Assembly: GCA_031291995.1 (NCBI GenBank)
Contig: JARLHZ010000034.1
Coordinates: 14,915-78,914 of the forward strand
DNA from: Candidatus Doudnabacteria bacterium
GTDB lineage: Bacteria > Patescibacteriota > Doudnabacteria > UBA920
Direction: 5' to 3'
DNA length: 64,000 bases
Notes under the pieces: generated by a model
Database searches by the model: none
What the model saw: only the letters and a program-made list of their open reading frames with translations
What the model was told of the DNA's origin: nothing
Shown: positions 1 to 64,000 of the stretch, one piece after another
Numbering within the stretch: the first letter of the stretch is position 1
Layout of the letters: each line of letters opens with the position of its first letter
Position numbers and translations under genes: made by a program

Positions 1-66
1 AGGATTAGTCCTTGAGTTCAAACTTGATTCGCAAGTTCGTAAAAATTCGTAATTCGTAAAATCTAT

Positions 67-606
67 ATGGAACGACTTCAGGAACAATACAATAAACAGA
101 TAGCCCCGGCACTCAAACAGAAGTTCGGTTTTAGCAATGTCATGCAGGTCCCGAAAATTTTGAAAGTGGTTGTTAATGTCGGCGTTGGCAAAGTGAAGGA
201 AGACAAGAAGAAAGTTGACCAGATTGCCGAAGAGATAAAGAAAATTACCGGCCAGGCGCCGGTTAAGACCAAGGCCCGCAAATCCATTTCCGGTTTCAAA
301 GTTCGTGAAAATCAGATTGTCGGAATTACCTGCACGCTGCGCGGCTATAAAATGTACAGTTTTTTGGATAAAGTAATTAATGTCGGCCTGCCCCGCGTGC
401 GCGATTTCCAGGGAGTTTCCAAAGACGCTTTTGACGGACGCGGCAACTACCATTTGGGATTAAAAGAACAGCTGGTATTTCCGGAAGTGTCGTCCGAAAG
501 CTTAGACAATATATTCGGTATGGAAGTTTCGATAGTCACCAACGCCGGCAAAGACGAGCCCGCCAGAGAATTATTAAAGCAGATGGGATTCCCCTTTAAG
601 AAGTAA
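67..606 (+). CDS. rplE: 50S ribosomal protein L5
   Basis: 179 aa ORF with L5-like sequence (…KQKFGF…VVNVGVG…). Sits at the head of the S14-S8-L6-L18-S5-L15-secY cluster. Confidence 0.93.
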   Translation: MERLQEQYNKQIAPALKQKFGFSNVMQVPKILKVVVNVGVGKVKEDKKKVDQIAEEIKKITGQAPVKTKARKSISGFKVRENQIVGITCTLRGYKMYSFLDKVINVGLPRVRDFQGVSKDAFDGRGNYHLGLKEQLVFPEVSSESLDNIFGMEVSIVTNAGKDEPARELLKQMGFPFKK

Positions 607-695
607 TAAGAGAATAGAGATTAGTGCTTAGTGAATAGGATAGAACGTATGTCTTCTCCTATTCACTATGCACTAGGCACTAAGCACTAAATCAA

Positions 696-893
696 ATGGC
701 CACACAAGCACAAATCGCGAAGTCCAAGAGAAGCCTGAAAAAGAACGCCAAGTTTTCCACCCGGATTACCAGGCGATGTTGGAAGTGCGGCCGCAAAGCC
801 GGGTATATGCGGGATTTTAACTTATGCAGAATTTGCTTCAGGGAATTGGCCAGTAAAGGGGAAATACCGGGAATTGTTAAAGCCAGTTGGTAA
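696..893 (+). CDS. rpsZ: 30S ribosomal protein S14 type Z (zinc-binding)
   Basis: 65 aa with a CxxC…CxxC zinc ribbon (CWKCGR…CRICFRE). Canonical position between L5 and S8. Confidence 0.9.
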
Positions 894-895
894 AT

Positions 896-990
896 TAATT
901 GACAAGATTGACATGATTGAGCAAGAATGACAAGATTGCCAATCGTAAATCATGTCAATCATTTAAATCATTTAAATCTTGTTCAATAAA
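896..990 (+). repeat. Family A intergenic repeat, copy 1 (between rpsZ and rpsH)
   Basis: TAA-ATTGACAAGATTGACATGATTGAGCAAGAATGACAAGATTGCC…AATCATGTCAATCATTTAAATCATTTAAATC. Internal 12 bp inverted repeat GATTGACATGATT/AATCATGTCAATC. Confidence 0.85.
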
Positions 991-995
991 ATATT

Positions 996-1385
996 ATGTT
1001 CACCGACCCAATCGCCGACATGTTAACCAGAATCCGAAACGCCAGTGCCGCTAAAAAAAGCGAGCTGGTTTTGCCTTACTCCAAATTTAAGGCAAACTTG
1101 GCGGATCTGTTGTTGAAAGAGGGCTTCATTTCCGGATGCGGAGAACTGGCTGGCGAACATAAAATGCTGAGAATCAGTTTGAAATATTCCGGGCAGGAAG
1201 CCATTATTTCGGGGATTAAGCGCATAAGCAAGCCTGGGCAGAGAATCTATCTGCCGGCCGACAAGTTGCCAAGAACTAATTCGGGATTCGGCGTTACCGT
1301 TATTTCCACTTCCAAGGGATTGATGACAGACAAGGAAGCAAGAAAGGCCAAGGTTGGGGGAGAGATAGTGTGCCAGGTCTGGTAA
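996..1385 (+). CDS. rpsH: 30S ribosomal protein S8
   Basis: 129 aa. N-terminus MFTDPIADMLTRIRNA is the S8 signature. Gene order supports it. Confidence 0.95.
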   Translation: MFTDPIADMLTRIRNASAAKKSELVLPYSKFKANLADLLLKEGFISGCGELAGEHKMLRISLKYSGQEAIISGIKRISKPGQRIYLPADKLPRTNSGFGVTVISTSKGLMTDKEARKAKVGGEIVCQVW

Positions 1386-1547
1386 AACGCTGAAGGGACG
1401 CTGAACTGACACCAACGCTGATACTTCGCTGAATCGTCGGGTGTCGACCTAAGCGACCAATAATCGTGTATATCGGCGATCAATCGGCGTGAAAAATTAT
1501 TACTTAGCAGCATTCATTAATTTATCCAAATTTACTAATTCAACAAT

Positions 1548-2102
1548 ATGTCCCGTATCGGCAAAAAACCCGTAATAATTCCTTCCGGCGTGAAGGTAGA
1601 GAAAAAAGATTTGACTTTGACCGTTACCGGTCCTAAAGGGACTTTAACTTTAGCCGTGCATCCCAAGGTTATTGTGAATATTACCGATAAAGAAGTTACG
1701 ATAGACGTAGCCAACAAAGAAAACAAGCAGGAACGCGCGTTGTGGGGATTATTCCGCGCTCTTACCCAGAATCTGGTTGACGGCGTGACCAAGGGTTATG
1801 AGAAAAAGCTGGAAGTTATTGGTGTCGGTTTTAAAGTTGCCACTACTCCCGGAAAGCTGACTATGGCTCTGGGTTTTTCCCATCCGGTTATAGTTGATGT
1901 GCCCAAGGATTTGACCATTGCCGTGGAAAAAAATACAATTACCGTTATGGGTGCCGACAAGCAGCGGGTTGGGCAATTTGCCGCGGAAATCCGCGAACTT
2001 AAAAAACCGGAGCCTTATAAGGGCAAGGGAATTAAATATATTGACGAAGTCGTCCGCCGCAAAGCCGGAAAAGTTGTGAAGGTGGTAGGCGGCGGCAAAT
2101 AA
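1548..2102 (+). CDS. rplF: 50S ribosomal protein L6
   Basis: 184 aa. MSRIGKKPVIIPSGVKV start is typical of L6. Follows S8. Confidence 0.95.
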   Translation: MSRIGKKPVIIPSGVKVEKKDLTLTVTGPKGTLTLAVHPKVIVNITDKEVTIDVANKENKQERALWGLFRALTQNLVDGVTKGYEKKLEVIGVGFKVATTPGKLTMALGFSHPVIVDVPKDLTIAVEKNTITVMGADKQRVGQFAAEIRELKKPEPYKGKGIKYIDEVVRRKAGKVVKVVGGGK

Positions 2103-2103
2103 G

Positions 2104-2213
2104 CAATTGACAAGATTGACATAATTGAGCAAGAATGACAAGATTGCCATTTGTAAATCATGTCAATCATGTCAATCATTTAAATCATTTAAATCATTTA
2201 AATCATTTAATTC
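2104..2213 (+). repeat. Family A intergenic repeat, copy 2 (between rplF and rplR)
   Basis: Same core, with an expanded AAATCATTT array (x4). Confidence 0.85.
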
Positions 2214-2228
2214 TTGGTTAATCAGACT

Positions 2229-2612
2229 ATGAACAGCAACAAGCAAAAAAGAGCAAAGCGAATTATCCGCCACAAACGGGTCAGGTCGACCGTGGCCGGG
2301 ACTGCCGACAGGCCACGTCTTTCCGTATTTCGCGCCAATACCCACATTTACGCCCAGGTGATTGACGATTTATCCGGAAAAACTTTGGTTTCAGCTTCCA
2401 GTTTGGAAGTTTCCGCCAAAGGCGGACCCTCCTCCGGTGGAAAAGCCAAGGCAAAAAAATCCGACATGTCCAAAGAAGTCGGTAAAATGATTGCCCAAAA
2501 GGCAATGGCCAAGAATATCAAAGCTGTCCGGTTTGACCGCGGCGGATTTGCGTATCACGGCCGGGTCAAAGCTTTGGCCGACGGCGCGCGCGAGGGTGGA
2601 TTAGAGTTCTAA
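2229..2612 (+). CDS. rplR: 50S ribosomal protein L18
   Basis: L18-like basic N-terminus and core ([18 protein letters not shown]). The ORF track starts at TTG 2214; ATG 2229 is preferred. Confidence 0.88.
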
Positions 2613-2744
2613 TTGACAAGATTGACGTGATTGAGCAAGAATGACAAGATTGCCAATCGAAAATCATGCCAATCATTTTCCGCCAAAGGCGGAGCCGCCT
2701 CCGGCGGGAAATTAACTCACATTTAAATCTTGTTCAATAATTCT
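2613..2744 (+). repeat. Family A intergenic repeat, copy 3 (between rplR and rpsE), with an inserted near-copy of an rplR internal segment
   Basis: Same core. Bases 2667-2700 (TTCCGCCAAAGGCGGAGCCGCCTCCGGCGGGAAA) nearly duplicate rplR coding bases 2411-2444. Confidence 0.8.
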
Positions 2745-3248
2745 ATGGAAAAAAGACGCAGACAATCAGGCCGGGACGGCGGCGACCGCGAACGCAATGA
2801 GTTCGACCAAAAAACCGTGGAAATTAAGCGCGTCACCCGCGTGGTGGCCGGCGGAAAACGCATGCGTTTTCGCGCGTTGGTTGTAATTGGCGACCACAAG
2901 GGCCGCGTAGGCATGGGCCTGAAAAAAGGCGCGGATGTTTCGGAAAGCGTCAACAAAGCCGTGAACGCCGCCAAAAAGAGCATGATTACATTGCCTTTAA
3001 TTAACGAAACCATTCCGCACGAAGTCAATGTTAAATATAAGTCTTCCAGTTTAATGTTCAAGCCGGCCAAGCCCGGTACCGGCGTTATTGCCGGAGGGGC
3101 GGTTCGCAGCGTTATGGAGCTTTCCGGCGTAAAGAACGTCGTCTGCAAAATGCTTGGCTCGAACAATAAAGTTAACAATGTCAAAGCCGTGTTTGCCGCT
3201 TTTAATAAAATGAAGAGCAAGTCGGCGCTGGCACAAATGCGCAAATAG
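2745..3248 (+). CDS. rpsE: 30S ribosomal protein S5
   Basis: S5 motifs (KRVTRVVAGGKRMRFRALVVIGDHKGRVG). The track start is TTG 2730; ATG 2745 is preferred. Confidence 0.9.
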   Translation: MEKRRRQSGRDGGDRERNEFDQKTVEIKRVTRVVAGGKRMRFRALVVIGDHKGRVGMGLKKGADVSESVNKAVNAAKKSMITLPLINETIPHEVNVKYKSSSLMFKPAKPGTGVIAGGAVRSVMELSGVKNVVCKMLGSNNKVNNVKAVFAAFNKMKSKSALAQMRK

Positions 3249-3337
3249 TTTACGAAGTACGAACAAGTACGAACTTACGAAAGTTTGTACTTAAGGTTCG
3301 TATGTTCGTAAAATTTCGTACTTCGTAAAATACATTT
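3249..3337 (+). repeat. Family B palindromic element (TTTACGAAGTACGAAC…GTTCGTACTTCGTAAA), copy before rplO
   Basis: About 85 bp imperfect palindrome built from TTACGAA/TTCGTAA units. Ends 9 nt before the rplO ATG. Contains TTGTAC-18-TAAAAT promoter-like hexamers. Confidence 0.85.
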
Positions 3338-3772
3338 ATGATCAAACTCCACGAACTCCACAAACACCCCAAATCCACCCACCGCCGCAAGGTTGTCGGC
3401 AGGGGTCTTGGCAGCGGCAAGGGAACCTATTCCACCCGCGGCAACAAGGGTCAAACCAAACGTACCGGACACAGCAAGATGCCTGTTAATTTTGAAGGCG
3501 GCCGCCAGCCGCTGGTTCGCCAATTGCCGAAGTTGCGCGGTTTTCGGGCTCTTGACGGCAAACCAGCCGTAGTCTCTTTGAACGAATTGGCTGTTTTTGC
3601 CGATGGTGCCACCGTGGATCTTAAATCTTTGATTGCCAAAGGTTTGGTGGATGATATGACAAAAACCGCAAAAATATTAGGCGGCGAAATTAAAAAGAAA
3701 TTAAACATAAAATTGCCAATTTCGGCATCCGCCAAAGAAGCGGTGGAAAAAGCCGGGGGCAAAGTCTTTTAG
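3338..3772 (+). CDS. rplO: 50S ribosomal protein L15
   Basis: 144 aa. GRGLGSGKGTYSTRGNKGQ is the L15 glycine-rich signature. It directly follows S5 with no L30 gene between them. Confidence 0.9.
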   Translation: MIKLHELHKHPKSTHRRKVVGRGLGSGKGTYSTRGNKGQTKRTGHSKMPVNFEGGRQPLVRQLPKLRGFRALDGKPAVVSLNELAVFADGATVDLKSLIAKGLVDDMTKTAKILGGEIKKKLNIKLPISASAKEAVEKAGGKVF

Positions 3773-3859
3773 TTTACGAAGTACGAACAGGTACGAACTT
3801 ACGAAGGTTTGTACTTAAGGTTCGTAAGTTCGTAAAATTTCGTACTTCGTAAAAAATAT
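3773..3859 (+). repeat. Family B palindromic element, copy before secY
   Basis: Near-identical to the 3249-3337 copy. Confidence 0.85.
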
Positions 3860-5140
3860 ATGAACAAACTAGCGTTAATTTGGAAAACCAAGGACCTGCG
3901 CAATAAAATTTTAATTGTAACGGGTCTGTTGTTAATTACCCGCGTACTGGCTCATATCCCGATTTCCGGCATAGATATTACCGGACTCAAAAGCTACCTC
4001 CAGCAGAGCCAGTTTTTTAATTTGTTGGATATATTTTCCGGCGGCGGCTTGACCAATTTCTCCATCGCCATGCTTGGTGTTGGTCCGTACATTACCGCCA
4101 CCATCATTATGCAGTTGTTAACCATTGTCATACCGTCCTGGGCGGAGTTGCAAAAAGAAGGCGGCGAGGCCGGCCGGCAACAGTTAAACCAATACACCCG
4201 CTGGATGACTATTGTTCTGGCTCCTCTCCAGGGTTTCGGCACCATTCGTTTGCTGCAGAGCCAGGGCGGCGCGGCGGTATTGGGAAGTTTTAGCCCGTTT
4301 GTATGGTTTACGGTTTTGTTGTCCATTACTACCGGCACGATGCTGCTTATGTGGCTGGGTGAAATTATGTCGGAATTTGACGTTGGCAACGGAGTCTCGT
4401 TGATTATTTTTGCCGGCATTGTCGCCCGCTTGCCCGCCAACCTTGGTTTTTTGCAGGGCTGGTACGATCCATCCAAGTTGCCGACAGTCTTGGCTTTTGC
4501 GGCCATGATTTTAATTGTCATTGCCGGAGTGGTTTTGGTAACTGAAGCGCAAAGGAATATTCCCATTGCCTATGCCAAGCGCGTCCGCGGCAACCAGCTG
4601 TTTGGGGGAGTGGATACTCATTTGCCGCTTCGCTTGAACCAGGCTGGAGTTATTCCGATTATTTTTGCGATTTCCGTCATGCTTTTCCCGGCCATGTTGG
4701 CCCAGTTTTTCGTCAATGCCAAATCGGGCCTATTGGCCGGGTTGGCGACAAAAACCATTGCTCTGTTCCAAAGCCAGGGGTTGTTTTATGGCGTGACTTA
4801 TTTTATTTTGGTTATGGCGTTTACGTATTTTTATACGGCTGTGGTGTTTAATCCCGAGGAAATTGCCGAAAATGTGCAAAAAAACGGCGGCTTTGTCCCA
4901 GGCCTAAGGCCTGGCGCTCAGACTGCGGATTTTTTGAGCATGGTGCTCAACCGTATTACCCTGGCCGGCGCCTTCTTTTTGGCCGTCATCGCTATTTTGC
5001 CTCTTATCTTGCAAAACTATACCGGCACTACTTCGTTAACCTTTGGCGGTACTTCTTTATTGATTGTGGTCTCCGTGGTCATCGAAGTAATCAAAAAAAT
5101 CGAAGCTCAGCTGACAATGCACGACTATGAGGGCTTTTAG
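3860..5140 (+). CDS. secY: preprotein translocase subunit SecY
   Basis: 426 aa, about 10 TM segments. Conserved position after L15. Confidence 0.93.
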   Translation: MNKLALIWKTKDLRNKILIVTGLLLITRVLAHIPISGIDITGLKSYLQQSQFFNLLDIFSGGGLTNFSIAMLGVGPYITATIIMQLLTIVIPSWAELQKEGGEAGRQQLNQYTRWMTIVLAPLQGFGTIRLLQSQGGAAVLGSFSPFVWFTVLLSITTGTMLLMWLGEIMSEFDVGNGVSLIIFAGIVARLPANLGFLQGWYDPSKLPTVLAFAAMILIVIAGVVLVTEAQRNIPIAYAKRVRGNQLFGGVDTHLPLRLNQAGVIPIIFAISVMLFPAMLAQFFVNAKSGLLAGLATKTIALFQSQGLFYGVTYFILVMAFTYFYTAVVFNPEEIAENVQKNGGFVPGLRPGAQTADFLSMVLNRITLAGAFFLAVIAILPLILQNYTGTTSLTFGGTSLLIVVSVVIEVIKKIEAQLTMHDYEGF

Positions 5141-5185
5141 ATACCGCGGATCTGCGCGCGGATAGCGACGCGGATCGGTCGCGGA

Positions 5186-5262
5186 AGCTATTATCCGTGT
5201 CATTGCGAGTGCGTCCGAAGCAATCCATATTCTGATAAGATTGCTTCGTCGTCAGCCAAAGC
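5186..5262. repeat. MITE-like solo TIR pair of the GIY-YIG-element hairpin family
   Basis: GTCATTGCGAGTGCGTCCGAAGCAATC…AAGATTGCTTCGTCGTCAGCC forms a long imperfect hairpin with no ORF between the arms. Lies downstream of secY. Confidence 0.6.
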
Positions 5263-5342
5263 CCCGAATCCCAGCAATGACAGCAATAATTTACCAATTC
5301 CCAAAAACCTGCCATAATATTGGCAGGTTTTAAAATGACTTT

Positions 5343-5891
5343 ATGGTATTATCGGATAAATCGATAAACGAATATCTGGCCAGTGGAAAAATAATAATTG
5401 AACCCGCGGTCACGCCAAACGATGTTCGTCCTGTTGGAATCAGATTACATTTGGGAGAAGGTTTGCTTCTGCCAAAATCCGGTCAGACTGTGGATTTATC
5501 GAAAGAACAGCCGGTCGATTATGATTCCATTACGATGGGTACCGACGGGTTTGTTTTAAAGCCCAGTGGATTTATTTTAGGAACAACTTTGGAGTTAATT
5601 AAGGTACCGAGAAATATTGTCTGTTTTTTGGACGGGCGTTCCACCCTGGCAAGGTTAGGTCTGATGATTCATGTTACGGCCATGGTCGCTGACGGTAATT
5701 TTGAAGAGCCCGGTTCAATTGTTTTGGAAATAAAGAATCTTTCCCCGATGAATTTAATTTTAAAACCTAACTTGCCCATAGGCATGCTGTTGTTTAATCA
5801 GATTGATCAAGAAATTGCCCAAGACGTCCAATTCCAGTATAAAGGGCAAAAAGGGGTTTTACCGCCGGACTTAAAAAATCAATTCAAGTAA
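5343..5891 (+). CDS. dcd: dCTP deaminase / dUTPase-fold protein
   Basis: 182 aa. Dcd-like N-terminus (LSDKSINEYLASGKIIIEP) and beta-rich core. Confidence 0.75.
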   Translation: MVLSDKSINEYLASGKIIIEPAVTPNDVRPVGIRLHLGEGLLLPKSGQTVDLSKEQPVDYDSITMGTDGFVLKPSGFILGTTLELIKVPRNIVCFLDGRSTLARLGLMIHVTAMVADGNFEEPGSIVLEIKNLSPMNLILKPNLPIGMLLFNQIDQEIAQDVQFQYKGQKGVLPPDLKNQFK

Positions 5892-6257
5892 ATGCAAAAC
5901 GAAGAATTCGAAAATTTGATCAACGCCGCCATAGTGGCTTTGCCGAAAAATATTTTGGCTAAACTGGATAATGTGGAAATAACCATGGAAGAAGGGGATA
6001 GCCCCGACAATTCCCTGTTTGGTTTGTATCACGGCGTGTCACAGTTAAAACGCGGTTCGACTTACGGTTACGGCTCGGTTTTACCCGACAAAATTACTAT
6101 TTATAAAGGCACTATTGAAAAATTCGCCACCGATCCCGCCGATATCCCTTTTATGGTTCGCCGCGTCGTCTGGCACGAAATCGGCCACCATTTTGGTTTT
6201 GACGAAGAAGGCGTAAGGCGCTTGGAAGAAAAGTGGCGAAGAGAGGGTAAAGTGTAA
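5892..6257 (+). CDS. small zincin-like metallopeptidase-domain protein (HExxH)
   Basis: 121 aa with a WHEIGHHFG HExxH motif near the C-terminus. Resembles minimal MMP-like Zn-protease domain proteins (COG3824-like). Start ATG abuts the dcd stop. Confidence 0.5.
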   Translation: MQNEEFENLINAAIVALPKNILAKLDNVEITMEEGDSPDNSLFGLYHGVSQLKRGSTYGYGSVLPDKITIYKGTIEKFATDPADIPFMVRRVVWHEIGHHFGFDEEGVRRLEEKWRREGKV

Positions 6258-6270
6258 ATCTTTAAGTTGA

Positions 6271-6293
6271 TTTTTTGCTCGGCCGAGCAAAAA
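6271..6293 (+). terminator. intrinsic terminator TTTTTTGCTCGGCCGAGCAAAAA after the HExxH gene
   Basis: Perfect palindrome GCTCGGCCGAGC flanked by T and A runs. Confidence 0.6.
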
Positions 6294-6400
6294 CTCAACA
6301 AGCATTTTTTAGCAAAACATGACAAAGCGGTTATTATTGACAAAATTGGGGAAAAAATGTAAAATATAAAGTTAAATGTGTGTTATAATTTAATGGAAAT

Positions 6401-6826
6401 ATGCAAGAACAAACGAATCGAAACTTAACACCAGAAGAAAAACAGCAATTAGACGCGCTGCTCGCAAAAGCCGCTGATAATCGGATCAAGCCCGTTGAAT
6501 CGGATCTGTCTAATGCCGAAATTATAAGCCAAAAGGAGAGCGAAATCTCTCCGGATTTTGGGAGAGATACTCAAATTCCGCTTAAAAATCCGCCTGAAGT
6601 TAAACATTTTAATGCTGATGTTACAGGGGCTGCTAAACCGGTTTCCGCTCAGGCACAAGCGGCCAGTGAATCTTCTCAAAATAGGACAAATGGTGAATAC
6701 TATCTGGATACTTTGGCAAATGGTGAATTAATTGATTCCTCCAATAAGGCTACTGACGCTTTAAATGAATTGCTGCAACGCTTGCAAAATCCGGAGTCAG
6801 ACAAGACCACCCCTGATAAAAAGTAA
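6401..6826 (+). CDS. hypothetical acidic low-complexity protein
   Basis: 141 aa ORF preceded by a TTGACA-17-TAAAAT promoter at about 6331-6365. No recognisable domain. Confidence 0.45.
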   Translation: MQEQTNRNLTPEEKQQLDALLAKAADNRIKPVESDLSNAEIISQKESEISPDFGRDTQIPLKNPPEVKHFNADVTGAAKPVSAQAQAASESSQNRTNGEYYLDTLANGELIDSSNKATDALNELLQRLQNPESDKTTPDKK

Positions 6827-6851
6827 AAATTAGTTTGTTTCCAAAACAAAA

Positions 6852-9410
6852 ATGCCCGTTGAGCTAAGCACAATTCAAATTACGGCTCTGGTTTTAATTG
6901 CTTTGGTAGTCATTTTTTTGACTATCGCTTTTTATTATTTTAAAAGGCATCGCTATCACAGCAAACATATAGTTCCCAGAATAAAAGACTGGGTATTTTT
7001 GGAAATACAAATGCCCAAGGAAGGCTCGGAGGACAAGGACCAGCAGAGGCCGAAATCCGAGGAAGAAAAAAAGGCGTTGATTGCCGTGGCGGAGCAGTTG
7101 TTTACTACGCTTTCGGAGTCCGGACACAACAAAGGCTGGCTTTTGGGCAAGGATTATTACAGTTTTGAAATCGCATGCACGGAAAAGAAAATCAGTTTTT
7201 ATATAAATTGCCCGAAGCATTTACAGCAGCTGGTGGAAAAGCAGGTTCAGGCCCAGTATCCCCACGCCTTTGTGGAAGAAGTTAAAGGCTACAACCCGTT
7301 CCAAAAGGGCGGGACGATTGAAGTTATGGAATTGGAGCTGAACAAACAATATGTCTACCCGTACCGAACGTATAAAACCATGGAGTCGGACCCGCTGAAT
7401 TCTCTGACTAATGCCATGAGCAAGCTGCAGGAAAACGAAGGCGCGGCCATCCAGATAATTTTATCTCCGGCCGGGACTTTCTGGCAGAGCCGGCCCAGGC
7501 ACATGGCTTTGGAAATCCAGCAGGGTAAGAATCCCGAAATGGTGGAAAGAGGTCATGTCTATAAGTTATTGATAGGTTTCGCGCGATCGGTAGGACGCTC
7601 CATGGCGGGGATAGGCAACGGGAATCAAAATTACCAGGGCTCGCACGCGCATAAAGACTTGTCCGGTTATGCCTCGCCAATCCAGCTGACGCCAATGCAA
7701 AATGAAATTGTTAAAAAGCTGGAAGAAAAAGCCAGCCGCCCCGGTTACAAAACCAACATACGTTTAATTACGTCGTCCACCACGCCCGGGAGCGCGGAAA
7801 TCCACATGCGGAATCTGACCGCCGCGTTTTTACAGTATAATATGCCGCCGTTTAACGGCTTGCATCCTAAAAATCGTGACAAGAACGACGTGCTTAAGGA
7901 TTATATATTCCGCGTCTTCCGCGACAACGGCGCGCACGGCATTTTAAACACGGAAGAGCTGTCTTCCATATGGCATTTGCCCACGCCTTACATTGAAACC
8001 CCCAACATCAAATGGCTGGTATCCAAAAAAGCGCCGCCGCCGGTGAATTTGCCCAAAGAAGGTCTACTGCTTGGCCGCAGTATTTATCGCGGCCAGGAGA
8101 CCAAAGTGTTTATGGAGCGCGATGACCGCCGCCGGCATATGTATATTATCGGCCGCACCGGTTCGGGAAAAACCGAAATTATGAAATATATGTCCGTGCA
8201 GGACATTAAAAACGGCGAAGGTTTGTGCGTCATTGACCCGCACGGTGATTTTATAGAGGATATTTTGCCCCACATCCCCAAAGAGCGGGCCGAGGATGTT
8301 ATTTTATTTGAGCCGTTCGATATGGATCGGCCTATGGGATTGAATATGCTCCAGGTGGACAGCGAAGAACAAAAAGATTTTGCGGTGCAGGAAATGATCC
8401 AGATTTTTTACAAATTGGTTACCGACCCGGCCATGCTCGGACCGATGTTCGAGCACAATATGCGCAATGCTATGCTGACTCTTATGGCGGACGAAGAACA
8501 TCCCGGGACCATCACCGACATCCCGCGGATTTTTACCGACATGGAGTTCCAAAAATATAAAGTGTCCAAGCTCAAAGATCCGGTGGTTCGGCTGTTTTGG
8601 GAAAAAGAAATGGCCAAAACGTCCGACTTCCACAAATCCGAAATGCTTGGCTATTTAATTTCCAAAGTCGGCCGGTTCGTGGAAAACGCCATGATGCGAA
8701 ATATTGTCGGCCAGCCCAAATCGGCGTTTAACTTCCGTGAGGTTATGGACAAGAAAAAAATTCTGCTGATAAATTTGGCCAAAGGCAAAGTCGGTGAAAT
8801 TAACGCTAAACTTTTGGGGCTTATTATTGTCAGCAAAATCCAGATGGCAGCGCTGTCCCGCGCCGACACCAAAGAAGACAACCGTCCCGACTTTTATCTC
8901 TATGTGGATGAGTTCCAAAATTTTATTACCGACGCGTTTTCTTCCATATTATCGGAGGCCAGAAAATACCATCTTAACTTAATTGTCGCCCACCAGTATC
9001 TCGGACAGCTCGAACAGCAGGCCGGGGCGCAGGGAGCGGGCAGTAAGGATTTGCGCGACGCCGTATTCGGCAATGCCGGCACCATGGTTTGTTTCCGCAT
9101 TGGCGCCGAGGATAGCGAAATTATGGCCAAGGAGTTTAAACCGACATTTAACGAATTTGATTTGGTTAATGTGGACCGTTATAACGCATTTTTGAAGCTG
9201 ATGATAAACGGCACCGCCAGCAAGCCGTTTAATGTGGCCACTTACCCATTGCTCAGAAATGGAAATGAAGAGCAGGCTAAGGCTATACGACAGTTGTCAC
9301 GCTTAAAGCACGGGCGTGCCCGGGCCGAAGTGGAAGAAGAAATTTTGGAAGCCGGCCAAGTGGCGGAAAATATGGCGGCGGCTTTGCCGGACATTGAACG
9401 GGGGTTGTAG
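6852..9410 (+). CDS. membrane-anchored P-loop ATPase, VirB4/TrbE/TraC-like (T4SS/conjugation-type ATPase)
   Basis: 852 aa. N-terminal TM helix. Walker A IIGRTGSGKTE at about residue 433 and Walker B YLYVDEFQNF. The domain order (about 400 aa N-domain, then NTPase) matches the VirB4/CagE/TrbE family rather than coupling proteins. Confidence 0.6.
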   Translation: MPVELSTIQITALVLIALVVIFLTIAFYYFKRHRYHSKHIVPRIKDWVFLEIQMPKEGSEDKDQQRPKSEEEKKALIAVAEQLFTTLSESGHNKGWLLGKDYYSFEIACTEKKISFYINCPKHLQQLVEKQVQAQYPHAFVEEVKGYNPFQKGGTIEVMELELNKQYVYPYRTYKTMESDPLNSLTNAMSKLQENEGAAIQIILSPAGTFWQSRPRHMALEIQQGKNPEMVERGHVYKLLIGFARSVGRSMAGIGNGNQNYQGSHAHKDLSGYASPIQLTPMQNEIVKKLEEKASRPGYKTNIRLITSSTTPGSAEIHMRNLTAAFLQYNMPPFNGLHPKNRDKNDVLKDYIFRVFRDNGAHGILNTEELSSIWHLPTPYIETPNIKWLVSKKAPPPVNLPKEGLLLGRSIYRGQETKVFMERDDRRRHMYIIGRTGSGKTEIMKYMSVQDIKNGEGLCVIDPHGDFIEDILPHIPKERAEDVILFEPFDMDRPMGLNMLQVDSEEQKDFAVQEMIQIFYKLVTDPAMLGPMFEHNMRNAMLTLMADEEHPGTITDIPRIFTDMEFQKYKVSKLKDPVVRLFWEKEMAKTSDFHKSEMLGYLISKVGRFVENAMMRNIVGQPKSAFNFREVMDKKKILLINLAKGKVGEINAKLLGLIIVSKIQMAALSRADTKEDNRPDFYLYVDEFQNFITDAFSSILSEARKYHLNLIVAHQYLGQLEQQAGAQGAGSKDLRDAVFGNAGTMVCFRIGAEDSEIMAKEFKPTFNEFDLVNVDRYNAFLKLMINGTASKPFNVATYPLLRNGNEEQAKAIRQLSRLKHGRARAEVEEEILEAGQVAENMAAALPDIERGL

Positions 9411-9454
9411 GATCATATAGTAAATAACATATAGGCGCGAATGCGCTCGGCCGG

Positions 9455-9650
9455 GATGACAATAATTCAGTAACAGTTCACAAGCCTGAGTGAGGCCGAA
9501 AATCCTGCTGATTTTCCCAGCTGCGGGGCTCTTCGTTCATTCGCCTTTGGCGAATATCACAACGCCTCCCAATCCTCGCTGCGGAAAATCGCTAGCATTT
9601 CCGTCCTCCCGGGTTTGTCCAACTCGAGTTTGTGAACTGTTACAAAAATT
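9455..9650 (+). ncRNA. candidate structured RNA / structured 3' region closed by a 14 bp long-range stem
   Basis: GTAACAGTTCACAA (9459-9472) pairs with TTGTGAACTGTTAC (9635-9648). Several internal hairpins (GAAAATC/GATTTTC, ATTCGCC/GGCGAAT). The size and closing stem are compatible with a 6S-like fold, but not diagnostic. Confidence 0.2.
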
Positions 9651-9656
9651 CAGACT

Positions 9657-9684
9657 TGATTTATGTTTACTAAAATGGTATAAT
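9657..9684 (+). promoter_or_regulatory. sigma70-like promoter (TTGATT-16-TATAAT) for the downstream small ORFs
   Basis: TTGATT at 9657-9662 and an extended -10 TGGTATAAT ending at 9684, about 27 nt before ATG 9711. Confidence 0.5.
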
Positions 9685-9710
9685 ATCTCTATTATTAATT
9701 TATTAATTTT

Positions 9711-9962
9711 ATGGCGGAAGGCCATCACGATACAGGGCATCACGAAACTATTTCCCACGGAAGCACCAACAATGGGTTTTTTTTGAATATGTTTGAAACT
9801 TTGACTACCGGGGTTGCGGGTATAGTAAGTGAAGGTATGACCAATAATGCTTTAAATTTTACCACATCATTAAAAGATGTGGTGGCTCCCGATAACATTA
9901 AGTCTTCCAAGCGAAAAGGCGGAGGAGGCGGCGGAGGACATGCGGCGCCTGCCCATCATTAA
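9711..9962 (+). CDS. hypothetical small protein with His-rich N-terminus and poly-Gly C-terminus
   Basis: 83 aa ORF directly behind a consensus-like promoter. Confidence 0.4.
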   Translation: MAEGHHDTGHHETISHGSTNNGFFLNMFETLTTGVAGIVSEGMTNNALNFTTSLKDVVAPDNIKSSKRKGGGGGGGHAAPAHH

Positions 9963-10400
9963 ATGGAACATACAGCCACAAATTTAAACGAGCTTATCGC
10001 GCTATTTTTATCCGAGGCAATCCGAACCAGGCGCACTTCTATTTCCCGAGCCGCGGAAATTTCCCAGCGCGTCGTCTCGCGTCTGCCGTTTTTACGATCC
10101 GAATCGGGAGCTCTTATGATGCTTACGGAAATAGAAAAAGATTTCCAGGAGGTCAGCGTTTTAAAACAGGCCCTTCATTTTGGTTATGGGGCTTCGGACA
10201 TTAAGGTCTACGAAAGGGAAATTAAGGATTACGCCGGCAAGCTGTTTATTAGGGATATTCCGTCTTCAAACCAGTTTTTGCAGGATGCGGCCTTACCGCA
10301 GATGACTATTCAGCAGTTATGCCTAAAATATCCTGATTTTTGTATTTACCTGCAACATAACAGCGATAAAGCCCAAATGTTGGCGCAATTGGCCGTATAA
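9963..10400 (+). CDS. hypothetical protein
   Basis: 145 aa ORF. Its ATG directly follows the stop of the preceding ORF. Confidence 0.4.
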   Translation: MEHTATNLNELIALFLSEAIRTRRTSISRAAEISQRVVSRLPFLRSESGALMMLTEIEKDFQEVSVLKQALHFGYGASDIKVYEREIKDYAGKLFIRDIPSSNQFLQDAALPQMTIQQLCLKYPDFCIYLQHNSDKAQMLAQLAV

Positions 10401-10586
10401 TAAGGCTTATTCGCTATCCACTCTTTAGCCACAACCCGGATTTGCGGCTTTATTATTTTTTTGGTATAATGCCTTTGTACCTAAATGGCTTATTGAAACA
10501 AAAACCGCAAAATTACCGTAGTATTTAGTATAGAGTTTAGGCCATAGTTTTTTGCGTCTAAAAAACAAAACTAATTTTTTAAGCTT

Positions 10587-11228
10587 ATGGAAAAAGACAA
10601 AGACAAAATTGACAACAAAATTTCCAATTTGGTGCTGATTGCCCAAATGATAGACGCGGCTGAAAAAAATATCACCTCGGCCAAACAGATGTTAAGGGAA
10701 ATGATGGGCGGACCGGCTACCAAAGCGAATTTGGCGGCGTTTTCGGAAAAAGCCCAAACACTCACCGTTTCGGAAGGCGGCAAAGTTATTGAGGGCGTAT
10801 TTGACGGGCAGAACATGGTGGGTCCGGACAAAAAGCAGTATCCGGTGCCGGCCAACTATGCCTCCAAATCCAAACTGGTAGAGGGCGACGTATTAAAGCT
10901 GACTATTGCCGATGACGGTTCGTTTATATACAAGCAGATCGGACCGGTTGATCGCAAGAAAATGCTTGGCATGCTGATGGTGGATGAAAAGGGCGACTTC
11001 AGAGTTATGGCTGAAGGCAAGCCTTACAAAGTCTTGCTGGCTTCCTTAACTTATTTTAAAGCCGAGGCCGGAGACGAAGTGACCATTGTCGTACCCCAGG
11101 AAGGCGCGACCGAGTGGGCGGCAGTCGAAAATGTTATAAAAAAAGGCTCTCATTCTTTAAATACCGATATAGAAATGGGGGAGAATAGCGGCAGTAAGGT
11201 AATTGTGGACGAAGACGAGGAGCTATAG
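10587..11228 (+). CDS. hypothetical protein with internal duplicated beta-rich segments and acidic C-terminus
   Basis: 213 aa ORF. An extended -10 TGGTATAAT lies at about 10461-10469 upstream. Confidence 0.5.
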   Translation: MEKDKDKIDNKISNLVLIAQMIDAAEKNITSAKQMLREMMGGPATKANLAAFSEKAQTLTVSEGGKVIEGVFDGQNMVGPDKKQYPVPANYASKSKLVEGDVLKLTIADDGSFIYKQIGPVDRKKMLGMLMVDEKGDFRVMAEGKPYKVLLASLTYFKAEAGDEVTIVVPQEGATEWAAVENVIKKGSHSLNTDIEMGENSGSKVIVDEDEEL

Positions 11229-11304
11229 CAATTACAAATTAAAAATATCAAATTTTAAATTTGTACAAAGTTTTGGAATTTGAATTTGATTTGAAATTTG
11301 TAAT

Positions 11305-11985
11305 TTGACATTTGAAATTTATATAATGGACAACGTAGGTACAACTATGCCGAACCGAGAAAACGCTATTACCAGACTCCTGGAGCGTTTTCCGATAATT
11401 TACCAATTTCTGCGCTTTGCGGCGATTGGTTTTTTAAATGTCGCAATAAATTTTTTAATTTTAAACGGCATTTCAAAGGCTTTGGGGATATCGGAAGGTC
11501 TGCCACTTGGGGCTGTTGAGGCGGTGGCCTTTGTTTTTGCCCTGATTCAAAGCTACCTATGGAATAGAATGTGGACGTTTGGCGGCGAACAGGGCATATC
11601 GCTGTGGAAAAATTTTTTGCGGCTGGTGCTGGTGGGATCCGTTGGCGCGTTTTCGATTATTTTAGTCCTCGTCGGCTCCAAGTTTTTCGCTCCGCCGTAC
11701 TATTATTTTGGCATATTGCTGGTATTTTTAATCTGCCAGATAGTCCTGTGGCGGACTTTTGGCTTCCATACCTCAACCGCCGGACACACGGGCAATTCAT
11801 TTATCGCGTTTTTTATTGTAACGCTGGTGGGTTTTGGTATTAATGTCGGCTTGGTATCCCTAATTTCCCTGCACCTGCACATTACCCACACCGACCTGGA
11901 CAAAAACCTCGCCGCCGTCGCGGCCACCGCCGTATCATTGTTCTGGAATTTTTTTGGTTATAAGGTCGTGGTGTTTAAGAAATAG
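11305..11985 (+). CDS. GtrA-like family integral membrane protein
   Basis: 226 aa, multi-TM. RFAAIGFLNVAINFLILNG resembles the GtrA family motif. Possibly two GtrA-like repeats. Confidence 0.55.
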   Translation: MTFEIYIMDNVGTTMPNRENAITRLLERFPIIYQFLRFAAIGFLNVAINFLILNGISKALGISEGLPLGAVEAVAFVFALIQSYLWNRMWTFGGEQGISLWKNFLRLVLVGSVGAFSIILVLVGSKFFAPPYYYFGILLVFLICQIVLWRTFGFHTSTAGHTGNSFIAFFIVTLVGFGINVGLVSLISLHLHITHTDLDKNLAAVAATAVSLFWNFFGYKVVVFKK

Positions 11986-12111
11986 GTTTTAGTCTTTAAC
12001 TTGTAGTCTTTAGCTTAGAGCGGCATCGGCCGGTCTTTTTTTGATTTGACGCCGTAAGAGAGAGAGTACTATGAGGACAAGAATAAAAGTAAAATTTTTG
12101 AAAGGGAAATT

Positions 12112-12579
12112 ATGCAAGAAACAATGGATGAAACAAAAAAAGCCGATTGGCACCCTCTTCCCGAAGGCGAAGCTCACGATGAAGCCAATATGATGCGCGC
12201 TAATATGAAGCTCAATCCCGATACGGGATATGTAAAAAATCCCGGACTTAGTTATGAGGACGAAAGCCGACCGACTCCGGAAGATTACAATTATGCATTA
12301 AATGCAATTGAACAATTAAAAAAAGCGGCGGCAGACGAACCAAACTATCAAAAAGTTCTGCTTCAAATATCGCGTGTTGTTGCCAGGCCCTTCCAGGAGT
12401 TTTTTCACGCTTTAGACGCTGTAAGCCCGATTACAACGAAAACATTTAATGAAATGCACGAAAGACGTATGCACGCGTTGGATGACTCGGAAAAGCGCTT
12501 AAGAGCCATGCGGGAGTCCGGGCAAAATTTTGGCGACGCAGAGGCGGCTCATCACCCTAATGTGAAAGAAGAGAAATAA
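12112..12579 (+). CDS. hypothetical protein
   Basis: 155 aa ORF with no recognised domain. Confidence 0.45.
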   Translation: MQETMDETKKADWHPLPEGEAHDEANMMRANMKLNPDTGYVKNPGLSYEDESRPTPEDYNYALNAIEQLKKAAADEPNYQKVLLQISRVVARPFQEFFHALDAVSPITTKTFNEMHERRMHALDDSEKRLRAMRESGQNFGDAEAAHHPNVKEEK

Positions 12580-12660
12580 TCGAAGATTCTACTAAACCCG
12601 GCCAATTTCAGCCGGGTTTTTAGGCTTTTTTTGTTTGTGGAAAAATGCTAATATAGCAAT

Positions 12661-13487
12661 ATGGATAGTATCATTTTGCGTGGGCCGCATAAAGACTTTG
12701 AGGCAATAAAAAAACTTGACGAAAACGGCATGGAATTTTGGCTTGCCCGTGAATTAATGCCCTTGCTGGGTTACGAAAAGTGGCAGAATTTTGAAGAGGT
12801 GGTCGGTAAGGCGGCGCGGGCTTGCATTCAGAGTGGTCAGGTTGTGGATAACCATTTTACCGGAATCAGTAAAATGATAAAAATAGCCAAAAATGCGGTT
12901 AGGCCGGCTAAGGATTACAAGCTTGATCGCTATGCTTGTTACTTAATTGCGCAAAATGGAGATACAAGCAAAGAACCAATTGCCTTGGCGCAGACTTATT
13001 TTGCCTTACAAACCAGAAGGCAGGAGATTTTTGAAAATTTGCCGGAAGACGAAAAACGTTTATTTGTCCGAGGGCAGGTTAAATCTCAAAATAAAAAACT
13101 CATGGGTACCGCCAAAGCCGCCGGCGTAACGAAGTTTGGCGTTTTTAACGACGCTGGTTACCTCGGGCTTTATGGAATGCATTTGGCGGATGTGGAAAAG
13201 CGGAAAGTCATAAAAAAAGCGAACTGCTCGACAGGGCAGGAACAACCGAATTGGCCGCAAATCTTTTTAGGATAACTCAGACGCACGAAAAATTAGATAA
13301 TGACAAAATTCAGGGAGACTATCAAGCCAGCAGGGTTCATAATATGGTGGGTGGAAAAGTCAGGCAAACAATTAAAGATATTGGCGGAGTTCTTCCGGAA
13401 GACTTGCCTGCCGAAAGGCATATTTGCCAAATTCAAAGAGAAGTAAAAAGCTTAAAATCAGGCAATAAAAAATTGAAAGTGAAATAA
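12661..13487 (+). pseudogene. dinD: DNA-damage-inducible protein D (DinD)-like gene split by a frameshift at an A7 homopolymer
   Basis: ORF 12661-13275 matches the DinD N-terminal two-thirds (EFWLARELMPLLGY…RYACYLIAQNGD…QTYFALQTRRQE). Overlapping ORF 13251-13487 matches the DinD C-terminus (ELAANLFRITQT…GGKVRQTIKDIGG). The frames switch at aaaaaaa 13212-13218. Confidence 0.7.
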
Positions 13488-13490
13488 TTT

Positions 13491-15170
13491 ATGGCAGTTT
13501 TATATAGGAAATACCGGCCGCAGACATTTGCGGAGGTGGTAAACCAAAAACATATAATTCAGACTTTAAAAAACCAGGTGGCGGCCGGGCAGGTTGCGCA
13601 TGCCTATTTGTTTACCGGGAGCCGCGGGGTGGGGAAGACGTCGGTGGCGAGGATTTTGGCTAAGGCGGTGAATTGTTTGGGGGCAAGCGGATCAGCTGGT
13701 CCGCTAATCGGTAAATCAGCCAGGCAGCCGGGGGACGCATGCGGTGAGTGCGATGTATGCAAACAAATTGAAGCCGGGAATTTTTTGGATTTGGTAGAAA
13801 TAGACGCGGCGTCAAATACCGGAGTTGAGAATGTGCGGGATTTAATCGAACACGTAAAATTCGCCCCATCAATAGGCAAATACAAAGTCTTTATTATCGA
13901 CGAAGTTCACATGCTCAGCAAGCAGGCGTTTAACGCCCTGCTCAAGACTTTGGAAGAGCCGCCGAGCCATACCATTTTTATTTTAGCCACTACGGAAATC
14001 AACAAAGTTTTGCCGACCATAATTTCCCGCACCCAGAGGTTTGATTTTAAGACGCTATCTCCGGCGGATATTTTAGGTCAGTTGCAATATATTGCCAAAC
14101 AGGAAAATTTGAATTTTAACCCGGAAATTTTGGAGCTGGTGGCCAATAATGCCGAAGGAAGCGCGCGCGACGCTTTGTCGCTGCTCGACAAGCTTTTGAC
14201 CCTGGGCGACGAACTGACACTGGAAGACAGCCAGCAGCTATTGGGAATTACCGACATTGCGGTTTGCGAAAAACTGTCGGAATATATAGTGGAAGGCAAG
14301 CTTGCGGAATTGCCGGCATTTTTTGAAGGGCTAATGGAGGGCGGCGCGGACTTCGCTATTTTAAATCGCGACTATTTGGAATATTTGCGAAAAGTTTTGG
14401 TATATAAAATTACCGATGACGCGGAAGGATTTGGATTGGCGGATACCCATCGGGACGCGCTTAAAAGCCTCGCTGCCAAACTGACCATACAGGATATAAT
14501 GTTTGTTATCCGGCTGTTTTTGCGTTCCTACAAGGAATTGGACAGCTCACCAAGTCAGGAATTGCCATTGCTGCTGGCGAGCCTCGAAGCCGCGCAGAAG
14601 AAGGATGCAGGGCTAAGGGCTAAGGGTACAGTGGATAGTGAGGCTAAATCGTCAAAGGTGTCTTTAAAATCTTTCGCGGGACATATTCATAATAGCGGGG
14701 AGCCGGTCGGGTCCGTTACGGCGATAACATCACAAGCGTCTTTAAACGAACCAAAATCCGCGCCTCAAGTGGAGTCGGTCGTTGTGGAGCCGGTCGCGCC
14801 GCTCGAAGTATTATCCCATGATGAAAACCTGTCCGGCGATACCGTCGAACTTCCGGAAGCGCGGATTTTTTGGCCCAAAGTCATCAGCGAGGTCAAAAAA
14901 ATCAACAGTCCTTTGGCCAACCTGTTAAAAAGCTGTGAACTTTTGGAAACCAAAGGAAATAAAATTATTGTCGGCGTCAAATACTTGTTCAACCAGCAGC
15001 ATTTGAGCAACGCCAAAAATATCGATACTATAATGAAGGTCTTAAAACTGGTCAGCGGGAAAAACTTGTCATTATCGACCGAAGTTCAAAAGCAACCACA
15101 GCCGGAAACGGCTACTGTCGGGGCGCTTTCCGATGCCCTAAAAGTTTTCGGGGGTGAACTAATAGAATAA
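13491..15170 (+). CDS. dnaX: DNA polymerase III subunit gamma/tau
   Basis: 559 aa. YRPQTFAEVVNQKHI, Walker A GSRGVGKTS, a Zn-finger C-x-C…CxxC, and DEVHML. Confidence 0.9.
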   Translation: MAVLYRKYRPQTFAEVVNQKHIIQTLKNQVAAGQVAHAYLFTGSRGVGKTSVARILAKAVNCLGASGSAGPLIGKSARQPGDACGECDVCKQIEAGNFLDLVEIDAASNTGVENVRDLIEHVKFAPSIGKYKVFIIDEVHMLSKQAFNALLKTLEEPPSHTIFILATTEINKVLPTIISRTQRFDFKTLSPADILGQLQYIAKQENLNFNPEILELVANNAEGSARDALSLLDKLLTLGDELTLEDSQQLLGITDIAVCEKLSEYIVEGKLAELPAFFEGLMEGGADFAILNRDYLEYLRKVLVYKITDDAEGFGLADTHRDALKSLAAKLTIQDIMFVIRLFLRSYKELDSSPSQELPLLLASLEAAQKKDAGLRAKGTVDSEAKSSKVSLKSFAGHIHNSGEPVGSVTAITSQASLNEPKSAPQVESVVVEPVAPLEVLSHDENLSGDTVELPEARIFWPKVISEVKKINSPLANLLKSCELLETKGNKIIVGVKYLFNQQHLSNAKNIDTIMKVLKLVSGKNLSLSTEVQKQPQPETATVGALSDALKVFGGELIE

Positions 15171-15226
15171 ATGTGTTATAATATAGCGGTAGGCTCGTTC
15201 TCTAAAATTAGAAACAAAAAGTTCAA

Positions 15227-16738
15227 ATGTTAGACACCCCTGAACAAAAGCAAGTTTTTGCCGGGAGTATTGTCCTGATAATTATTTTGGGCGTTATTTC
15301 GATTTGGCAGCATCCGAATGTTACTCCCGTTGGTCCGGATTATGCCGCGCTTCAGCAGCAAAACCAGCAGGAACAGGCGGCAAATAACGCTTATTTGGCC
15401 TCCTTAGGCACCACAGCCCAGGCGCAGCAGCAGATTTTTAGCCAGATTTTACCGCCTGACCAGCTGCAGGCCGCGGTGGACCAGGCCCTTAATTCCAGCC
15501 AGACGATTACTATTCCGGTAGTGGCGGATTCCCAAATAAAAATCAGCAAAACCACGGGCAAGCAGGCTCTGCAAGATTATTTTAACCAAAGCGGGCCGAT
15601 TTTTGACCAATTGGCCAGCCTTACGGACGCGTCGCAAAATGACCTGTACAGCCAAACAGGAAACCAGGATAACATAAAAGGGTTAGCCCAATCCATAAGC
15701 AGTGACGAGACCGCGCTGGCGCAATTGGCGGTGCCGCAGGAGGCGGTGGATTTTCATAAACAGTTGTTAGTGGGGTTGCGGGTTTATGGGGACTTGGTTT
15801 CCGGATCGCAGAATTATATGACAGGCCAAGACCAAAACCCATGGCCGGATGTTTACAAAAATTACGTAATCATCGGCAACGTTTTAGCCCAGGGTAATAC
15901 CGATTATAACCAGCTTAACCAAAAATATAAATTCACGGCTTCCAGCGGCCAAACCGGACTCGCTTCCGGCAACTGGCTGGCGCCAAAAGCCAGTGCCCAG
16001 CTGGCTACCATAGACGTTTGGGCCAAAGCCCAACAAATTCTTGAAGAGGCGGCGGCTTCGGCGATTTCCCAATTTATGCTCAGTTTTTTGAGCAAGCTCG
16101 CGGATAAAATAGAAGCCAGCTATCGAATTTCCAACTTCTTATATTATTCGGACGCGTTAGTCAGCGGCCAATATGTGGATGACTATCTGAATAAATACGT
16201 CACCGATCCGGTGGACCGGACGATAGCCAAAAATTTTATTCCGGAAATTACCTGCGGCAATACCCAAAATTTAAATACCACGTTCAACGCCAAAGCAGAC
16301 CAATATTTGGGATTTGACCCGGCAACTCTTGACCCGAATGACCCCAACTATTATCAAAAACTTAACCGGGTAGGGAATTTTATGGCCACGCCCCAGGGCT
16401 GGCAGGAATATTACCTGGGAATAGCCCAACAGGCGCAATCCAACGCCCAGAGCGCGGCCAATAATGAAATTAACAGCCCGGGTCTTAAAGCCGGACGGGA
16501 CGCGCAGGGGAGCGGTATTCTTACGCCCGGCGCGACCAGCGAGGATGTCCTGCGCGGGATTTTTATGCGGTTTATGCAGGAGGGCAGTTCGGTCAGTACT
16601 TTCGCGTCCACGGAAAAAATTACCGCGCAAATTGCCACTACTTTTTTGAATAACTTTGTTCTTAAAGGTGTCACTCTGTTGGAGCAGAAGACCTGTATTA
16701 CCGTGCCCCAGTTGCAGCTTGTGACACAGGTGCCGTAA
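15227..16738 (+). CDS. hypothetical secreted/membrane-anchored Q/N-rich protein
   Basis: 503 aa. N-terminal TM/signal, then a long Q/N/A-rich low-complexity region. Confidence 0.55.
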   Translation: MLDTPEQKQVFAGSIVLIIILGVISIWQHPNVTPVGPDYAALQQQNQQEQAANNAYLASLGTTAQAQQQIFSQILPPDQLQAAVDQALNSSQTITIPVVADSQIKISKTTGKQALQDYFNQSGPIFDQLASLTDASQNDLYSQTGNQDNIKGLAQSISSDETALAQLAVPQEAVDFHKQLLVGLRVYGDLVSGSQNYMTGQDQNPWPDVYKNYVIIGNVLAQGNTDYNQLNQKYKFTASSGQTGLASGNWLAPKASAQLATIDVWAKAQQILEEAAASAISQFMLSFLSKLADKIEASYRISNFLYYSDALVSGQYVDDYLNKYVTDPVDRTIAKNFIPEITCGNTQNLNTTFNAKADQYLGFDPATLDPNDPNYYQKLNRVGNFMATPQGWQEYYLGIAQQAQSNAQSAANNEINSPGLKAGRDAQGSGILTPGATSEDVLRGIFMRFMQEGSSVSTFASTEKITAQIATTFLNNFVLKGVTLLEQKTCITVPQLQLVTQVP

Positions 16739-16952
16739 AATAGGGTTTTTCGCTTGACCCTTTTGCCGGATAAATACCGGATCCCGGATATTTTTTGCGG
16801 CTCTCAATTTGCATCAGCACAAAAAATTCCGGGATGACGTTTAAAATAGCTCTTGTTCTAAATGTCAAACAGCAAAATATAAGTAAAAACGGCCCGGATT
16901 TACGAATTTTGGGTTTTTTATGTTATAATTAGTTTAATTAACCTAAGAAAAT

Positions 16953-18215
16953 ATGGAAAATAATCAAGAAATCCAAACTACCCGGACCGCGGGGGAAGTT
17001 AACCAAAGGCCAATGGCGGTTTTAAGCCAAAAAATTATTATTTTAGTCGTTGTTTTGAGCGTTATTTTTGGAGCCATGGGCGGCGCTGGGGGCGCTTACT
17101 TTTTTTTGAAAGCGCCGGCTGGCCAAAAACTTTTATCGGTTAACCAGTCGTCGGGGCAAAAAATCAGCCTGACAGAGGATTCGGCTGTAATTGATGTGGT
17201 CAAACAGGCCAGTCCGGCCGTTGTTTCCATTATTATTTCCCAGGATTTAAATAAAATTCCGGGTTATGGGATGAACCCTTATAGTCAAAACCCGTTTTTT
17301 AATTTTTTTGGCGGCGGCCAAAGCCAGCAACAACAATCAACGGCGCCAAACGTGCAGGAAGTCGGGGCGGGAAGCGGATTTTTTGTTTCCGCGGACGGCT
17401 TGATACTGACAAACAAACATGTAGTGTCCGACCTGACTGCCAGCTACACGGTTATTACTTCCGACGGCAAAAAGTATGATGCCAAAGTAGTGGCCCAGGA
17501 TCCGGTGAATGATTTGGCTATTGTTAAAATTGGCATCCAGAACGCTCCTTATTTGAAGCTTGCCGATTCTTCCAGGCTTCAGGTAGGCCAGCACGTTATT
17601 GCCATCGGCAATTCGCTGGGGCAATACCAAAATACCGTGACCAGCGGCATTGTGTCCGGCATCGGCCGAAGTATTACCGCGGGTTCGGATACCGGCAGCG
17701 AAGACTTGTCCGGAGTGATTCAGACTGATGCCGCGATAAATCCAGGTAACAGCGGGGGGCCATTGCTGGATATTACCGGCCAGGTAATCGGTATGAATAC
17801 GGCCATCGACCAGCAGGGTCAGCTGGTGGGTTTTGCCATTCCTTCCAATGAAGTCCAAAAGGCACTGGAAAGTTTTCAGAAAAATGGAAAAATTACGCGG
17901 CCTTTTTTGGGCGTGCGCTATATTACCATTACTTCGGACATCGCCAAGCAGAATAATTTGCCCCAAGACTTTGGCGCTTTAATAGTGCGCGGGCAAAATG
18001 TCACCGACTTCGCCGTCCAGCCCGGCAGTCCGGCCGACAAAGCGGGATTGGTTGAGAACGATATTATTTTGGAAGTTAACGGGACAAAGGTGGATGAAAA
18101 TAATTCTTTATCGACGCTGCTGCAAAATTTTAATGTCGGCGATACCGTGGATTTGCAGGTTTACCACAAAGGCAAAACAGAAGATGTAAAAGTAACGCTG
18201 GGAGAATCGAAGTAA
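16953..18215 (+). CDS. htrA: trypsin-like serine protease HtrA/DegP with C-terminal PDZ domain
   Basis: 420 aa. N-terminal TM. Catalytic GNSGGPLL motif, His/Asp context, PDZ-like tail. Confidence 0.88.
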   Translation: MENNQEIQTTRTAGEVNQRPMAVLSQKIIILVVVLSVIFGAMGGAGGAYFFLKAPAGQKLLSVNQSSGQKISLTEDSAVIDVVKQASPAVVSIIISQDLNKIPGYGMNPYSQNPFFNFFGGGQSQQQQSTAPNVQEVGAGSGFFVSADGLILTNKHVVSDLTASYTVITSDGKKYDAKVVAQDPVNDLAIVKIGIQNAPYLKLADSSRLQVGQHVIAIGNSLGQYQNTVTSGIVSGIGRSITAGSDTGSEDLSGVIQTDAAINPGNSGGPLLDITGQVIGMNTAIDQQGQLVGFAIPSNEVQKALESFQKNGKITRPFLGVRYITITSDIAKQNNLPQDFGALIVRGQNVTDFAVQPGSPADKAGLVENDIILEVNGTKVDENNSLSTLLQNFNVGDTVDLQVYHKGKTEDVKVTLGESK

Positions 18216-18220
18216 ACAGG

Positions 18221-18700
18221 TACAGTATCTCCTCCTTGCTGAGGAGGAGTACCCGCCGCAGGCGGGGGAAGTGGTGAATAAATGGATTATCAGATAATAA
18301 AAAATAGACCAGACACAGTAAATTTTAGAAAGCAGTTGAGAAATAATTCATCACCGGCAGAAATTATATTATGGCTTGAGCTCAAAGGGCGAAAGTTAAA
18401 TGGTAGAAAATTTCGGAGGCAGTATGGGGTAGAACAGTTTACGGTTGATTTTTACTGTCCTGAATGTAAATTGGCTGTGGAACTAGATGGCGAGACCCAT
18501 AACAATCCTCAAAGCTTTAATTATGACGCCAAAAGAACAGAGGTTATATTGGGGCACGGAATAAAGACTATAAGATTTACTAATAAGGAAATCAGAGAAA
18601 ATTTAGCGGGAGTTTTGGAAGAAATTAAAAAATACTTGGATTGACACCACCCCGTCGCCCTGCGGGCGACACCCCTCCTCAGCAAGGAGGGGATGCTCCG
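18221..18700. mobile_element. about 480 bp element: DUF559 endonuclease-like gene flanked by about 45 bp terminal inverted hairpin repeats
   Basis: Left end 18221-18268 and reverse-complemented right end 18650-18700 align (CTCCTCCTTGCTGAGGAGG…CCGCCGCAGGCGG versus CCCTCCTTGCTGAGGAGG…CGCCCGCAGGGCG). Inserted between htrA and ruvX. Confidence 0.55.
18282..18644 (+). CDS. DUF559 (Vsr/endonuclease-like fold) domain protein
   Basis: 120 aa. DUF559-like pattern (…AEIILWLELKGRKLNGRKFRRQ…VDFYCPECKLAVELDGETH…). Confidence 0.7.
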   Translation: MDYQIIKNRPDTVNFRKQLRNNSSPAEIILWLELKGRKLNGRKFRRQYGVEQFTVDFYCPECKLAVELDGETHNNPQSFNYDAKRTEVILGHGIKTIRFTNKEIRENLAGVLEEIKKYLD

Positions 18701-18717
18701 CATTAGCTCTAACGAAT

Positions 18718-19158
18718 ATGAAAATTCTTGGAATAGACTATGGTACAGTAAGGATTGGATTGGCGATATCAGATGAATCGTTGACTTTGGCCCGGGAGCT
18801 GGATATATTATCGCCCAAGGAGTTTTGGGATCAGCTGAGTCAGCTAATCAGCAGTCAGCAAATTAGCAAAATAGTTTTAGGCTGGCCCCTAAATATGAAC
18901 GGGGAGCGGACAAAGAAGACGGAAGAAGTGGAAAGATTCAAGGTTAAAATTGAAAGTAAAACGGGCTTGCCGGTGGAAGTAATAGACGAGCGGTTAACAT
19001 CGCAGATGGCGGAACACATCAGCGACGATATCCGCCTTCGCCAAGGCTTCGGCGGTTCGCGTTCTAAAAATAAATTCGGGAGCGCGAAAAATGACCTGGA
19101 CAGTTTAGCCGCGCAAATTTTATTGCAAAATTATTTGGATAAAATGAAAAAAGATTAA
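18718..19158 (+). CDS. ruvX: Holliday junction resolvase-like protein YqgF/RuvX
   Basis: 146 aa. MKILGIDYGTVRIGLAISD is the YqgF N-terminus. Confidence 0.85.
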   Translation: MKILGIDYGTVRIGLAISDESLTLARELDILSPKEFWDQLSQLISSQQISKIVLGWPLNMNGERTKKTEEVERFKVKIESKTGLPVEVIDERLTSQMAEHISDDIRLRQGFGGSRSKNKFGSAKNDLDSLAAQILLQNYLDKMKKD

Positions 19159-19163
19159 AAGAA

Positions 19164-19190
19164 ATCCGGGCAGTTGGGACTGCCCGGAAT
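19164..19190. terminator. hairpin ATCCGGGCAGttgggaCTGCCCGGAAT (bidirectional terminator candidate)
   Basis: 8 bp GC-rich stem directly after the ruvX stop. A near-identical hairpin recurs at 60914-60948. Confidence 0.5.
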
Positions 19191-19208
19191 TTGGCCCATG
19201 ATGGGCTG

Positions 19209-19439
19209 TCAACGGTTTTTTCTGAACGACTTGTGTGTTTGCCACGAGCGGGCGGCGGAAGTAATCGAAAACATAGCTCCGAAGATGACGACAAGCAGCG
19301 CCAAATCCATCAGGCTTGAGTCGTCGTGGGCTTTTGGGCCTTCGAATACCCCCATTAAAGAAAATACCAGAGACAATGTCCCTACAATCCCGACGAGCGC
19401 CGATAAAACAAACCACAATGCACTCCAGAAGCGTCTCAT
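19209..19439 (-). CDS. hypothetical small 2-TM membrane protein
   Basis: 76 aa with two clear hydrophobic helices. Preferred over the overlapping + strand ORF 19174-19482, which is low-complexity. Confidence 0.35.
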   Translation of the reverse strand: MRRFWSALWFVLSALVGIVGTLSLVFSLMGVFEGPKAHDDSSLMDLALLVVIFGAMFSITSAARSWQTHKSFRKNR

Positions 19440-19494
19440 AAAACCCCCTTACTGCTTAATTATAGGAAAAATTAAACTATAGTCAACGTAAAAA

Positions 19495-20511
19495 TTGTCC
19501 GAATTTCGCCAAAATCCAATTACAAAAAACTGGGTCCTTATTGCTCCCGCCAGGGGGAAGCGGCCGGATCAGTATAAAACTTACAGTGTTATGTTGGGCG
19601 TGCCGGAAACCGATCCGGCGTGCGTTTTTTGCGCGGGCAACGAACATTTAAACCGGGAAGTTTTACGTTTGGATTCAAGCGGCGAGCGGACCACGGGGAA
19701 GGATTGGGAAATACGGATTATTCCAAATAAATTCGCGGCACTGGAACAGACGGCGGTTTACCGCCACAAAGAATTTTATATTTCCCACAGCGGGGACGGC
19801 GAACATGAGGTCATAATTACGCGAAACCACAATGAGCCGGTCGCTTTGCAGTCCATTGCGGTAGTGGAACTGTCTATTCGCACATTCATCGAGCGGATAA
19901 AAACCTTTGCCAAAAACCCGGAGCTGGCTTATGTGCAGATTTTCCATAACCATGGACGCGACGCCGGAGCCAGCATTATCCATCCGCATTATCAATTACT
20001 GGCCACTCCTATTGTTCCGCCCCATGTCCACAGTGAAATTTTAGGGTGTTACCATTATTACCAGACCCACAAAAGTTGCGTATATTGTGATATTATAAAG
20101 GAAGAGCTGGAAGTAAAACACCGCGTGGTTCACGACAGCGAGCATTTTGTGGTAATTTCCGCTTACGCCAGCCGCAGCCCGTTTGAAACCTGGATTTTGC
20201 CAAAAAAGCACGGCGCGCGGTTTGAGGATATGGGTGAAGAGGAAATTAAACACCTGTCCTTCGTTTTAAAAGTGACGCTCGGCCAGCTGTATACTAAACT
20301 TTCCGACCCGCCGCTGAATTTTTATATCCACACCATGCCTCTTCGCCAGCAGGGCGGCATGCACAGCACCTACGAAGAAAAAGATTTCCACTGGCACCTG
20401 ACCATCTTCCCCCGCATCACCATTTGGGCCGGCTTCGAATTCGCCACGGGGATTCCGGTAAACCCGATAGCGCCGGAGGTGAGTACGAAGTTTCTTAAGG
20501 GAGAGGGTTGA
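19495..20511 (+). CDS. galT: galactose-1-phosphate uridylyltransferase-like (HIT superfamily, GalT family)
   Basis: 338 aa. HIT-like HPHYQL motif and GalT-like two-half architecture with Cys/His metal ligands. Confidence 0.7.
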   Translation: MSEFRQNPITKNWVLIAPARGKRPDQYKTYSVMLGVPETDPACVFCAGNEHLNREVLRLDSSGERTTGKDWEIRIIPNKFAALEQTAVYRHKEFYISHSGDGEHEVIITRNHNEPVALQSIAVVELSIRTFIERIKTFAKNPELAYVQIFHNHGRDAGASIIHPHYQLLATPIVPPHVHSEILGCYHYYQTHKSCVYCDIIKEELEVKHRVVHDSEHFVVISAYASRSPFETWILPKKHGARFEDMGEEEIKHLSFVLKVTLGQLYTKLSDPPLNFYIHTMPLRQQGGMHSTYEEKDFHWHLTIFPRITIWAGFEFATGIPVNPIAPEVSTKFLKGEG

Positions 20512-20552
20512 TAAAAGAGGGTGAAGGGTTGATAACACAATGCAAAGATATT

Positions 20553-20912
20553 ATGCCAGCGAACTCTTATAAAAATCTGACAGCGTGGATTAAGGCTATT
20601 GAATTGGTACAGGAAATTTATGTCATTACTGATAAATTTCCAAAAATGGAATTGTATATTTTGGTCAACCAAATGTTAAGGGCGGCAATCTCAGTACCTT
20701 CAAATATAGCCGAGGGTTATAGAAGAAATCACAGATTAGAGTATATACAATTTTTATCAATAGCAATTGCATCCGCGGCTGAATTGGAAACACAGCTAAT
20801 AATTGCTAAAAATAGATACCCGCTCGTAGATTATCAAAAAGCGGAAATTTTATTGGACGAAATTCAAAGATTGTTGTACGTCACAATTAGATCTTTGAAA
20901 GGAGGTAAATAA
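20553..20912 (+). CDS. four-helix-bundle protein (TIGR02436-like, 'rRNA intervening-sequence protein' family)
   Basis: Conserved IAEGYRRNHRLEYIQFLSIAIASAAELETQL. The ORF track starts at 20508; internal Met 20553 gives the typical 120 aa size. Confidence 0.65.
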   Translation: MPANSYKNLTAWIKAIELVQEIYVITDKFPKMELYILVNQMLRAAISVPSNIAEGYRRNHRLEYIQFLSIAIASAAELETQLIIAKNRYPLVDYQKAEILLDEIQRLLYVTIRSLKGGK

Positions 20913-20946
20913 TGAATCTTTGTACTACTAACCCGAACACCACTAT

Positions 20947-21645
20947 ATGAAAAAACTTATTATCGCAAATTGGAAATTAAATCCTACCAACCTCAAAGAC
21001 GCTCAAAAATTGGCGGCGTCTATTTCAGTGAAGGCCAAAAATAAGGTCATTCTCTGCCCGCCGACGATTTATTTAGCCTCAATTAACTTTCCAAATATTG
21101 GGGCACAGGACTGTTTTTGGGCTGATAAAGGAACTTACACCGGCCAAACTTCGCCAGCACAATTAAAAGATCTGGGGGTGGAATATTCCCTCGTTGGCCA
21201 TAGTGAGCGGCGGGAAGTCGGGGACACGGACGAGATGGTGAATTTAAAGGTCAAAGCTTGCTTGGCAAATAAAATTACGCCGGTTTTATGCGTCGGTTTT
21301 GGAACCAAGGTAGAACAAGATGATTTAGAAGTGACCGATGTATTAAAGAGTCAGCTCGATATTAATCTTGCGGGAGTTGATGCTTCTAAAGTCGTGGTGG
21401 CATACGAACCGGTCTGGGCAATTTCAAAAGGTAACCCTTATATGACTAGAGCCGCTGATGCCGAACACGCAGAAAAAATGGCAATTTTTATTAAAAATAA
21501 ATATAAGGTTTCGAAAGTAATTTACGGAGCCAGCGTAAATCTTAATAACGCGAAGGGTTTTTTGTCCCAGCCTAATATAGATGGATTACTGCCTGGTGGT
21601 GTAAGTTTAATTTCAAAGGACTTTAATCAGATAATTAATTTTTAG
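20947..21645 (+). CDS. tpiA: triosephosphate isomerase
   Basis: 232 aa. IIANWKLN, GHSERR and YEPVWAI motifs. Confidence 0.9.
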   Translation: MKKLIIANWKLNPTNLKDAQKLAASISVKAKNKVILCPPTIYLASINFPNIGAQDCFWADKGTYTGQTSPAQLKDLGVEYSLVGHSERREVGDTDEMVNLKVKACLANKITPVLCVGFGTKVEQDDLEVTDVLKSQLDINLAGVDASKVVVAYEPVWAISKGNPYMTRAADAEHAEKMAIFIKNKYKVSKVIYGASVNLNNAKGFLSQPNIDGLLPGGVSLISKDFNQIINF

Positions 21646-21697
21646 GGAAGAGGATATTTATGACCCTATCTACCCTCACCCCTATCCCCTCATCAAT

Positions 21698-22141
21698 ATG
21701 ATCTACATTGCCTCTGACCACGCGGGGTTTGAACTTAAAAATAAAATTATTGCGCATCTAAAAGGCAGCAACCAGGCCGTGGAAGATTGCGGGCCGTTTA
21801 AAGTTGACCCGGATGACGACTATCCCGACTTTATTTATCCGTGCGCGCAAAAAGTCGCTCAAAACCCGGGCAGTATGGGTATAGTAATCGGCATGAGCGG
21901 CCAGGGTGAGGCGATTGTGGCTAATAAAGTCAAAGGCATTCGCGCGGCGCTTTATTACGGCGGCCATGAGGATATTATTAAATTATCCCGCCAGCATAAT
22001 AATTCCAATATCCTATCGCTGGGCGCGAGATTTTTATCGGTTGAGCAAGTCGAACGCGCCATAGACTTATGGATAGAAACCGGCTTTGACGGCGGCAGGC
22101 ACCAGAGAAGGATAGACAAAATTAACGCTTTGGAAAAATAA
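21698..22141 (+). CDS. rpiB: ribose-5-phosphate isomerase B
   Basis: 147 aa. MIYIASDHAGFELK RpiB/LacAB N-terminus. Confidence 0.85.
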   Translation: MIYIASDHAGFELKNKIIAHLKGSNQAVEDCGPFKVDPDDDYPDFIYPCAQKVAQNPGSMGIVIGMSGQGEAIVANKVKGIRAALYYGGHEDIIKLSRQHNNSNILSLGARFLSVEQVERAIDLWIETGFDGGRHQRRIDKINALEK

Positions 22142-22142
22142 C

Positions 22143-22227
22143 AGATGGAATTTACGAAGTACGAACAGGTACGAACTTACGAAGTTTGTCCGTTCGTAAG
22201 TTCGTAAACATCCATACTTCGTAAACT
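22143..22227 (+). repeat. Family B palindromic element, copy between rpiB and rpe
   Basis: ATTTACGAAGTACGAACAGGTACGAACTTACGAAG…CGTTCGTAAGTTCGTAAAC…ACTTCGTAAAC. Confidence 0.8.
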
Positions 22228-22866
22228 ATGTCGCAAATAGTCCCCGCAATTTTAGAGCAAACAAAAGACGGCTTTAACCAAAGGCTGTCTTTAGTGTTAA
22301 AAATTCCCGGCGTGGAGCGGATCCAGGTTGATTTTGGCGATGGAGAGTTCATTGAAAACAAACTTTTGTCTGCCGCGGACATGGACACGCTTAATCCGGC
22401 ATTTAATTGGGAAGCGCATTTAATGGTAAAAGAGCCGAAAGACTTTTTGGATTATCAGATTTGCGGGTTTAATACCTTGATTGTGCATTACGAAGCCTTC
22501 GCGTCGGCGGCGGAATTAAAGAAAACATTGAACGAAATAAAAAAAATGGGTTTTAAGAACGCGGTGGCAATAAATCCGGACACATCGGTCAATGTTTTAA
22601 AGGACATTATTGCGGATGAATACCTGGTTATGAGTGTGGTTCCGGGCAAACAGGGCCAGGAATTTATTGCCTCCACACCCCAAAAAATCCGCGACCTGCG
22701 AAAGCTATTCCCTCATGCTATAATAGAAGTAGACGGCGGAATAAACATCGGCAATGCCAAACTGGCCGCCGTAGCCGGGGCTGATTTAATATGCGTCGGT
22801 TCGGCTTTGGTTAAGGCTCCCGATGTTCCAAAAGCGTTTGAAGACCTGACATCCGCAATCCTTTAG
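22228..22866 (+). CDS. rpe: ribulose-phosphate 3-epimerase
   Basis: 212 aa. Rpe-like TIM barrel (IVPAIL…HLMV…VDGGIN). Confidence 0.88.
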   Translation: MSQIVPAILEQTKDGFNQRLSLVLKIPGVERIQVDFGDGEFIENKLLSAADMDTLNPAFNWEAHLMVKEPKDFLDYQICGFNTLIVHYEAFASAAELKKTLNEIKKMGFKNAVAINPDTSVNVLKDIIADEYLVMSVVPGKQGQEFIASTPQKIRDLRKLFPHAIIEVDGGINIGNAKLAAVAGADLICVGSALVKAPDVPKAFEDLTSAIL

Positions 22867-22907
22867 TATTATGACGTAAGTCCTAAGTTTTAAAAATAAC
22901 AAGAAAT

Positions 22908-23744
22908 ATGAAAAAACTATCGGGTAAGGATTTAAAACTCAAAGCCAACGATATTAGGCGGGACATAATCAAAATGCTTGTGGAAGCCAAAAGCGGACAC
23001 AGCGCCGGTCCTTTGGATATGGCGGATATTTTTGCCGCGCTTTACTTTAATGTTATGAATGTTCATCCTGAAGATCCAAAGTGGGAAGGCAGAGATTACC
23101 CGGTGTTGTCGTGCGGCCATATTTGCCCGGTACTTTACGCCGCCATGGGAGAGGCGGGTTACTTTCCGAAGGAAGAATTGTTGACTTTAAGAAAATTCGG
23201 CACGCGCCTGCACGGACATCCGCATAACCTGGCATTGCCCGGCATTGAAACTTCATCAGGTCCTCTTGCCCAGGGCAGCAGCCAGGCCGTGGGAATTGCC
23301 CTTGGTTTAAAAATGGATAAAAAACCCAATTATGTATATCTGGTTGTTTCGGACGGCGAACAGCAGGAGGGCCAAACGTGGGAAGCGGTTATGATGGCCG
23401 GAAAAAACCATCTGGATAATTTAATCGCGGTTATGGACAGAAACCGCATCCAAATAGACGGCAACACCGAAGACATTATGCCGCTGGACGACGTTAAGGC
23501 CAAGTACGAAAGTTTTAACTGGCATGTAATTGAAATTGACGGAAATAATATGGACGCGGTATTAAAGGCCTACGAAACCGCTAAGACAGTTAAGGGCAAG
23601 CCGATAATGATAATCGCGAATACTTTGGCCGGCAAAGGCGTAAGCTTTATGGAAGGCGACTACAAATGGCACGGCATGCCACCGAACAAGGAGCAGGGAG
23701 AGAAGGCGTTGGGAGAGCTCGTGGCGGAAAGGGAAAAAATTTAG
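22908..23744 (+). CDS. tktA: transketolase, N-terminal (TPP-binding) subunit
   Basis: 278 aa. SCGHICPVLYA and the GDG…E TPP-binding region. Split-type transketolase. Confidence 0.9.
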   Translation: MKKLSGKDLKLKANDIRRDIIKMLVEAKSGHSAGPLDMADIFAALYFNVMNVHPEDPKWEGRDYPVLSCGHICPVLYAAMGEAGYFPKEELLTLRKFGTRLHGHPHNLALPGIETSSGPLAQGSSQAVGIALGLKMDKKPNYVYLVVSDGEQQEGQTWEAVMMAGKNHLDNLIAVMDRNRIQIDGNTEDIMPLDDVKAKYESFNWHVIEIDGNNMDAVLKAYETAKTVKGKPIMIIANTLAGKGVSFMEGDYKWHGMPPNKEQGEKALGELVAEREKI

Positions 23745-23745
23745 T

Positions 23746-23822
23746 GTCATTGCGAGTGCATCCGAAGCAATCTTTTTATAAATAGACTGCTTCGTCGGCT
23801 GCACTCATCGTAACGACATGAC
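23746..23822. repeat. MITE-like solo TIR pair of the GIY-YIG-element hairpin family (between tktA and tktB)
   Basis: GTCATTGCGAGTGCATCCGAAGCAATC, 13 nt, then GACTGCTTCGTCGGCTGCACTCATCGTAACGAC. The arms are imperfect reverse complements. Confidence 0.6.
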
Positions 23823-23842
23823 CTCTATCACAAATAAAATTT

Positions 23843-24817
23843 ATGATCAAACTTAATCCAAAAATCGGACAAAGCGATATTGAGCAGGAACCTACGCGTA
23901 AGGGCTATGGTCTGGGCGTGGTTGATTTAGGGGACGCCGATAAAAATGTTGTCGTACTGACCGCGGATTTGGCCGAATCGACTATGGTGCATGAATTCCA
24001 GAAAAAATTTCCGGAACGGTTTGTGGAATGCGGCGTGGCCGAGCAGAATATGATGGGCGCGGCCGCGGGCTTGGCACTTTACGGTAAAACCGCGTTTGTC
24101 TCGTCGTACGCCGTATTTTCTCCCGGACGCAGCTGGGACCAGATGCGGGTTTCGGTTTGTTACAGCGAGGCTAACGTTAAAGTGGCGGGCGCGCATACGG
24201 GGGTTACAGTTGGTCCAGATGGCGCAACCCATCAAGCGTTGGAAGATGTGGCGATAATGCGCGTGCTGCCGAATTTGGTCGTGGAAGTTCCGTGTGACTC
24301 CATTGAAGCACGTAAAACCGTCGTGGCGCTCGGAAAAATGAAAGGCCCGGCATATTTTAGATTGGGGCGCTCTAAAACCGCGGTTATAACAACATCGGAG
24401 ACTCCTTTTGCGGTGGGCAAGGCGGAAATTTTCCGCGACGGATCCGACGTGGCGATTATTGCCAGCGGTCCGGTTTTATATAATGGCTTGTTGGCCGCAA
24501 TAGAATTGGAAAAAGAAGGCATATCGGTTATGGTGGTTAATAATCATACTATTAAACCAATTGATAGCGCGACAATCATCGAGGCGGCTAAAAAGTGCGG
24601 CGCAGTGGTAACTTTGGAAGAACACCAAACCCAAGCCGGTTGCGGCAGCGCGGTTTGCGAAGTTTTAGCCATGAATTATCCGGTCCCCGTAGAAATGGTC
24701 GGCATGCCCAACACCTTTGGCGAGTCCGGCGAGCCGGAGCAGCTGATACAAAAATACGGAATGGGGAAGGATCATATTATGGAAGCAGTTAAAAAAGTTC
24801 TTCAGCGGAAGAAGTGA
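23843..24817 (+). CDS. tktB: transketolase, C-terminal (pyrimidine-binding) subunit
   Basis: 324 aa. Transketolase C-terminal half, adjacent to the N-terminal subunit. Confidence 0.9.
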   Translation: MIKLNPKIGQSDIEQEPTRKGYGLGVVDLGDADKNVVVLTADLAESTMVHEFQKKFPERFVECGVAEQNMMGAAAGLALYGKTAFVSSYAVFSPGRSWDQMRVSVCYSEANVKVAGAHTGVTVGPDGATHQALEDVAIMRVLPNLVVEVPCDSIEARKTVVALGKMKGPAYFRLGRSKTAVITTSETPFAVGKAEIFRDGSDVAIIASGPVLYNGLLAAIELEKEGISVMVVNNHTIKPIDSATIIEAAKKCGAVVTLEEHQTQAGCGSAVCEVLAMNYPVPVEMVGMPNTFGESGEPEQLIQKYGMGKDHIMEAVKKVLQRKK

Positions 24818-24828
24818 AACCTCTTTAT

Positions 24829-25209
24829 GTCATTCCGAGGGAGTGCATCCGACCGAGGAATCCCTTAGTATATGAAAGAGTATCAATATTTCGTATATAT
24901 AATGGCCAGTAATAGCGGCACGTTATATACTGGCATAACAAGTGATTTGTATAAAAGGGTTTATCAGCATAAAAATAACCTAATTGAAGGTTTTACAAAA
25001 AAATACCAATGTCATAAACTTGTCTATTTTGAGGAAACTACCGAGGCGGAATCGGCGATTGCAAGAGAAAAGCAAATTAAAGGTTGGAGCAGGTGGAAGA
25101 AGGAAGATTTGATAAGGTCAAAAAATTTTTACTGGGAAGACCTATCCAAAAGCTGGGAATAATAAACTAAGGGATCCCTCGGCCGTATTCCCAGGCCTCG
25201 GGATGACAC
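24829..25209. mobile_element. about 380 bp element: GIY-YIG (COG2827) gene flanked by about 36 bp imperfect terminal inverted repeats
   Basis: Left GTCATTCCGAGGGAGTGCATCCGACCGAGGAATCCC (24829-24866) and right GGGATCCCTCGGCCGTATTCCCAGGCCTCGGGATGAC (25172-25209) are reverse complements of one another with a few mismatches. Confidence 0.6.
24872..25162 (+). CDS. small stand-alone GIY-YIG nuclease-domain protein (COG2827/YhbQ-like)
   Basis: 96 aa. YFVYIMAS…GTLYTGITSDLYKRVYQH GIY…YIG motif. Confidence 0.8.
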   Translation: MKEYQYFVYIMASNSGTLYTGITSDLYKRVYQHKNNLIEGFTKKYQCHKLVYFEETTEAESAIAREKQIKGWSRWKKEDLIRSKNFYWEDLSKSWE

Positions 25210-25535
25210 ATGGCATAAAAATGAAAATTTTTAGCTTAAAGTCAAGAACTGGTTTGGTGGCATGGAGTATAATATTAGGATTTATCATTAATGTTATAGT
25301 AAGTGCTTTAGCTTACGCATTTGGTTACGTTGAAAGAACCCCGGCATTTTGTTTAACTTGTATATCACCTCAAACGGTGAGTTATTTTTATGGATTTCCA
25401 TTTCAGGTTTGGTTGGATCGATTTTCAAGTCCGGGCATTTGGGAATATTATTTTTTCTTTAACTTGCTTTTTTGGATTTTTGTCATTTTAGTCATTTTAA
25501 GTTTGATCAGATATTTTAAGCATAAGAAAGTGTAG
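25203..25535 (+). CDS. hypothetical small membrane protein
   Basis: 110 aa with 2-3 hydrophobic helices. No homology recognised. Confidence 0.35.
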   Translation: MTHGIKMKIFSLKSRTGLVAWSIILGFIINVIVSALAYAFGYVERTPAFCLTCISPQTVSYFYGFPFQVWLDRFSSPGIWEYYFFFNLLFWIFVILVILSLIRYFKHKKV

Positions 25536-25600
25536 TTAGCCCATTTATGGGCTGCTGTGATAGGAACAGCCGATAAATCGGCTAACTACAAAAAACAAAA

Positions 25601-26614
25601 ATGTTTGACATAATCAGCATCGGCGATCCGACAATAGACACGTTTTTGATTGTTAAGGACGTGGAAATAAAGGAAATTAACGGGCAAAAAAAAGCTCTGA
25701 TTAATTGGGGCGACAAATTGCCTGTTGATCAGTTTTATCGTACCGTCGCGGGCAACGCGGCTAATAACGCCGTGGGTAGCGCCCGCTTGGGCCTGGTAAC
25801 GGGATTCTATTGTGTCGTGGCCCACGACACCGGCGGACGCGAAATCGTCCACAAAATGGAAAAAGAAGGCGTGTCGGCTCGCTACATCATCAAAAACGAC
25901 AAACATCCGACCAATGCCTCCACGGTTCTGTCGCATGACGGCGAGCGCACGATTTTTGTCTATCATGAGCACCGGCATTATAAACTTCCCGAGTTCGCCC
26001 ATTCCAAATGGGTCTATTTAACTAGTATGGGGGTGGGGTTTGAAAAAATTTATAAAGATTTGGCCCGCTACCTCGACCGATATAAGGTAAAATTGGGTTT
26101 TAACCCGGGCACGTTCCAATTGCGGGCCGGCCCTAAAGCCAATGCGGAAATGTTAAAACGGACGGATTTGTTGTCGGTAAATGTCGAGGAGGCTCAGAGC
26201 TGGGTGGGGGAACACGGGCGTGACCCGGAATTGCTTTGCAAACATCTGATGAAGCTGGGTGTCAAAGCTGTGGCACTTACCGACGGCCGCAAAGGCGCGT
26301 ATAGTTATTCCAATGACGGCTTTTACTATATAGAAGAATATCCCGGTCCAAGGATTGAGGCTACGGGGGCCGGGGATTCCTTTACCACGGCCTATATTGC
26401 CGCTTTGGCGCACGGCCTTTCGCATAAAGACGCGTTGCGCTGGGGACCGATGAACGCGGGCTCGGTTGTCCAGCAAGTCGGCCCGCAGGCCGGTCTTTTG
26501 ACCAAAAAAGAAATGGAAGGCCAGTTAAAAAAATTGAAACAGTTCCAGGTGGTGGAAATCACGGAAGAAAATAATGAAAAATTAAAGGAAATGGTCAGTA
26601 AGAAAAAGGATTAA
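25601..26614 (+). CDS. PfkB-family carbohydrate kinase (ribokinase-like)
   Basis: 337 aa. C-terminal GAGDSFTTAYIAALAHG PfkB signature. Confidence 0.82.
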   Translation: MFDIISIGDPTIDTFLIVKDVEIKEINGQKKALINWGDKLPVDQFYRTVAGNAANNAVGSARLGLVTGFYCVVAHDTGGREIVHKMEKEGVSARYIIKNDKHPTNASTVLSHDGERTIFVYHEHRHYKLPEFAHSKWVYLTSMGVGFEKIYKDLARYLDRYKVKLGFNPGTFQLRAGPKANAEMLKRTDLLSVNVEEAQSWVGEHGRDPELLCKHLMKLGVKAVALTDGRKGAYSYSNDGFYYIEEYPGPRIEATGAGDSFTTAYIAALAHGLSHKDALRWGPMNAGSVVQQVGPQAGLLTKKEMEGQLKKLKQFQVVEITEENNEKLKEMVSKKKD

Positions 26615-26711
26615 ATTTATAAAATTGGTGTAATTAAGGAACTAAGATTCCTGCCTTCGCAGGAATGACACAAGTGTACTAATCCTAGAGGCGGGTATCT
26701 CCTAGTGAGTC

Positions 26712-27064
26712 ATTCCTGGCAGTAGCATCCGAGACCAGGAATCTTGAATCCCATGAAGAATTATTTTGTTTATATATTGGCAAGTAAAAAAGATGGAGTA
26801 TTGTATATTGGAGTTACAGGTGATTTAATAAGAAGAGTATGGGAACATAAAAATAACATAATAGAGGGTTTTACCAAGAAGTATTTTGTGCACCGGTTAG
26901 TATATTTTGAATCAACGACAGATGTTGAAAGTGCAATAAACAGGGAGACGCAATTAAAAAGATGGAAGCGCGATTGGAAAATTAAACTTTTTGAAAAAGA
27001 TAATCCCAATTGGGAAGATTTATATCCAAAAATAATTTAAGATTCCTGCCTTCGCAGGAATTAC
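26712..27064. mobile_element. second GIY-YIG element bounded by the same hairpin-repeat family
   Basis: Left GTCATTCCTGGCAGTAGCATCCGAGACCAGGAATCT (26712-26747). Right AGATTCCTGCCTTCGCAGGAATTAC (27040-27064). Extra partner copies lie at 26645-26673, 27076-27115 and 27161-27187. Confidence 0.55.
26744..27040 (+). CDS. small stand-alone GIY-YIG nuclease-domain protein (COG2827-like), paralogue of 24872-25162
   Basis: 98 aa. YFVYILAS…GVLYIGVTGDLIRRVWEH, colinear with the first copy. Confidence 0.8.
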   Translation: MNPMKNYFVYILASKKDGVLYIGVTGDLIRRVWEHKNNIIEGFTKKYFVHRLVYFESTTDVESAINRETQLKRWKRDWKIKLFEKDNPNWEDLYPKII

Positions 27065-27075
27065 GCACTTAGAAT

Positions 27076-27187
27076 ATGTCATTCCTGGCGAGTGCAGCCG
27101 AGACCAGGAATCTTACAACCAAACTGGTATTAAAATTTATAACTTTTATCATAAATAATTTAAGATTCCTGCCTTCGCAGGAACGAC
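27076..27187. repeat. gene-less TIR pair (Y arm 27076-27115, X arm 27161-27187) of the GIY-YIG-element family, directly upstream of gap
   Basis: GTCATTCCTGGCGAGTGCAGCCGAGACCAGGAATCT, about 45 nt AT-rich spacer, then AGATTCCTGCCTTCGCAGGAACGAC. Same arms as the intact element with the gene missing. Confidence 0.55.
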
Positions 27188-27200
27188 ATAAAGGGAAAAC

Positions 27201-28223
27201 ATGAAGACAATCAAAGTCGGCATAAATGGGTTTGGGAGGATTGGCAGGCAGGCGTTTAAAATCGCCCTGGAGCACGAGGAAGTGGAAGTGGTCGGTATTA
27301 ACGATTTAACTTCTACTGCCGTCCTGGCGCATTTGCTGAAATATGACAGCGTTTACGGGCGTTATCATCATAAAATTGAATTTGACGAGACAAACATAAT
27401 CGTCGAAGGTAAAAAATATCCGGTATCCGCGGAAAAAGATCCGGCGGCATTGCCGTGGGGCAAGCTCGGCGCGGAAGTGATTATTGAATGTACCGGCCGA
27501 TTTACCGACAGCGAAAAAGCCGGCGCGCACTTAAAAGCCGGCGCGAAAAAAGTGGTTATTAGCGCTCCGGCTAAAGACGAAGGCATTACGCCCACAATCG
27601 TTTTGGGCGTTAATGAGCAAAAATATACCGGCCAGAACATCATAAGCAACGCTTCCTGCACTACCAACTGTATTGCGCCGGTTTTGGCGGTTATGAATGA
27701 AACCTTTGGCGTAGAAAAAGCGCTAATGTCCACAATCCACAGCTACACCGCCGAGCAGAATTTGGTTGACGGGCCGCCGCCGGGGGGGAAATCCAACGAC
27801 CTTCGCCGGGCGCGCGCCGCGGCTTTAAATATTATTCCGACCACGACCGGCGCGGCCATTTCAGCTACTCAGGCCATTCCGGAGCTAAAAGGCAAGTTTG
27901 ACGGCGTATCGTTCCGCGTGCCTACCCCCGTTGGTTCGTTATCGGATTTCACAATGCTCCTTAAGAGAAATGTGACCAAAGAAGAAATCAACAAGGCCTT
28001 TACCGACGCGGCCGCAACCAAGCGTTTTAAGGGAATTTTGGAAGTAACCAACGAGCCAATAGTATTATCGGACATAGTCGCCAATCCCGCATCTTCGATT
28101 GTCGATTTGGCCTTAACCCAAGTTGTGGACGGAAACTTTGTTAAAGTCGTCGCCTGGTATGATAATGAGTTTGGCTACAGTCATAGGTTGGTGGAAGAAG
28201 TAATAATGGTCGGTAAATCATAA
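27201..28223 (+). CDS. gap: glyceraldehyde-3-phosphate dehydrogenase
   Basis: 340 aa. INGFGRIGR Rossmann motif and active-site SCTTNCIAP. Confidence 0.95.
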   Translation: MKTIKVGINGFGRIGRQAFKIALEHEEVEVVGINDLTSTAVLAHLLKYDSVYGRYHHKIEFDETNIIVEGKKYPVSAEKDPAALPWGKLGAEVIIECTGRFTDSEKAGAHLKAGAKKVVISAPAKDEGITPTIVLGVNEQKYTGQNIISNASCTTNCIAPVLAVMNETFGVEKALMSTIHSYTAEQNLVDGPPPGGKSNDLRRARAAALNIIPTTTGAAISATQAIPELKGKFDGVSFRVPTPVGSLSDFTMLLKRNVTKEEINKAFTDAAATKRFKGILEVTNEPIVLSDIVANPASSIVDLALTQVVDGNFVKVVAWYDNEFGYSHRLVEEVIMVGKS

Positions 28224-28225
28224 TA

Positions 28226-28582
28226 ATGATGAAAATTACCAGAAAAAATTCTGTAATATTTGGGTTAATTTTTGCGGTCTCGTTTATCGTGGTGTATTTT
28301 CTGCAAAATTATATTTTGGTCGCTTTTGGTCTTGATTATTTTAACAGTCTTGGACTCGCATTTCTTCTGCCCTTATGTATTGTCTTTTTTTCTGAGGTTG
28401 CTATTTTGTATTTTAATCAGGAATTACCAATAAAAGAAAAATTTGTTGATTTTATTGTTGCGGGCATTTCCTTTGTTGTCGCGTTGACGATAGTTTGGTA
28501 TGGGGCGGTATATCTCCTTGCTTCTCGAAGTTACAATCTCGAAGGCTGTCATGCGGCAAATGGCATAAACTGCGGTGTTTAA
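28226..28582 (+). CDS. hypothetical small membrane protein
   Basis: 118 aa, 3 predicted TM helices. Wedged between gap and pgk. Confidence 0.4.
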   Translation: MMKITRKNSVIFGLIFAVSFIVVYFLQNYILVAFGLDYFNSLGLAFLLPLCIVFFSEVAILYFNQELPIKEKFVDFIVAGISFVVALTIVWYGAVYLLASRSYNLEGCHAANGINCGV

Positions 28583-28666
28583 GTTATAAGTCGGTAATCG
28601 TGTCAAGGGCGACCCTTGACACTCAATATTTAATCAATCCCACGAGGGTGGATTAATAAAAAATAT

Positions 28667-29890
28667 ATGGCAATTAAGTATTTGAGCAAATCATCGGTTA
28701 AAAATAAAGTTGTGCTGTTGCGCGTGGATGTGAATGTGCCAATAGACGGCGGTAAAGTGTCCGATGCTTTTCGGATTGAACAGATTATCCCGACAATCAG
28801 GCATTTGCAGGCGGATGGCAATTCGGTAATTGTTTGCGGGCATTTGGGTAGACCAAAGGGAAAGGTGGATTCGACGCTGTCTTTAAAACCCGTGGCCGAA
28901 CTTATGGCTGACATGCTTGGCTATAAATCTTTAACAACGGCCCACGCTCTGCCGGATTACGGTATTAACCACCTCATTTTTTACACCGGGAGTATAACGG
29001 AAGAAAAACACCACGCTCAGCTTTCGTCGGTGCCAAGCAAGGATGTCGTGCTTTTGGAAAACCTGCGCTTTTATCCCGGCGAAGAGGAAAATGACCCGGT
29101 ATTTGCGAAAAAATTGGCAAGCTTTTCCGATGTCTATGTAAACGACGCGTTCGGCGTGGATCACCGTGAATCGGCATCCACGGTCGGCGTGACCAAATAC
29201 CTGGATAGCTATTGCGGTCTGCTCTTGGAAAAAGAAATTAAAGCCCTGGATATGGTCATGCAAAAAGTCCAACACCCGTTTGTGGTTATGACCGGCGGTA
29301 TTAAACTTTCCGAAAAAGTCGGTACGCTGCAAAATTTGGGCAAACAAGCCGATAAAATTCTGGTGGGTGGCGGCGTGGCCAACCTGATTTTTAAAACCAA
29401 GGATTATGAAATCGGTTTATCCAAAATTGAAGAAAGTGAAGCTAAAACCGCCTGGGAAATCAGCAAAAATTTTAAAGACAAATTAGTTCTGCCTTTGGAC
29501 GTTGTGGTCGCCAATAAAAATCTTGACAAGCACTCCATTCGGGCAATCGAGCCGTTTGACGTAAAAAAAGATGAGCAAATGTTGGACATAGGCCCAAAAA
29601 CCATTTTAGAATATTCCAAAATTATCAAGGAGGCTAAAACCATTGTCTGGAGCGGACCGTTTGGCCTGTTTGAAAAAAAGCCTTTTGATACCGGCACTAT
29701 GGCACTCGCCAGGCTGCTGGGCGGGCGCGGCAAAGGCATTGCCTTTGTCGTCGCCGGCGGGGGAGACACCGTGGACGCCATCAAACAAGCCGGCCAGTTT
29801 GAACATTTTGACCACGTCTCCACCGGCGGCGGCGCCATGCTCGAATATTTAGCCGGCAAAAAACTGCCCGGGATTGAAGCATTAAAATAA
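28667..29890 (+). CDS. pgk: phosphoglycerate kinase
   Basis: 407 aa. LLRVDVNVP, GHLGRPKG and GGGA…GG motifs. Confidence 0.95.
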   Translation: MAIKYLSKSSVKNKVVLLRVDVNVPIDGGKVSDAFRIEQIIPTIRHLQADGNSVIVCGHLGRPKGKVDSTLSLKPVAELMADMLGYKSLTTAHALPDYGINHLIFYTGSITEEKHHAQLSSVPSKDVVLLENLRFYPGEEENDPVFAKKLASFSDVYVNDAFGVDHRESASTVGVTKYLDSYCGLLLEKEIKALDMVMQKVQHPFVVMTGGIKLSEKVGTLQNLGKQADKILVGGGVANLIFKTKDYEIGLSKIEESEAKTAWEISKNFKDKLVLPLDVVVANKNLDKHSIRAIEPFDVKKDEQMLDIGPKTILEYSKIIKEAKTIVWSGPFGLFEKKPFDTGTMALARLLGGRGKGIAFVVAGGGDTVDAIKQAGQFEHFDHVSTGGGAMLEYLAGKKLPGIEALK

Positions 29891-29904
29891 AAATTAATAA
29901 AAAA

Positions 29905-30696
29905 ATGAAAAATAAACAATCCCCGAAAAAGTTATTTTGGGATTTTATAATAGTTGTTGTCATAATTATAATCGGGGCGATTTTGTCGTTGGTTTTTAGA
30001 TTTAAAGGGTTGACATCAAGTTTATTTTTTTTCTTTCTTCCAAGTTTTTACCTGTTATGCCGTCAGCCTAAAAGGCTCCACAGAATCTTCGGCGGATCTT
30101 TTTTAATCGGAACAATTTTTGGATTTATTTTTGATTTTATGGCGAACATCGGACATGCTTGGGCGGAGTATAATAGTCAGCTGGTCTTTCCATACAGGAT
30201 ATTGGGAGTGGTTCCTTTAGATGAGTTGATTTGGTATTTTGGGTGGGTTTTAGTAATTGTAACTTTTTACGAACATTTTTTAGAGCACGAAAGAAGGGAT
30301 ACAATTTCCCATAACTATAAGTATGGCTTGCTCCCAGCTTTATTTACCACGGCCTCTATCTTAGTTATATATATTGTTGCGCCAGACAAGTTGGTATTAG
30401 GGCACACCTATTTATTGTTAGGCCTATGTACCTTGGTGCCGTTTATATATTTAACAATAAAAAAGCCGGTTCTATTTATAAAATTCATGAGTATTAGCCC
30501 TTTCTTTTTCTTTCTTTTTTCAATACATGAAATTACGGCGCTCATAATCGGGCAATGGTATTTTCCGGGGAGGTATATTGGCGTTGTCAGCATAGGAAAC
30601 CTTTCATTTCCTTTTGAAGAATTCTTTTTTTGGATATTAATGAGTAGCACAATAGTGCTTTCTTATTATGAATTGTATGTAGACGATGAAAGGTGA
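29905..30696 (+). CDS. hypothetical polytopic membrane protein
   Basis: 263 aa, about 7 hydrophobic segments, rich in F/I. Sits between pgk and eno. Confidence 0.45.
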   Translation: MKNKQSPKKLFWDFIIVVVIIIIGAILSLVFRFKGLTSSLFFFFLPSFYLLCRQPKRLHRIFGGSFLIGTIFGFIFDFMANIGHAWAEYNSQLVFPYRILGVVPLDELIWYFGWVLVIVTFYEHFLEHERRDTISHNYKYGLLPALFTTASILVIYIVAPDKLVLGHTYLLLGLCTLVPFIYLTIKKPVLFIKFMSISPFFFFLFSIHEITALIIGQWYFPGRYIGVVSIGNLSFPFEEFFFWILMSSTIVLSYYELYVDDER

Positions 30697-30766
30697 TAAA
30701 GCGCGGATTTTTAGGGCGGGTTTTTATTTGTGGTATAATGACATTGAAATTAATCCAACAATACTT

Positions 30767-32020
30767 ATGAAAATCACAAAAATTCAGGCTCTGGAGGTTT
30801 TGGACAGCAGGGGAAACCCGACGGTGCAAACCACGGTTTGGGCCGGAGATTTGAGCGCTAAGGCTTCTGTCCCGAGTGGCGCGTCAACAGGCGTGCATGA
30901 GGCTTTGGAATTGCGCGATAATGACAAATATCGCTTCGGGGGCAAAGGCGTTCTCAAAGCCTGCCTTAATGTTGAGAAAAAGATTTTTAAAGCCTTAAAA
31001 GGCTTGTCCGTAGCGGATCAGCAAAAAATTGACCGCACCATGTTGGAGCTGGACGGTACGGCCAATAAGGCAAAACTGGGCGCTAACGCGATTTTATCAG
31101 TTTCTCTTGCCACGGCCAGACTGGCCGCCAAAGCCAAAAAAATTGAACTTTATGAGTACCTGGCAGCTACGTACGGCTATAAGGTAAAGAGTTTGCCCAC
31201 GCCGTTTTTTAATGTTATAAACGGGGGTGTCCATGCCGACAGCGGTTTGGATATCCAGGAATTTTTTTTGATACCGCTTAAAGGCAATTTTGCAAATAAA
31301 CTTAGGATGGCGGCGGAAGTATTCCATTCGCTTAAATCGCAATTGGCCATTCAGGGGCTTGCCACTTCGGTTGGAGACGAGGGCGGCTTTGCGCCAAAAC
31401 TTTCTTCTAACGAGGACGCGCTTAAACAATTGGAGACTGCTATAAAATCGGCTAAATATAAATTGGGCTCGGATTTTGCCTTGGGATTAGACGCGGCGTC
31501 CAGTGAATTTTTTGATGAGAAAAAAGGAGTTTATGAATTGAAAGCGTCAAATATAACGGCGACCCCGGCCAATGTCTATCAGATTTATAAAAAATGGCTG
31601 GCCAAATATCCGCTGCTTGCCCTGGAAGATGGCTGCGCTCAGGATGACTTTTCGGGTTGGAAAGCTTTAACTCAAAATTTGGGTGATAAAACTTTACTTA
31701 TTGGCGACGATATTTTTGTCACAAATCCTATCCGCATCCAAATGGGTATAGAGCAAAAAATTGCCAACGCGGTGTTAATAAAAGTTAACCAGATTGGCAC
31801 GTTAACAGAAACAATCGACGCTATTAAGCTTTCGCAAAAGCATAAATATAAAATAGTATTTTCTCATCGCAGCGGCGAAACTTGCGATAGTTTTATTGCC
31901 GACTTAGCCGTAGCGACAAATGCCGATTATATTAAGAGCGGAGCGCCGAGCCGGGGCGAAAGGCTGGCCAAATATAATCGATTGATGGAAATAGAGGAAC
32001 AATTGACAAAATTTAAATAA
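30767..32020 (+). CDS. eno: enolase (phosphopyruvate hydratase)
   Basis: The ORF opens at 30686, but the enolase N-terminus MKITKIQALEVLDSRGNPTV begins at ATG 30767. An extended -10 TGGTATAAT lies at 30731-30739 upstream. Confidence 0.93.
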   Translation: MKITKIQALEVLDSRGNPTVQTTVWAGDLSAKASVPSGASTGVHEALELRDNDKYRFGGKGVLKACLNVEKKIFKALKGLSVADQQKIDRTMLELDGTANKAKLGANAILSVSLATARLAAKAKKIELYEYLAATYGYKVKSLPTPFFNVINGGVHADSGLDIQEFFLIPLKGNFANKLRMAAEVFHSLKSQLAIQGLATSVGDEGGFAPKLSSNEDALKQLETAIKSAKYKLGSDFALGLDAASSEFFDEKKGVYELKASNITATPANVYQIYKKWLAKYPLLALEDGCAQDDFSGWKALTQNLGDKTLLIGDDIFVTNPIRIQMGIEQKIANAVLIKVNQIGTLTETIDAIKLSQKHKYKIVFSHRSGETCDSFIADLAVATNADYIKSGAPSRGERLAKYNRLMEIEEQLTKFK

Positions 32021-32098
32021 TTGACAAAATTGACATAATTTTGAGCCCGTACATTTTGCTCAATTATGTCAATTATGTCAATTATGCTCAATATTTTA
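32021..32098 (+). repeat. Family A-related intergenic repeat, copy 4 (between eno and gpmI), plus a 9-mer tandem repeat
   Basis: TAA-TTGACAAAATTGACATAATTTTGAGC…, then (AATTATGTC)x3 running into the gpmI start region. Confidence 0.7.
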
Positions 32099-33718
32099 AT
32101 GAAGCATAAAATTTACAAGAAAGTAGCGCTGGTAATTTTAGACGGTTTTGGCGTGGCGCCGGCCGGGCGGGGCAATGCCATTTCGCGGGCCAAGACTCCG
32201 ACTTTGGATTATTTGGTGGACAATTATCCCAGCCTGACGCTGCAAGCCTCGGGTCCGCTGGTTGGCCTGCCGTGGGGGGAAATGGGAAACAGTGAAGTTG
32301 GCCATTTAAACATTGGAGCCGGACGGATTGTCGGACAGGATTTGCCGCGCATTAGCAACTCCATCCAAAATGGCGGCTTTTTTTCGAACGCGGTATTGGT
32401 TGAGGCGGTCGAGCATGCCAAAAAATTTAATTCATCCCTTCACCTGGTGGGCATGGTCAGCCCGGGCGGGGTCCACAGCCTGGACGAACATTTGTACGCT
32501 TTGCTGTCTTTGGCGGCGGAACTGGGTCAGAAAAAAGTTTATATCCATATGTTTACCGACGGTCGCGATACCGATCCAAAAATCGCTCCGGAGTCGATAA
32601 AAAAATTGGACATAAAGATGGCCGAGGTCGGAGTGGGAAAAATTGCCACGGTGTCCGGACGTTTTTACGCCATGGATCGCGGCGGACATTGGGCGCAAAC
32701 CATGATGGCTTATGGCGCCATGGTGGACGGCTTGGGGGAAACCTCGCGTACGCCGGAAGAATGCGTGGCCAAAAATTACCAGGCGCAAATTTTTGACGAA
32801 ATGATTAAGCCGACCGTAATTGTGGACGACGATAATAAAGCTGTGGGTAAGATTTCCGACAACGATGCGCTTATATTTTTTAATTTTCGTTCCGATCGCG
32901 CTTTGCAGCTGACCGAAGCGTTTGTAAGTCCGCAGGGCATGCCTCCCGAATTCGAGCACCGTTTGCTTCAAAATTTATATTTCGCGACCATTACCGAATA
33001 CGCCCCGGGCTTGCCGGTGCATGTGGCATTCGGGCCGATGAGCCTGAAAAATAATCTGGCGGAGGTCGTGTCGAGCAGCCGGCTGACCCAGTTCCATATA
33101 GCCGAAAGCGAAAAATACGCCCACGTGACCGCGTTTTTTAACTGTGGACGCACCGAAAAGTTTCCGGGAGAGGAACGGATTATAGTTACCAGTCCGACAA
33201 ATAACGCGCGCAATTATTCCGACCATCCCGAAATGTCCGCGGAAAAGCTGGCCGATGAACTGACTCTGAAGATTTCCAGCACGGACATTAATTTTTTCCT
33301 TGCTAATTTTGCCAACACCGACATGGTCGGCCATACGGGAAACCTGCTGGCCGGCATCCAGGCGGTCGAATTTGTGGATAAATGCCTGAAGAAAATTCTA
33401 GATGCCTGCATGATGGCTGACGCGGCACTGCTGGTGACTGCCGACCACGGGAACATAGAGCAAATGATAAACCCGAGAACAGGCGACATAGACAAGGACC
33501 ATACGACCAATCCCGTACCGTTGTTGCTGGCGGCCAATGAATTTAAATTCAGCCATCCGTACAGCCGCGGCCTGATGTCGCTGGCTGAGCGTGTGCCGGC
33601 CGGAGCGGTTTCCGACGTGGCGCCCACGGTTTTGGCGCTGTTCGGCTTAAAAAAGCCCCAGGAAATGACCGGGATTGATTTAACCGATGAAATTGACGAG
33701 GTTCCGGCCGCCCACTAA
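32099..33718 (+). CDS. gpmI: 2,3-bisphosphoglycerate-independent phosphoglycerate mutase
   Basis: iPGM motifs (VALVILDGFG, NSEVGHLNIGAGR, TADHGN). The ORF opens at 32066 inside a 9-mer tandem repeat; the start is taken at MKHKIYKK 32099. Confidence 0.9.
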   Translation: MKHKIYKKVALVILDGFGVAPAGRGNAISRAKTPTLDYLVDNYPSLTLQASGPLVGLPWGEMGNSEVGHLNIGAGRIVGQDLPRISNSIQNGGFFSNAVLVEAVEHAKKFNSSLHLVGMVSPGGVHSLDEHLYALLSLAAELGQKKVYIHMFTDGRDTDPKIAPESIKKLDIKMAEVGVGKIATVSGRFYAMDRGGHWAQTMMAYGAMVDGLGETSRTPEECVAKNYQAQIFDEMIKPTVIVDDDNKAVGKISDNDALIFFNFRSDRALQLTEAFVSPQGMPPEFEHRLLQNLYFATITEYAPGLPVHVAFGPMSLKNNLAEVVSSSRLTQFHIAESEKYAHVTAFFNCGRTEKFPGEERIIVTSPTNNARNYSDHPEMSAEKLADELTLKISSTDINFFLANFANTDMVGHTGNLLAGIQAVEFVDKCLKKILDACMMADAALLVTADHGNIEQMINPRTGDIDKDHTTNPVPLLLAANEFKFSHPYSRGLMSLAERVPAGAVSDVAPTVLALFGLKKPQEMTGIDLTDEIDEVPAAH

Positions 33719-33814
33719 TCGGCGATGCCGGAAAAAGAGTAGCCGGCATATCGTATTAATGTACTAGTACGCTAAAATACGAAATTCCGCGTTGCCAAAA
33801 TAACCGAAAATTTT

Positions 33815-35566
33815 ATGGCGGCCGACTGGAAAACTAAGCCGGAAATGCCCGAGGGTATTTTTGGAGTCGTAAATGACTTGCCGCGGCTGCTTCTGCAGCT
33901 GCTTTTTAACCGCGGCCTGTCCGGAGAGGAAGAAGCGCGTAAATTTATTGATTGCAAATACGAGGGCTTGCACGATCCGTTTTTGTTTCGGGACATGCGC
34001 CGGGCGGCGGATAGAATTTGGGAGGCGGTGGAGGCCGGCGAAAAAATTTGCATTTATGGGGATTACGACGCGGACGCGGTAACGGCCAACGCCGTTTTGC
34101 GCCAGACATTCGGTTTTTTGGGCGTTACGGCCACATCGTACATTCCGGACAGGTTTACGGAAGGATACGGGGTAAATTTGGAGGCGCTGATGAAGATAAA
34201 AGACGAAGGCACAAAGGTAATTATTACCGTCGATTGCGGCACGAATTCCGCGGACGCCGCCGAGTTTTGCGCGGCAAATAACATCGACTTTATTATAACC
34301 GACCATCACGAACTAATCGGTGACGCGCCAAAAGCTTACGCTTTAATAAACCCAAAAAATCCTGAGGACACTTATCCGTACTCTGAAATTACCGGCGTGG
34401 GCGTTGCGTTTAAATTGGCCTGCGGAATATTATCGTATTACGACAGGGTCACGGCCAGGCTATGGTCCGGAACCTTGTCTACTCCCACAATGCCGGCAAA
34501 AAAGTACGCCGGCGGTTTTGAAAAATGGCTTTTGGATCTTGTGGCTATCGGTACCGTGGCCGACTGCCACAGCCTTATGGGCGAAAATCGGATTTTGGTC
34601 AAATACGGCTTAAAAGTTTTGGAGAAAACCAGATGGCCGGGCTTAAAGGCAATTATTTTATCGGCCGGGTTGGATTTTAAGCGGCGGCCCGCGGATACTT
34701 ATTCGCTGGGCTTTGTTATCGCCCCGCGCTTGAACGCCGCCGGCCGGCTGGAACACGCCAATGTGGCATTGGACGTTTTACTTGAAACTGACGCAAATCT
34801 CGCGGCCGAAAAAGCGCAAAAATTGGATCTCATAAACCGCCGCCGGCAGGATCTGACGGAGCGGGTGCTAAGCGAAGCCCGCGAACGGGCGATTTTGCTT
34901 AAAGACCGGAAAATTTTGGCGCTTATGGGCGAAGGTTGGGCTAAAGGCGTGGTCGGGCTGGTTGCCGGGCGGCTGGCCGAAGAGTTTAATAAGCCCGCAA
35001 TAATTTTGGAAAAATTAGAAACCCTGTCGACCGGTTCGGCGAGGACGGCGGGGGAATTTAATATTTTAGAGGCGATAAAATTTGCTTCCGCCCATCTGGA
35101 AAAATTCGGCGGACATAAACAGGCGGCCGGCTTGAGCTTAAAGCCTGAAAAATTCGAAGTTTTTTACCAGCAGGTCCTGATTTACGCGGATGCCAATATG
35201 CCCCGGGAGCAGGCACCGCGGGTTTTGGAAATGGAAGCCGAACTTTTACCCGAAGACCTACAGCTTACAACTTACAGCTTGGTTGCTATGATGGAGCCCT
35301 TTGGCGTGGATAACCCCAAGCCGAAATTTTTAATAAAAGGCGCGCAGATTATTTCAGCCCGGGTGGTCGGGCAAATCGGCAAGCATTTGCAGTTTCGGCT
35401 CAAGGCCGGTAATAAAGAAATCGCCGCTATTTATTTTAACGCCCCGGAATTTGCCAAACACTTAAAAATTGGCGATACTGTAAATGTCGCGGCCGAACTT
35501 ATTGAAGACGGCTGGAACGGGAGGCGGGAAGTAAAATTGCGGATTGTCGACTTGAAGAACAAGTAA
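33815..35566 (+). CDS. recJ: single-stranded-DNA-specific exonuclease RecJ
   Basis: 583 aa. DHH-family motifs (IYGDYDADAVTA, DHH), a DHHA1-like region and a C-terminal OB-like domain. Confidence 0.85.
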   Translation: MAADWKTKPEMPEGIFGVVNDLPRLLLQLLFNRGLSGEEEARKFIDCKYEGLHDPFLFRDMRRAADRIWEAVEAGEKICIYGDYDADAVTANAVLRQTFGFLGVTATSYIPDRFTEGYGVNLEALMKIKDEGTKVIITVDCGTNSADAAEFCAANNIDFIITDHHELIGDAPKAYALINPKNPEDTYPYSEITGVGVAFKLACGILSYYDRVTARLWSGTLSTPTMPAKKYAGGFEKWLLDLVAIGTVADCHSLMGENRILVKYGLKVLEKTRWPGLKAIILSAGLDFKRRPADTYSLGFVIAPRLNAAGRLEHANVALDVLLETDANLAAEKAQKLDLINRRRQDLTERVLSEARERAILLKDRKILALMGEGWAKGVVGLVAGRLAEEFNKPAIILEKLETLSTGSARTAGEFNILEAIKFASAHLEKFGGHKQAAGLSLKPEKFEVFYQQVLIYADANMPREQAPRVLEMEAELLPEDLQLTTYSLVAMMEPFGVDNPKPKFLIKGAQIISARVVGQIGKHLQFRLKAGNKEIAAIYFNAPEFAKHLKIGDTVNVAAELIEDGWNGRREVKLRIVDLKNK

Positions 35567-35664
35567 ACAAGGATACAAGTAAACAAGTAAACAAGTAAAC
35601 AAGTAAACAAGTAAACAAGTAAACAAGTAAACAAGGATACAAGGATACAAGGATACAAGGATTG
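35558..35664. repeat. microsatellite: (GTAAACAA)x7 flanked by (GGATACAA)x4
   Basis: Perfect 8-mer tandem arrays. The recJ stop codon TAA lies inside the first repeat unit. Confidence 0.9.
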
Positions 35665-35695
35665 GCCCAGATTGCTAGATCGTTAAATTGACACA

Positions 35696-36103
35696 ATGAA
35701 TTTAATTATAAACACAGACGGGGGAGCCAGGGGTAATCCGGGTCCGGCCGGGATTGGCGTGGTCATTCGCAACGCCGAAAATCAAATTATCGCGGAACAT
35801 AAACAGTATATTGGCGAAGCGACCAATAATGTGGCCGAGTATAAGGCTCTGATATTGGCGTTGTCGGAAGCCTTAGCCCATAGCCCTACTCCCTTAGCCC
35901 TGGAAATCCGCATGGACAGCGAACTGATTGTCCGCCAGATGCAGGGCCGCTATAAAATTAAGGAACCCACGCTAAAACTGCTGGCCGCGGAAGTGTTAAA
36001 ACTGATTAAAAATTTTAAGCACGTGGCCTTTAGTCACGTGCCTAGAGAACAAAACAAAGAGGCCGACAAACTGGTCAACGAAGCCATAGACGCGGCAATA
36101 TAA
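35696..36103 (+). CDS. rnhA: ribonuclease HI
   Basis: 135 aa. INTDGGARGNPGPAGIGVVI RNase H N-terminus and a DSELIVRQM-type motif. Confidence 0.85.
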   Translation: MNLIINTDGGARGNPGPAGIGVVIRNAENQIIAEHKQYIGEATNNVAEYKALILALSEALAHSPTPLALEIRMDSELIVRQMQGRYKIKEPTLKLLAAEVLKLIKNFKHVAFSHVPREQNKEADKLVNEAIDAAI

Positions 36104-36113
36104 CCGTGCCGGT

Positions 36114-37202
36114 CTAACTGCTTTTGGCCGGCTCCGATAAGTTTTCCTGCCGGGTTATATTCCACTTATTTGTTTGCCGATTATAACGGAATTGCCTGAG
36201 GGTCGGCAAAACGTCTTTTAAGGCATCTAACATTGGGGCGTAGGCTTTTATTTTAAGCGCGCGTTCCTTTGGTGATTGGGAATAATATTTTATACCTTCC
36301 AGGTGCGCGTCGCCGTATATGCAGGTAATATTTCGGGGGCTGTCCTTTTGCTTGCTCAACCGATCCAGGCCTTCCGCGGACATAACATCCCGAAAATCAA
36401 CGTATTCATATAATAAAGCGCTAAACGGATCTTTGGCGCGGCGGCCGTGCCAAAATGAGTCGGCGCTTTCGTAGAGTGATGCTGCCGCTCCCGCCGCGAC
36501 GGTACCGCCTAATATTTTTAAAAAGCCCCTCCGGCTTTGCCGCCCGTCACTTTTTTCCGAGACGTCGCCGCGTTCATCGGCGTTTAAAGGCCTGACATGT
36601 TTGCTTGTCTGGCGACAAATCTCATCCAACGCGATTATCCCCATGCCTCCGAGCATGGTCAAAACCTTAAAGTTCCGGAAGACTTGGTTTTCGTCGTGCA
36701 TTATGGCGATGGCGCGCGCATTTTCATTAGCATTGCCGCTGGTTTGAGGATCGGCGATGGCTATTGGCTTGCCGTTTTTTTGGCAAAATTGTTCAGCGCG
36801 GGCAAAAAAAGGCCGAAACTTTCCCCGCGACAAAACTTTTTGAACTAATTCCCAGTTTACAATATTGGTTTTGCCCAGTTTGGCGGCTATTTCTTTTAAC
36901 GTTTTAACGGTAATTTTAATATCTTCCTCAAGTTCTCCGGTCGCGGTCGGCGCGCCTTCCAAAACCACAATGCCAGATTTGATAATCGCTTCTTCAATTT
37001 CCTTGCCGTACAACTCCAATGTTTCCGGAACATGCGCGACCCCGTAAAAATCTATTTTTTTCCCGTTTAAGTTCCAAGTTTCATGTTTCCAATTATTCCT
37101 GATTTCAGTATCCGGAATTCTTTCACGCGGTTCGTAAAATTTTTCATATTCAGGAGGCAGATCGAAAGACTTTAGGGGGATTGGCGGGCCTTCTTGAAAC
37201 AT
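36114..37202 (-). CDS. TraB/GumN-family-like protein (hypothetical)
   Basis: 362 aa. FYGVAHVPETLE resembles the GTAHV motif of the TraB/GumN family. An internal RRGFLKILGGTVAAGAAA Tat-like segment is present. Confidence 0.45.
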   Translation of the reverse strand: MFQEGPPIPLKSFDLPPEYEKFYEPRERIPDTEIRNNWKHETWNLNGKKIDFYGVAHVPETLELYGKEIEEAIIKSGIVVLEGAPTATGELEEDIKITVKTLKEIAAKLGKTNIVNWELVQKVLSRGKFRPFFARAEQFCQKNGKPIAIADPQTSGNANENARAIAIMHDENQVFRNFKVLTMLGGMGIIALDEICRQTSKHVRPLNADERGDVSEKSDGRQSRRGFLKILGGTVAAGAAASLYESADSFWHGRRAKDPFSALLYEYVDFRDVMSAEGLDRLSKQKDSPRNITCIYGDAHLEGIKYYSQSPKERALKIKAYAPMLDALKDVLPTLRQFRYNRQTNKWNITRQENLSEPAKSS

Positions 37203-37313
37203 ATAATTATCGGGACGGTTTAAAATTTAAACTTATGGGATGTTGAGTGACGCTCAAATTTCCAAATAGTAAAAGGCAACAATCAATTTAAGGGGTTGGC
37301 GCCGGCGAATAAT

Positions 37314-38621
37314 CTATCTAATGGTTAAGGTATTTAATTCGGTGCCGTCTAAAACGACCAAATTTTTCCCGGCGTTGTCTACGGCCGTTTTTTTAATGTC
37401 CGAGCCGTTGTATATAACGTATTGGTTTTGGCGGTCCCGGGTATCAAGCTCAATCGCGTCGATTTCGCTGCCGGTTCGGAACAGAGCGTAGCCGATATTT
37501 TGGCGGATTTGCAGGTCGGCCAGAGCCCCGCTGCTTCGGGTCACAAAATTTAAATTGCCGGTGAGCGGGTCAAAATAATCCAGCTCCCCGGAATCCACAA
37601 TGGCCAAAATGGATGTTTGGGCTTCAAATTTGGCCACACTGACATTGCCGGCCATTTGCCCCATGGAATTATTGGCCAGATACAGGGTGTTGTCGGCCAG
37701 CAGGAAAATTTGCTTTTGGAAGGTAATGTAGAGGTGAGCCTGGTTAAACGCGGGCAGGTTGGCAAAGAGAGTCTGAGTTTGGTTAAATGGCGGCTGGCTG
37801 ACCAAAAGTTCCGGTGTGCCGCTGGCGTTATTTTGGATAAAATAAACGCTGCCGTCCTGCAGGCCGAATGTTTTAACGCCGGAAAACAGGAGTGTTTTTG
37901 TCTGGGCGTCCGGGTCTATGGCGTAAAGCTGTCCGTCGCTTAATGCATAGAGCTGGCCCCCCTCGCTAAAGGCAAATTCCGACGGTGTGGAAAATAAGCC
38001 GCTCAGCTTGGTAAACTTCCCGTCGTTGAGGCTAAAAAATAAATACGCGGCCGCGGCCGGGGAATTTGCGGTTTCCGATAAGACAAAGTTTTTTCCGGAT
38101 GCGTCGGCAGCCGCTATGGTATTGGCGGGTTGGGGCAGCGTAAAAAGAGTTTGGTTGCCTAAATTTGTTCCGGAGGCCGCAATTAGATTGTTTTTTTCCA
38201 GAAGGACCGCTTCACCGTTATGGAAGTAAAAATCCTGTACCCCAGTTGCCACGGTTACGACCGGTGGTTGTTTAAAAAGAAGATAAATGTCGCCAAATGA
38301 AGGATTGGCCCAGGTTACCTGTCCTTCTTCAACCTCGAGTCTTTTGCTCCAATCCTGGTAGCCCGGTTTTTTTAAAGTAAGTTGATGTTCCCCGGGGACA
38401 ATAAAGTCCAAATCGCCGGAGCTGTCGCGCCTGAGGCGTCCGTCCAAATAAATTGCCGCTGAGTTTGGTACGGAACGTACTGACAATATCCCATTTGTCA
38501 CGAAGGAACCGGTATTAAAATTAAAGCTAATGCCCCGGACGTACAAGACCATCAACGGCGCCAAAATTAAAAAAATTAATACGCAAGCGGCCAACAGAAA
38601 ATACCGGGTTTTTTTGGTCAT
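37314..38621 (-). CDS. hypothetical membrane-anchored protein with N-terminal PEGA-like domain
   Basis: 435 aa. N-terminal TM. PEGA-like segment (VRSVPNSAAIYLDGRL…VPGEHQLTLKKPGYQDW). Then a repetitive beta-rich region. Confidence 0.5.
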   Translation of the reverse strand: MTKKTRYFLLAACVLIFLILAPLMVLYVRGISFNFNTGSFVTNGILSVRSVPNSAAIYLDGRLRRDSSGDLDFIVPGEHQLTLKKPGYQDWSKRLEVEEGQVTWANPSFGDIYLLFKQPPVVTVATGVQDFYFHNGEAVLLEKNNLIAASGTNLGNQTLFTLPQPANTIAAADASGKNFVLSETANSPAAAAYLFFSLNDGKFTKLSGLFSTPSEFAFSEGGQLYALSDGQLYAIDPDAQTKTLLFSGVKTFGLQDGSVYFIQNNASGTPELLVSQPPFNQTQTLFANLPAFNQAHLYITFQKQIFLLADNTLYLANNSMGQMAGNVSVAKFEAQTSILAIVDSGELDYFDPLTGNLNFVTRSSGALADLQIRQNIGYALFRTGSEIDAIELDTRDRQNQYVIYNGSDIKKTAVDNAGKNLVVLDGTELNTLTIR

Positions 38622-38652
38622 ATACGGTGAATTATAGCCGATTTTAGGTCAT

Positions 38653-38680
38653 TGATACAAGTGTGGCCTTTTGTTATACT
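38653..38680 (+). promoter_or_regulatory. sigma70-like promoter TTGATA-16-TATACT upstream of mreB
   Basis: Hexamers at 38653-38658 and 38675-38680, about 44 nt before the mreB ATG. Confidence 0.5.
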
Positions 38681-38723
38681 AGTGCTTGAATGAGAAGTTT
38701 TGAAACTCCTAACTCCTTTTTAA

Positions 38724-39731
38724 ATGTTCGAAACTAAAATCGGTATCGACCTTGGCACGGCCAATACTCTGGTATATGTCCCCAAAAGGGGGATTATAAT
38801 TAACGAGCCAACGGTAGTCGCGATTTCCTTGGAGGACAATCGCGTATTGGCGGTCGGGCAGGAAGCCAAGGAAATGCTCGGCCGGACCCCGGAAACCATC
38901 GTCGCCAGCCGTCCGATGAAAGACGGCGTAATAGCGGACTATCGCGTAACCGAGGCTATGCTCCGCTATTTTATAAATAAAGCATTGGGCAATATTCGGT
39001 TTTTCCGGCCTGAGGTTATGATTTCCGTTCCGGGCGGAATTACTTCCACCGAACGGCGCGCCGTGATTGACGCGGCTATAGCCGCAGGCGCAAAAGGTGC
39101 TTACGTTATAAAAGAGACGGTTGCCGCGGCCATAGGCGCCGGAATCCCGATTGCCGAGGCCAGAGGCAATTTGGTAATAGATATTGGCGGAGGCACCACC
39201 GACGTAGCGGTACTTTCTTTGGGCGGCATTGTCAACTCCACATCTGTGCGCGTGGCCGGCAATCGGTTGGATCAGGCTATTATAGATTTTGTCCGCAAGC
39301 GTCATGGCCTGGCCGTCGGCGACCGCACAGCCGAGGAAATTAAAATCACCATCGGAAGCGCCCTGGCTTTAAACGACGAGGAAGTTATGGAAATAAAGGG
39401 ACGCGACATGATTTCGGGACTGCCCAAAACGGTCACGGTTTCCACTAATGAGGTGGTTTCGGCCATTAGCGACGATTTGGGAGAGATCGTCCGGGCGGTT
39501 AAGCATGTGCTGCAGGAAACTCCGCCGGAACTTGCCTCGGATATTATTGATAAAGGAATGGTAATGACCGGGGGCACGGCGCTGCTCCGGAATTTGGGCG
39601 AATATATTGCTCAAGCCGTAGGCGTACCCTGCTTTGTCGCCGAGGATGCGCTGTTATGCGTGGCCAAGGGCACGGGCGTGGCGTTAGATAACTTGTCCAG
39701 TTATAAAAAGAGCATCTTAAGCACAAGGTAA
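38724..39731 (+). CDS. mreB: rod shape-determining protein MreB
   Basis: 335 aa. IGIDLGTANTLVYV and actin-fold phosphate motifs. Confidence 0.95.
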   Translation: MFETKIGIDLGTANTLVYVPKRGIIINEPTVVAISLEDNRVLAVGQEAKEMLGRTPETIVASRPMKDGVIADYRVTEAMLRYFINKALGNIRFFRPEVMISVPGGITSTERRAVIDAAIAAGAKGAYVIKETVAAAIGAGIPIAEARGNLVIDIGGGTTDVAVLSLGGIVNSTSVRVAGNRLDQAIIDFVRKRHGLAVGDRTAEEIKITIGSALALNDEEVMEIKGRDMISGLPKTVTVSTNEVVSAISDDLGEIVRAVKHVLQETPPELASDIIDKGMVMTGGTALLRNLGEYIAQAVGVPCFVAEDALLCVAKGTGVALDNLSSYKKSILSTR

Positions 39732-39795
39732 CTAAATATTTGCCAAGTCTTACAAAGTATCCTATAATACCAACAAAGAAATCAAAACTAAAAAT

Positions 39796-40311
39796 ATGAA
39801 AGATTTTAGGAAATCTCTGTATATTTTTTTATGTTCCCTGTTGGGTGTTCTTATGTTTATGCTGCTGGAGCGTCTGGCGGTATTTTTTTATTTATACCTT
39901 TTAGCCGGAGGCTATTTGGTTACGAATATGTCTTACCTGCAAATCGCGATATTTGATTACATTGTCTTGGTTTTGGCCATGATGCTGGGAGCCTGGTACG
40001 GAGTCTGGCTGGGGCTTTATTGGTATCGGATAATTTATGAGGAACAAAGCCATCCGGGTTTGGTTGGGCATGTATCGGAGCATTATTTTCCCCGGCCCAG
40101 TTTCGCCCGATCCGAAGGAGTCGCGGAGTTGAAAAAACGCCTGGTCGAAGACTTGTCGCGGCTGGAAACGGTTGAGGTCGCCACTGTGCCGAGCCCCTTG
40201 GAGCCGGTTCCGGTAAAAAGAAAAATTGTCCGCCGGAGCGCGCCAAAAAAGCTAAAAACGGCCGGGGCCAGTTCCGCTAAAATATTGCGCGATTCACAGC
40301 CGCAGCAGTAA
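39796..40311 (+). CDS. hypothetical membrane protein
   Basis: 171 aa with 3 TM helices and a charged C-terminal tail. Downstream of mreB; an MreC/MreD-like role is possible but not demonstrable. Confidence 0.45.
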   Translation: MKDFRKSLYIFLCSLLGVLMFMLLERLAVFFYLYLLAGGYLVTNMSYLQIAIFDYIVLVLAMMLGAWYGVWLGLYWYRIIYEEQSHPGLVGHVSEHYFPRPSFARSEGVAELKKRLVEDLSRLETVEVATVPSPLEPVPVKRKIVRRSAPKKLKTAGASSAKILRDSQPQQ

Positions 40312-40330
40312 TTAAATATAACGGCAACAT

Positions 40331-40774
40331 ATGAACCGAAAAAATTTCCTGCTGTTTTTTTTGCTGGAGTGGCTGTTGACCGCAGCGTTGAAAATTTGGC
40401 TGTTTAATTACCAGGTTTTTGCCAATCTCGGCAGCCAGCAGATTTTATTTTGGATCATAACTGTAGTTATAACTGCCGCCATTGTCAGGCGGTTTGGTTA
40501 CATTTCCCTGTTTGAAATGGCAGTCGTCGCTATTTTTTGGACTGTGGCCGGTATGTTTTTAGATCTCATTTTAACAAGTAAATTTACAGGACTGGGCATG
40601 TTCAGATCTCAGGCCTATTGGGACAGTTTTGGCATAATGATTGCCGCATTATTTTTATTCCACAAAAAAAGGCATATTTTAGCGCGCCACAAGCTGCATG
40701 CCGCCAAACTCGCCGCCCAGCACGCGGCCGATCATCCGTCGGAGGCTCATATGCCGGATATTAAACGGCATTAG
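40331..40774 (+). CDS. hypothetical membrane protein
   Basis: 147 aa, 4 TM helices. Confidence 0.45.
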   Translation: MNRKNFLLFFLLEWLLTAALKIWLFNYQVFANLGSQQILFWIITVVITAAIVRRFGYISLFEMAVVAIFWTVAGMFLDLILTSKFTGLGMFRSQAYWDSFGIMIAALFLFHKKRHILARHKLHAAKLAAQHAADHPSEAHMPDIKRH

Positions 40775-40869
40775 ATTGGGAGGAGATGGTTATAGGTTAT
40801 AGAGGTTGGAGTGGTAATAAGTCCTGGAAGTTTTCCACAGCTTGACTGGCGTGCGCATTGTGTTAAACT

Positions 40870-41110
40870 ATTTTTACATTTGAATATTATAAAGCCATAG
40901 CGGAGTCGCGATCCGTTTGCTGTCCCGAATAAATCGGGAACGGTCAGCCTTTCCGTACAACTAGGTAAATAAGTGTCCCCGCGAAGTAGCGGGGGAATCG
41001 AGGTGGTACCGCGGTAATGTTTGAATCCATGAACGAGTCGTCCGGCTCCGGTTCATGCCAAACCCGCCCTTGAAAACAACTACGTTGTTTTTGTGGGCGG
41101 GTTTTGATTT
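40870..41110 (+). ncRNA. candidate structured small RNA ending in a strong intrinsic terminator
   Basis: 500 nt gap with no coding potential. TTGACT…TAAACT promoter-like hexamers at about 40833-40861. Several perfect local stems (TCCCGA/TCGGGA, TCCCCGC/GCGGGGA, CATGAAC/GTTCATG). Terminator AAACCCGCCC…GGGCGGGTTT at 41060-41104 followed by a T-run. Confidence 0.3.
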
Positions 41111-41312
41111 ATTCTAATCCAGCCTTGGATTATAAAAAAACATCCGCCGTACCCTTGGGCTATGGCGAAGGCGGATAAATGCTTTATTACTATCTAGTAA
41201 TAAAGTGCCCCAGGTAAGGCATAAATGACGCGAACTAGTAAAAATAATTCTCATCGGAAAATTTGTAAGACTTCTGTTGAGAACAATTTTTGTTAGTCCA
41301 AAAGGAGAGCTT

Positions 41313-41588
41313 ATGAAGTCCTTTGCAGTTGTTGGGCATTCGATAACCGACGAAGAAATAGCAGCTTTGCATCAGCGCTGCCAAAACGCTTGGGTAAAGT
41401 GGTACGACCGGGGAAATAACACGGCTTTCATATTGGGCGAATTGCGGGGAAACTTGCCGGATGTTCTGATCATACACCCGAATATCGACGAGGCGGCAAT
41501 AGGGATCTTGTTGTCCGGCCGGGAAGTCCGGGTGGTAAAAGCGGCGAATGCAATCGTCGCGATGTTTCAGATCGCGACTGAAGCATAA
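41313..41588 (+). CDS. hypothetical protein
   Basis: ORF with RBS AAAGGAGAG 6 nt upstream of ATG 41313. The track start at 41277 is less likely. Confidence 0.4.
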   Translation: MKSFAVVGHSITDEEIAALHQRCQNAWVKWYDRGNNTAFILGELRGNLPDVLIIHPNIDEAAIGILLSGREVRVVKAANAIVAMFQIATEA

Positions 41589-41847
41589 TAACTCAACAAC
41601 TGGAAGGCCATCAACACTGGCGCCGTGAATGGACTACTAACATGTAGTTCTGAATCGGCGCCTTTGGTTATATGAATAAGCGGCTTGCGCCAAAGTGTAC
41701 AACCAACCATTTTAGATATCAACAAGAAAAGTGTCAAAGGTGCTCTTTGCCACTGGTTGCAAGAAGCGCTTTCAAGAGAAAATTAGCCACAATTACATAT
41801 TTTGTGGTATAATATATTTACCGCTAATTAATCAATAGGAAACAAAA

Positions 41848-42114
41848 ATGTCAGACCAGGATGAATACAAAAAAATGCTGACAGACTTAATCCAAAAACA
41901 AATGGTTGTTTTGGGCCCGAATATTGCTTTGGACAAGGCGCGCAAGGTTCCCGGGGTTAAGGTTGCGGATGATGGTACGGTTTTGGATATGGATGGCGAT
42001 CCGCCAATGGTTTTAAAGGGCGTGGCAAACGAATACATGGCTCTGTCCGGCCAGATTGCCCAAATGACCCTGAACTCATTATTGGAAAAATATCCGACTG
42101 TAAAGGGCCTTTAA
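41848..42114 (+). CDS. hypothetical small protein
   Basis: 88 aa. An extended -10 TGTGGTATAAT sits at 41804-41813 upstream. Confidence 0.4.
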   Translation: MSDQDEYKKMLTDLIQKQMVVLGPNIALDKARKVPGVKVADDGTVLDMDGDPPMVLKGVANEYMALSGQIAQMTLNSLLEKYPTVKGL

Positions 42115-42234
42115 AACCGCCGATCCGACGCTACTATATATGCGGATAGGTCGCTGAGAAGGTACTTGAAACTTCAGTGTTTGTCTCAGCGGTGGTCTTA
42201 AAATCGGCGTCGCCTCAGCGTCATAAAAAACAAA

Positions 42235-43899
42235 ATGTTAATCAACATCCTTTTAGTCATAGATTTTATAATGCTGGCGGTAGTCGTTAGCGCTTATATT
42301 TACGCGTCCCGGAGGGAACGTAAGTACTTGCGATCGGAAGCCGACCAGTCATTGGAACTGCAGCAGAAAGTTTACCAGGCGCAGGTGTTAAAAGAAATCA
42401 GCGAACGCATCGGTTATTCGTTAAATACCGGGAAGATTGTGGATATTATTACCAGCAGTCTCGGAAATTTGCTGGATTACGATACAGTGGCCTACATGGT
42501 TTTGCAGGAAGACGGCAAAGTGGTTTTTAAATGCCAGGTGGAAAACTCCGTTAACCATGAATTTATTGAGCAGGTGAAAGAAAAAATGCTCATGTCCTAC
42601 GAAGCTATTTTAAACAAAAAGATTTCCACCGCCGGTTTGGACGAAAGCGTTACCGGAAATATATTAAACGATAACTCGAAATTCAGAGTTACGTCTTTTT
42701 TTAATCTGCCCGTGGTTATTTCGCGGAAATTGGTGGGGCTGATTAATGTTGCTTCCCACGAACCCGGCCGGTACGGCGAAGAACAGGCGTCCATTTTATA
42801 CGCGATTACCAACCAGGCCGCCACGGCGGTTTCCAAACTCCAGGAAGTTTTGGAAAGTGAAAAAGGCAAATTGGCCGCGGTTATTTATTCTTTGGCCGAC
42901 GGGGTTATAACCGTGGATTTAAATTACCAGCTTACGGTTTACAATCCGGTCATTAAAAATATTCTGGAAATCGCCCATAATAAACCGCTAACAATGTTTG
43001 ACATAGTTGACGCGCTGGCCGGCAAAATCGACTTGCGTACCAAAATCGAGCAGTCTATTGCGGAGAATAAAACCTTAAACGTACCGGATGTGATTTTAAA
43101 AGACAAAGCCCTGGAGCTGACTATATCTCCGGTCAAAGACAGCGGCGGAACCGTTATTGCCGCGACCGTGGTATTCCACGACATTACCACGGAAAAAACT
43201 TTGGAAAAAACCAGGCAGGAATTTACCGCCATGATGGTTCATGAACTCCGGGCGCCGTTGACCGCGGTGCGCTGGTCCAGCGAATCTTTAATTAAAAACC
43301 TCGCGGCCAACACCGGCGTTGACCCGGCTAAAGTTAAAGATACGGTGGTCACCATAGAAACCGCTTCCAATAATATGCTGGAACTGGTGAACGACCTGCT
43401 GGATGTTGCCAAAATTGAGGCCGGTAAATTCGAATTGAATATACAGGATTATGATTTGGTGGAGCTGATTAACGAACAGGCCAAAGTTTTCCGGCCCCAG
43501 GCCGAAGTTAAACATTTGGCCATTAACGTTATTACTCCGCCCAAATATATGCTAAAATTTGATAGAGTAAGGGTTGGCCAGGTTTTAGGCAATTTATTGA
43601 GTAATGCCATAAAATATACGGATAGCGGCCAAATAGAGGTAAATTTGGTGCCTAACGCCCAGGAAAAGACCGTGGCGATAGGGGTAAAAGACAGCGGGAT
43701 AGGGGTGTCCCATGAGGATTTATCCAGCCTTTTTTCCAAATTTAAACAGTTGAAAACCGGCGACCACGCCAGAAAAGGCACCGGTTTGGGCCTGGTGGTG
43801 AGCCGGGGAATCGTGGAAGCCCATGGCGGCAGAATTTGGGCGGAAAGCGCGGGGGAAAATTTGGGTACGACATTTAATTTTTCATTACCAATTATATAA
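42235..43899 (+). CDS. sensor histidine kinase (TM, GAF-like, HisKA, HATPase_c)
   Basis: 554 aa. HisKA H-box MVHELRAPL. N, G1 and G2 boxes (NLLSNAIKYT, DSGIGV, GTGLGL). Confidence 0.85.
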   Translation: MLINILLVIDFIMLAVVVSAYIYASRRERKYLRSEADQSLELQQKVYQAQVLKEISERIGYSLNTGKIVDIITSSLGNLLDYDTVAYMVLQEDGKVVFKCQVENSVNHEFIEQVKEKMLMSYEAILNKKISTAGLDESVTGNILNDNSKFRVTSFFNLPVVISRKLVGLINVASHEPGRYGEEQASILYAITNQAATAVSKLQEVLESEKGKLAAVIYSLADGVITVDLNYQLTVYNPVIKNILEIAHNKPLTMFDIVDALAGKIDLRTKIEQSIAENKTLNVPDVILKDKALELTISPVKDSGGTVIAATVVFHDITTEKTLEKTRQEFTAMMVHELRAPLTAVRWSSESLIKNLAANTGVDPAKVKDTVVTIETASNNMLELVNDLLDVAKIEAGKFELNIQDYDLVELINEQAKVFRPQAEVKHLAINVITPPKYMLKFDRVRVGQVLGNLLSNAIKYTDSGQIEVNLVPNAQEKTVAIGVKDSGIGVSHEDLSSLFSKFKQLKTGDHARKGTGLGLVVSRGIVEAHGGRIWAESAGENLGTTFNFSLPII

Positions 43900-43902
43900 T
43901 TG

Positions 43903-43978
43903 AGTTTACGAAGTACGAAATTTTACGAACTTACGAAAGTTCGTACGTTCGTATCGGTTCGTACTTTGTAAAATATAG
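43903..43978 (+). repeat. Family B palindromic element, copy between the histidine kinase and response-regulator genes
   Basis: GTTTACGAAGTACGAAATTTTACGAACTTACGAAAGTTCGTACGTTCGTATCGGTTCGTACTTTGTAAAA. Confidence 0.8.
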
Positions 43979-43989
43979 AAAGGATAACT

Positions 43990-44373
43990 ATGACTAAAAT
44001 TCTCGCGGCGGAGGACGACAAATTAATATCAGGCTCGTTATGCGACGCGCTTAAGAGCGCCGGCTATGAGCCGACTCCGGCTTATGACGGGGAAGAGGCC
44101 GTGGCCAAGGCCAAGGAAATAAAACCGGATTTAATTTTGCTCGACATTATGATGCCCAAACTGGACGGAATTTCCGTATTGTGGGAACTGAAAGCCGACC
44201 CGAACACGGCCAAAATTCCCGTAATTGTTTTAACCAATATTGGCGACGTGGAAACCATAAGCAAAATCGTGGAAGCCGGCGCCGTGGATTATCTGCTAAA
44301 GAGCGACCAATCGGTTGATGATATTATCCAAAAAGTTAAAGACGTTTTAGCGCGAAATGTGCAACTAACATAA
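43990..44373 (+). CDS. stand-alone response-regulator receiver domain protein (CheY-like)
   Basis: 127 aa. Phospho-acceptor context LILLDIMMP and a conserved K (VLTNIGD…K). No output domain. Confidence 0.85.
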   Translation: MTKILAAEDDKLISGSLCDALKSAGYEPTPAYDGEEAVAKAKEIKPDLILLDIMMPKLDGISVLWELKADPNTAKIPVIVLTNIGDVETISKIVEAGAVDYLLKSDQSVDDIIQKVKDVLARNVQLT

Positions 44374-44493
44374 ATTGCTGATGAGTCCTGGTTTGGTGCT
44401 GAGGTGGAAATTTTGATTCAGCGTCATATCAGCGTAGTTATCCACCTCCGCCAAGGCTACGGCGGACTCACGTCAGCGAAAAATCAGCGAATT

Positions 44494-44913
44494 ATGAAAG
44501 CTATAATCCAGGACGACCGACGCTATATGCTGCGGTTTGACAAAGGCGAAGACGTTATTTCCGGCTTGGCCGATTTTATGAAATCGCAAAGCATTGGCGC
44601 CTGCGTTTTTTTTGGCATAGGCGCTTGCGAATCGGTCGAGCTTGGTTATTTTAACCCATTTTTGAAAGATTATCGCAAAAAACCATACGTGGAAGAATTG
44701 GAAATTGCCACTTTTAGCGGCAATGGGTCTTTAAGCGGTGGGCAGCCTTCGATTCACGCGCACGGGGTATTCAGCCGGAACGACTTCACCAGCCTTGCCG
44801 GGCATGTATTCAAATTGGTAGTGTCCGTCACCTGCGAGATTTTATTGATAAAATTGGAAGGTCAAATGAACAGAGGGTTAAACGCGGAGTTTAATTTGAA
44901 TCTACTCCAATGA
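44494..44913 (+). CDS. PPC/DUF296-domain (AT-hook-associated, DNA-binding-type) protein
   Basis: PPC-like core (…FDKGEDVISGLADFMK…GIGACESVELGYF…). The ORF opens at 44404; internal Met 44494 is preferred. Confidence 0.5.
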   Translation: MKAIIQDDRRYMLRFDKGEDVISGLADFMKSQSIGACVFFGIGACESVELGYFNPFLKDYRKKPYVEELEIATFSGNGSLSGGQPSIHAHGVFSRNDFTSLAGHVFKLVVSVTCEILLIKLEGQMNRGLNAEFNLNLLQ

Positions 44914-44930
44914 TCAATTTTTAATAAAAA

Positions 44931-45440
44931 TTGAAAAATCAAAATTCTAAATTAATCATTCCGAGGCAATTCTTTGTCATTGCCCACAATATCCGTTCGC
45001 TTTATAACGTCGGGTCGATTTTTCGTACGGCCGACGCGTTAGGGGTCAGTAAGATTTATTTAACCGGTTATACCGGCAGCCCGGAAAACCCGTCCCATAA
45101 AGACAAAATTGCCAAAGTGGCGCTTGGGGCTGAGGATTGGGTGCCTTGGGAGCATTCGGAATCGGCTCAGGCTGTTATCCGCATCCTTAAAAAGCAAAAA
45201 GTGTTAATCGTCGGGCTGGAAAACAACCTGGAAGCGGGGCAAAAAGCCGTTGCCTTAAACTCGTTTAAACCCAAATTCCCTTTGGCGTTAATTCTTGGGG
45301 AAGAAGTTAATGGGATTAATAGCACTTTAATAAAGTCTTGTGACAAGCTGGTGGAAATTCCCATGTCCGGTAAAAAAGAAAGCCTTAATGTTTCCGTGGC
45401 TTTTGGAATCGCGGCCTATTATATTTCTTCGAAAGTGTAA
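44931..45440 (+). CDS. SpoU/TrmH-family RNA 2'-O-methyltransferase
   Basis: 169 aa. SpoU motifs (HNIRSLYNVGSIFRTADALGV, LILGEEVNGI, NVSVAFGIAAY). Confidence 0.8.
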   Translation: MKNQNSKLIIPRQFFVIAHNIRSLYNVGSIFRTADALGVSKIYLTGYTGSPENPSHKDKIAKVALGAEDWVPWEHSESAQAVIRILKKQKVLIVGLENNLEAGQKAVALNSFKPKFPLALILGEEVNGINSTLIKSCDKLVEIPMSGKKESLNVSVAFGIAAYYISSKV

Positions 45441-45624
45441 AATATTTTGTAAAATTGTATTTTTATGTTCTAATAAAACGAATAAAATTTAGCTGCCTAA
45501 AAAATTTAAAAAAATATTGAAAATTTTGGGAGTATTTGTGGACAGGCTTAATGAAATCCACCAAATTAGGTTGTATACCGCTTGTGAAAGCGGTTTTTTT
45601 ATTGTTTGACGGAGCTTAACGAGC

Positions 45625-45654
45625 TTTGACTTATGGGTAAATGTGGTATATAAT
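45625..45654 (+). promoter_or_regulatory. mraZ promoter TTGACT-18-TATAAT (extended TG)
   Basis: Near-consensus hexamers at 45625-45630 and 45649-45654. Confidence 0.55.
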
Positions 45655-45673
45655 ACTAGAGTCATGGCAAAAA

Positions 45674-45710
45674 GTGGATAAAAGTGGGGACAAGTGGGTG
45701 TTTTAGTGGA
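45674..45710 (+). promoter_or_regulatory. MraZ operator: direct repeats GTGGA-n5-GTGGG-n5-GTGGG-n7-GTGGA
   Basis: Four GTGGR pentamers at 45674, 45684, 45694 and 45706, immediately downstream of the -10. This matches the known MraZ GTGGG-repeat operator architecture. Confidence 0.6.
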
Positions 45711-45815
45711 TAACTGTACCGCGGATCAGTCGCGGATCTTAACTGCAGACGCGGAATAAACGCGGATCCGCGTTAAGATCGGCGTAACGGATCCGCGTTA
45801 AGATCGGCGGTTAAT

Positions 45816-46247
45816 ATGTTTATTGGTGAATATCAGGCGACAATTGATGAAAAGGGGAGAGTTTCCGTGCCGGTTAAATTCCGGCAGTCTTTAAAGTCTA
45901 AAATAGTTGTTACTCGGGGCTTGGATAATTCCCTGTTTTTATACAGCATAGACGAGTGGAAAAAGCTTGCGGAAAAATTGGCTAGTCTCCCAATTTCTAC
46001 TGCCAATACCCGGGCTTTTTCCCGTCTAATGCTGGCCGGAGCCATGGATTGCGACATAGACAAACAAGGACGTATTATTTTACCGGGCTACCTAAAGGAT
46101 TTTGCCAAAATCAGCAAGAAAGTTATAATCGCCGGTTTGTACAACCGCATCGAAATTTGGAGCGAAGAATTGTGGATCGCCTACAAACAGCAGACCGAAG
46201 CGGCAAGCAACCAGATTGCGGAACAACTGGGAAGTTTGGGAGTTTAA
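45816..46247 (+). CDS. mraZ: transcriptional regulator MraZ
   Basis: 143 aa. MFIGEYQATIDEKGRVSVP and a second DxxxR repeat. Confidence 0.9.
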   Translation: MFIGEYQATIDEKGRVSVPVKFRQSLKSKIVVTRGLDNSLFLYSIDEWKKLAEKLASLPISTANTRAFSRLMLAGAMDCDIDKQGRIILPGYLKDFAKISKKVIIAGLYNRIEIWSEELWIAYKQQTEAASNQIAEQLGSLGV

Positions 46248-46334
46248 TAATTAAGTAAAAATAAATAAAATTAAGTAAAATTGTACCGCACAAAATTTTA
46301 TTTAATTTTACTTAATTCTGGTCAATTTTATTTA

Positions 46335-47273
46335 ATGAATTATGAACATACTCCAGTTCTACTTAATGAAATTCTTGCATTTTTGGACGCCCGTCCCGGT
46401 CAGAATATCGTGGACGCGACGCTGGGAGGGGGAGGGTATACATCAGAAATACTAAATAAGGTTGGTTCGGGCGGAAAAATACTGGCGATTGATTTAGACC
46501 AAGATGCGGTTGAAAATTACAAATTACAAATTACAAATTACAAATTCAAAGATCAAATCATTGTCGCGCAGGGGAATTTTGCTCAGATTGATAAAATCAT
46601 CAGCCATCATAAATTTCCGGCGCCGGATGGGATAGTCGCGGATCTCGGATTGTCTTCTTATGAACTGGAACATCGCGGCATAAGTTTTAAAACCGACCAG
46701 CCGCTGGATATGAGGTTCGATTTGTCCCAGCCGGAAACCGCAAAATTTATTTTAAATAATTACGATGAACAGAGGCTTAGGAAAGTTTTTGAAGATTACG
46801 GTGAGGAGAAGTTCAGCAGGCAGATTGCGAGGAGGGTTGTAGGGTTAAGGGCTAAGGGCGAAGTGATAAAGCATACAGCCGATTTATATCAGCTAATTGT
46901 AGAGGCGCTGCCCAAGCCCGTAAAGCATAAAGCTGATGACAGTGCCCGAAGGATATTTCAGGCTTTAAGGATAGAAGTTAATCATGAATTAGAAAATCTG
47001 AAAGATTTTCTACCCAAAGCCTTTGATTTGTTGGCTCCGGGCGGCAGGCTGGCAGTTGTCAGCTTCCATTCTCTGGAAGACAGAATTGTTAAACAGTATT
47101 TTGTGGGGCTGACCAAAGGCTGTGTATGTCCGCCGGAATTTCCCCAGTGTCTGTGCGGTAAAAATCCCAAAGCTAAAATTTTAACCAAAAAACCGATTAC
47201 GGCTTCAGCCGAAGAGTTAAAGAAAAATTCCCGCGCTCAGCCCGCCAAGCTGAGGGCAATAGTAAAATTTTAA
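46335..47273 (+). CDS. rsmH: 16S rRNA (cytosine1402-N4)-methyltransferase RsmH
   Basis: RsmH motifs (HTPVLL, VDATLGGGGYT, DLGLSS, SFHSLEDRIVK). The ORF opens at 46281; the start is taken at MNYEHTPV 46335. Confidence 0.9.
   Translation: MNYEHTPVLLNEILAFLDARPGQNIVDATLGGGGYTSEILNKVGSGGKILAIDLDQDAVENYKLQITNYKFKDQIIVAQGNFAQIDKIISHHKFPAPDGIVADLGLSSYELEHRGISFKTDQPLDMRFDLSQPETAKFILNNYDEQRLRKVFEDYGEEKFSRQIARRVVGLRAKGEVIKHTADLYQLIVEALPKPVKHKADDSARRIFQALRIEVNHELENLKDFLPKAFDLLAPGGRLAVVSFHSLEDRIVKQYFVGLTKGCVCPPEFPQCLCGKNPKAKILTKKPITASAEELKKNSRAQPAKLRAIVKF
46515..46549 (+). repeat. heptanucleotide tandem repeat (AATTACA)x4 plus a degenerate unit inside rsmH
   Basis: Perfect 7-mer units at 46515-46542. 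They encode NYKLQITNYKF in a variable loop of RsmH. Confidence 0.85.
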
Positions 47274-47448
47274 CAACAAAAATTTATGGACAATACCATG
47301 CGCGGCGGAACGTGGTCCGATGCCGCCGGAAAAATAAAAATTAAAAATAAGAACAGCGGACTGCAAAAAATAAAAATAAATATTTCCGCCGGAAACGCGA
47401 ATGCTTTTGGCGGAAAAGTTAACGCAATAATAAAATCAAAATAAATTT

Positions 47449-47814
47449 ATGATAAAAGAACTGGCGCTCAACCGCATTTGGCCGGGCGGATCTTTAAAAA
47501 CCCACCATCGTGTCATAAACAACCAATCGCAAGCAAGCCGCCTGAGGGTTTGGCTGTCCGCCGCCTTGGTGTCGCTAAACGTTTTACTGCTGCTCAGCTA
47601 TATTTACGGCGTAAACCAGTTTGCCTCGCAAGGCTACGAAATTACCGCCCTGCAAACGCGGCTAACCGGCCTGAACACGTCAAACAAACAGTTAAACTTA
47701 AAAATCGCGCAGGCGGCTTCCATGGTCAGCATCCAGAATGATTTTTTAAATTCCGGCTATGTTCTGGCTGCCACGCCCAAATTCCTGCAAACCGAAAATT
47801 TGTCCTTAAGATAA
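47449..47814 (+). CDS. ftsL: FtsL-like cell-division protein (septum formation initiator family)
   Basis: 121 aa. Single TM then a coiled-coil. Positioned between rsmH and ftsI as in dcw clusters. Confidence 0.5.
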   Translation: MIKELALNRIWPGGSLKTHHRVINNQSQASRLRVWLSAALVSLNVLLLLSYIYGVNQFASQGYEITALQTRLTGLNTSNKQLNLKIAQAASMVSIQNDFLNSGYVLAATPKFLQTENLSLR

Positions 47815-47832
47815 GTTTGAGCTGTTAAAGCT

Positions 47833-49581
47833 ATGTCCGGACGCAACGTAAAAAACGCCTTTGAATTCAGAAGCAGTTTATTGGCTGTTTTTTTATGTCT
47901 GCTTTTTGTGGTGTTAGCGGCCAAGCTGTTTTATTTGCAGGTGCTGCAAGGCGCCGAACTAAAAAAGGCCGCCGAAGCCCAGCACAGCATTTACCAAAAA
48001 CTTCTGCCGAGCCGGGGCGAAATAGACATGGTGGATAAAGCCTCGTCCGCGCTGGTGCCGCTTGCTACCAATGTAAAAAGCTACCTGGTTTACGCCGTGC
48101 CGTCCGAGGTTTTAAATCCCGGACTCGCGGCGGCCAGTCTGGCCGGCGTATTGCAGTTGGATTCCAAAGACATTTTGGGCAAAATTACGCAGACGGATAA
48201 AAAATACGTTATTATTAAAAAACAGTTAACCGACGCCGAGCAGTCGCAAATCAAGCAGCTCGCGCTGGCCGGAATTTTTTTTGATTCGGAAGATACCCGC
48301 GTTTATCCCCAAAACAGCCTGCTCAGCCAGACCGTGGGGTTTTTGGGATATTCGGGGAAAAATCCCAACAAGACCGGGCTTTACGGTCTAGAAAGGTATT
48401 TTAATCAGGATTTATCGGGATCCTCCGGGCAGGTAACGGCGCAAAAAGACAGCGGGGGAGCAATGATTTACGGCGCCGGTATTGACCGCGAGCCGGCTCT
48501 AGACGGCGCGAATTTAATTTTGACCATCGACCAGACAATTCAGTTTCAGGCCGAAAGCATGCTCAAGGATATGGTGGATAAAAACGGCGCAGACAGCGGC
48601 AGTATAATTGTAGCTAACCCGAAAACCGGCGCCATATTGGCGCTGGCCGGTTATCCGAATTTCGATCCGAACCAGTACAATACTGTTGCCAATCCCGCGG
48701 ATTTTAATAACCAGACGGTCACGGGAAATTACGAACCGGGCTCGGTGTTTAAGGCCATCACCATGGCCGCGGCATTGGATGAAAATAAAGTTACTGCGAC
48801 TTCCACTTATGTTGACACCGGCGATGTCGCGGTTGGCGGGTTCCACATTCATAACTCCGACAACAAGGCGCACGGCCTGACGACCATGACACAGGTTTTG
48901 GATTGGTCTTACAATACCGGCGCGGTATACGCGGAAAACCAGCTAGGCAACCCGGACTTTTTAAAATACGTAAACGCATTCGGCTTTGGCCAGGCCACGG
49001 GTATTGAATTGCCGGAAACCAAAGGCAGTCTGGACGGATTAAAAGGCAATAACCAGACAAATTATGACACTGCCAGTTTCGGCCAGGGAATTTTGGTAAC
49101 GCCTATGCAGATGCTTCAGGCATATACGGCTTTTGCCAACGGCGGGAAAATGATGAAGCCTTATATTATCCAGAGTGAAATTTTTCCGGACGGTAAAATT
49201 GTGGATACCAAGCCCACGGTGGTCAAGCAGGTCATTAGTCCGCAAACCGCCAGCACGCTGGATGCCATGCTGGTGGATGTGGTAGAAAACGGCTACGGCG
49301 CCAAAGCGGCCGTGCCGGGCTATTTTGTGGCCGGCAAGACGGGTACGGCGCAGGTGGCCGGACCGGACGGAAAATATTTGGTTAACGATAACATCGGCTC
49401 GTTTATTGGTTTTGCGCCGGTCGATAATCCCCAGTTTGTCATGCTTATCCGCGTAGACCACCCGCGCGATGCCGAATTTTCCGAAACTACCGCGGTGCCG
49501 GTGTGGGGCAAGCTGGCGCAGTTTATTTTAAACTATATGGGCATTCCGCCCTCGCGACCGATTCCGGCAAACAAACAATAA
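47833..49581 (+). CDS. ftsI: peptidoglycan D,D-transpeptidase FtsI / class B PBP
   Basis: 582 aa. N-terminal TM. SVFK (SxxK) and KTGTA motifs. dcw context. Confidence 0.88.
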   Translation: MSGRNVKNAFEFRSSLLAVFLCLLFVVLAAKLFYLQVLQGAELKKAAEAQHSIYQKLLPSRGEIDMVDKASSALVPLATNVKSYLVYAVPSEVLNPGLAAASLAGVLQLDSKDILGKITQTDKKYVIIKKQLTDAEQSQIKQLALAGIFFDSEDTRVYPQNSLLSQTVGFLGYSGKNPNKTGLYGLERYFNQDLSGSSGQVTAQKDSGGAMIYGAGIDREPALDGANLILTIDQTIQFQAESMLKDMVDKNGADSGSIIVANPKTGAILALAGYPNFDPNQYNTVANPADFNNQTVTGNYEPGSVFKAITMAAALDENKVTATSTYVDTGDVAVGGFHIHNSDNKAHGLTTMTQVLDWSYNTGAVYAENQLGNPDFLKYVNAFGFGQATGIELPETKGSLDGLKGNNQTNYDTASFGQGILVTPMQMLQAYTAFANGGKMMKPYIIQSEIFPDGKIVDTKPTVVKQVISPQTASTLDAMLVDVVENGYGAKAAVPGYFVAGKTGTAQVAGPDGKYLVNDNIGSFIGFAPVDNPQFVMLIRVDHPRDAEFSETTAVPVWGKLAQFILNYMGIPPSRPIPANKQ

Positions 49582-49585
49582 TTCC

Positions 49586-49680
49586 TTTACTAACTACGAA
49601 TCCGTACTAATATACGAATTGAGAACTAAAATTAGTATATTCGTAAAGATTCGTAGTTAGTAAAGGTAGTAAAGGTAGAT
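49586..49680. repeat. Family B-like long palindrome between convergent genes (bidirectional terminator candidate)
   Basis: CCTTTACTAACTACGAATC…GATTCGTAGTTAGTAAAGG, an 18 bp perfect outer stem around ACGAAT/ATTCGT inner repeats. Confidence 0.75.
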
Positions 49681-50057
49681 TATTGGTACAACTGTTGAAT
49701 GTCCGAAGGTTTTATCTGCTCAATTTGCTGGGGAGTAACCCCGGCCGTGGAGAAAAACGCTTTGTAGCCAAAATAAAAAATCAGCAGGGAGACGACCGTC
49801 AAAATTACGCAGACCCAGGCGACCTGTTGGGAGTCGTCCTTGTCGTCAAAAAAATATTTTACCGCGAACAGCAGGCCAAACGGCGGGACGCTTATGCTAA
49901 TCAGGTATGCCCATTTTTTGGCGGCCGGGGAAACGAGGTTGCGGCTTTGCGTTTCCAATGCGTTCATCATTAGCGCGCCAATGTCCACATTGGGATTTTC
50001 TTTGGCCACGCTGGCGTACAAATCCACTTTTTTTGCCAATTTGTCGTCTATGTCCAT
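49680..50057 (-). CDS. hypothetical small membrane protein
   Basis: 125 aa with two TM helices. Convergent with ftsI. The overlapping + strand ORF is rejected. Confidence 0.35.
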   Translation of the reverse strand: MDIDDKLAKKVDLYASVAKENPNVDIGALMMNALETQSRNLVSPAAKKWAYLISISVPPFGLLFAVKYFFDDKDDSQQVAWVCVILTVVSLLIFYFGYKAFFSTAGVTPQQIEQIKPSDIQQLYQ

Positions 50058-50201
50058 AAGAGTTATGGATATTAATAGATATTTATAGATATTGGGATAT
50101 TAAGTTGTCATCCCGACCCCCGCCGTCGCCAAGGCTTTGGCGGGCAAGCCGGCATCATCATGTGCTTGTGCAAGCGAAGGGGATTTCTTAACCATCGGAT
50201 G

Positions 50202-50750
50202 CTATTTAAAGGCGCTGCCTTTTTGCCAGGGAGTGCCTATTGCCGGTAGCAGCCACATATCAATGCCGTACCAGCCGGCTACGCGCCAGGCCAAAATTAA
50301 AAATAGTTGAAGCATAAGCAAGACCGGATTTATACTCACGGTTCCAGCCAAAAGATAATTCAGATTCATAAACGTGCCAAAGAAGGCCGCGATGCCGGTA
50401 AAAATTCCCAAAATTAAGGCTAGGCCGACAAAAAGTTCGCCAAAGGCCACCATTACCCCAAACCCCGCGGCGTGGGGGATAACGAAATTTTGGATGAATC
50501 CCGCGTACCATCCCTGCACATCGGGATGCGCCCCGGCCGCCTTAACTAAAGCGCCATTTAAAAAGCCCCGCAAAGCCGTACCGGCCTGTCCGCCCACCCA
50601 CATAGGCGAATTTATTTTTCCCCAGCCTGCCTCCACCCACTGCCAGCCCACATAAAGCCTAATAATCAGCCACAACCAAGCCATCTTCGTATTGGCAAAT
50701 AAAAATCTCGCAAACGGCGGCTCGGCAATTTCAATATTGTTTTGTTTCAT
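50202..50750 (-). CDS. DoxX-family membrane protein
   Basis: 182 aa. RLYVGWQWVEAGWGKI is the DoxX signature. 4 TM helices. Confidence 0.7.
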   Translation of the reverse strand: MKQNNIEIAEPPFARFLFANTKMAWLWLIIRLYVGWQWVEAGWGKINSPMWVGGQAGTALRGFLNGALVKAAGAHPDVQGWYAGFIQNFVIPHAAGFGVMVAFGELFVGLALILGIFTGIAAFFGTFMNLNYLLAGTVSINPVLLMLQLFLILAWRVAGWYGIDMWLLPAIGTPWQKGSAFK

Positions 50751-50992
50751 TTTTAGTAATTAATTTTCTATATTATACCATATTTATCACTACCACAAAA
50801 AACCCGCAGATTGGCGGTAAGGTTCGTGTCTGACCCGTCATTTGCAATCACATTGGCAAGCCTCGTATGATAATGACGGAACTGAAATAGTTAAACTTTT
50901 TTTACAAAATAAATTCCCGACAATATACCGTATCGGGGGCGGTGCAGGCTCGGGTATCGGCCACATGCGATGCCTTTAAAGTTCTGCGGAAA

Positions 50993-51832
50993 CTAGCGGA
51001 AGGTAGTCGGCAGATAAGGTGAAGAGAAGTGATACGTCGCGCCAATTCCAGGTACATTGATTACCTCCGTTTGCACGATTTCGTCATCGTACTTGGGAAG
51101 ATTGATGCGCACCTCTTGAGATGGCTTTATCTGCCTTATCTGTTCTAAAAGCACCGCGAGTACCTTGGGTAGCGTTTCCGCCCATAGGAAGCCTTTGCCT
51201 TTGCTGACCGAGACGTTATTGTTTTGGGCAAACACCTCTTGAACCCCATCGACTTGCGCAAGTTTCGTGACGAGCGCGGAGTTTTTATCTTGACCGATTG
51301 CCCAATCGAACATGTCTAGATCAGCGGGTGCCATTATGGTGTCGAAGTACAGAATTACCATGTCGTGGTTAGGCGGGCATACCATAATGTATCTTGCCAT
51401 ACCTAAGGTTTTTAGCGCCGGTTTTTGTTGCTGACAAGGGACTTCGTTCGGCCTGGGTTCAACCTGCGTCATGGCTCCCGAGAACCGAGTCATAGCACTC
51501 TTGACTTGCGGACCGATTGTGGACCAACTCGCGTTCGGCCTTTTGAATACCGAGAGCTCATACTTTTTCAGATAGAGACTCTCCAATCCTTGAATCCGGG
51601 TTAGATTCTTAAGTAGTGGCGGCAAAACCCCGTCTTCCCCGTCAAACATGGGCTCGCCGTTTTGCCTGAACATCACCATGCGGATTGTCTGATCAGTGAG
51701 CGGGGACGTCGCATGGAATGTCAGGCCATTTCCGTGGTGATATTGGACAAAATAAGTGGAATTCTGTCCGGTTGCGGTTAAGGCACCCAAAATTAGCAGC
51801 GCCAAGAAAAGCGTGGGCGTAATTTTTCTCAT
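50993..51832 (-). CDS. hypothetical secreted protein
   Basis: Signal peptide MRKITPTLFLALLILGALTATG begins at an internal Met; the track opens at 51868. No recognised domain. Confidence 0.5.
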   Translation of the reverse strand: MRKITPTLFLALLILGALTATGQNSTYFVQYHHGNGLTFHATSPLTDQTIRMVMFRQNGEPMFDGEDGVLPPLLKNLTRIQGLESLYLKKYELSVFKRPNASWSTIGPQVKSAMTRFSGAMTQVEPRPNEVPCQQQKPALKTLGMARYIMVCPPNHDMVILYFDTIMAPADLDMFDWAIGQDKNSALVTKLAQVDGVQEVFAQNNNVSVSKGKGFLWAETLPKVLAVLLEQIRQIKPSQEVRINLPKYDDEIVQTEVINVPGIGATYHFSSPYLPTTFR

Positions 51833-51978
51833 GTATCCCTCCAATTTAGGGATACAATACCATAACAAAAATGGTCTATGACTGTCCAGGATTGGTACTT
51901 ATTGATAAAAATAGACGTTTTTGCTAAAATAAGCCAAGCCGCCTTAGTTAATTGTAAATTGTTAAACGTTAATTGTTA

Positions 51979-53514
51979 TCACATTGGGGTGTCGCCAAGT
52001 GGTAAGGCAGCGCCCTTTGGAGGCGCCATTCGCAGGTTCGAATCCTGCCACCCCAGCCAATCACTTAAAACGAGATTTTTCGGACTTTCCGCGAGCAGAG
52101 AAAATGGAGACTTGAATTGATATTGTTGAACAATCTGATTTTTAAGTTTCAGGTTCCAAAGTAATTTTTTTAGCAGTTCAAACTTTTCAACATCAGTAGA
52201 TTCTAAATACTCAAAAGACGCTATTGAGGCCTGTAAAAAGGTCTTTTTTGTTAGTTCCAAAGTGAATAAGGCCTCTTCAAGCGTTTGGGTCTTGGTGTTC
52301 AAAACTTGGGTCTGAATTAATTTTGTTTCGGCCTCTAGGTTTAAAATTTGGGGCTTTAGGGCATTTGCCATACTTGGGTCAGTAGAAATTACCTGCACAA
52401 GATTTGCTAGTCGCTCTTGTGTAGTTTTAAGCTTTTTAGCCAGTTCGTCTTTTTGAAAATTGATGTTGCCGGCTTGGGCGATAGTTTTTTCCTTTGCGGC
52501 ACGATAAGCAATTTCAATATCGTGTTCGTCAAACTTAAGTTCCTGAAAAGTTTTGGCTATGAGTTCATCAATGGCTTTATCCCTTAAATATTTTTTATGT
52601 TCCAAACAATTTCCCTTGCCATTGGTGCAATAATAATAAGCGTGGCCTTTTTTTGTTGAGGCGGTAAGCAGACAGCCACAGGAATGGCAAAACATAAAAC
52701 CACGGGCAGGAAAAAAATGTTTTTGTTTTTTGGAACGGGATTTACCGGATAACACATCCTGCACAGTATCAAATAAAATTTTGCTGATAATCGGCTGATG
52801 TATGCCTTGGTAAATTTGGCCGTTGCGGCGGATAACTCCGTAGTAAAATGGATTTTGTAAAATGTGATGAAATTGGGCTTTGCTGGGTTTAAGCCCGCCT
52901 TTTGTTCTAAAGCCGTTTTGGTAAGTGATATTATTTACATCCTTAAGCGAATAGCCGCCGGTAGCATAAAGTTCAAATGCTTGTTTAATGAATACAGATT
53001 TTATTGGGTCTATTTCTTTTTTCTTGGTCGCCAAATTATCCAAATAACCAATCGGTGCGGCTCCGGGCAACTCGCCTTTTTCTAGTTTAGTTTTGTTGCC
53101 GCGCTTAACATCCTGCGACAAGTTTCTGACAAACTGGTTAGCAGTGCCAAATTCCAAGGCTAAGTGCATAACATTGTCGCTGGGGTGGTGACTACCAAAA
53201 GGAGTTATGATTTCGGAAATTATGTTCTCTTGCAGGAGGCTGATAATTTCCCCGCTGTCCCGTAAGTTCCTTGCTATTCGGTCAAGTTTCCACGCCAAAA
53301 GCTTACAACCCTGATTAGCCTTAATATACAAAACCATTTTATTGAACTCCGGACGGCCAATGGTTTTAGCGGATTTACTTTCCTGAAATATTTTATCAAT
53401 GCTCAAATTTAACTTTGCGGCCAAAGCCTTTATTTCGCCGGCTTGAGATTCCAAAGACAAAGCCTGCCGGTCTTCGGCTTCACTGGATTTTCGTAAATAA
53501 ATAATTGTTTTCAT
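51979..53514 (-). CDS. large serine recombinase (resolvase catalytic domain, recombinase domain, Zn-ribbon)
   Basis: 511 aa. N-terminal IIYLRKSSEAEDRQ…SLESQ catalytic-Ser region. Zn ribbon CHSCGC…CTNGKGNC. Coiled-coil. Its 3' end reads through the 3' half of tRNA-Gln. Confidence 0.85.
   Translation of the reverse strand: MKTIIYLRKSSEAEDRQALSLESQAGEIKALAAKLNLSIDKIFQESKSAKTIGRPEFNKMVLYIKANQGCKLLAWKLDRIARNLRDSGEIISLLQENIISEIITPFGSHHPSDNVMHLALEFGTANQFVRNLSQDVKRGNKTKLEKGELPGAAPIGYLDNLATKKKEIDPIKSVFIKQAFELYATGGYSLKDVNNITYQNGFRTKGGLKPSKAQFHHILQNPFYYGVIRRNGQIYQGIHQPIISKILFDTVQDVLSGKSRSKKQKHFFPARGFMFCHSCGCLLTASTKKGHAYYYCTNGKGNCLEHKKYLRDKAIDELIAKTFQELKFDEHDIEIAYRAAKEKTIAQAGNINFQKDELAKKLKTTQERLANLVQVISTDPSMANALKPQILNLEAETKLIQTQVLNTKTQTLEEALFTLELTKKTFLQASIASFEYLESTDVEKFELLKKLLWNLKLKNQIVQQYQFKSPFSLLAESPKNLVLSDWLGWQDSNLRMAPPKGAALPLGDTPM
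51985..52059 (+). tRNA. tRNA-Gln (anticodon UUG)
   Basis: 75 nt cloverleaf. Acceptor TGGGGTG/CACCCCA with a U1:A72 pair. D-loop AAGTGGTAA. Anticodon loop CTTTGGA. T-loop TTCGAAT. Encoded CCA. Near-identical in outline to E. coli tRNA-Gln. Confidence 0.85.
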
Positions 53515-53631
53515 TTTTTTTTGTTTCTTAAGGATTTTTACAAATCCATAATACGCCGGAAGTAAATAATTTTCAAATATTTGCCATAAAGCGCGATTTG
53601 CTGTCTAACCATTTTCGGATTAAGTGTTATA

Positions 53632-53835
53632 TTAATCGAGTGTAACAGGCGGCGGCGTTGCCGCCGCGCCTCCGTTGGGGTGCGGCCGCCTCGCCGCCTG
53701 CCTCTTGGCCATTAGCAAAAACAAATCAGCCAATGCTTCGGTAGCTGAATTAGCCTCATCGTCTGACATTAATTTGTGGTGCTTATCGTTAAAATGCTGT
53801 TGCGTGTAGCTGATAAGCCCCTCGCTGAACCGCAT
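53632..53835 (-). CDS. hypothetical small protein
   Basis: 67 aa ORF adjacent to the recombinase. Its C-terminal part is encoded by a GC-rich GGCGGCGGC palindrome. Weak. Confidence 0.25.
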   Translation of the reverse strand: MRFSEGLISYTQQHFNDKHHKLMSDDEANSATEALADLFLLMAKRQAARRPHPNGGAAATPPPVTLD

Positions 53836-54089
53836 ACAAACCCCGGCGGAGAAAATATAACTTGAATCGTATGAACATAAAATAAAAACAAAAAGCTACT
53901 CCCGCTTATTGCGTAGTAGCCATTGGGCGCTAGTCCCTCTTGGGCTAGCCCACTCCCTGATTAGCTTTTACACTAACCATTTTAAGTTTAACGCTTAAAC
54001 AATTTATGTCAAGCGGATTATCCACCGCTATTTATTTTTAAGACAAAACTTGCTATAGTTTAAGTATAATTTTAACTTAAATCATTATT

Positions 54090-54611
54090 ATGAAAAAAAT
54101 ACTCTTTGCTTTGCCGTTTATATTATTATTAGCGTCAGGGTGTAGTTCTGAAAATAATCAAACCTCTCAAAGTTTACCAACAGCCAGTAATTCTAGTCCG
54201 CAATTTACTACCACGACCGTTGCGGATATGGTGCAGGGAGGGATGGAACATACCCCCACTTTGGTCGAGACTCAAACTAAAATTCTTAAAAAAATTACTT
54301 TTTTAAATAAAAAAGCCACGCCACCCACACAAGAATATTTATTTGAAATTGGAGATAGTAAGGCAGTTGCCGTGTTTGATGTTTCAAAATTTTCACAATT
54401 ATACTCACAATTCAACGCCGGAAATTCCGTAGTTGTCCGAGGGGCTTTCGGAAGTTTTAGCTGTGACACAGATTCAATGGCCGGGGACGCAGGCATTACG
54501 TATCTTTGCAAGACATTAAACACTACACAAATTTTTATTCCTTGGGTTGTTGCTATTGCTCCAGACCCAACGCTTGGAAATAAAAATCCAGTAGAAAAAA
54601 TCACTCAATAA
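54090..54611 (+). CDS. hypothetical lipoprotein
   Basis: 173 aa. Signal peptide plus lipobox LLLASGC. AT-rich. Confidence 0.55.
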   Translation: MKKILFALPFILLLASGCSSENNQTSQSLPTASNSSPQFTTTTVADMVQGGMEHTPTLVETQTKILKKITFLNKKATPPTQEYLFEIGDSKAVAVFDVSKFSQLYSQFNAGNSVVVRGAFGSFSCDTDSMAGDAGITYLCKTLNTTQIFIPWVVAIAPDPTLGNKNPVEKITQ

Positions 54612-54612
54612 T

Positions 54613-55203
54613 ATGGATAAAAATCTTAAAAATTCTTTGCTATTCGGCGCTGCAACGGGCGGTCTTTTTGCTCTTTTTCGTAACGCTGGAAATAAACAAA
54701 AATTAAGCGACTTACAGCTTAAAGCAGTTAATGACCTTAGAGACGCTTTTGCTCAGTTGGTAGGTTCGCTTAATGGAAACATAGCACTCGCTCCAATATT
54801 AACAAGCGTTAAAGAATTTGAGGTTCAAAAACGGTATCAGCAAATAGTAATTTTTCTAGAAAAAAATATACAGAAAGACGCCGAAAATCTTGGTTTGGTA
54901 AAAAGTTTTAAAAGCAGGCTTCAATATGTTTTAAGCGGCAGATTTACTGAGGAAAAAAATAATGCTAAAGCCCACCAAACCCAAGCATTTTTTGTTCCTT
55001 TTAGAGAATTACCAGCTTTGCTTGAAACCCTGCTTGAAAAGCACACACAGATTTTTCGCTTAATGCAAAAAGGATTTGGTTATATGGAAACAGAAGGGCT
55101 TAAAGATTTTAAGCCAGAGGATAGTACGCTCTTAAAATCATACGTAAGCCAATTTCAGGCGTTAGACAAACAAGCAACAAGTTTACTTTCAGACTTCAAG
55201 TAA
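54613..55203 (+). CDS. hypothetical protein
   Basis: 196 aa. Its start overlaps the preceding stop (ATAATATGG). No domain recognised. Confidence 0.5.
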   Translation: MDKNLKNSLLFGAATGGLFALFRNAGNKQKLSDLQLKAVNDLRDAFAQLVGSLNGNIALAPILTSVKEFEVQKRYQQIVIFLEKNIQKDAENLGLVKSFKSRLQYVLSGRFTEEKNNAKAHQTQAFFVPFRELPALLETLLEKHTQIFRLMQKGFGYMETEGLKDFKPEDSTLLKSYVSQFQALDKQATSLLSDFK

Positions 55204-55227
55204 ACTAAAAAATAAACTGAGATTATT

Positions 55228-55776
55228 ATGCGAGGATATTTTTATTACAACTCTTTTGCGGGAAATCATTTTGATATTTCCACTTGGGTAGCCATAATTG
55301 CGGCGTTTGCTGCTATTGCCGCAGCTGTTGCTGCGTTTTGGCAAGCAAATGGGCTTAAGCTTTCCATAAAAGCTGAGACTTTATTAAAATTTATTGATAG
55401 ATTTGAATCGCAAAATTTTAAGGCAGCAAGAAAAACAGCTACCTTAGCTTGCCACACTATGCTGAAAGATAAAAATCCCGGAATAGATGTTGATGACGTT
55501 CTAGATTTTTTTGAGGACGTTTCTTTTATGGTTGAAAAGCAGGCCTTAGATGAGGAAATGGTTTGGCACGCTTTTTATCATTGGATGAGGTTATATTATC
55601 AAGCCTCCGCAACATACATAAATGAACGCAGGCAAGAAGAGCCGACGGTATGGAAATATTTTATTTGCCTGTATCCAAGATTAAATGCTTTGGAAAGAAG
55701 CAACAGTTTTGGCCAATACAAAGAAATACTGGATGACGCTGAGTTAAAAAAACAGCTAGAGGATGAATTAAACTAA
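55228..55776 (+). CDS. hypothetical single-TM protein
   Basis: 182 aa. One Ala-rich TM helix (VAIIAAFAAIAAAVAAFW), then an alpha-helical domain. Confidence 0.5.
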   Translation: MRGYFYYNSFAGNHFDISTWVAIIAAFAAIAAAVAAFWQANGLKLSIKAETLLKFIDRFESQNFKAARKTATLACHTMLKDKNPGIDVDDVLDFFEDVSFMVEKQALDEEMVWHAFYHWMRLYYQASATYINERRQEEPTVWKYFICLYPRLNALERSNSFGQYKEILDDAELKKQLEDELN

Positions 55777-55973
55777 AGCAATTTCTTTAATTTTTGTTCC
55801 AACTTGGTCAAACAAGGCCAGCCAACAATTTTGGTTCCTACAGACCTACCAACCCTTGAACCAAAGTTACAAATCTTAAGAAAATAAGAGCATGGATTTT
55901 CGTCCATGCTCTTATTTTTTTCTACATTCAGTAAAAATATGCTAAAATAAGGTCATAATTTCAATAGAATTCT

Positions 55974-56969
55974 ATGAACAAAATATATTCGGAAAAACTA
56001 AAAGTTGGAGATGAAATTAGAATTATAGCGCCTTCAAGATCGCTCGGCATTATCTCAAATAATTTAAGAGAGATTGCCAACCGCAGGCTTAGGGATTTAG
56101 CGCTTAAAGTCAGTTTTGGCAGGCACGTTGAAGAAAAAGACGAGTTTGATTCTTCCGGTATAGAATCGCGCGTTGAGGATTTGCACGAAGCGTTTGCCGA
56201 CAAAAACATCAAGGCAATTTTTACCGTCATTGGCGGGTATAATTCCAACCAGTTATTGAAGCATATTGATTGGCAATTGCTCAAAAACAATCCAAAAATA
56301 CTTTGCGGTTATTCTGATATTACGATCTTGAATAATGCCATTTACGCCAAGACCGGTTTGGTTAGCTATTACGGCCCGCATTATTCCACTTTCGGGCAGG
56401 AAAAGCACTTTGACTACACTTTGGTTTACTGTAAAAAATGTTTGTTTTTTGACGAACCGTTTGAAATTAAGCCCAGCGAAAATTGGAGTGATGATTTATG
56501 GTTTAAAGATCAAAACAACCGCACCCTCATTCCTAACGAAGGCTGGCTGATAATAAACGAAGGCGAGGCTAACGGCACTGTCCTTGGAGGTAACCTTTGC
56601 ACTTTTAATTTGCTACAAGGGACGGAATTTTTTCCAGACCTAAACGGCAGTATTTTATGTTTGGAAGACGATGACTTGCCAAAAGAAAATTCCGCTGTGG
56701 AATTTGACCGCAACCTACAGTCCTTAATTCAGCAACCAAATTTTGGAAAAGTCCAAGGTTTGGTTATTGGCAGGTTTCAAAAAGCCAGTCAAATTACGAA
56801 CGAAAAGATAAAACAAATTATAAAATCAAAAAAAGAGTTGGCCAGCATGCCCATAATTGCCAATGTCGATTTTGGCCACACCGATCCCAAAATCACCCTT
56901 CCAATTGGCGGAGAAATTCAGATTAAAGCGGATTTTCAGAATCCCCAAATAAACATAGTCAAACACTAA
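55974..56969 (+). CDS. LD-carboxypeptidase / MccF-like peptidase (MEROPS S66 family)
   Basis: 331 aa. Nucleophile context CGYSDIT. Conserved His/Glu in the C-terminal half (DFGHTD). Length and architecture match LdcA/MccF. Confidence 0.8.
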   Translation: MNKIYSEKLKVGDEIRIIAPSRSLGIISNNLREIANRRLRDLALKVSFGRHVEEKDEFDSSGIESRVEDLHEAFADKNIKAIFTVIGGYNSNQLLKHIDWQLLKNNPKILCGYSDITILNNAIYAKTGLVSYYGPHYSTFGQEKHFDYTLVYCKKCLFFDEPFEIKPSENWSDDLWFKDQNNRTLIPNEGWLIINEGEANGTVLGGNLCTFNLLQGTEFFPDLNGSILCLEDDDLPKENSAVEFDRNLQSLIQQPNFGKVQGLVIGRFQKASQITNEKIKQIIKSKKELASMPIIANVDFGHTDPKITLPIGGEIQIKADFQNPQINIVKH

Positions 56970-57062
56970 AGTTATTATTCAGGCAAAAAAATAAGGGCAT
57001 GGACAAAAAATCCAAGCTCTTTTTTTAATGATAGTCCAAGTCTTTTAAATATATGACAATAG

Positions 57063-57090
57063 GGGTCGACGAGAGCCGGCCCCTATTTGG
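57063..57090. terminator. hairpin ATAGGGGtcgacgagagccggCCCCTAT between convergent genes
   Basis: 7 bp stem plus a T-run (CCCCTATTTGGTTT). Sits between the 56969 end of the + gene and the 57108 end of the - gene. Confidence 0.5.
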
Positions 57091-57107
57091 TTTGAGCGCC
57101 ATTGCGC

Positions 57108-57560
57108 TCAGTTGATGGTGACGGGACGCAGCTCGAGGGGTTCCTGTTCGTAGGGAACGAAGAACGCTTTGGATCCCTCCACAGCTACGCCCTTTCCGGA
57201 AGTCCCGTCCGCCAAGGCGAGACCGATGTTGCAGCGGCAGCCTAATCCTGGAGTGGTGATGAGTTCGTGATACTGCTGAAAGGCCTCGCTCCACCTCTCC
57301 AGGACGATATGGTGACCGTGGTCGTCAGTGTAGACGTTGACACCCTCTTCGTGCAGGAGGCGGAGAACGGCGTTCTCCACAACCTTGCCCGAGAAGGGCT
57401 TGTCCGCATTGATTACCAGGTGAAACAGGCGGCCGGTCATCCGGGCGCCGTTCATGATGATGGTTTCCGGGTTGCCGACAACGAACTTCGTATCCGGTTG
57501 GCCGAATCGTAAATGCATTGCCAGCGTTTCCGCAATCTGTCCTTGACGTTCCGTATACAT
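57108..57560 (-). CDS. hypothetical protein (GC-rich block)
   Basis: Strong RBS AAGGAG 5 nt before ATG (MYTERQGQ…); the track opens 15 codons earlier. 150 aa. No confident family. Confidence 0.45.
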   Translation of the reverse strand: MYTERQGQIAETLAMHLRFGQPDTKFVVGNPETIIMNGARMTGRLFHLVINADKPFSGKVVENAVLRLLHEEGVNVYTDDHGHHIVLERWSEAFQQYHELITTPGLGCRCNIGLALADGTSGKGVAVEGSKAFFVPYEQEPLELRPVTIN

Positions 57561-57586
57561 AACTGCTCCTTGGTGGGTTGTCTGAC

Positions 57587-57796
57587 TTATGCCGAGTGAA
57601 CGCAAGTGCCGTCGGAGTCGTAGGCATAAACTTCAATGCCAACGCCGCGGTTGCTGTGAGCGATGTCGTCTATTTCCCCTTGGCTTAACGGTGCGTTGTA
57701 GTCGCCAATAAAGAAATCTTCGCCATGCTCGTGTCCGATGAAACGGATCTTACCATCCGGAGCCTTGGGCTCCGTATCTGACTTTCGGAATTGCAT
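57587..57796 (-). CDS. hypothetical small acidic protein
   Basis: 69 aa ORF, GC-rich. Lies between the HisRS-like gene and the 57108-57560 gene. Confidence 0.35.
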   Translation of the reverse strand: MQFRKSDTEPKAPDGKIRFIGHEHGEDFFIGDYNAPLSQGEIDDIAHSNRGVGIEVYAYDSDGTCVHSA

Positions 57797-58001
57797 GATT
57801 CCTCCCCCTTTGCAAATTTATACCGCACGTTTCAAAACATATTTATAAACTCTGTAAACCGTAAAATAATGAAAATACTACTTATTGAGAAAATGGTCTT
57901 GGTTTGAAATAATTATATACCTATTCAATAAATAAAAACAACCTGAAAAAATCAACCCGGCGCGTCCTCCTTCGCGCCGGGCGTGGTTGAAGAACAACAA
58001 C

Positions 58002-59327
58002 TTAAACCTCCTGGAGCACCTGCCCCAGGGCATTCCGGACATCGGCCTCGAAAGCGGAGCGGCATTCGAGGGCGTGGGTGAGGGTGGCTTCTTTGCCGTT
58101 GACGCAGAACGCCAACTGGCATCCACGGAGTTTGGCCTGTTCTACCGCTCCCGCGGAGGAAAGCGGGTCGTAGCTCAGGTCAACGTTGATGCCAGCATTG
58201 CGAAGCTGCTGGGCGAATCGGAAAGCCATGGCTGTACTGTCGTTATTGCCGCAGTACGCTACCAGGACTTTATCCGGAAGGACAAGCTCGGATTTGAGCA
58301 TGTCCAATTCCTTCATGACTGCAAGGATGCGGTCGAGGCCGAAGGCCATGCCGACCGCCGGTTCAGGCGGAGCGCCGAAAGCGCCCACCAGGTTGTCGAA
58401 TCGGCCGCCGCCGAGCACCGCGCCGATTGGCACGCCGGGAATCACTCCTTCCAGAATGAAACCGGTGTAATAGTCGGCGCCGCGAGCCAACGTGAGGTCG
58501 ATTCTGACGTGAGAGAGCACTTCGTCGGGCAGATAAGAGAAAATCTTCCGGAGCTCAGCGATGCCGGTTAATCCGGCCGGCTGGTCGTGAAGATTGTCTT
58601 GAAGGTGTTGAAGCATGTCTTCGAGCGAGCCGGAAATAGCGATGACGCCCATAATGCTTTCTATCAGGGCGCTGCCAACCCGGCGGCGTTTCAGGTCTTC
58701 GCGGATCCCTTCCAGGCCTGCCTTGGTCACCTTGTCGGCGTAATCCATGGCGCGTTGCACCTTGAGGATGCCGTCTTTGCCGGTGATACCGGCGCGGGCA
58801 GCAATGGCCTGGATGATCATGCGATGATTGACGCGGATGACGAACTGCCGGAAACCGAGGTCACAAAGGCCGCGGCACGCTACGGATATAATATCGGCGT
58901 CGGCCAGAAGGCTGGAGGCGCCGATGATATCCCCATCGCATTGCATGAATTCGCGGAAGTGGCCTTTGTCCGGTTTGTCATCGCGGAACACATAGCCGAA
59001 CTGATACCGCTTGTAAGGGCGGGGCAGGTCGGGATGCGAACTGGCGACGCGAGCCAGCGGTACCGTTAGGTCGTAGCGGAGAACGAGGCGGTGTTTCTTG
59101 TTGTCTTCCAGGCGGAAGATGAGCTTCTCGCCCTCGCCGTGGTGGCCGTCAAATACGACCTCGTTCTCGATGGTGGGGGTATCGTGGGGAGTGAAACCGC
59201 TCTTCTCGTAGACAGAACGGAGAATACGGATAACGTAATCACGTACCCGCATTCCAAGCCCCAGCTTATCAGTAGTGCCCGGCGGGACGGCGTTCTTAAG
59301 CCGAGACCGGGTCTGTGGATGGCCCAT
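58002..59327 (-). CDS. histidyl-tRNA synthetase-like protein (class II aaRS core plus anticodon-binding-like C-domain), paralogue 1
   Basis: 441 aa. Motif 1 RYDLTVPLAR. Motif 3 GGRFDNLVGAFG. C-terminal alpha/beta domain (VLVAYCGNND…). Confidence 0.75.
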   Translation of the reverse strand: MGHPQTRSRLKNAVPPGTTDKLGLGMRVRDYVIRILRSVYEKSGFTPHDTPTIENEVVFDGHHGEGEKLIFRLEDNKKHRLVLRYDLTVPLARVASSHPDLPRPYKRYQFGYVFRDDKPDKGHFREFMQCDGDIIGASSLLADADIISVACRGLCDLGFRQFVIRVNHRMIIQAIAARAGITGKDGILKVQRAMDYADKVTKAGLEGIREDLKRRRVGSALIESIMGVIAISGSLEDMLQHLQDNLHDQPAGLTGIAELRKIFSYLPDEVLSHVRIDLTLARGADYYTGFILEGVIPGVPIGAVLGGGRFDNLVGAFGAPPEPAVGMAFGLDRILAVMKELDMLKSELVLPDKVLVAYCGNNDSTAMAFRFAQQLRNAGINVDLSYDPLSSAGAVEQAKLRGCQLAFCVNGKEATLTHALECRSAFEADVRNALGQVLQEV

Positions 59328-60663
59328 TGTTTGCGCTCTCCTTGGCGCGGATGAGGCTAATAGCCTCTTTGGTGCTCACGTTGCTGGTTTGTCCTGTGGA
59401 CATATCCTTGAGGGAAACATAGCCGCCGGCGACTTCGTCGTCGCCGATCACGATGATGAAAGGAATTCCCAGCCGGCTGGCGTAGGTTACCTTTTTTTTC
59501 AGCTTGGCATCATCGAAGTATACGGCCGTAGGTATACCGCCTTCGCGCAACTCGGTAGCTGCCTGCAAAGGAACGCGGAGATCGGAAGTTTGCGGAATGA
59601 CCAGCACTATGGCGGGCGTTGCGGATTTGGGAGTAATGATGCCCGCTTCGCGAAGCTGGTAAAACAGCCTGGTCAGGCCAATGGAAATTCCGACGCCGGG
59701 CAACTGTTTGTTGGTATAGTACCCAGCCAGGTCGTCGTAACGTCCGCCCGAACAGACACTGCCGATGCCGGGGTAGTCATTCAGTACCGTTTCGTACACG
59801 GTGCCCGTGTAATAGTCGAGGCCGCGGGCGATTGTCAGGTCAATAGCGTAATTCTGCCCGGGAACCCCAAGCGCCGAGACGTAGGAAATCACCTTCTCCA
59901 ATTCGTCGACGCCGGTACGGAAAGTGCCGTTGCTGATCTGCATCTGCTTGAGCTGGGAGAGGATGGCGGCCGTGTCGCCTGTCAATCCGATGAACGCAAG
60001 AACTTCGCGCGCCGCATCGGGTGGCACTCCTAGACCGGCCAACTCCTGCTGAACTGCTTCCTGCCCGGCTTTCTCCAGTCTGTCGACCGAACGGAGGATG
60101 TCCGCGGCCTGGCTGGCAAGTCCGAGCGATTCGAAGAAGCCGTTGAGGATCTTGCGATTGTTGATTTTGATGGTGAAGCGAGAAAAGCCGAGCGCCGCAA
60201 AGGTTGCGTAGATGACGCTGGGAATTTCCGCGTCGTTTAGCAAACTCAAAGCGCCGTCGCCGATGATGTCGATGTCGCACTGATAGAATTCCCGGAAACG
60301 GCCTCTCTGCGGCCGCTCTCCGCGGAACACTTTTCCGATGTGGTAGCGCCGGAAAGGAAACGCGAGGTCCGGATAGTGCTGCGCTACATAGCGAGCCAAC
60401 GGAACCGTGAGATCAAACCTCAAGGCCAAATCGCTGTCGCCCTTGGTGAAGCGGTAAATCTGCTTTTCGGTCTCACCGCCCGCCTTGGCCAAAAGCACTT
60501 CGGCCAATTCGATGACGGGGGTATCTAGCGGAATGAACCCGAACCGTTCATAGCTTTTCTGGATTACTCCCAACATGCCGTTGAACAGCATTTGGTCTGC
60601 CGGGAGCAGTTCCATAAAGCCGGAAAGGATCCGGGGGGTGACTTTACTTGGGTTGTTGTTCAT
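59296..60663 (-). CDS. hisS: histidyl-tRNA synthetase-like protein, paralogue 2 (HisS or HisZ-like)
   Basis: 455 aa. RFDLTVPLARY, GGRYDDLAGYY, and a C-terminal anticodon-binding-like domain. Its 3' end overlaps paralogue 1 by 32 nt. Confidence 0.75.
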   Translation of the reverse strand: MNNNPSKVTPRILSGFMELLPADQMLFNGMLGVIQKSYERFGFIPLDTPVIELAEVLLAKAGGETEKQIYRFTKGDSDLALRFDLTVPLARYVAQHYPDLAFPFRRYHIGKVFRGERPQRGRFREFYQCDIDIIGDGALSLLNDAEIPSVIYATFAALGFSRFTIKINNRKILNGFFESLGLASQAADILRSVDRLEKAGQEAVQQELAGLGVPPDAAREVLAFIGLTGDTAAILSQLKQMQISNGTFRTGVDELEKVISYVSALGVPGQNYAIDLTIARGLDYYTGTVYETVLNDYPGIGSVCSGGRYDDLAGYYTNKQLPGVGISIGLTRLFYQLREAGIITPKSATPAIVLVIPQTSDLRVPLQAATELREGGIPTAVYFDDAKLKKKVTYASRLGIPFIIVIGDDEVAGGYVSLKDMSTGQTSNVSTKEAISLIRAKESANNGPSTDPVSA

Positions 60664-60913
60664 AATATTTGATCAATCCTCCTTCATGGTACAAACTACG
60701 GAACGACTGGCTCCATAATTCTGCCAATCGATGGTAAAGAACAAACAAGCTCATCCTTATTGCACGGATAAACTTATCGTATTACTATAAATCAATTTAG
60801 CTCATATTGTCAAGGAGATTGGGTTTGGCCAGAGAAGCCCCTGACAAAATTTTTTAACTTGATTTTATTGGATAAATAATATATATAAAAGTAGAGTAAA
60901 CTGTAAAAAAAGA

Positions 60914-60948
60914 TATCCGGGCAGATCCTAAGAGGAACTGCCCGGAAT
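60914..60948. terminator. hairpin ATCCGGGCAG…CTGCCCGGAAT (repeat of the 19164-19190 hairpin)
   Basis: Same 8 bp GC stem with a longer loop. Lies between the lyase gene end and the hisS-like start on the - strand. Confidence 0.4.
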
Positions 60949-60975
60949 ATAAAACCTTTGCCAAACGGCTCGGGT

Positions 60976-62631
60976 CTAAGTGGTCAACGCGTTGCAGACT
61001 GACTGCAGCAGACTTCCGTCTGCCAGCATGCCCTCGACTGCGTCCAACTCGGCCTTGAGATACCGGTCGTTGAACCAGGCCTGGGCGCCCTTGTCCGTTT
61101 CCTTCTGGAATACGCCGCGGATATGGCCGTAAGCCTCGCCCGTTCCGAGCCCGAGCTGCTGGAGGTTTTCCGGCAGCAAATGCTGAGTGAGGGTGATCCC
61201 TTGCGACGCCATGAACAGTTCGGCGGCAAGCACGCGACGGATGATCGGCAGTATGGAGCGAACTTTGAGAGCGCTGTTCATTCCCATGCTCACCCAGTCT
61301 TCCTGGTCTGCCGAGGTCGTGATCGAATGAGTCGAGCAGGGATTGGCCAGAAGTGCAATCTGGTTTACCAAGGAGGCAACCCCATATTGCACGATCATCA
61401 GGCCGGTATTAGCCGTATTGGGACCGGCAAGATCCGCAGGTAAACCGTAGCTTAACCTGGGAGTAGTCAGAGCGAAACCCCGCCGGTCACTGGCGCCGGC
61501 AAGCGGCGTCAGGGCTATTGCGAGGTAATCCAGCGGCGCTGCCAAAGGCTGGCCGTGAAAATTGCCGCCTGAAATGGCTATGTATTGCGCGCCGTTCTCA
61601 CCATCCTCGAACACCAGAGGATTGTCGGTTGCCGAGTTGAGTTCGACTTCGAGAATCGACTCCAGATGAGAAAGGGCTTGGTATGCCGCCGCATGAATCT
61701 GGGGCGCACAGCGGAACGAGTAAGCGTCCTGAACGCGGGGAACCTGCTTGCCGTGGCTAAACTTCTTCTGTTCATCCGGAAAGGCTACGGATCTGGCTTC
61801 TTCCGTAATTCTCCTGGATCCTTCGGTGAACTTCCTGATGCGCGCCGCAGAATGAACCTGGCCGGGTAATGGCCTGGCTTCGTGGATGCGGGCATCGAAA
61901 GCGTTCTGCTCTCCGCGAATAGCCTCCAAAGACAAGGCCGTAGCGAGATCGGCGGTTTCCAAGAGGATCCAGCCGTCCACTACCGCAAGACACGCAATCG
62001 CCGCAATGAAGTTGGCGCCGTTTGTCAGTGCCATGGCTTCTTTGGCCGCAAGCGTGAGGGGTTTGAGGCCGTGGTTTTCAAGGGCTGTTCTGGCCGGTTG
62101 AATTTCGTCCGCCACGAACATTTGGCCTTCCTCGAGGCCGATTATGCCCGCGGACATGTGAGCCAAGGGAATTAGATCTCCCGAGGCGCCCACCGACCCG
62201 AACTCAGGGACTACCGGGGTAAGCCCCAAATTCAGGCAATCGCGAAGCCTTTCAATCAGGCAAGGTCGCACGCCGGAGTGACCCTTCAAAAAGTTGTTCA
62301 GCCGAACAAGCATGGCTGCTCGGGTGACTTCGGGTGGAAGCGGGTTCCCATAGCCGCAGCAATGGGCCGGGATATAACGCATCTGGTAATCGGACAGTTC
62401 GTCCGACGGCAACACTTGGTTCTTGCGAGAGCCACAGCCGGTATTGACACCGTACATGATGTCTCCACGGATAGCGGCGGCTTCGAGTCCTTGACGGAAA
62501 CGTTCGATTTTCGCAAACGTCTCGGGGTTGATCTGAACCTCGTGATGATGTCTGGCCACGGCTATAACCTGTTCAATGGTTAAGCTGTGACCGTCTACCT
62601 CCACGATTCTCTGCGTAAGCATGGATTTCAC
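60976..62631 (-). CDS. aromatic amino-acid ammonia-lyase/aminomutase family enzyme (HAL/PAL/TAL; MIO cofactor motif Ala-Ser-Gly)
   Basis: 551 aa. GSVGASGDLIPLAH contains the MIO-forming ASG triad. The fold is colinear with HutH. Substrate specificity is not assignable by eye. Confidence 0.85.
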   Translation of the reverse strand: MKSMLTQRIVEVDGHSLTIEQVIAVARHHHEVQINPETFAKIERFRQGLEAAAIRGDIMYGVNTGCGSRKNQVLPSDELSDYQMRYIPAHCCGYGNPLPPEVTRAAMLVRLNNFLKGHSGVRPCLIERLRDCLNLGLTPVVPEFGSVGASGDLIPLAHMSAGIIGLEEGQMFVADEIQPARTALENHGLKPLTLAAKEAMALTNGANFIAAIACLAVVDGWILLETADLATALSLEAIRGEQNAFDARIHEARPLPGQVHSAARIRKFTEGSRRITEEARSVAFPDEQKKFSHGKQVPRVQDAYSFRCAPQIHAAAYQALSHLESILEVELNSATDNPLVFEDGENGAQYIAISGGNFHGQPLAAPLDYLAIALTPLAGASDRRGFALTTPRLSYGLPADLAGPNTANTGLMIVQYGVASLVNQIALLANPCSTHSITTSADQEDWVSMGMNSALKVRSILPIIRRVLAAELFMASQGITLTQHLLPENLQQLGLGTGEAYGHIRGVFQKETDKGAQAWFNDRYLKAELDAVEGMLADGSLLQSVCNALTT

Positions 62632-62837
62632 TCCTAAACCGAGATTTCAACTGTACTGAGACTTAGAACAGACAACCCAAAAATAGGTGCGTTGATGTTA
62701 TTTTTCCTCCAAATTCAAGGCAAAACAAACAACTCAACCCTTTGAGCGGTCTGGTCTGTGCTATATGCATATACCTTTTACTGACCTCCTGTCAAGATCT
62801 TAATAAAAATTGTACTTTTAATTTCGGTTTAAAAATT

Positions 62838-63131
62838 TTATCTATTTAATAACAATTTGTAACCTCCGCTGCCATTCTTTAGCCGTCTATTAATTTTGGC
62901 TATTGTAACAGGGCTCATATTTGTAAGTTTGGTAATTTTTGAATAAGAAAATTTTTTGTTCAGCATCCGAGCTACTTTCCAACGCATACTGATCTCTTGA
63001 ATTTCTTTGGTTGTTAATACATCCGACAAAAACATTTTTGCCTCTTGAAAACGTTCAAGCGATAACAACGCATTAAAAAGATCTTTGACTTGTTGATTGT
63101 CCAATTTTTTTGAATTGGTATTTTTAAGCAT
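62838..63131 (-). CDS. YerC/YecD-family TrpR-like DNA-binding protein
   Basis: LFNALLSLE…ITKLTNMSPVTIAKINRRLKNGSGGY closely parallels Bacillus YerC. The ORF opens at 63182; internal Met 63131 gives about 98 aa. Confidence 0.75.
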   Translation of the reverse strand: MLKNTNSKKLDNQQVKDLFNALLSLERFQEAKMFLSDVLTTKEIQEISMRWKVARMLNKKFSYSKITKLTNMSPVTIAKINRRLKNGSGGYKLLLNR

Positions 63132-63238
63132 AAAACATTTCTTAATTAATTGAAGTATAGCTTTATTTATAACTATTTTCAACGACAGCCGTCCCAGAAC
63201 TAAAAAATAATGCCAACCTTAATGGTTGGCATTATTTT

Positions 63239-63838
63239 TTATCTGCGTTTATCGACTTCGTCAGTAATATCTTTAAAAGAGATATCTTTTTCTGCCAGTA
63301 AAACAAACAGGTGGTAAATTAAATCCACGGTTTCCTCAATTAACCTGGGTTTGGTTTGCTTTTGCGCTGCGTGTACGACTTCAAGCGCTTCCTCGGCCAC
63401 TTTTAGGGAAATTTTGTCCAAACCGGCTTTGAATAAAGAGGCTGTATAGGATTTTTTTGGCATCTTTAATTTTCGCTCCTGGATTACGCTGAACAACTCC
63501 AATAATTTGTTGGGGTCAAAATTTTCTTTAAAACAGGAATAAGTACCCGTATGGCACGTCGGACCTACCGGTTTGGCTTTAATTAGTATTGCGTCGTTAT
63601 CACAGTCTAACTTTATATCAACAAGGTTTAAGATGTTCTTGCTGGTTTCGCCTTTCATCCAGAGCCGTTGTTTGCTTCGGCTGTAAAACCAAACTTTTTT
63701 TGTCTTTAAAGTTTTGGCGAAGGATTCCTTATTCATATAACCCAGCATCAAAACAGCGGACGTGTCGGCATCTTGAATGACGGCTGGTACCAGACCTTGG
63801 CTTTTTGTCCAATTTATTTTTTTGATTAAATTTTTCAT
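63239..63838 (-). CDS. hisIE: bifunctional phosphoribosyl-AMP cyclohydrolase / phosphoribosyl-ATP pyrophosphatase
   Basis: 199 aa. HisI region GLVPAVIQD…WFYSRS…CHTG. HisE region EVVHAAQ…[10 protein letters not shown]. Confidence 0.85.
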
Positions 63839-64000
63839 AAGCGTATTGGTATGTTGTTAGTTGATAAATAATTTTTAACTTGGTTGACGCTAAATTGTCC
63901 ATAATGGAACAAGCTTGCCACCAATGCCGCGTCTGCCTTGCCCTCGGTAAAAGCCAATTTTAAATCTTCCAAAGATCCGGCGCCGCCTGATGCGATAACA
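63835..64000 (-). CDS. hisF: imidazole glycerol phosphate synthase cyclase subunit HisF (3' fragment, continues beyond window)
   Basis: The reverse translation ends …[45 protein letters not shown]…, a typical HisF C-terminus. Its TGA overlaps the hisIE ATG (ATGA). Confidence 0.6.

Follow-up and report, generated by a model that had tools for sequence, protein, structure and literature searches.

Family A Copies in the Window

The DNA considered here (the window, a stretch of 64,000 nucleotides from a Candidatus Doudnabacteria bacterium, a lineage of the ultra-small Candidate Phyla Radiation, or CPR) carries on its plus strand the ribosomal-protein operon segment rpsZ-rpsH-rplF-rplR-rpsE (696–3248), in which Pfam matches identify S14 (696–893), S8 (996–1385), L6 (1548–2102), L18 (2229–2612), and S5 (2745–3248), and within which no TGnTATAAT promoter is found; farther along, the enolase gene (eno), ending at 32020, is followed by gpmI (iPGM, 32102–33718). 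The ribosomal proteins of the window are 63–91% identical (mostly 75–88%) to proteins of Doudnabacteria MAGs, and an exact-protein look-up with its L18 found nothing on record.

The junctions rpsZ>rpsH, rplF>rplR, rplR>rpsE, and eno>gpmI hold copies 1 to 4 of one repeat family, named Family A. The original prediction had proposed one family with these four spacer copies, and both a motif scan and a covariance model bear it out: a scan of the window for ATTGACAAGATTGACAT with at most three mismatches returns 13 matches where shuffles predict 0.13, and all of them fall in the four loci, the 9-mer being without copies elsewhere in the 64 kb; the covariance model R1, trained on 15 Family A copies, recovers exactly four window loci, namely 898–987, 2106–2194 (where the element was judged by eye to reach 2222), 2612–2738, and 32002–32092. 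The view that structured spacers this large are unusual for a ribosomal-protein operon was upheld as well, and several boundaries were corrected. The copies, first placed as ending about 15 nt before the start codon, end 6–8 nt before the ATG; the head motif described directly after the stop codons is exact in copies 1 and 2, reads ACGTG in copy 3, and carries a TT insertion before GAGC in copy 4; and copy 4, rightly assigned to the eno/gpmI junction, begins at 32002 inside eno and not at 32021.

Copy 1 (898–987, plus strand; R1 score 91 bits, E 1e-16) fills the rpsZ>rpsH spacer (894–995) in the order stop codon TAA, 4 nt, element, 8 nt, ATG. Copy 2 (2106–2222, plus strand), in the rplF>rplR spacer, follows the same order, with 3 nt behind the stop codon and 6 nt ahead of the ATG; over 82 nt it matches copy 1 at 94% identity, and its right arm has grown to about six AATCATKTM/TTTAAATC units. 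Copy 3 (2612–2738, plus strand), in the rplR>rpsE spacer, opens with the final A of the rplR TAA stop codon, and its gap to the ATG is again 6 nt. These three copies form a G-type subfamily, while copy 4 (32002–32092) belongs to an A/T-type one, each subfamily being self-complementary; the strand of copy 4 is ambiguous (R1 scores the minus strand at 71 bits and the plus strand at 68.5), and its end lies 6 nt ahead of the ATG at 32102. The final six codons of eno, together with its stop codon, are the first two units of copy 4, and these units have non-coding counterparts in another locus (L045).

A GC-rich palindrome, TTTCCGCCAAAGGCGGAGCCGCCTCCGGCGGGAAA (2677–2711, no strand assigned), lies within the right arm of copy 3, and is found at the identical place in the Family A copies of two other loci (L039 and L006). 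A second GC palindrome (2410–2444, plus strand), 89% identical to the first, lies inside the rplR coding sequence, where it constitutes an in-frame insertion of about 10 residues; in the L18 alignment, this insertion is missing from the proteins of L020, L007, and L047.

Hairpin Architecture and Folding

Family A elements are non-coding and 80–130 nt long, no conserved ORF being seen by eye in the compared sequences. Every copy forms a long, imperfect hairpin out of units of about 9 nt, with ATTGACAWG units on one arm and AATCATKTM or TTTAAATC units on the opposite arm, and this left/right asymmetry (TTGACA units versus TTTAAAT units) is preserved across genomes. Terminal inverted repeats are present: ATTGACAAGATT pairs with AATCTTGTTCAAT through 12 pairs and one bulge, most of these terminal pairs never vary, pair 9-93 covaries, and this outer stem is better conserved than any other part of the element; the whole foldable stem comprises about 35–40 imperfect pairs. 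The window copies are stabler than their dinucleotide shuffles (z from -2.7 to -7.0), with minimum free energies of -24.8 kcal/mol for copy 1 (z -3.7), -40.4 kcal/mol for copy 3 (z -4.3), and -29.5 kcal/mol for copy 4 (z -7.0); folding in both orientations, proposed as a check on the original prediction, works about equally well for either strand.

Complementarity between the arms is kept within the family, since 85.6% of the alignment cells pair, against 28–58% when the pairing partners are shifted. Across the alignment, G-C alternates with A-U at four pairs; in essence this covariation amounts to a single coordinated change from G/C to A/T and thus represents few independent events. RNAalifold returned no structure from an initial MAFFT alignment that was upset by the differing numbers of units, and a hand-drawn structure on a cleaner alignment was used instead. 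Among 142 strong hairpin spacers the sense strand folds no better than the antisense strand (the antisense is slightly better, p = 0.02), and G-U pairs are not commoner on it; there is thus no RNA-specific signature in these spacers, so that complementarity could be kept at the DNA level. At the Rfam gathering threshold, Family A has no match and a tRNA-Gln is the sole hit in the window; at a relaxed threshold, just sub-threshold miRNA-like hairpin matches appear, on neighbouring spacers.

Distribution, Geometry, and Turnover

The search of related genomes that had been suggested, with copies placed relative to stop and start codons, extends the family to about 50 copies in some 20 Doudnabacteria-like genomes and metagenome contigs (a tally of about 44 loci in about 17 CPR assemblies, to which 7 metagenome contigs and the window are added), with nearly always the same geometry. 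Of 46 copies, 80% end 5–8 nt before the ATG and 52% leave a gap of exactly 6 nt, whichever way the element faces; most begin -1 to 8 nt past the stop codon, and the flanks TAAAATA on the left and CAAATT-ATG on the right recur. Copies co-oriented with the gene number 33 (72%) and inverted ones 13 (28%), a bias (p = 0.0045) which suggests some strand-specific selection. The family also occurs at transcription-unit starts and between convergent genes, and the genes lying downstream of it elsewhere include fpg, dnaJ, mreB, and ABC-transporter and response-regulator genes. Several third-party-annotated (TPA) assemblies in this set bear “Saccharibacteria” labels that look unreliable: in L017 and L022 the gene context is near-identical to that of Doudnabacteria MAGs, and L031 carries a RecJ-like gene 64% identical to that of the window.

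Outside the CPR, matches to a 21-mer in Kiritimatiellia, Alphaproteobacteria, Armatimonadota, and probably Lachnospiraceae were judged by eye to be coding coincidences (M-I-D-K-I-D), and others (Oscillospiraceae, Luminiphilus, Algoriphagus, Melainabacteria, and others) were excluded as lacking the element architecture; phage records and viral contigs gave no Family A match.

Turnover of the copies is rapid. In the closest relatives, whose S8 is 84–87% identical, the three equivalent ribosomal-protein junctions are occupied by other hairpin families; the orthologous junctions of L055, L059, and L060 lack Family A and carry other hairpin families. This pattern indicates replacement and not a clean empty site, which was seen for Family B only (13 nt, at S5>L15 in L055). 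Two copies at different junctions of L027 are 99% identical; taken together with the nested and in-frame GC palindromes and with the replacement of families at orthologous junctions, this pair is evidence of copying. Over the whole family, identity within genomes (0.644) is similar to that between genomes (0.635), with no sign of global concerted evolution, and the element interior is conserved between copies. No fixed target-site duplication emerges from the flanks, whose longest match is 1.61 nt on average (1.25 +/- 0.18 when the pairings are shuffled), with no consistent length or sequence, and no transposase able to move Family A is present among the about 70 window proteins scanned. Assembly breaks fall inside copies in L054.

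Hairpin Spacers in Doudnabacteria Operons

Family A is one of many hairpin families filling most gene junctions in Doudnabacteria genomes. In the ribosomal-protein operons of these genomes, most intercistronic spacers are hairpins built of subrepeats and belonging to many unrelated families, which differ at orthologous junctions even between the closest relatives. Among co-directional spacers of 40–200 nt, 45% of 205 have z < -3, versus 14% of 22 in non-CPR control loci; the stems begin a median of 3 nt past the stop codon, and the families other than Family A end 6–30 nt before the ATG (median 14 nt). Spacer lengths are bimodal, the genes being either overlapping or very closely spaced, or else separated by a full hairpin; in the operon, about 19% of the sequence between 606 and 5343 is spacer. 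Arrays of direct units only are also present, in the window (35567–35665) and at the start of L007. A G-rich 5' arm facing a C-rich 3' arm was discarded as a general rule, the counts being 65 versus 40 overall and 48 versus 39 (p = 0.39) once Family A is left out. CPR genomes are thought to be small and streamlined; our literature search on intergenic hairpins, MITEs, and intercistronic stem-loops in CPR, Patescibacteria, and Doudnabacteria found no description of such spacers.

Comparison with Known Repeat Systems

Family A shares with MITEs a short size, multiple dispersed copies, and terminal inverted repeats; a fixed target-site duplication, also typical of MITEs, was not found, and no parent IS element or transposase with matching ends turned up among the about 70 window proteins. 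The CREE/NEMIS elements of Neisseria are non-coding sequences of about 100–150 bp with inverted-repeat ends, dispersed near genes and co-transcribed with them; they fold into long hairpins, vary in presence or absence at orthologous sites between genomes, and, when bound or cleaved by RNase III, alter the expression of the neighbouring gene (PMC2649163). Family A resembles them as a set of dispersed non-coding hairpins of similar scale, with inverted-repeat ends and absent from the equivalent junctions of its closest relatives. CREE, however, have 26-nt inverted repeats, a TA target duplication, an IHF site, and -10/-35 boxes at their ends, whereas Family A is unrelated in sequence, shows no detectable duplication and no canonical -10 box at its ends, has arms made of tandem units of about 9 nt, and fills the stop-to-start spacer with a fixed 6-nt gap; identity with Correia elements was thus rejected on sequence, TA duplication, and -10 box. 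The REP/BIME sequences of enterobacteria and pseudomonads (as REPINs, moved by RAYT) are extragenic palindromes located inside operons just past stop codons; they lie in either orientation and make the mRNA segments upstream of them more stable. The likeness lies in the intra-operon position beyond stop codons and in the two orientations; REPs, for their part, are 20–40 nt long, carry a conserved GTAG head, and are accompanied by a RAYT gene, and Family A, at 80–130 nt, without a GTAG head and with no Y1_Tnp match in the window, is not a REP/REPIN.

The pneumococcal BOX, RUP, and SPRITE repeats are modular intergenic sequences that form stable stem-loops in transcripts (PMC3049150). Family A is similar to them, and to ERIC, as a modular intergenic stem-loop, and BOX also has a tandemly repeated internal module; BOX modules are nevertheless about 45–60 nt, versus 9-nt units mirrored on both arms in Family A, and for the BOX modules neither a fixed relation to start codons nor saturation of ribosomal-protein operons is reported. 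Rickettsia palindromic elements (RPE) are small palindromes inserted in frame into essential genes (PMC10969869); the companion GC palindrome in L18 resembles them, a likeness that does not extend to Family A, which touches coding sequence solely at the eno end. The intergenic TAACTGA heptamer repeats of Beggiatoaceae, cyanobacteria, and Bacteroidetes, for which a translational role has been proposed (PMC4679880), form direct arrays only, whereas the Family A units are mirrored as a hairpin. As regards possible function, Family A would work like the imperfect hairpins that separate successive cistrons of a long polycistronic transcript and define processed mRNA ends at the RNase III sites of the phage T7 early region and in plastid intercistronic stem-loops, if the RNA-level interpretation given below is right; those hairpins, unlike Family A, are not repeat families with turnover.

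Possible Roles of the Hairpins

The original prediction read the tandem TTGACA boxes as a promoter or regulator-binding site, an interpretation that the data do not sustain. An array of promoters or operators, in which these boxes recruit RNA polymerase or a regulator and provide each downstream gene with its own start or control, appears quite improbable to us. A consensus scan gives a sole promoter-like match, a weak TTGACA-N18-AAGAAT present in copies 1–3; it agrees with the consensus at 10 of 12 positions, its A-A-R-A-A-T box is retained in most homologues, and the inverted TTGACA...TGTCAA layout is operator-like, but AAGAAT lacks the first-position T, the spacing is 18 nt, and the unit spacing of about 9 bp mismatches the DNA helical repeat. 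The recognisable promoters of this genome are instead extended -10 boxes, TGnTATAAT, without TTGACA upstream: about 10 are intergenic in the window, none falls within 1–6380, or inside or near any Family A copy, and even the relaxed form TGnTAnAAT is absent from every window copy, so that identity with a sigma-70 type promoter was rejected. Furthermore, other genomes show a -10 box 1–4 nt upstream of the element; in four loci (L004, L015, L035, and L028) it lies 3–4 nt upstream (TGnTATAAT in three of them, and in L015 ATGTATAAT, minus the spacer base), so that there the element is a transcribed leader and not a promoter; the 28% of copies facing the wrong way, and the unrelated hairpin families at the same junctions in relatives, are further difficulties. 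As for the RNA processing site, the attenuator, and the small mobile repeat, originally held to be equally possible, the first and the last fit best, and an attenuator specific to ribosomal-protein genes is unlikely because the element also precedes fpg, dnaJ, mreB, and ABC-transporter and response-regulator genes. A presumed reliance of CPR bacteria on taking up DNA could favour a role as uptake signal sequences; with four loci in 64 kb and no outside copies of the 9-mer, the density is far below that of such signals. TIGR stem-loop arrays, with palindromic stems around short variable spacers, are found in CPR, where TIGR-Tas systems are common, and tigRNAs are defined by tandem units, by box C/D motifs flanking two variable 8–12 nt spacers, and by an adjoining Tas (Nop-domain) gene (PMC12045711; bioRxiv 10.64898/2026.09.09.750476). 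Family A copies are dispersed singletons with a conserved interior, no box C (RUGAUGA)/box D (CUGA) pairs were seen by eye, and no Nop-domain/Tas gene was found among the about 70 window proteins scanned; identity with TIGR arrays was rejected, and stand-alone TIGR-type guide RNAs or uptake signals are the explanations to which we attach hardly any probability.

More serious, and in our opinion possible rather than likely, is a purely selfish or neutral palindrome, which would proliferate by transposition or gene conversion with no role in expression, persist at harmless sites only (immediately behind a stop codon and no nearer than 6 nt to a start codon), and owe its hairpin to its inverted repeats as a by-product. 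The rapid turnover of families at orthologous junctions, the near-identical copies at different junctions, the nested and in-frame companion palindrome, the two orientations, the Watson-Crick-symmetric arms with no advantage of the sense strand, and the assembly breaks within copies of L054 all agree with it, and confinement to tolerated insertion sites in a compact genome predicts much the same geometry. It is less easily reconciled with the filling of most junctions in genomes thought to be streamlined, spacers amounting to about 19% of the operon stretch, with the tight 6-nt distance from the ATG in either orientation, with the conserved arm asymmetry and the orientation bias, and with the failure to find either a transposase among the window proteins or a target-site duplication. 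Improbable, by comparison, is a coupling of translation, in which the stem would place the next start codon close to the stop codon and the terminating ribosome, having melted the stem base, would pass to the next AUG, replacing internal initiation driven by a Shine-Dalgarno sequence. The distances from stop codon to stem and from stem to AUG, the conservation of the outer 12-bp stem above all other parts, the bimodal spacer lengths, and the near absence of Shine-Dalgarno motifs (a tetramer of this kind precedes just 6 of 60 genes, the leaders being A/T-rich and G-poor) are compatible with it; against it, geometry is its sole basis, elements also lie at transcription-unit starts and between convergent genes, and the other hairpin families stop 6–30 nt short of the ATG. 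In E. coli, moreover, REP studies report that hairpins within about 15 nt of the stop codon lower the expression of the upstream gene.

The interpretation that we favour, with a confidence that is about evenly balanced, is that Family A is a dispersed, palindromic, MITE/REP-like repeat of Doudnabacteria, co-transcribed with its host genes, any action of which would be that of an RNA hairpin punctuating the operon. Copies would spread, by transposition or gene conversion, among the short intergenic spacers of a genome, displacing one another over evolution, and each would be transcribed together with its flanking genes, as we infer for the window; the hairpin may then shield the 3' end of the preceding cistron or mark where the transcript is cut (by an RNase III-type enzyme or at the foot of the stem), so that the following cistron would keep a short G-poor leader, fit for initiation that does without a Shine-Dalgarno sequence. 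In favour of this reading stand the architecture and geometry shared between genomes, the preserved complementarity, the signs of copying, the orientation bias, and the wider pattern of hairpin spacers, and, as indirect support for a role in RNA, the position inside an operon free of TGnTATAAT promoters, the place behind -10 boxes in other genomes, and the folding stability; the missing RNA-specific signal, the few independent events behind the covariation, the failure to find a fixed target-site duplication or a transposase among the window proteins, and a within-genome identity no higher overall than that between genomes weigh against it. A bolder extension, which we regard as rather unlikely, would make hairpin spacers a lineage-wide, required punctuation of polycistronic mRNAs in CPR lacking Shine-Dalgarno initiation: every junction would need a self-folding module, which would either hand the terminating ribosome to the next AUG or be cleaved, yielding mRNAs that end in a protective 3' hairpin and begin with a leader of about 6 nt; Family A would be a portable “stop-hairpin-start” cassette whose flanks span from stop codon to start codon, rival cassette families replacing each other at shared junctions.

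Significance

The CPR (Patescibacteria) are a large and mostly uncultured share of bacterial diversity, in which gene expression is almost unstudied, and repeat-hairpin junctions are apparently a regular and undescribed feature of Doudnabacteria operons: most junctions, including those of the universally conserved ribosomal-protein cluster, hold subrepeat hairpins of 60–130 nt whose families turn over fast. In practical terms, these elements fragment assemblies and lead gene callers astray, and could be used as lineage markers. Should they be selfish, they represent a striking saturation by mobile DNA of the sole free sites of a streamlined genome, extending to an in-frame insertion in a ribosomal protein and to the replacement of the C-terminal codons of a gene; if they are functional, the hairpins would reveal how polycistronic mRNAs are processed or translated without initiation led by Shine-Dalgarno sequences.

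Family A copies and their hairpin structure

The original description of this region agrees with the sequence: allowing at most three mismatches, ATTGACAAGATTGACAT has 13 matches in the window against 0.13 expected, all of them within the four loci of Family A, a palindromic repeat whose copies lie at 898-987 (copy 1, rpsZ–rpsH), 2106-2222 (copy 2, rplF–rplR), 2612-2738 (copy 3, rplR–rpsE, with a GC palindrome nested at 2677-2711) and 32002-32092 (copy 4). This last copy had been placed between eno and gpmI; the repeat is indeed found there, but its start falls inside eno, whose last six codons and stop codon come from the element, and the units that end eno in the window are non-coding in the comparison locus L045. 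According to Pfam, the genes adjoining the copies encode L5, S14, S8, L6, L18, S5, L15, enolase and iPGM.

Every window copy is a long imperfect hairpin, whose left arm is built from units of about 9 nt (ATTGACAWG) and whose right arm consists of partial complements of these units, AATCATGTC or TTTAAATC. Folding in both orientations, which had been proposed as a check, gave similar structures on either strand, with a stability exceeding that of dinucleotide shuffles (z from -2.7 to -7.0). In the alignment of Family A copies (A2), on which the hairpin was drawn by hand, standard pairs occupy 85.6% of cells, while in a control with the partners slid by 1-3 columns pairing reaches only 28-58%; in the same alignment, four pairs (9-93, 18-83, 28-73 and 37-64) switch between G-C and A-U. 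Since G-type copies 1-3 and A-type copy 4 coexist in the window, each being self-complementary, genome composition alone does not account for this switching. One arm is not a plain mirror image of the other; two TTGACA units are kept on the left and the right-arm unit facing them is always TTWAAT-like, so that G·A and C·U mismatches are conserved. The transcribed strand displays neither a folding advantage nor an excess of G-U pairs, so that the data fit selection at the RNA level or upkeep of a palindrome at the DNA level alike.

Distribution of Family A

An exact scan for ATTGACAARATTGACRTRATT, with one genome per species, yielded 46 loci, against about two expected by chance (our own estimate from pattern length and collection size); 32 of them are Patescibacteria contigs, mostly of Doudnabacteria, and nearly all of these have the Family A architecture. 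The matches in Kiritimatiellia, Alphaproteobacteria and Armatimonadota were set aside as apparent coding coincidences (M-I-D-K-I-D), and so were the remaining non-CPR matches, which are without this architecture. Related genomes had been suggested as a place to look for further copies, and a covariance model built from 15 copies of the A2 alignment (R1) did identify 44 distinct ones across the window and the comparison loci, seven of them on metagenome contigs recovered by a window-specific 24-mer. The downstream genes include rpsH, rplR, rplE, rplP, rpsC, rpsM, rplB and rpmJ, together with dnaJ, fpg, mreB, an ABC-transporter permease and a response regulator, the latter group indicating that Family A is not a feature of ribosomal-protein genes alone. 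A search of phage and viral collections recovered no copies, and an Rfam search returned no matching family.

The ribosomal proteins of the window are 63-91% (mostly 75-88%) identical to those of Doudnabacteria MAGs, and L30 is absent between S5 and L15, a known CPR trait. Among the comparison loci, L008, L011, L014, L017, L022, L024, L026, L031, L041 and L044 are third-party-annotated (TPA) assemblies labelled ‘uncultured Candidatus Saccharibacteria’; for at least L017 and L022 the gene context is near-identical to that of Doudnabacteria MAGs, and the RecJ-like gene of L031 has 64% identity to its counterpart in the window. These labels look unreliable, and Family A may therefore be restricted to Doudnabacteria-like lineages.

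Geometry between stop and start codons

Of the 46 copies abutting a gene start, counted from the last Family A base (…CAAT), 80% end 5-8 nt before the ATG and 52% exactly 6 nt before it, independently of which arm faces the gene; in the window copies the gap is 6-8 nt, shorter than the roughly 15 nt of the original description. The distance from the upstream stop codon to the first base is mostly -1 to 8 nt, the stop sometimes lying within the element, and 33 copies share the orientation of the downstream gene while 13 are inverted (p = 0.0045). Genes unrelated to one another have the same immediate flanks of the element beside them: its left side carries TAAAATA or TAAATTA, its right side CAAATT or CAACTT followed by the ATG. 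No target-site duplication of fixed length is detectable around the element. In effect, Family A is the entire spacer between genes.

Other hairpin families and turnover

Family A is one instance of a general pattern. Hairpins of 60-120 nt, with arms made of tandem 7-10 nt subrepeats and belonging to many unrelated sequence families, occupy most intercistronic spacers in the S10/spc operons of L020, L027, L007, L055, L059 and L060, and the window follows the same pattern with Family B, a hairpin at 607-695 and others. Among co-directional spacers of 40-200 nt, z is below -3 in 45% of 205 from CPR loci vs 14% of 22 from non-CPR control loci. Spacers have a bimodal length distribution (up to 20 nt, or 40-110 nt); over all families, the median distance is 3 nt from the stop codon to the start of the stem and 14 nt from the end of the stem to the ATG, Family A being the short extreme for the latter distance.

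Family B (TTTACGAAGTACGAAC…GTTCGTACTTCGTAAA) lies at 3249-3337 (rpsE–rplO), 3773-3859 (rplO–secY) and 22142-22227 (rpiB–rpe), with a half copy at 28-60 before rplE, and is found in L055 too (S10–L3 and L15–secY). The spacer at 607-695 (rplE–rpsZ), of a TAGTGCTTAGTGAATAGGA… family, has a relative at L027 3359-3439, and the ACGCTGA-repeat spacer at 1386-1547 (rpsH–rplF) has an orthologue at L060 4391-4552. A subrepeat hairpin (CTAACTACGAATCCGTACTAATATACGAAT…) at 49585-49665 separates a PBP gene (47833-49581) from a convergent minus-strand ORF (49680-50057); hairpin spacers thus occur between convergent genes as well. A direct tandem octamer array at 35567-35665, (ACAAGTAA)x7 then (ACAAGGAT)x4, stands just upstream of an RNase H-like gene (35696-36103), and in L007 a (CTCACTA)n heptamer array likewise precedes rplX.

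The occupants of a given junction differ among genomes: rpsZ–rpsH holds Family A in the window, L007 and L047 and other families in L020, L027, L055, L059 and L060, while rplF–rplR holds Family A in the window and L020 and other families in L007, L027, L047, L055 and L060. Of the relatives whose DNA was usable, the three closest (S8 84-87% identical) lack Family A at all three ribosomal-protein junctions that it fills in the window. Each genome reuses its own few families at many junctions, a TAAGT-type family occurring at at least 10 in L055. Two L027 copies of Family A at different junctions are 99% identical; the GC palindrome (TTCCGCCAAAGGCGGA…) is nested at one common point of Family A in the window, L039 and L006, stands alone in an L020 spacer (3986-4086), and lies in frame within rplR (2410-2444 in the window), making L18 about 10 residues longer in the window and L027, an insertion absent from L18 of three relatives (L020, L007 and L047). 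In-frame insertion of this kind has been described for Rickettsia palindromic elements (PMC10969869), which the GC palindrome resembles in this respect. Moreover, at the site of Family B in the window, L055 has a 13-nt ‘empty’ S5–L15 spacer. The near-identical pair, the palindrome sites and the empty spacer show copying between sites, via transposition or gene conversion; no transposase was found among the approximately 70 window proteins scanned.

Other genes and elements in the window

A cluster of glycolysis and pentose-phosphate genes contains two small genes for stand-alone GIY-YIG nucleases (24872-25162 and 26744-27040, in the regions 24818-25202 and 26615-27200). Inverted repeats of the GATTCCTGCCTTCGCAGGAAT type flank the second, GC-rich repeats resembling them stand beside the first, and related GTCATTGCGAG… repeats occur within the spacers 5141-5342 and 23745-23842. 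Genes and repeats are probably selfish cassettes. A TraG/VirD4-like coupling protein and several genes without Pfam match (6852-9410) directly follow the ribosomal-protein/secY/zincin cluster; gene order is syntenic with L055 up to a GtrA-like gene and so does not stem from a recent insertion, and a Bro-N domain gene (12661-13275) lies further on, past L055 coverage. A large serine recombinase gene (51979-53514, minus strand), which abuts or overlaps a plus-strand tRNA-Gln (51985-52059) and is followed by several ORFs without Pfam match (54090-55776), probably marks an element integrated at this tRNA. Of two tandem overlapping histidyl-tRNA-synthetase-like genes (58002-59327 and 59296-60663), one may be a HisZ-like paralogue, given the histidine-related genes nearby (hisIE, 63239-63838).

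Promoters and possible function

The TTGACA boxes had been taken to suggest promoter or regulator sites, and a consensus scan does find TTGACA-N18-AAGAAT in copies 1-3. The clear promoters of this organism, however, are extended -10 boxes (TGnTATAAT) without an upstream TTGACA, which precede tRNA-Gln and about nine genes in the window (for example at 6381, 10462, 15174, 16921, 30731, 41805, 50780 on the minus strand, 51922 and 55940); the window scan found none within 1-6380 and none in any Family A copy. Elsewhere the -10 box lies upstream of the element, at 3-4 nt in L004, L035 and L028 (TGnTATAAT) and in L015 (ATGTATAAT, with the spacer base missing); in L052 it is 1 nt upstream and overlaps the end of rpsH, which may be coincidence. 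From such a box, transcription would begin in the first bases of Family A, and the leader would then open with the hairpin. Specific tests contradict the promoter or operator reading, as they do the readings as a ribosomal-protein attenuator, a TIGR guide RNA or a DNA-uptake signal. Leader sequences in the window are short, rich in A/T and poor in G; the base at -1 is T for 67% of genes, and a Shine-Dalgarno-like tetramer precedes only 6 of 60 genes; eno probably starts at 30767, downstream of the 30731 promoter, rather than at 30686.

Among known elements, Family A comes nearest to Correia elements (PMC2649163), REP/BIME, pneumococcal BOX, RUP and SPRITE repeats (PMC3049150), and to MITEs as a general class (PMC2229807, PMC10969869); for short units adjoining start codons, the nearest are TAACTGA repeat arrays (PMC4679880). 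Family A is neither a REP, having no GTAG head and no RAYT gene in the window, nor a Correia element, having no TA duplication and no end promoters. It is a MITE only in part: its copies are many and end in terminal inverted repeats, yet target-site duplication is missing and no parent element is known. The searchable literature yielded no description of hairpin arms built from subrepeats, of stop-to-start bracketing with a fixed 6-nt gap, or of competing families filling most ribosomal-protein operon junctions.

With high confidence, Family A is a dispersed palindromic repeat of Doudnabacteria which occupies and replaces intercistronic spacers. Its inferred role is probably that of punctuation: Family A would be transcribed inside operons or leaders and fold, and its hairpin would shield mRNA ends or set where they lie, the short leader left behind serving Shine-Dalgarno-independent initiation. 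That it is a purely selfish passenger is a strong rival; a role in ribosome hand-over (coupling) between genes, the more novel variant, fits its geometry.

Follow-up and report, generated by a model that had tools for sequence, protein, structure and literature searches.

Several spacers between adjacent genes in a stretch of Candidatus Doudnabacteria DNA (64,000 nucleotides; hereafter, the window) carry long imperfect palindromes that end a few nucleotides before a start codon. The question raised by these elements, termed family B, is what they are and how they came to occupy these positions. A sequence-only reading of the window had offered two answers, singly or combined: operator-containing promoters of a regulon, or REP-like terminator or insulator hairpins. 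The analysis described here places family B among a larger set of palindromes with arms built of short tandem words, which we refer to as word hairpins. Word hairpins are not promoters, operators or terminators; family B is probably one of ~20 word-hairpin families that make up non-autonomous, copy-and-insert, REP/REPIN/MITE-like DNA in a Doudnabacteria-like CPR clade.

Family B and other word hairpins in the window

At the left edge of the window, the rplX–rplE junction contributes only the right arm of a family B element (28–60, plus strand), the left arm lying beyond the window edge. The rplE ATG, at 67, is 6 nt downstream of this half copy; the downstream gene is assigned as L5 by Pfam, and a full family B copy is present at the orthologous rplX–rplE junction of the MAG CAIWKW01 (locus L020, 551–650). 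The rpsE–rplO spacer harbors a complete hairpin at 3249–3329 (plus strand; −37 kcal/mol, z −7.6) that begins directly after the TAG stop codon at 3246–3248 and ends 8 nt before the rplO ATG at 3338. In the rplO–secY spacer, the hairpin at 3773–3853 (plus strand; −40.8 kcal/mol, z −8.1) likewise starts directly after a TAG stop codon, at 3770–3772, and the secY ATG at 3860 lies 6 nt past the stem. These two copies are 94% identical, loop included, and their orthologues are found in locus L002 at 505–592 and 1027–1116, respectively.

Two further copies lie away from the ribosomal protein genes. Between rpiB and rpe, the hairpin at 22151–22225 (plus strand) is preceded by a stop codon at 22139–22141 and followed by an ATG at 22228, 2 nt past the stem; its antisense strand folds better because of two A·C mismatches in the lower stem. 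The loop of this copy, GTTTGTCCG, and its internal loops are common to elements at non-orthologous junctions in loci L008 and L009, the latter having been considered, and rejected, as an orthologue of the rpiB–rpe junction. Between a histidine kinase gene and a response regulator gene, the hairpin at 43905–43972 (plus strand) follows a stop codon at 43897–43899 and precedes an ATG at 43990, 17 nt past the stem and itself preceded by AAAGGA. The internal-loop polarity of this copy is inverted relative to the other family B copies. A related hairpin that mixes TACTAA and TACGAA words is located at 49584–49665 (no strand assigned; −41.3 kcal/mol, 34 bits) between convergent genes, 2 nt past the PBP2 stop codon and 14 nt from the stop codon of a minus-strand ORF (49680–50057); its sub-family was also detected at 6738–6821 of locus L025 and in locus L042. 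With the exception of this related hairpin, every copy in the window is operon-internal (rplX–rplE, rpsE–rplO, rplO–secY, rpiB–rpe and kinase–regulator).

A search with the 16-mer TTCGTAAGTTCGTAAA, allowing at most 3 mismatches, returned 10 matches against 0.77 expected, a number that none of 100 shuffles reached. The repeats are hence real, far beyond chance, and lie where the sequence-only reading had placed them, with their exact limits slightly shifted. Its uniform distance of 8–10 nt to the ATG gives way to stem–ATG distances of 8, 6, 2 and 17 nt in the complete copies and 6 nt in the half copy. In the palindrome between convergent genes, the stem, said to be perfect, has arms that are 86% complementary. 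That no room is left for a Shine-Dalgarno sequence holds for four copies but not for the copy at 43905, where AAAGGA is a possible Shine-Dalgarno sequence; the point carries little weight overall. A loose Shine-Dalgarno-like 4-mer precedes only 15 of the 73 genes in the window, and since this genome hardly uses such sequences, their lack at the family B copies is moot.

Other word-hairpin families share the window with family B. Family A, with GATTGACAA words, is present in the rpsN–rpsH (894–995, plus strand), rplF–rplR (2103–2228) and rplR–rpsE (2613–2744) spacers, the last with a nested GC-rich hairpin at 2676–2712, and occurs at the same junctions in loci L048, L053 and L078. The rplE–rpsN spacer carries a hairpin of a further family, made of CTTAGTG/CACTAAG words (607–695, plus strand). 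Folding of all spacers revealed word hairpins within those at 1386–1547, 5141–5342, 11229–11325, 42115–42234, 44374–44493, 44914–45815 (near the 3′ end) and 46248–46334. At 35542–35677, a word array, (ACAAGTAA)n, is direct only, without an inverted arm.

Architecture of the word hairpins

In the family B hairpin, a 15-bp stem is followed by a 4×4 internal loop and a second stem of 14 bp, capped by a variable apical loop; the paired part amounts to 29 bp, broken by the internal loop, in place of the stem of about 35 bp that had been proposed. One arm consists of four TACGAA words and the other of TTCGTA words, with TTTACG...CGTAAA bounding the hairpin. Word hairpins in general are non-coding imperfect palindromes of 65–110 nt (~80 nt for family B), each arm comprising 3–5 tandem words of 6–8 nt separated by variable linkers of 1–4 nt, with a hypervariable loop between the arms. 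All copies in the window fold as long hairpins, with z from −5.6 to −9.6, on either strand.

An alignment of 37 family B copies contains 42 invariant columns, and loop length ranges from 0 to 28 nt. The words are fixed and the linkers vary, with a word period of ~8 bp. As copies were collected with an exact outer-stem pattern, the apparent conservation of the outer stem is inflated in this alignment; the inner stem lay outside the pattern. The asymmetry of the internal loop has the same orientation relative to the gene in 31 of the 37 copies, which could reflect either an orientation-specific function or drift after insertion. The 5′ arm is purine-rich in 83 of 100 hairpins, an intrinsic property of these sequences; this was dropped as a signal of orientation, about which it is uninformative because a palindrome shows the same polarity whichever strand is read.

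Distribution and positional preference

An nhmmer profile identified 45 family B matches in the window and the fetched loci. Going by database labels, near-identical family B stems are present in MAGs of Doudnabacteria (3 genomes), Saccharibacteria (2) and Minisyncoccia (1); the TACTAAA and AAAGTTAT families are also common to MAGs carrying family B, and genomes of Bacteroidota, Akkermansia and Acidobacteria likewise contain hairpins made of the same words. Locus L018 was rejected as a Saccharibacteria rplO–secY junction, the gene pair there being YqeY-like followed by FtsA-like, judged from the protein sequences.

The position of the elements relative to coding sequences follows a pattern. 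An upstream stop codon lies at most 7 nt away in 35 of 36 family B copies, and a co-directional start codon is additionally found within ~16 nt in 27 of 37. The elements keep tightly to the stop codon also at loci with a long downstream spacer (L009, L032, L026/L034). Sorted by spacer type, word-type hairpins number 80 in co-directional, 2 in convergent and 0 in divergent spacers.

Clade-wide occupancy was determined among relatives with SecY identity of at least 76%, counting distinct spc-operon spacers. These comprised 109 spacers of 55–150 nt and 16 short ones, and a hairpin of at least 15 pairs is present in 102 of the 109 long spacers (94%). The median hairpin spans 78 nt and leaves 4 nt before it and 10 nt after it, up to the ATG. 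The median outgroup spacer in the spc operon is 14 nt, which equals the 4 + 10 nt flanking the hairpin. Hairpins are wholly absent from sister lineages with the same operon, and some members of the clade have empty junctions. The word changes from genome to genome, with ~20 families in the clade.

Insertion and turnover at orthologous junctions

The hairpins are insertions, since the words differ between genomes, part of the spacers lack a hairpin, and spacers in outgroups are 14 nt long. At identical junctions, both filled and empty spacers are found among relatives, and the different word families that occupy a given junction are distributed incongruently with the SecY tree; in L035, the closest relative (SecY 96% identity), the rplO–secY spacer carries a hairpin of AAACGC words where the window has family B. 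The sequence-only reading had suggested that orthologous loci be compared for presence or absence; the same junctions may be filled by family B, filled by other families, or empty. Entire elements with their loops are found again at junctions that are not orthologous and across genomes, as seen for the copy at 22151 and its counterparts in L008 and L009. The 94% identity between the copies at 3249 and 3773 likewise speaks for copying of whole elements, and elements nested within other elements also exist. Orthologous GCGGAA hairpins in L043 and L051 differ mainly towards A/T, differences that we read as uncompensated.

The flanks and the gene content of the window were queried for traces of the insertion machinery. 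No direct repeat indicative of target-site duplication was found in the flanks of 36 copies, and in 28 of these 36 the palindrome extends 0 nt past its core. A TA target was not found, the only conserved flank bases being A at −2 and T at +2, and comparison of filled with empty sites gave no alignable flanks. None of the 73 ORFs in the window encodes a transposase, an HUH/Y1 protein or a RAYT; the one recombinase gene present, adjoining tRNA-Gln, codes for a large serine recombinase. An autonomous partner, sought in the fetched loci as arms 0.5–3 kb apart around an ORF, was not detected, and family B was not found in IMG/VR viral contigs, PLSDB plasmids or INPHARED phages.

Relation to known repeat families

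In REP sequences, one end of the palindrome carries a tag, GTAG or CGTC, that stays unpaired (Di Nocera et al. 2013, PMC3733652), and in REPINs two inverted REP units and the spacer between them form a hairpin, the doublet being better conserved than the spacer (Bertels & Rainey 2011, PMC3116915). Like REPs, BIMEs and REPINs, the word hairpins are short, dispersed extragenic palindromes with several families per genome and no target duplication, they are found for the most part past the ends of coding regions, where the neighboring ORFs point the same way or towards each other, and their arms, better conserved than the spacer, pair into a hairpin in single-stranded DNA or in mRNA; they are plausibly co-transcribed. 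The REP-like hairpins of the sequence-only reading are borne out to the extent that these are dispersed intergenic palindromes downstream of coding regions, with a presence that varies among relatives. Unlike in REPs, however, family B arms are tandem 6–8-nt words rather than self-palindromic REP units, and the tag is missing: GTAG/CTAC can be read in 7 and CGTC/GACG in 2 of the 37 copies, and neither is tied to an end of the element. The window has no RAYT gene, the spacers between the cistrons of an essential operon are saturated by ~20 families, and the repeats reside in CPR bacteria, for which our literature search found no description of REPs, MITEs or palindromic intergenic repeats.

MITEs, such as the Correia/nemis elements of Neisseria, ERIC, RUP and BOX, are non-autonomous elements of ~100 nt with terminal inverted repeats and presence/absence polymorphism among strains. 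Once co-transcribed, these inverted repeats give rise to RNA hairpins, which in the case of Correia elements are reported substrates of RNase III. Family B shares with them the terminal inverted repeats, with 29 conserved bp in the two arms, and word hairpins in general share the presence/absence polymorphism at orthologous sites. Word hairpins differ in lacking a target-site duplication and a non-palindromic body and in having word-built arms, and no parent insertion sequence was found among the window ORFs and the fetched loci.

Arrays of short words are known elsewhere. The STRRs of cyanobacteria are intergenic arrays of ~7-nt tandem words, mainly direct and sometimes with nested small mobile repeats; here, by contrast, the direct array has an inverted counterpart, with which it forms a defined hairpin beside the stop codon. 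HUH Rep proteins bind hairpin origins and ITRs via tandem short repeats, GAGC in the AAV ITR and hexamers in circoviruses. A stem duplex with tandem short words is common to these targets and the word hairpins and may serve as a precedent for conserved words with free linkers, which we take as a lead only; the family B loop has no conserved nick-site motif, and no Rep/HUH gene was found nearby. Integron attC sites (RYYYAAC ... GTTRRRY) were rejected upon inspection of the family B ends, TTTACGAAG...CTTCGTAAA, and DNA-uptake sequences and CRISPR were ruled out by sequence features and by the multiplicity of families.

RNA-level tests and alternative explanations

A possible, if on balance unlikely, explanation is that these are host-beneficial intercistronic RNA hairpins, acting as processing or stability signals or bridging stop and start codons for reinitiation, a role that would be compatible with a mobile origin. 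Precedents exist in the REPs of malE–malF and in phage T7, whose early genes are separated by intercistronic processing hairpins cleaved by RNase III. The resemblance to the latter, intercistronic location and two helices parted by an internal loop, is a functional analogy only; by the same analogy, helices split into segments of at most 15 bp and a geometry of 15 bp, 4×4 loop and 14 bp would fit RNase III. The hairpins sit exactly between the stop codon and the start region inside operons, at least 15 pairs are still formed in all but seven of the long spacers, and nearly all spc-operon junctions are filled across the whole clade. Some hairpins have been kept in place across sub-clades, family A at rplF–rplR and rplR–rpsE and, in L043 and L051, GCGGAA at two junctions, and the polarity of the internal loop is largely consistent (31/37), all of which is in line with a role in RNA. 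The lack of covariation argues against it: in the family B alignment 95.8% of cells are paired, with compensatory change in 2 cells only, no more than in shuffles. Mismatches on the sense strand are A·C rather than G·U (52 vs 20), and the antisense strand is the better fold in 86 of 125 spacers. With covariation nil and the mismatch test contrary to selection on the sense-strand RNA, a structure-conserving RNA was rejected, and the likeness to the T7 hairpins ends here, as neither test lends support to RNA-level selection. Orthologous copies decay uncompensated, sister lineages with the same operon do without the hairpins, as do empty junctions inside the clade, and the sequence of the stem, not only its pairing, is conserved across distant hosts, which would not be expected of a purely structural role. 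A known RNA family or ribosomal protein leader was likewise rejected, there being no covariation and no gathering-level match in Rfam, which returned only chance matches to miRNA models far below threshold.

The remaining alternatives act at the level of DNA or transcription. That the elements arose in situ, with slippage multiplying the word, template switching inverting the array and concerted evolution changing the word, all without transposition, appears improbable. Such a process would suit arms made of tandem words in variable unit number, the presence of a direct-only array, the single-step word differences between genomes at rpsE–rplO (TACGAA, CACGAA, CGCGAA, CGCGGAA) and the hybrid hairpins combining TACGAA and TACTAA words; it cannot, however, yield identical 29-bp stems with shared loops at non-orthologous junctions in different genomes, and linkers that vary around fixed words are the opposite of what whole-unit homogenization predicts. 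Still harder to sustain is the view that the elements are arrays of duplex binding sites (nucleoid, gyrase-type or repressor sites), or intrinsic terminators or attenuators. Words of 6–8 bp that recur every ~8 bp, with linkers free to vary, may resemble tandem protein-binding boxes such as the 8-bp metboxes of MetJ or the omega heptads, but ~20 words per clade would need ~20 specificities in genomes assumed here to be ~1 Mb, the size typical of CPR bacteria. Hairpins at gene ends recall terminators or attenuators; the stems, however, are A/T-rich and followed by, for example, AATACATTT or AAAATATATG, with no U-tract, the terminator scan was negative, and termination inside essential operons such as rpsE–rplO–secY would be harmful, which renders the proposed terminator unlikely. 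Hardly credible, finally, are sigma-70 promoters with dyad-symmetric operators controlling a regulon of ribosome, secretion, pentose-phosphate and signaling genes, as the sequence-only reading envisaged. The elements precede start codons, and TTGTAC-18-TAAAAT is readable in the copies at 3249 and 3773, but these adjacent copies are the only 2 of 37 family members with the full motif, and even the relaxed form TTGNNN-16..18-TANNNT is present in just 3 of 37. The proposed −35 element is part of the apical loop, which is hypervariable, the motif was not called by the promoter scan, the copies occupy operon-internal junctions of unrelated gene pairs, and the same junctions in relatives carry unrelated hairpins or none.

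Discussion

We favor the interpretation of family B and its sister families as non-autonomous mobile DNA, for which a possible course of events can be outlined. Insertion would take place a few bases past the upstream stop codon, leaving intact the A/T-rich region of ~10 nt before the ATG, and the hairpins would then be co-transcribed with their operons. Tolerance may follow from the ability of the insert to fold on itself, which would keep stop and start codons near each other and the start region free of pairing; translation in this genome starts mostly without Shine-Dalgarno sequences. An enzyme that reads the repeated words, in the hairpin or in the duplex, would mobilize the elements without target duplication. 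Against this interpretation count the lack of a transposase or HUH/Y1 gene among the window ORFs, of an autonomous element in the fetched loci, of target-site duplication and of copies in the viral, plasmid and phage collections. Simple selfish spread does not account for the word-built arms, the near saturation of an essential operon and the hugging of stop codons, which may point to a function for the host.

A bolder reading joins the two strands of argument, and we offer it as speculation that is more likely to fail than to hold in full: word hairpins would form a class of mobile DNA in their own right, separate from REPs and MITEs, and, at the same time, the means of hairpin-bridged reinitiation in the Shine-Dalgarno-less operons of CPR bacteria. 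A multimeric enzyme would read the stem word by word, comparable to Rep proteins on hairpinned termini, inserting the element beside stop codons without duplication and permitting exchange between CPR lineages. The hairpins would be kept because, once folded in the RNA, they allow a ribosome that has terminated to start again on the far side, a bacterial counterpart of ribosome shunting.

In practical terms, these hairpins will mislead predictors of promoters, terminators and non-coding RNAs, as well as assemblers, when applied to CPR MAGs, and the word-hairpin families may serve as fine-scale strain markers. A mode of mobilization without target duplication and with word-built arms may operate across phyla. 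The genomes of CPR bacteria, or Patescibacteria, are considered extremely streamlined; the presence of ~80 nt of repeats in almost every spc-operon spacer of this clade means that such genomes tolerate, or use, repeat DNA in their most highly expressed operons. Downstream cistrons there are translatable with a stable hairpin near the start codon and without a Shine-Dalgarno sequence, which makes this clade a natural test bed for the coupling of termination to reinitiation.

Family B hairpins in the window

The window carries four complete family B hairpins (palindromes built on TTACGAA/TTCGTAA), located at 3249-3329 between S5 and L15, at 3773-3853 between L15 and SecY, at 22151-22225 between RpiB and Rpe, and at 43905-43972 between a histidine kinase and a response regulator, the last with inverted internal-loop polarity (genes assigned by Pfam). 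The junctions join co-directional, functionally linked gene pairs. A right arm alone, truncated by the window edge, precedes the L5 gene at 28-60, and a related hairpin lies at 49584-49665. Each arm comprises the (T/G)TACGAA word four times in tandem and the opposite arm the inverse words, and in the fold a lower stem of 15 bp and an upper stem of 14 bp are separated by a 4x4 internal loop and capped by an apical loop; energies run from -33 to -41 kcal/mol and, for both strands, z-scores from -5.6 to -9.6. The repeats described in the sequence-only reading exist: all copies fold, and the 16-mer TTCGTAAGTTCGTAAA has 10 matches in the window at up to three mismatches against 0.77 expected; several details required correction. 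The stems end 8, 6, 2, 17 and 6 nt before the ATG rather than at a uniform 8-10 nt, TTGTAC-18-TAAAAT is present only in two neighbouring copies, and the supposedly perfect-stem palindrome at 49584 is imperfect.

Even loosely defined, a Shine-Dalgarno (SD)-like 4-mer precedes only 15 of the 73 window genes, most starts following A/T-rich sequence such as TATATG or TTTTATG. Because this genome hardly uses SD sequences, their absence after a hairpin is uninformative. One block, 57100-63900 on the minus strand (HisZ-like, HisS, histidine ammonia-lyase, Trp-repressor-like and HisIE genes), differs from the rest of the window in its higher GC content (48-52%) and its clear SD motifs (AAGGAG, GGGGGAGG, GAAGGAGG, TAGGAG), which suggests horizontal acquisition from an SD-using organism.

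Many further intergenic hairpins in the window share the family B architecture with different words, and tandem words with free linkers make up every family. Family A hairpins (GATTGACAA) lie at 894-995, 2103-2228 and 2613-2744; hairpins of other words occupy 607-695, 11229-11325 and 46248-46334, as well as parts of the spacers 1386-1547, 5141-5342, 42115-42234, 44374-44493 and 44914-45815. A direct-only tandem array at 35542-35677 (~14 units of 8 nt, AACAAGTA / ACAAGGAT), situated between RecJ-like (33815-35566) and RNase H-like (35696-36103) genes, has the period and word style of hairpin arms and lacks the inverted partner; it may represent a precursor or a relic. A separate repeat family (TGTCATTGCGAGTGC.TCCGAAGCAATC...), unrelated to the word hairpins, forms hairpins 3' of secY (5190-5270) and of the transketolase N-terminal gene (23745-23815).

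Family B in other genomes

An exact-pattern scan of one genome per species, in which the pattern included the outer and not the inner stem, returned 34 loci, and a profile search of the window together with these loci gave 45 distinct matches. Matches in CPR bacteria have virtually identical stems and unrelated apical and internal loops; by record-title label, the MAGs are Candidatus Doudnabacteria (3), Candidatus Saccharibacteria (2) and Minisyncoccia (1). No family B copy was found in the viral contigs, plasmids or phage genomes searched. Identical words also occur in hairpins of unrelated phyla: (G/T)TACGAA-word hairpins with other word orders and larger central regions are present in a Foetidibacter luteolus isolate and in Flammeovirgaceae, Akkermansia and Acidobacteria MAGs (loci L007 4879-4976, L022 3408-3483, L028 1551-1638, L033 1899-2020 and L011 2687-2785), where the A/T-rich arms are conspicuous in those genomes of 54-57% GC.

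Across an alignment of 37 copies, 42 columns show no variation and 95.8% of stem cells pair; a single upper-stem position is mismatched in 23 copies, and compensatory changes do not exceed their frequency in shuffles. Such a pattern marks a sequence family such as a mobile repeat, not an RNA kept only for its fold. The upstream stop codon lies within 7 nt of the hairpin start in 35 of 36 determinable copies, with a co-directional start codon also within ~16 nt downstream in 27 of 37; the hairpins keep tight to the stop codon even when a long spacer follows them. Flanks of 36 copies showed no target-site duplication; A occupies -2 in 32 and T occupies +2 in 29 of these, with -1 and +1 variable.

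Orthologous spc-operon spacers

A metagenome scan with SecY gave 80 loci, from 96% down to 40% identity, and the L5-S14-S8-L6-L18-S5-L15-SecY genes were mapped in each. Relatives with SecY at least 76% identical yielded 109 distinct spacers of 55-150 nt versus 16 below 55 nt; 102 of the 109 contain a hairpin with 15 or more pairs, with medians of 78 nt for its span, 4 nt from the stop codon and 10 nt to the ATG. The outgroup spacer median is 14 nt, the sum of these two flanks, so the hairpins are insertions into a spacer that was ancestrally short, and their placement spares the region before the ATG. Long outgroup spacers, judged by reading the sequences, mostly hold an extra ORF at the rpmD position or promoter/terminator regions. 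In the window (2745-5891), rpmD (L30) is absent between rpsE and rplO, a known CPR hallmark, and dCTP-deaminase-like and zincin-like genes, not adk and map, follow secY.

Different genomes carry different words at the same junction (TACGAA, CACGAA, CGCGAA, CGCGGAA, TACTAA, ATCAGC, TTAGC, GATATT, CATGAAA, GCAGAT, GTAGCT, CTAATT), and ~20 words recur across junctions and genomes in a distribution at odds with the SecY tree. At rplO>secY the closest relative (L035, SecY 96% identical) carries a hairpin of AAACGC words in place of the window's family B; the MAG CAIWKW01 (88%) shares family B with the window at three junctions.

The 22151 copy is identical over 62 nt, loop included, to two copies in the MAG PLYC01 (L008 and L009) that lie at junctions other than rpiB>rpe, and the 3249 and 3773 copies are 94% identical. 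Small GC-rich hairpins (example, TTTTCCGCCAAAGGCGGAGCCGCCTCCGGCGGGAAA) are nested in family A arms at 2676-2712 and in locus L053 (about 1250-1280), and such nesting in a word hairpin also occurs in the rpsE>rplO spacer of L058; the hairpin loops of L058 and L054 hold larger inserts. CCGCC/GGCGG motifs related to these lie within the L18 gene (rplR), at 2410-2443, and at 47383-47417. Between the orthologous GCGGAA hairpins of L043 and L051, changes run mainly towards A/T and look uncompensated, and the fold loses stability, from -42.7 to -25.7 kcal/mol.

Other elements in the window

No transposase or HUH enzyme is encoded within the window; two GIY-YIG proteins, one DUF559 protein and one serine recombinase are. 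The DUF559 ORF (18282-18644; 120 aa, Vsr-like endonuclease fold), between htrA and ruvX, is bracketed by 53-nt inverted repeats (18224-18276 and 18645-18697), each with two GC-rich hairpins, and looks like a small selfish gene cassette. The paralogous GIY-YIG nuclease ORFs of ~95 aa (24872-25162 and 26753-27040), in a row of glycolysis/pentose-phosphate genes, are each ringed by their own repeat families, GATTCCTGCCTTCGCAGGAA and GTCATTCCTGGC...CCAGGAATC, with repeats nearby at 26632-26665, 27027-27060, 27150-27183, 26709-26745 and 27078-27114. A tRNA-Gln (51985-52059) adjoins the large serine recombinase (minus strand, ~52100-53514), beyond which small unknown ORFs form a block of low GC (38%); the region 51985-56000 probably represents an element that integrated at the tRNA.

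The 538-nt non-coding region 40775-41312 has strong predicted structure (-176 kcal/mol), a T-box-like GGTGGTACCGCG motif and, at 40888-41048, a weak T-box match (26.6 bits against a gathering score of 93; E = 0.005) with a terminator-like hairpin after it; the next ORF has only 91 aa and no Pfam match, unusual for a T-box leader. After a gene for an 852-aa VirD4/TraG-like type IV coupling protein (6852-9410), the 300-nt spacer 9411-9710 contains a very long imperfect hairpin (-91.6 kcal/mol, arms ~110 nt).

Discussion

The operator-promoter regulon proposed in the sequence-only reading proved wrong: a promoter scan made no call, the proposed motif occurs in 2 of 37 copies, and its -35 falls within the variable loop. 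Terminators were rejected given the absent U-tract and the position of the elements within essential operons. Rfam gave no match at the gathering level, and an E-value threshold brought only sub-threshold chance matches to miRNA-hairpin models. Integron attC core sites are absent, as is the GTAG or CGTC tag that defines REPs in the strict sense (PMC3733652). A genuine RNA function (processing, 3'-end protection of the upstream cistron or hairpin-bridged reinitiation) would be compatible with a mobile origin, and we regard it as unlikely. The antisense strand is the more stable in 86 versus 39 of 125 distinct spacers (Wilcoxon p = 2e-5), and sense-strand mismatches are A.C in 52 cases versus G.U in 20; the reverse would be expected if an RNA helix of the sense strand were under selection. 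The pattern is consistent with a sense strand drifting, or being selected, towards more A and less G; the positive GC skew along the + strand would not yield it. Both strands of the family B internal loop are purine-rich in the gene direction (purines make up at least 75% of the 3' side in 31 of 37 copies, with clear reversal in 3, including 43905), which might stem from an orientation bias of insertion or from later drift in composition. The 5'-purine/3'-pyrimidine arm polarity (83 of 100 hairpins) is the same on both strands and is therefore intrinsic to the palindrome, not a matter of orientation.

The best-supported reading, which we consider probable, places family B, as one family among several, in a non-autonomous, copy-and-insert class of palindromic repeats. 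The earlier REP-like suggestion was approximately right; REP/REPIN and MITE elements are functionally the closest known kinds (PMC3116915, PMC3733652). We found no description of such repeats in CPR bacteria in the literature searched. The repeats have colonised operon-internal spacers of a Doudnabacteria-like clade, with occurrences also in MAGs labelled as other CPR lineages, and would be co-transcribed with the operons. A self-folding insert may be tolerated because it holds the stop codon near the start codon and does not draw the A/T-rich start region into pairing where translation is SD-independent. The element class is notable for its word-built arms, many families and cross-lineage distribution, its hairpins nearly saturating an essential operon in a streamlined genome.

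Follow-up and report, generated by a model that had tools for sequence, protein, structure and literature searches.

A coupling-protein-type ATPase with an N-terminal DUF8128 domain in a conserved chromosomal block of Candidatus Doudnabacteria

The open reading frame at 6852..9410 of the window, the 64-kb stretch of Candidatus Doudnabacteria DNA analyzed here, encodes the Doudnabacteria copy of a phylum-wide VirD4/TrwB-type ATPase family with an extra N-terminal domain. Judged from profile and sequence comparisons, its motor is that of a type IV coupling protein (T4CP; VirD4/TrwB/TraD) and not that of a VirB4. The family is already catalogued in Patescibacteria, and the window brings no new kind of system. 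We tentatively favor, at a probability of about 0.4, a domesticated, vertically inherited T4CP of the VirD4/TrwB/TraD lineage that would feed a polymer substrate to a T4SS encoded elsewhere. The reading frame is a real gene rather than a chance ORF, as its product matches an NCBI Candidatus Doudnabacteria protein at 100% identity and homologs number in the thousands. The features of the locus are as follows:

5892..6257: Zincin_1 protein with the motif HEIGH, 121 aa (Pfam)
6337..6365, + strand: sigma-70-like promoter, TTGACA-17-TAAAAT (11/12), the best match in the region; a consensus match only, 5' of the acidic ORF
6401..6826, + strand: 141-aa acidic, low-complexity ORF (acidic141), putative partner; stops 25 nt before the ATPase start
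6852..9410, + strand: DUF8128-T4CP ATPase, 852 aa, ATG start; the main finding
6870..6938, + strand: N-terminal transmembrane helix, residues ~7 through 29, with a basic juxtamembrane stretch (hydropathy, AF2 model)
6990..8063, + strand: DUF8128 (PF26449), N-terminal α/β domain, residues ~47 through 404 (precomputed PF26449 match)
8064..9251, + strand: T4CP-type motor, RecA-like nucleotide-binding domain (Pfam, Foldseek, phmmer)
8151..8174, + strand: Walker A of the motor, GRTGSGKT, residues 434 through 441
8364..8711, + strand: inserted all-α domain of the motor, residues ~505 through 620 (helices at 505 through 619 in the predicted model)
8892..8912, + strand: Walker B of the motor, DE at residues 686 and 687
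9252..9407, + strand: C-terminal helical tail, residues 801 through 852, conserved within the class
9963..10400, + strand: 145-aa hypothetical protein (h145), in 26/80 loci, conserved at clade level only
10587..11228, + strand: 213-aa unannotated protein (h213), the most conserved neighbor of the ATPase
11305..11985, + strand: GtrA-family membrane protein, in 52/80 close and 4/7 distant loci
13491..15170, + strand: dnaX (clamp-loader tau/gamma), downstream end of the block, in 49/80 close and 6/7 distant loci

A Kyte-Doolittle scan of the 852-residue protein places a hydrophobic segment at residues 1 through 32, with the helix core at about 7 through 29. The basic stretch KRHRYHSKH (residues 31 through 39) follows directly; by the positive-inside rule the topology would thus be N-out, C-in, and the remainder of the ATPase should be cytoplasmic. 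An earlier, sequence-only reading of this DNA had described an 852-aa ORF with a single N-terminal transmembrane helix and the motifs GRTGSGKTE, DEFQNF, and AHQYLGQL, all of which are present where it had placed them (residues 434 through 442, 686 through 691, and 713 through 720, respectively). The Walker A motif GRTGSGKT and the Walker B residues DE do not vary among 36 diverse family members. The same reading left some 400 residues before the P-loop unassigned; residues ~40 through 404 indeed have no match in a Pfam set lacking PF26449, but the region is DUF8128.

PF26449 is precomputed for the identical NCBI protein and for every listed homolog, and the family of this N-terminal domain comprises 2,100 clusters at 50% identity; a literature search on PF26449/DUF8128 found nothing. 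The AF2 model of the domain (pLDDT 86, pTM 0.82) has a sole significant family in the PDB, TrwK/VirB4 (E 3.5e-6 to 1.3e-4, TMq 0.40 to 0.45). Profile comparison with hhalign gives probabilities of 96 to 99% for DUF8128 against the N termini of T4CP-like proteins from plasmids and phages and of <1% against three VirB4-like single sequences, a weak test in which unrelated controls score the same; gp155 of phage G, annotated as VirB-like, matches the domain weakly. DUF8128 therefore appears to resemble the VirB4 N-terminal domain by predicted fold only. The late position of Walker A, from which a VirB4 class had been deduced, does mark a real N-terminal domain of ~360 residues with a VirB4-like predicted fold, but the class assignment did not hold.

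The three Pfam T4CP models used (PF10412/PF02534/PF12696) all match the motor above their cut-offs: TrwB_AAD_bind at residues 419 through 730 (39.8 bits versus 20.5), T4SS-DNA_transf at 411 through 731 (37.8 versus 20.1), and TraG-D_C at 682 through 751 (22.9 versus 22). Among the 36 diverse family members, TrwB_AAD_bind matches all 36, TraG-D_C 35, and T4SS-DNA_transf 22. TraD and VirD4 models are likewise the top NCBIfam matches; the scores of the T4CP equivalogs all fall far under their curated cut-offs (SXT_TraD, 60.1 versus 366 bits; CD1115 VirD4-like, 49.4 versus 250; TraD_Ftype, 19.6 versus 521), placing the ATPase outside every named equivalog. DotL and TrwB are matched in a phmmer search of the PDB, and Foldseek superposes the motor on TrwB with TMt ~0.6 and an rmsd of ~6 Å. 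In common with TrwB (R388), VirD4, TraD, TraG, and DotL, the protein has an FtsK/HerA-superfamily P-loop motor with an all-α insert between Walker A and Walker B; in the TrwB alignment its DEF (Walker B) and A-H-Q pair with the DEL and G-L-Q of TrwB. The ATPase also has a predicted N-terminal membrane anchor, in which a crude hydropathy scan and its AF2 model show one hydrophobic helix where T4CPs classically have two, and it differs further in carrying DUF8128, ~360 aa, between anchor and motor. Its gene departs from those of T4CPs in a core-chromosomal location away from any relaxase or Mpf genes, and its conservation is far above that of plasmid T4CPs.

These results contradict the preference of the sequence-only reading for VirB4/TrbE over VirD4, with Pfam, NCBIfam, and BLASTP all pointing toward T4CPs. 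That reading proposed that the ATPase may be a remnant, or part of a noncanonical export module with the adjacent mini-metalloprotease, and parts of the structure do recall VirB4: TrwK/VirB4 of R388 has the same two-domain plan (N-terminal α/β domain, C-terminal motor; Walker A of the ATPase lies near residue 434), full-length TrwK/VirB4 ranks first in Foldseek for the whole model (E 7.6e-15, ~930 aligned columns, global TM-score of only ~0.34), and the fold match of the N-terminal domain and the weak gp155 match point the same way. The motor, however, is T4CP-type. CagE_TrbE_VirB, TraC_F_IV, AAA_10, and P-loop_TraG do not match the ATPase at E ≤ 1; the first two are also absent from the 25 most-matched families listed for the family alignment, and AAA_10 matches 9/36 members weakly, whereas true plasmid VirB4s reach 4e-83. 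Against plasmid loci that encode both ATPases, BLASTP returns the T4CP-like genes at E 2e-67 and 2e-34 and the co-resident VirB4s at only 4e-6 and 3.7. Patescibacteria moreover have VirB4s of their own, which form a distinct clade (PMC12102498). The zincin gene is retained in 30/80 close relatives and in none of the distant loci; as this adjacency is not conserved, a protease-ATPase module is unsupported and was dropped. Nor is the gene a remnant or pseudogene, given the strong purifying selection on it: over 50 homologs the mean column identity is 82% with invariant catalytic residues, and within one set of genomes the ATPase averages 78% identity, SecY 79%, and DnaX 52%. On these comparisons the VirB4 interpretation appears largely refuted already, and we regard it as very improbable.

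The broader placement by the sequence-only reading, a locally orphan T4SS-family ATPase of the FtsK/HerA superfamily, is borne out by the profile matches and by a scan of the whole 64 kb. The best profile matches are to neither HerA nor FtsK, so the protein does not pass to either of those clades. The helicase_HerA model scores 15 versus 970 bits and FtsK_SpoIIIE gives E 0.09; the single transmembrane helix and the lack of NurA or KOPS-type context around the gene also argue against membership in HerA/FtsK-SpoIIIE. A HerA/DUF87-type ATPase of an anti-phage defense system would account for a partial DUF87 match (residues 416 through 511, E 3e-8), the PADLOC mad8 match (residues 426 through 760, 1.4e-15), the weak HerA matches, and a Bro-N/PDC-S13-like gene 3 kb downstream. 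Those matches are confined to the generic P-loop region, the Bro-N gene occurs in 3/80 loci only, and partner genes of the MADS, Sir2-HerA, and Dnd systems are absent; the gene is core-genome, syntenic, near-universal, and vertically conserved, the opposite of a defense island. The generic nature of the matches and the core-genome synteny led us to rule out a defense role, which is scarcely credible here.

The closest relatives outside Patescibacteria are found on monoderm plasmids and in Bacillus phages, adjoining relaxase-type genes. tblastn reaches them with E values down to 3e-56, at identities of just 21 to 27%. On plasmids of Embleya and B. subtilis, full-length homologs immediately precede Replic_Relax genes and have separate VirB4s (AAA_10/TraC_F_IV) beside them; the plasmids also carry PrgI, TcpE, and a cell-wall hydrolase. 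The match to phrog_5156 runs end to end (E 1.4e-92; residues 82 through 838 versus profile positions 55 through 811 of 824), and the Bacillus phage “DNA translocation operon” (0305phi8-36 orf200/201, SPO1 gp27.3/27.4; phrog_5156) is homologous to the ATPase over both the N-terminal domain and the motor. In SP8 the homolog adjoins an initiator of the nicking type, which is itself a homolog of Replic_Relax. The phage gene pair has been described in the literature as an operon of a relaxase and a coupling ATPase that is dispensable in the laboratory, and full-length homologs occur in virulent phages without a T4SS. The family thus probably goes back to translocases linked to relaxases on monoderm plasmids and in phages. 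There the gene has a nickase or relaxase gene as its partner; the Patescibacteria gene appears to have lost this partner and gained a fixed chromosomal neighborhood.

This neighborhood is a block kept across classes, comprising a small acidic ORF, the ATPase, h213, GtrA, and DnaX; it persists at ~50% ATPase identity, with recR, ybaB, and dnaB nearby in several loci. The immediate neighbors (an HExxH protein, an acidic low-complexity ORF, and small hypotheticals downstream) are as the sequence-only reading described them. Acidic141 has 24 D+E versus 16 K+R residues. The promoter match upstream of it suggests that it forms one operon with the ATPase, and the interval from 6826 to 6852 contains no terminator-like site. 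An ORF precedes the ATPase in 50/55 related loci; 41 of these ORFs end 10 to 52 nt before the ATPase start, the spacing of the others varies between a 1-nt overlap and 180 nt. This ORF is conserved in position and evolves fast in sequence: acidic141 is alignable among close relatives only, resembles none of the upstream ORFs at distant loci, has no tblastn match at 1e-5 in 80 loci, and matches no family in Pfam, NCBIfam, PADLOC, or PHROGs. Downstream, h213 lies 3' of the ATPase in 56/80 close loci (66 to 88% identity) and in 6/7 distant loci (54 to 61% identity), and an AT-rich upstream region of its own contains TGGTATAAT. It has at least 8,000 homologs, with a Pfam domain in none of those listed, and searches of Pfam, NCBIfam, PADLOC, PHROGs, and PDB profiles gave no significant match. 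The intervening h145 is probably outside the core block.

Neither the flanks of the ATPase, as previously noted, nor the ~60 substantial ORFs of the whole window contain VirB6, VirB8-10, or a second VirD4-type candidate, and the 64 kb hold no relaxase or mating-pair-formation genes. The other genes of the window encode ribosomal proteins, SecY, DnaX, HtrA, enzymes of glycolysis and the pentose-phosphate pathway, MreB, and dcw products. It is nevertheless likely that this genome encodes a complete T4SS, with a VirB4 of its own, elsewhere, since 2,417 of 3,035 Patescibacteria assemblies (~80%) contain VirB4, and the one Doudnabacteria genome located among those listed in the supplement is VirB4-positive (PMC12102498). 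T4CP homologs are more widespread (5,713 in 2,918/3,035 genomes, 96%), and just 148 of them lie near virB4; the authors accept T4CPs encoded apart from virB4 and raise exaptation (PMC12102498). The t4cp1 genes of that study (Quinonero-Coronel et al. 2025) have the same NCBI product name as the ATPase and are likewise chromosomal and almost never beside virB4; the DUF8128 domain, the h213/dnaX block, and the phage relatives are not described there. We found t4cp1-type genes kept in 5/6 VirB4-negative draft assemblies examined. In Southlakia epibionticum the T4SS is essential, and its cluster has no recognizable coupling protein. SEML1_0293, which is nonessential much as the phage operon is dispensable in the laboratory, has the same Pfam layout as the ATPase (PF10412 at 402 through 719), a probable orthology that follows from name and layout only. 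The essential SEML1_0142 was considered as an alternative ortholog; cluster names favored SEML1_0293, short of proof.

Under the preferred reading, the ATPase would, by analogy with TrwB, form a ring on the cytoplasmic side of the membrane and, powered by ATP hydrolysis, pass a polymer substrate on to a channel in the membrane. Because of the T4CP ancestry the substrate is more likely to be DNA than protein. The likeliest channel would be the MPF-FATA-derived T4SS encoded elsewhere in ~80% of Patescibacteria, in a cluster of its own without a T4CP. Acidic141 is probably cotranscribed and could act as an adaptor or regulator; h213 may be a further partner. Several observations count against this scheme: the 64 kb hold no T4SS gene or relaxase, t4cp1-type genes occur in VirB4-negative drafts and homologs in virulent phages lacking a T4SS, the h213/dnaX synteny kept between classes hints that the gene belongs to another functional circle, and the NCBIfam scores lie far under cut-off. 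With SEML1_0293 nonessential and the Southlakia T4SS essential, the essential job of that T4SS must be done without SEML1_0293.

A possible, though doubtful, alternative keeps the same T4CP-lineage translocase but makes it T4SS-independent: a motor anchored in the membrane that handles DNA for the cell itself, with h213 and the acidic ORF as partners. Its roles could include DNA uptake or export with the competence machinery, or handling of the chromosome or replication fork. The cross-class block with recR, ybaB, and dnaB nearby speaks for it, although synteny can be inherited without a functional link, and h213 has no recognizable DNA-binding or other domain. SecY-level conservation is atypical of conjugation genes, and the scarcity of T4CP homologs near virB4 (148/5,713), the exaptation raised by the authors, the VirB4-negative assemblies with t4cp1, and the phage homologs functioning without a T4SS all fit such a motor (PMC12102498 for the count and exaptation). 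One locus adjoins type IV pilus and nucleotide-salvage genes, and dcd lies upstream of the ATPase in the window. The dispensability of the probable Southlakia counterpart argues against a core role in replication or segregation. Replacement of FtsK is less likely, as separate t4cp2-type (TcpA-like) matches occur in many of these genomes (PMC12102498) and, if FtsK-like as we assume, leave no FtsK gap. A more specific version, which we consider unlikely, has the ATPase, acidic ORF, and h213 as a T4SS-independent DNA-handling module, captured by an ancestor of Patescibacteria from the relaxase-translocase operon of a phage or plasmid and now tied to the replication neighborhood (dnaX, recR, dnaB). 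Such a module could possibly be the missing DNA uptake or export motor of nucleotide-auxotrophic epibionts.

Patescibacteria draw nucleotides, lipids, and amino acids from their hosts, and their T4SS is essential. The T4SS cluster comes without a coupling protein, yet a detached, strongly conserved T4CP-type ATPase is present in nearly every Patescibacteria genome, and whether this ATPase feeds the T4SS or was re-used bears on what the cells move across the membrane and in which direction. The present analysis tightens the picture to a T4CP-type rather than VirB4-type motor, an N-terminal domain that is VirB4-like in predicted fold, and a probable relaxase-linked descent. The two unannotated putative partners that travel with the ATPase would be natural candidates for genetic work in Southlakia or Nanosynbacter. 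An Rfam scan of the window identified a single tRNA as its only RNA gene, far from the ATPase locus.

The ATPase ORF lies exactly where the sequence-only reading had placed it, and its product is 100% identical to a Candidatus Doudnabacteria MAG protein at NCBI.

6852..9410, forward strand, ATPase ORF, 852 aa

Its architecture is established. The membrane anchor is the single N-terminal hydrophobic helix expected from that reading (core ~7-29), followed by a basic stretch (KRHRYHSKH), and the three P-loop motifs it had named are located at residues 434 through 442 (GRTGSGKTE), 686 through 691 (DEFQNF), and 713 through 720 (AHQYLGQL); the catalytic motifs are intact. The HMM searches and structure prediction that the reading proposed were run. 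TrwB_AAD_bind (419-730), T4SS-DNA_transf (411-731), and TraG-D_C (682-751) score above their Pfam gathering scores; the DUF87 match is limited to the Walker A region, and CagE_TrbE_VirB, TraC_F_IV, and AAA_10 gave no match to the ATPase in the Pfam scan. Among 36 family members ~32-50% identical to the window protein, TrwB_AAD_bind occurs in all 36, TraG-D_C in 35, and AAA_10 in 9 (weakly). In NCBIfam, models of TraD and VirD4 match best, each scoring far under its equivalog cut-off, and phmmer matches DotL and TrwB in the PDB. By these profile comparisons the C-terminal half belongs with the type IV coupling proteins (T4CPs) and not with VirB4, which reverses the earlier preference for a VirB4/TrbE-type over a VirD4-type motor. 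In the AlphaFold model (mean pLDDT 74) helices are inserted into a RecA-like core at 505-619; superposition on TrwB gives TMt ~0.6 and rmsd ~6 Å. VirB4 ranked first for the full-length model (~930 aligned columns) with a global TM-score of only ~0.34; that the ATPase is itself a VirB4 is not supported and very improbable.

The region before the P-loop, previously taken as ~400 unassigned residues, does exist (~360 aa) but corresponds to Pfam PF26449, DUF8128; it had looked unassigned because the PF26449 model was absent from the Pfam copy scanned. A search of this N-domain alone against 1.84 billion representatives returned 2,100 clusters at 50% identity, in which DUF8128 nearly always forms the N terminus of proteins of ~800-860 aa. 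For a dedicated N-domain model (pLDDT 86, pTM 0.82), TrwK/VirB4 chains are the only significant PDB matches (13 chains; TMq 0.40-0.45; E 3.5e-6 to 1.3e-4), and the family ranked after them reaches 6e-3.

Homologs with both domains were found by tblastn on plasmids of Streptomycetaceae, Bacillus, Clostridium, Sulfolobus, and haloarchaea. On an Embleya plasmid the homolog is flanked by a VirB4-like ATPase and a Replic_Relax gene, with an NlpC/P60 hydrolase after the latter and a PrgI-family gene two genes upstream of the VirB4-like ATPase; on a B. subtilis plasmid it is directly followed by a Replic_Relax-family gene, and TcpE and an 854-aa VirB4 (AAA_10, 4e-83) lie downstream. In BLASTP the window ATPase matches the T4CP-like genes of these two plasmids at 2e-67 and 2e-34, and their co-resident VirB4s at only 4e-6 and 3.7. 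Members also occur in virulent Bacillus phages (SPO1-like SP8 and CampHawk; CP-51/JL/Shanette; phage G gp156), and phrog_5156 matches the ATPase end to end (E 1.4e-92).

L090 4896-8433, phage SP8, full-length DUF8128-T4CP homolog region (phrog_5156), adjoining a nicking-type initiator
L091 3186-7328, phage G, full-length DUF8128-T4CP homolog region (phrog_5156), adjoining gp155, annotated VirB-like

Phage G gp156 matches the N-domain structurally (E 1.7e-21, TMq 0.63), and the N termini of the phage and plasmid proteins align to it with 96-99% probability (hhalign). The following SP8 gene codes for a "replication initiation by nicking" protein, and the Replic_Relax protein of Embleya is its homolog. 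Given these homologs and their nickase/Replic_Relax neighbors, the family is a sub-type of T4CP that belongs to monoderm mobile elements and usually has a nickase partner, and the ancestry of the ATPase in relaxase-linked translocases is established. The SP8 and phage G arrangements match the "DNA translocation operon" of a relaxase and a coupling ATPase, which is dispensable in the laboratory (Pathria et al. 2012).

The window is core chromosome: rplE...rplO, secY, dcd, zincin, acidic141 (the acidic ORF), the ATPase, h145 (a hypothetical protein), h213 (an unannotated 213-aa protein), and gtrA are followed, after further genes, by dnaX, h503, htrA, and ruvX, then by glycolysis and pentose-phosphate genes, recJ, mreB, and the dcw cluster. 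The neighbors described earlier (a 121-aa Zincin_1 protein with HEIGH, the acidic 141-aa ORF, small hypotheticals) were all seen, and the absence of T4SS partner genes near the ATPase extends to the whole 64 kb, where no T4SS component was found. Among 80 related genomes, secY is kept upstream of the ATPase in 48 and h213, gtrA, and dnaX downstream in 56, 52, and 49, respectively, the zincin being retained in only 30. Mean identity across them is 78% for the ATPase, 79% for SecY, and 52% for DnaX. The gene is under strong purifying selection in a fixed chromosomal block; conservation equal to that of SecY and intact catalytic motifs leave the suggestion of a decaying remnant unsupported. Seven distant loci represent other Patescibacteria lineages (ATPase ~50% identical); six keep the order ATPase, h213 homolog (54-61% identical), (gtrA), dnaX, and all seven have a small ORF whose end lies close upstream of the ATPase start, by 11-37 nt in six and ~520 nt in L081. 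An ORF holds this upstream position in 50 of 55 loci, 41 of them with a gap of 10-52 nt, its sequence being alignable among close relatives only and too divergent beyond; acidic141, at 6401-6826 on the forward strand and preceded by the best promoter-like site of the region, fits this positionally conserved, fast-diverging pattern. The h213 gene, at 10587-11228 on the forward strand, stands almost always directly 3' of the DUF8128 ATPase and 5' of gtrA and dnaX, and its product keeps 54-61% identity between Patescibacteria classes. Its family comprises at least 8,000 proteins without a Pfam domain; no relatives were detectable in PDB, PHROGs, or PADLOC, and one JGI name and a weak MazE/AbrB-like match are the sole clues to what h213 is.

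Within and beside this block we also observed:

9411-9962, 550-nt gap after the ATPase, no Rfam family matched, non-conserved ORFs only (including a His/Gly-rich 83-aa ORF, 9711-9962)
9656-9684, promoter-like site in this gap, 10/12 with TG extension
12661-13275, forward strand, Bro-N domain protein (PADLOC PDC-S13, 1e-73)

The Bro-N gene is present in just 3 of the 80 related loci, and is thus an insertion within the otherwise conserved ATPase-h213-gtrA-dnaX block.

Detached T4CPs are already described in Patescibacteria: VirB4 occurs in 2,417 of 3,035 assemblies, and 5,713 VirD4-type homologs in 2,918 genomes include only 148 near virB4, exaptation not being excludable according to the authors (Quinonero-Coronel et al. 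2025, PMC12102498). In its tables the VirD4-type class t4cp1 has one or two matches per genome, distant from the VirB4/TrsD/VirB3/VirB6/VirB2 cluster, and the one Doudnabacteria genome located in an excerpt of its genome table is VirB4-positive. We found t4cp1 still present in five of six VirB4-negative draft assemblies checked. The Southlakia T4SS is essential, and its cluster lacks a recognizable coupling protein; two T4CP-like genes are tabulated, SEML1_0293 and SEML1_0142 (Wang et al. 2023). SEML1_0293 shares its product name and Pfam layout with the window ATPase and is non-essential; SEML1_0142 encodes a "TraM recognition domain" ATPase of greater divergence, a small ORF lies 12 nt upstream of it, and both genes are essential (tables of Wang et al. 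2023). Judged by the source names of the longer proteins in DUF8128 clusters, SEML1_0293 is the favored, putative counterpart. The essential pair SEML1_0141/0142 has the same geometry as the upstream ORF and ATPase. The gene annotation and the Pfam DUF were likewise known; added here are the resemblance of the predicted DUF8128 fold to VirB4, the connection to nickase-translocase pairs of phages and plasmids, and the conserved acidic-ORF/ATPase/h213/dnaX block.

The ATPase would form a membrane-proximal ring that hands a polymer substrate to a channel. The single most likely reading, at a probability of about 0.4, is that it couples in trans to a T4SS encoded elsewhere. Its close rival, possible rather than probable, is a T4SS-independent role in DNA handling, to which the dnaX/h213 synteny, the phage homologs, and the detachment of the gene from virB4 point. 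Membership of a defense system is not supported and, like identity with VirB4, very improbable.

Elsewhere in the window, a DUF559 endonuclease-like gene and a 23S-rRNA-intervening-sequence-protein (bAvd-like) gene (18282-18644 and 20508-20912, both forward) are scattered amid the housekeeping genes ruvX, galT, and tpiA. Farther on lie the following:

51985-52059, forward strand, tRNA-Gln, abutting the recombinase
51979-53514, reverse strand, large serine recombinase
58002-59327 and 59296-60663, reverse strand, tandem HisRS-like genes
60976-62631, reverse strand, aromatic-amino-acid (histidine) ammonia-lyase
63239-63838, reverse strand, HisIE

Beyond the recombinase, GC is low (0.36-0.41) over a stretch that holds DUF4760 and unknown ORFs, and the region 51979-56000 is probably an integrated mobile element. 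The last four genes fall in a block (58000-63838) of GC 0.54-0.58 within a genome of ~0.45, which could reflect horizontal transfer or an assembly/binning chimera.
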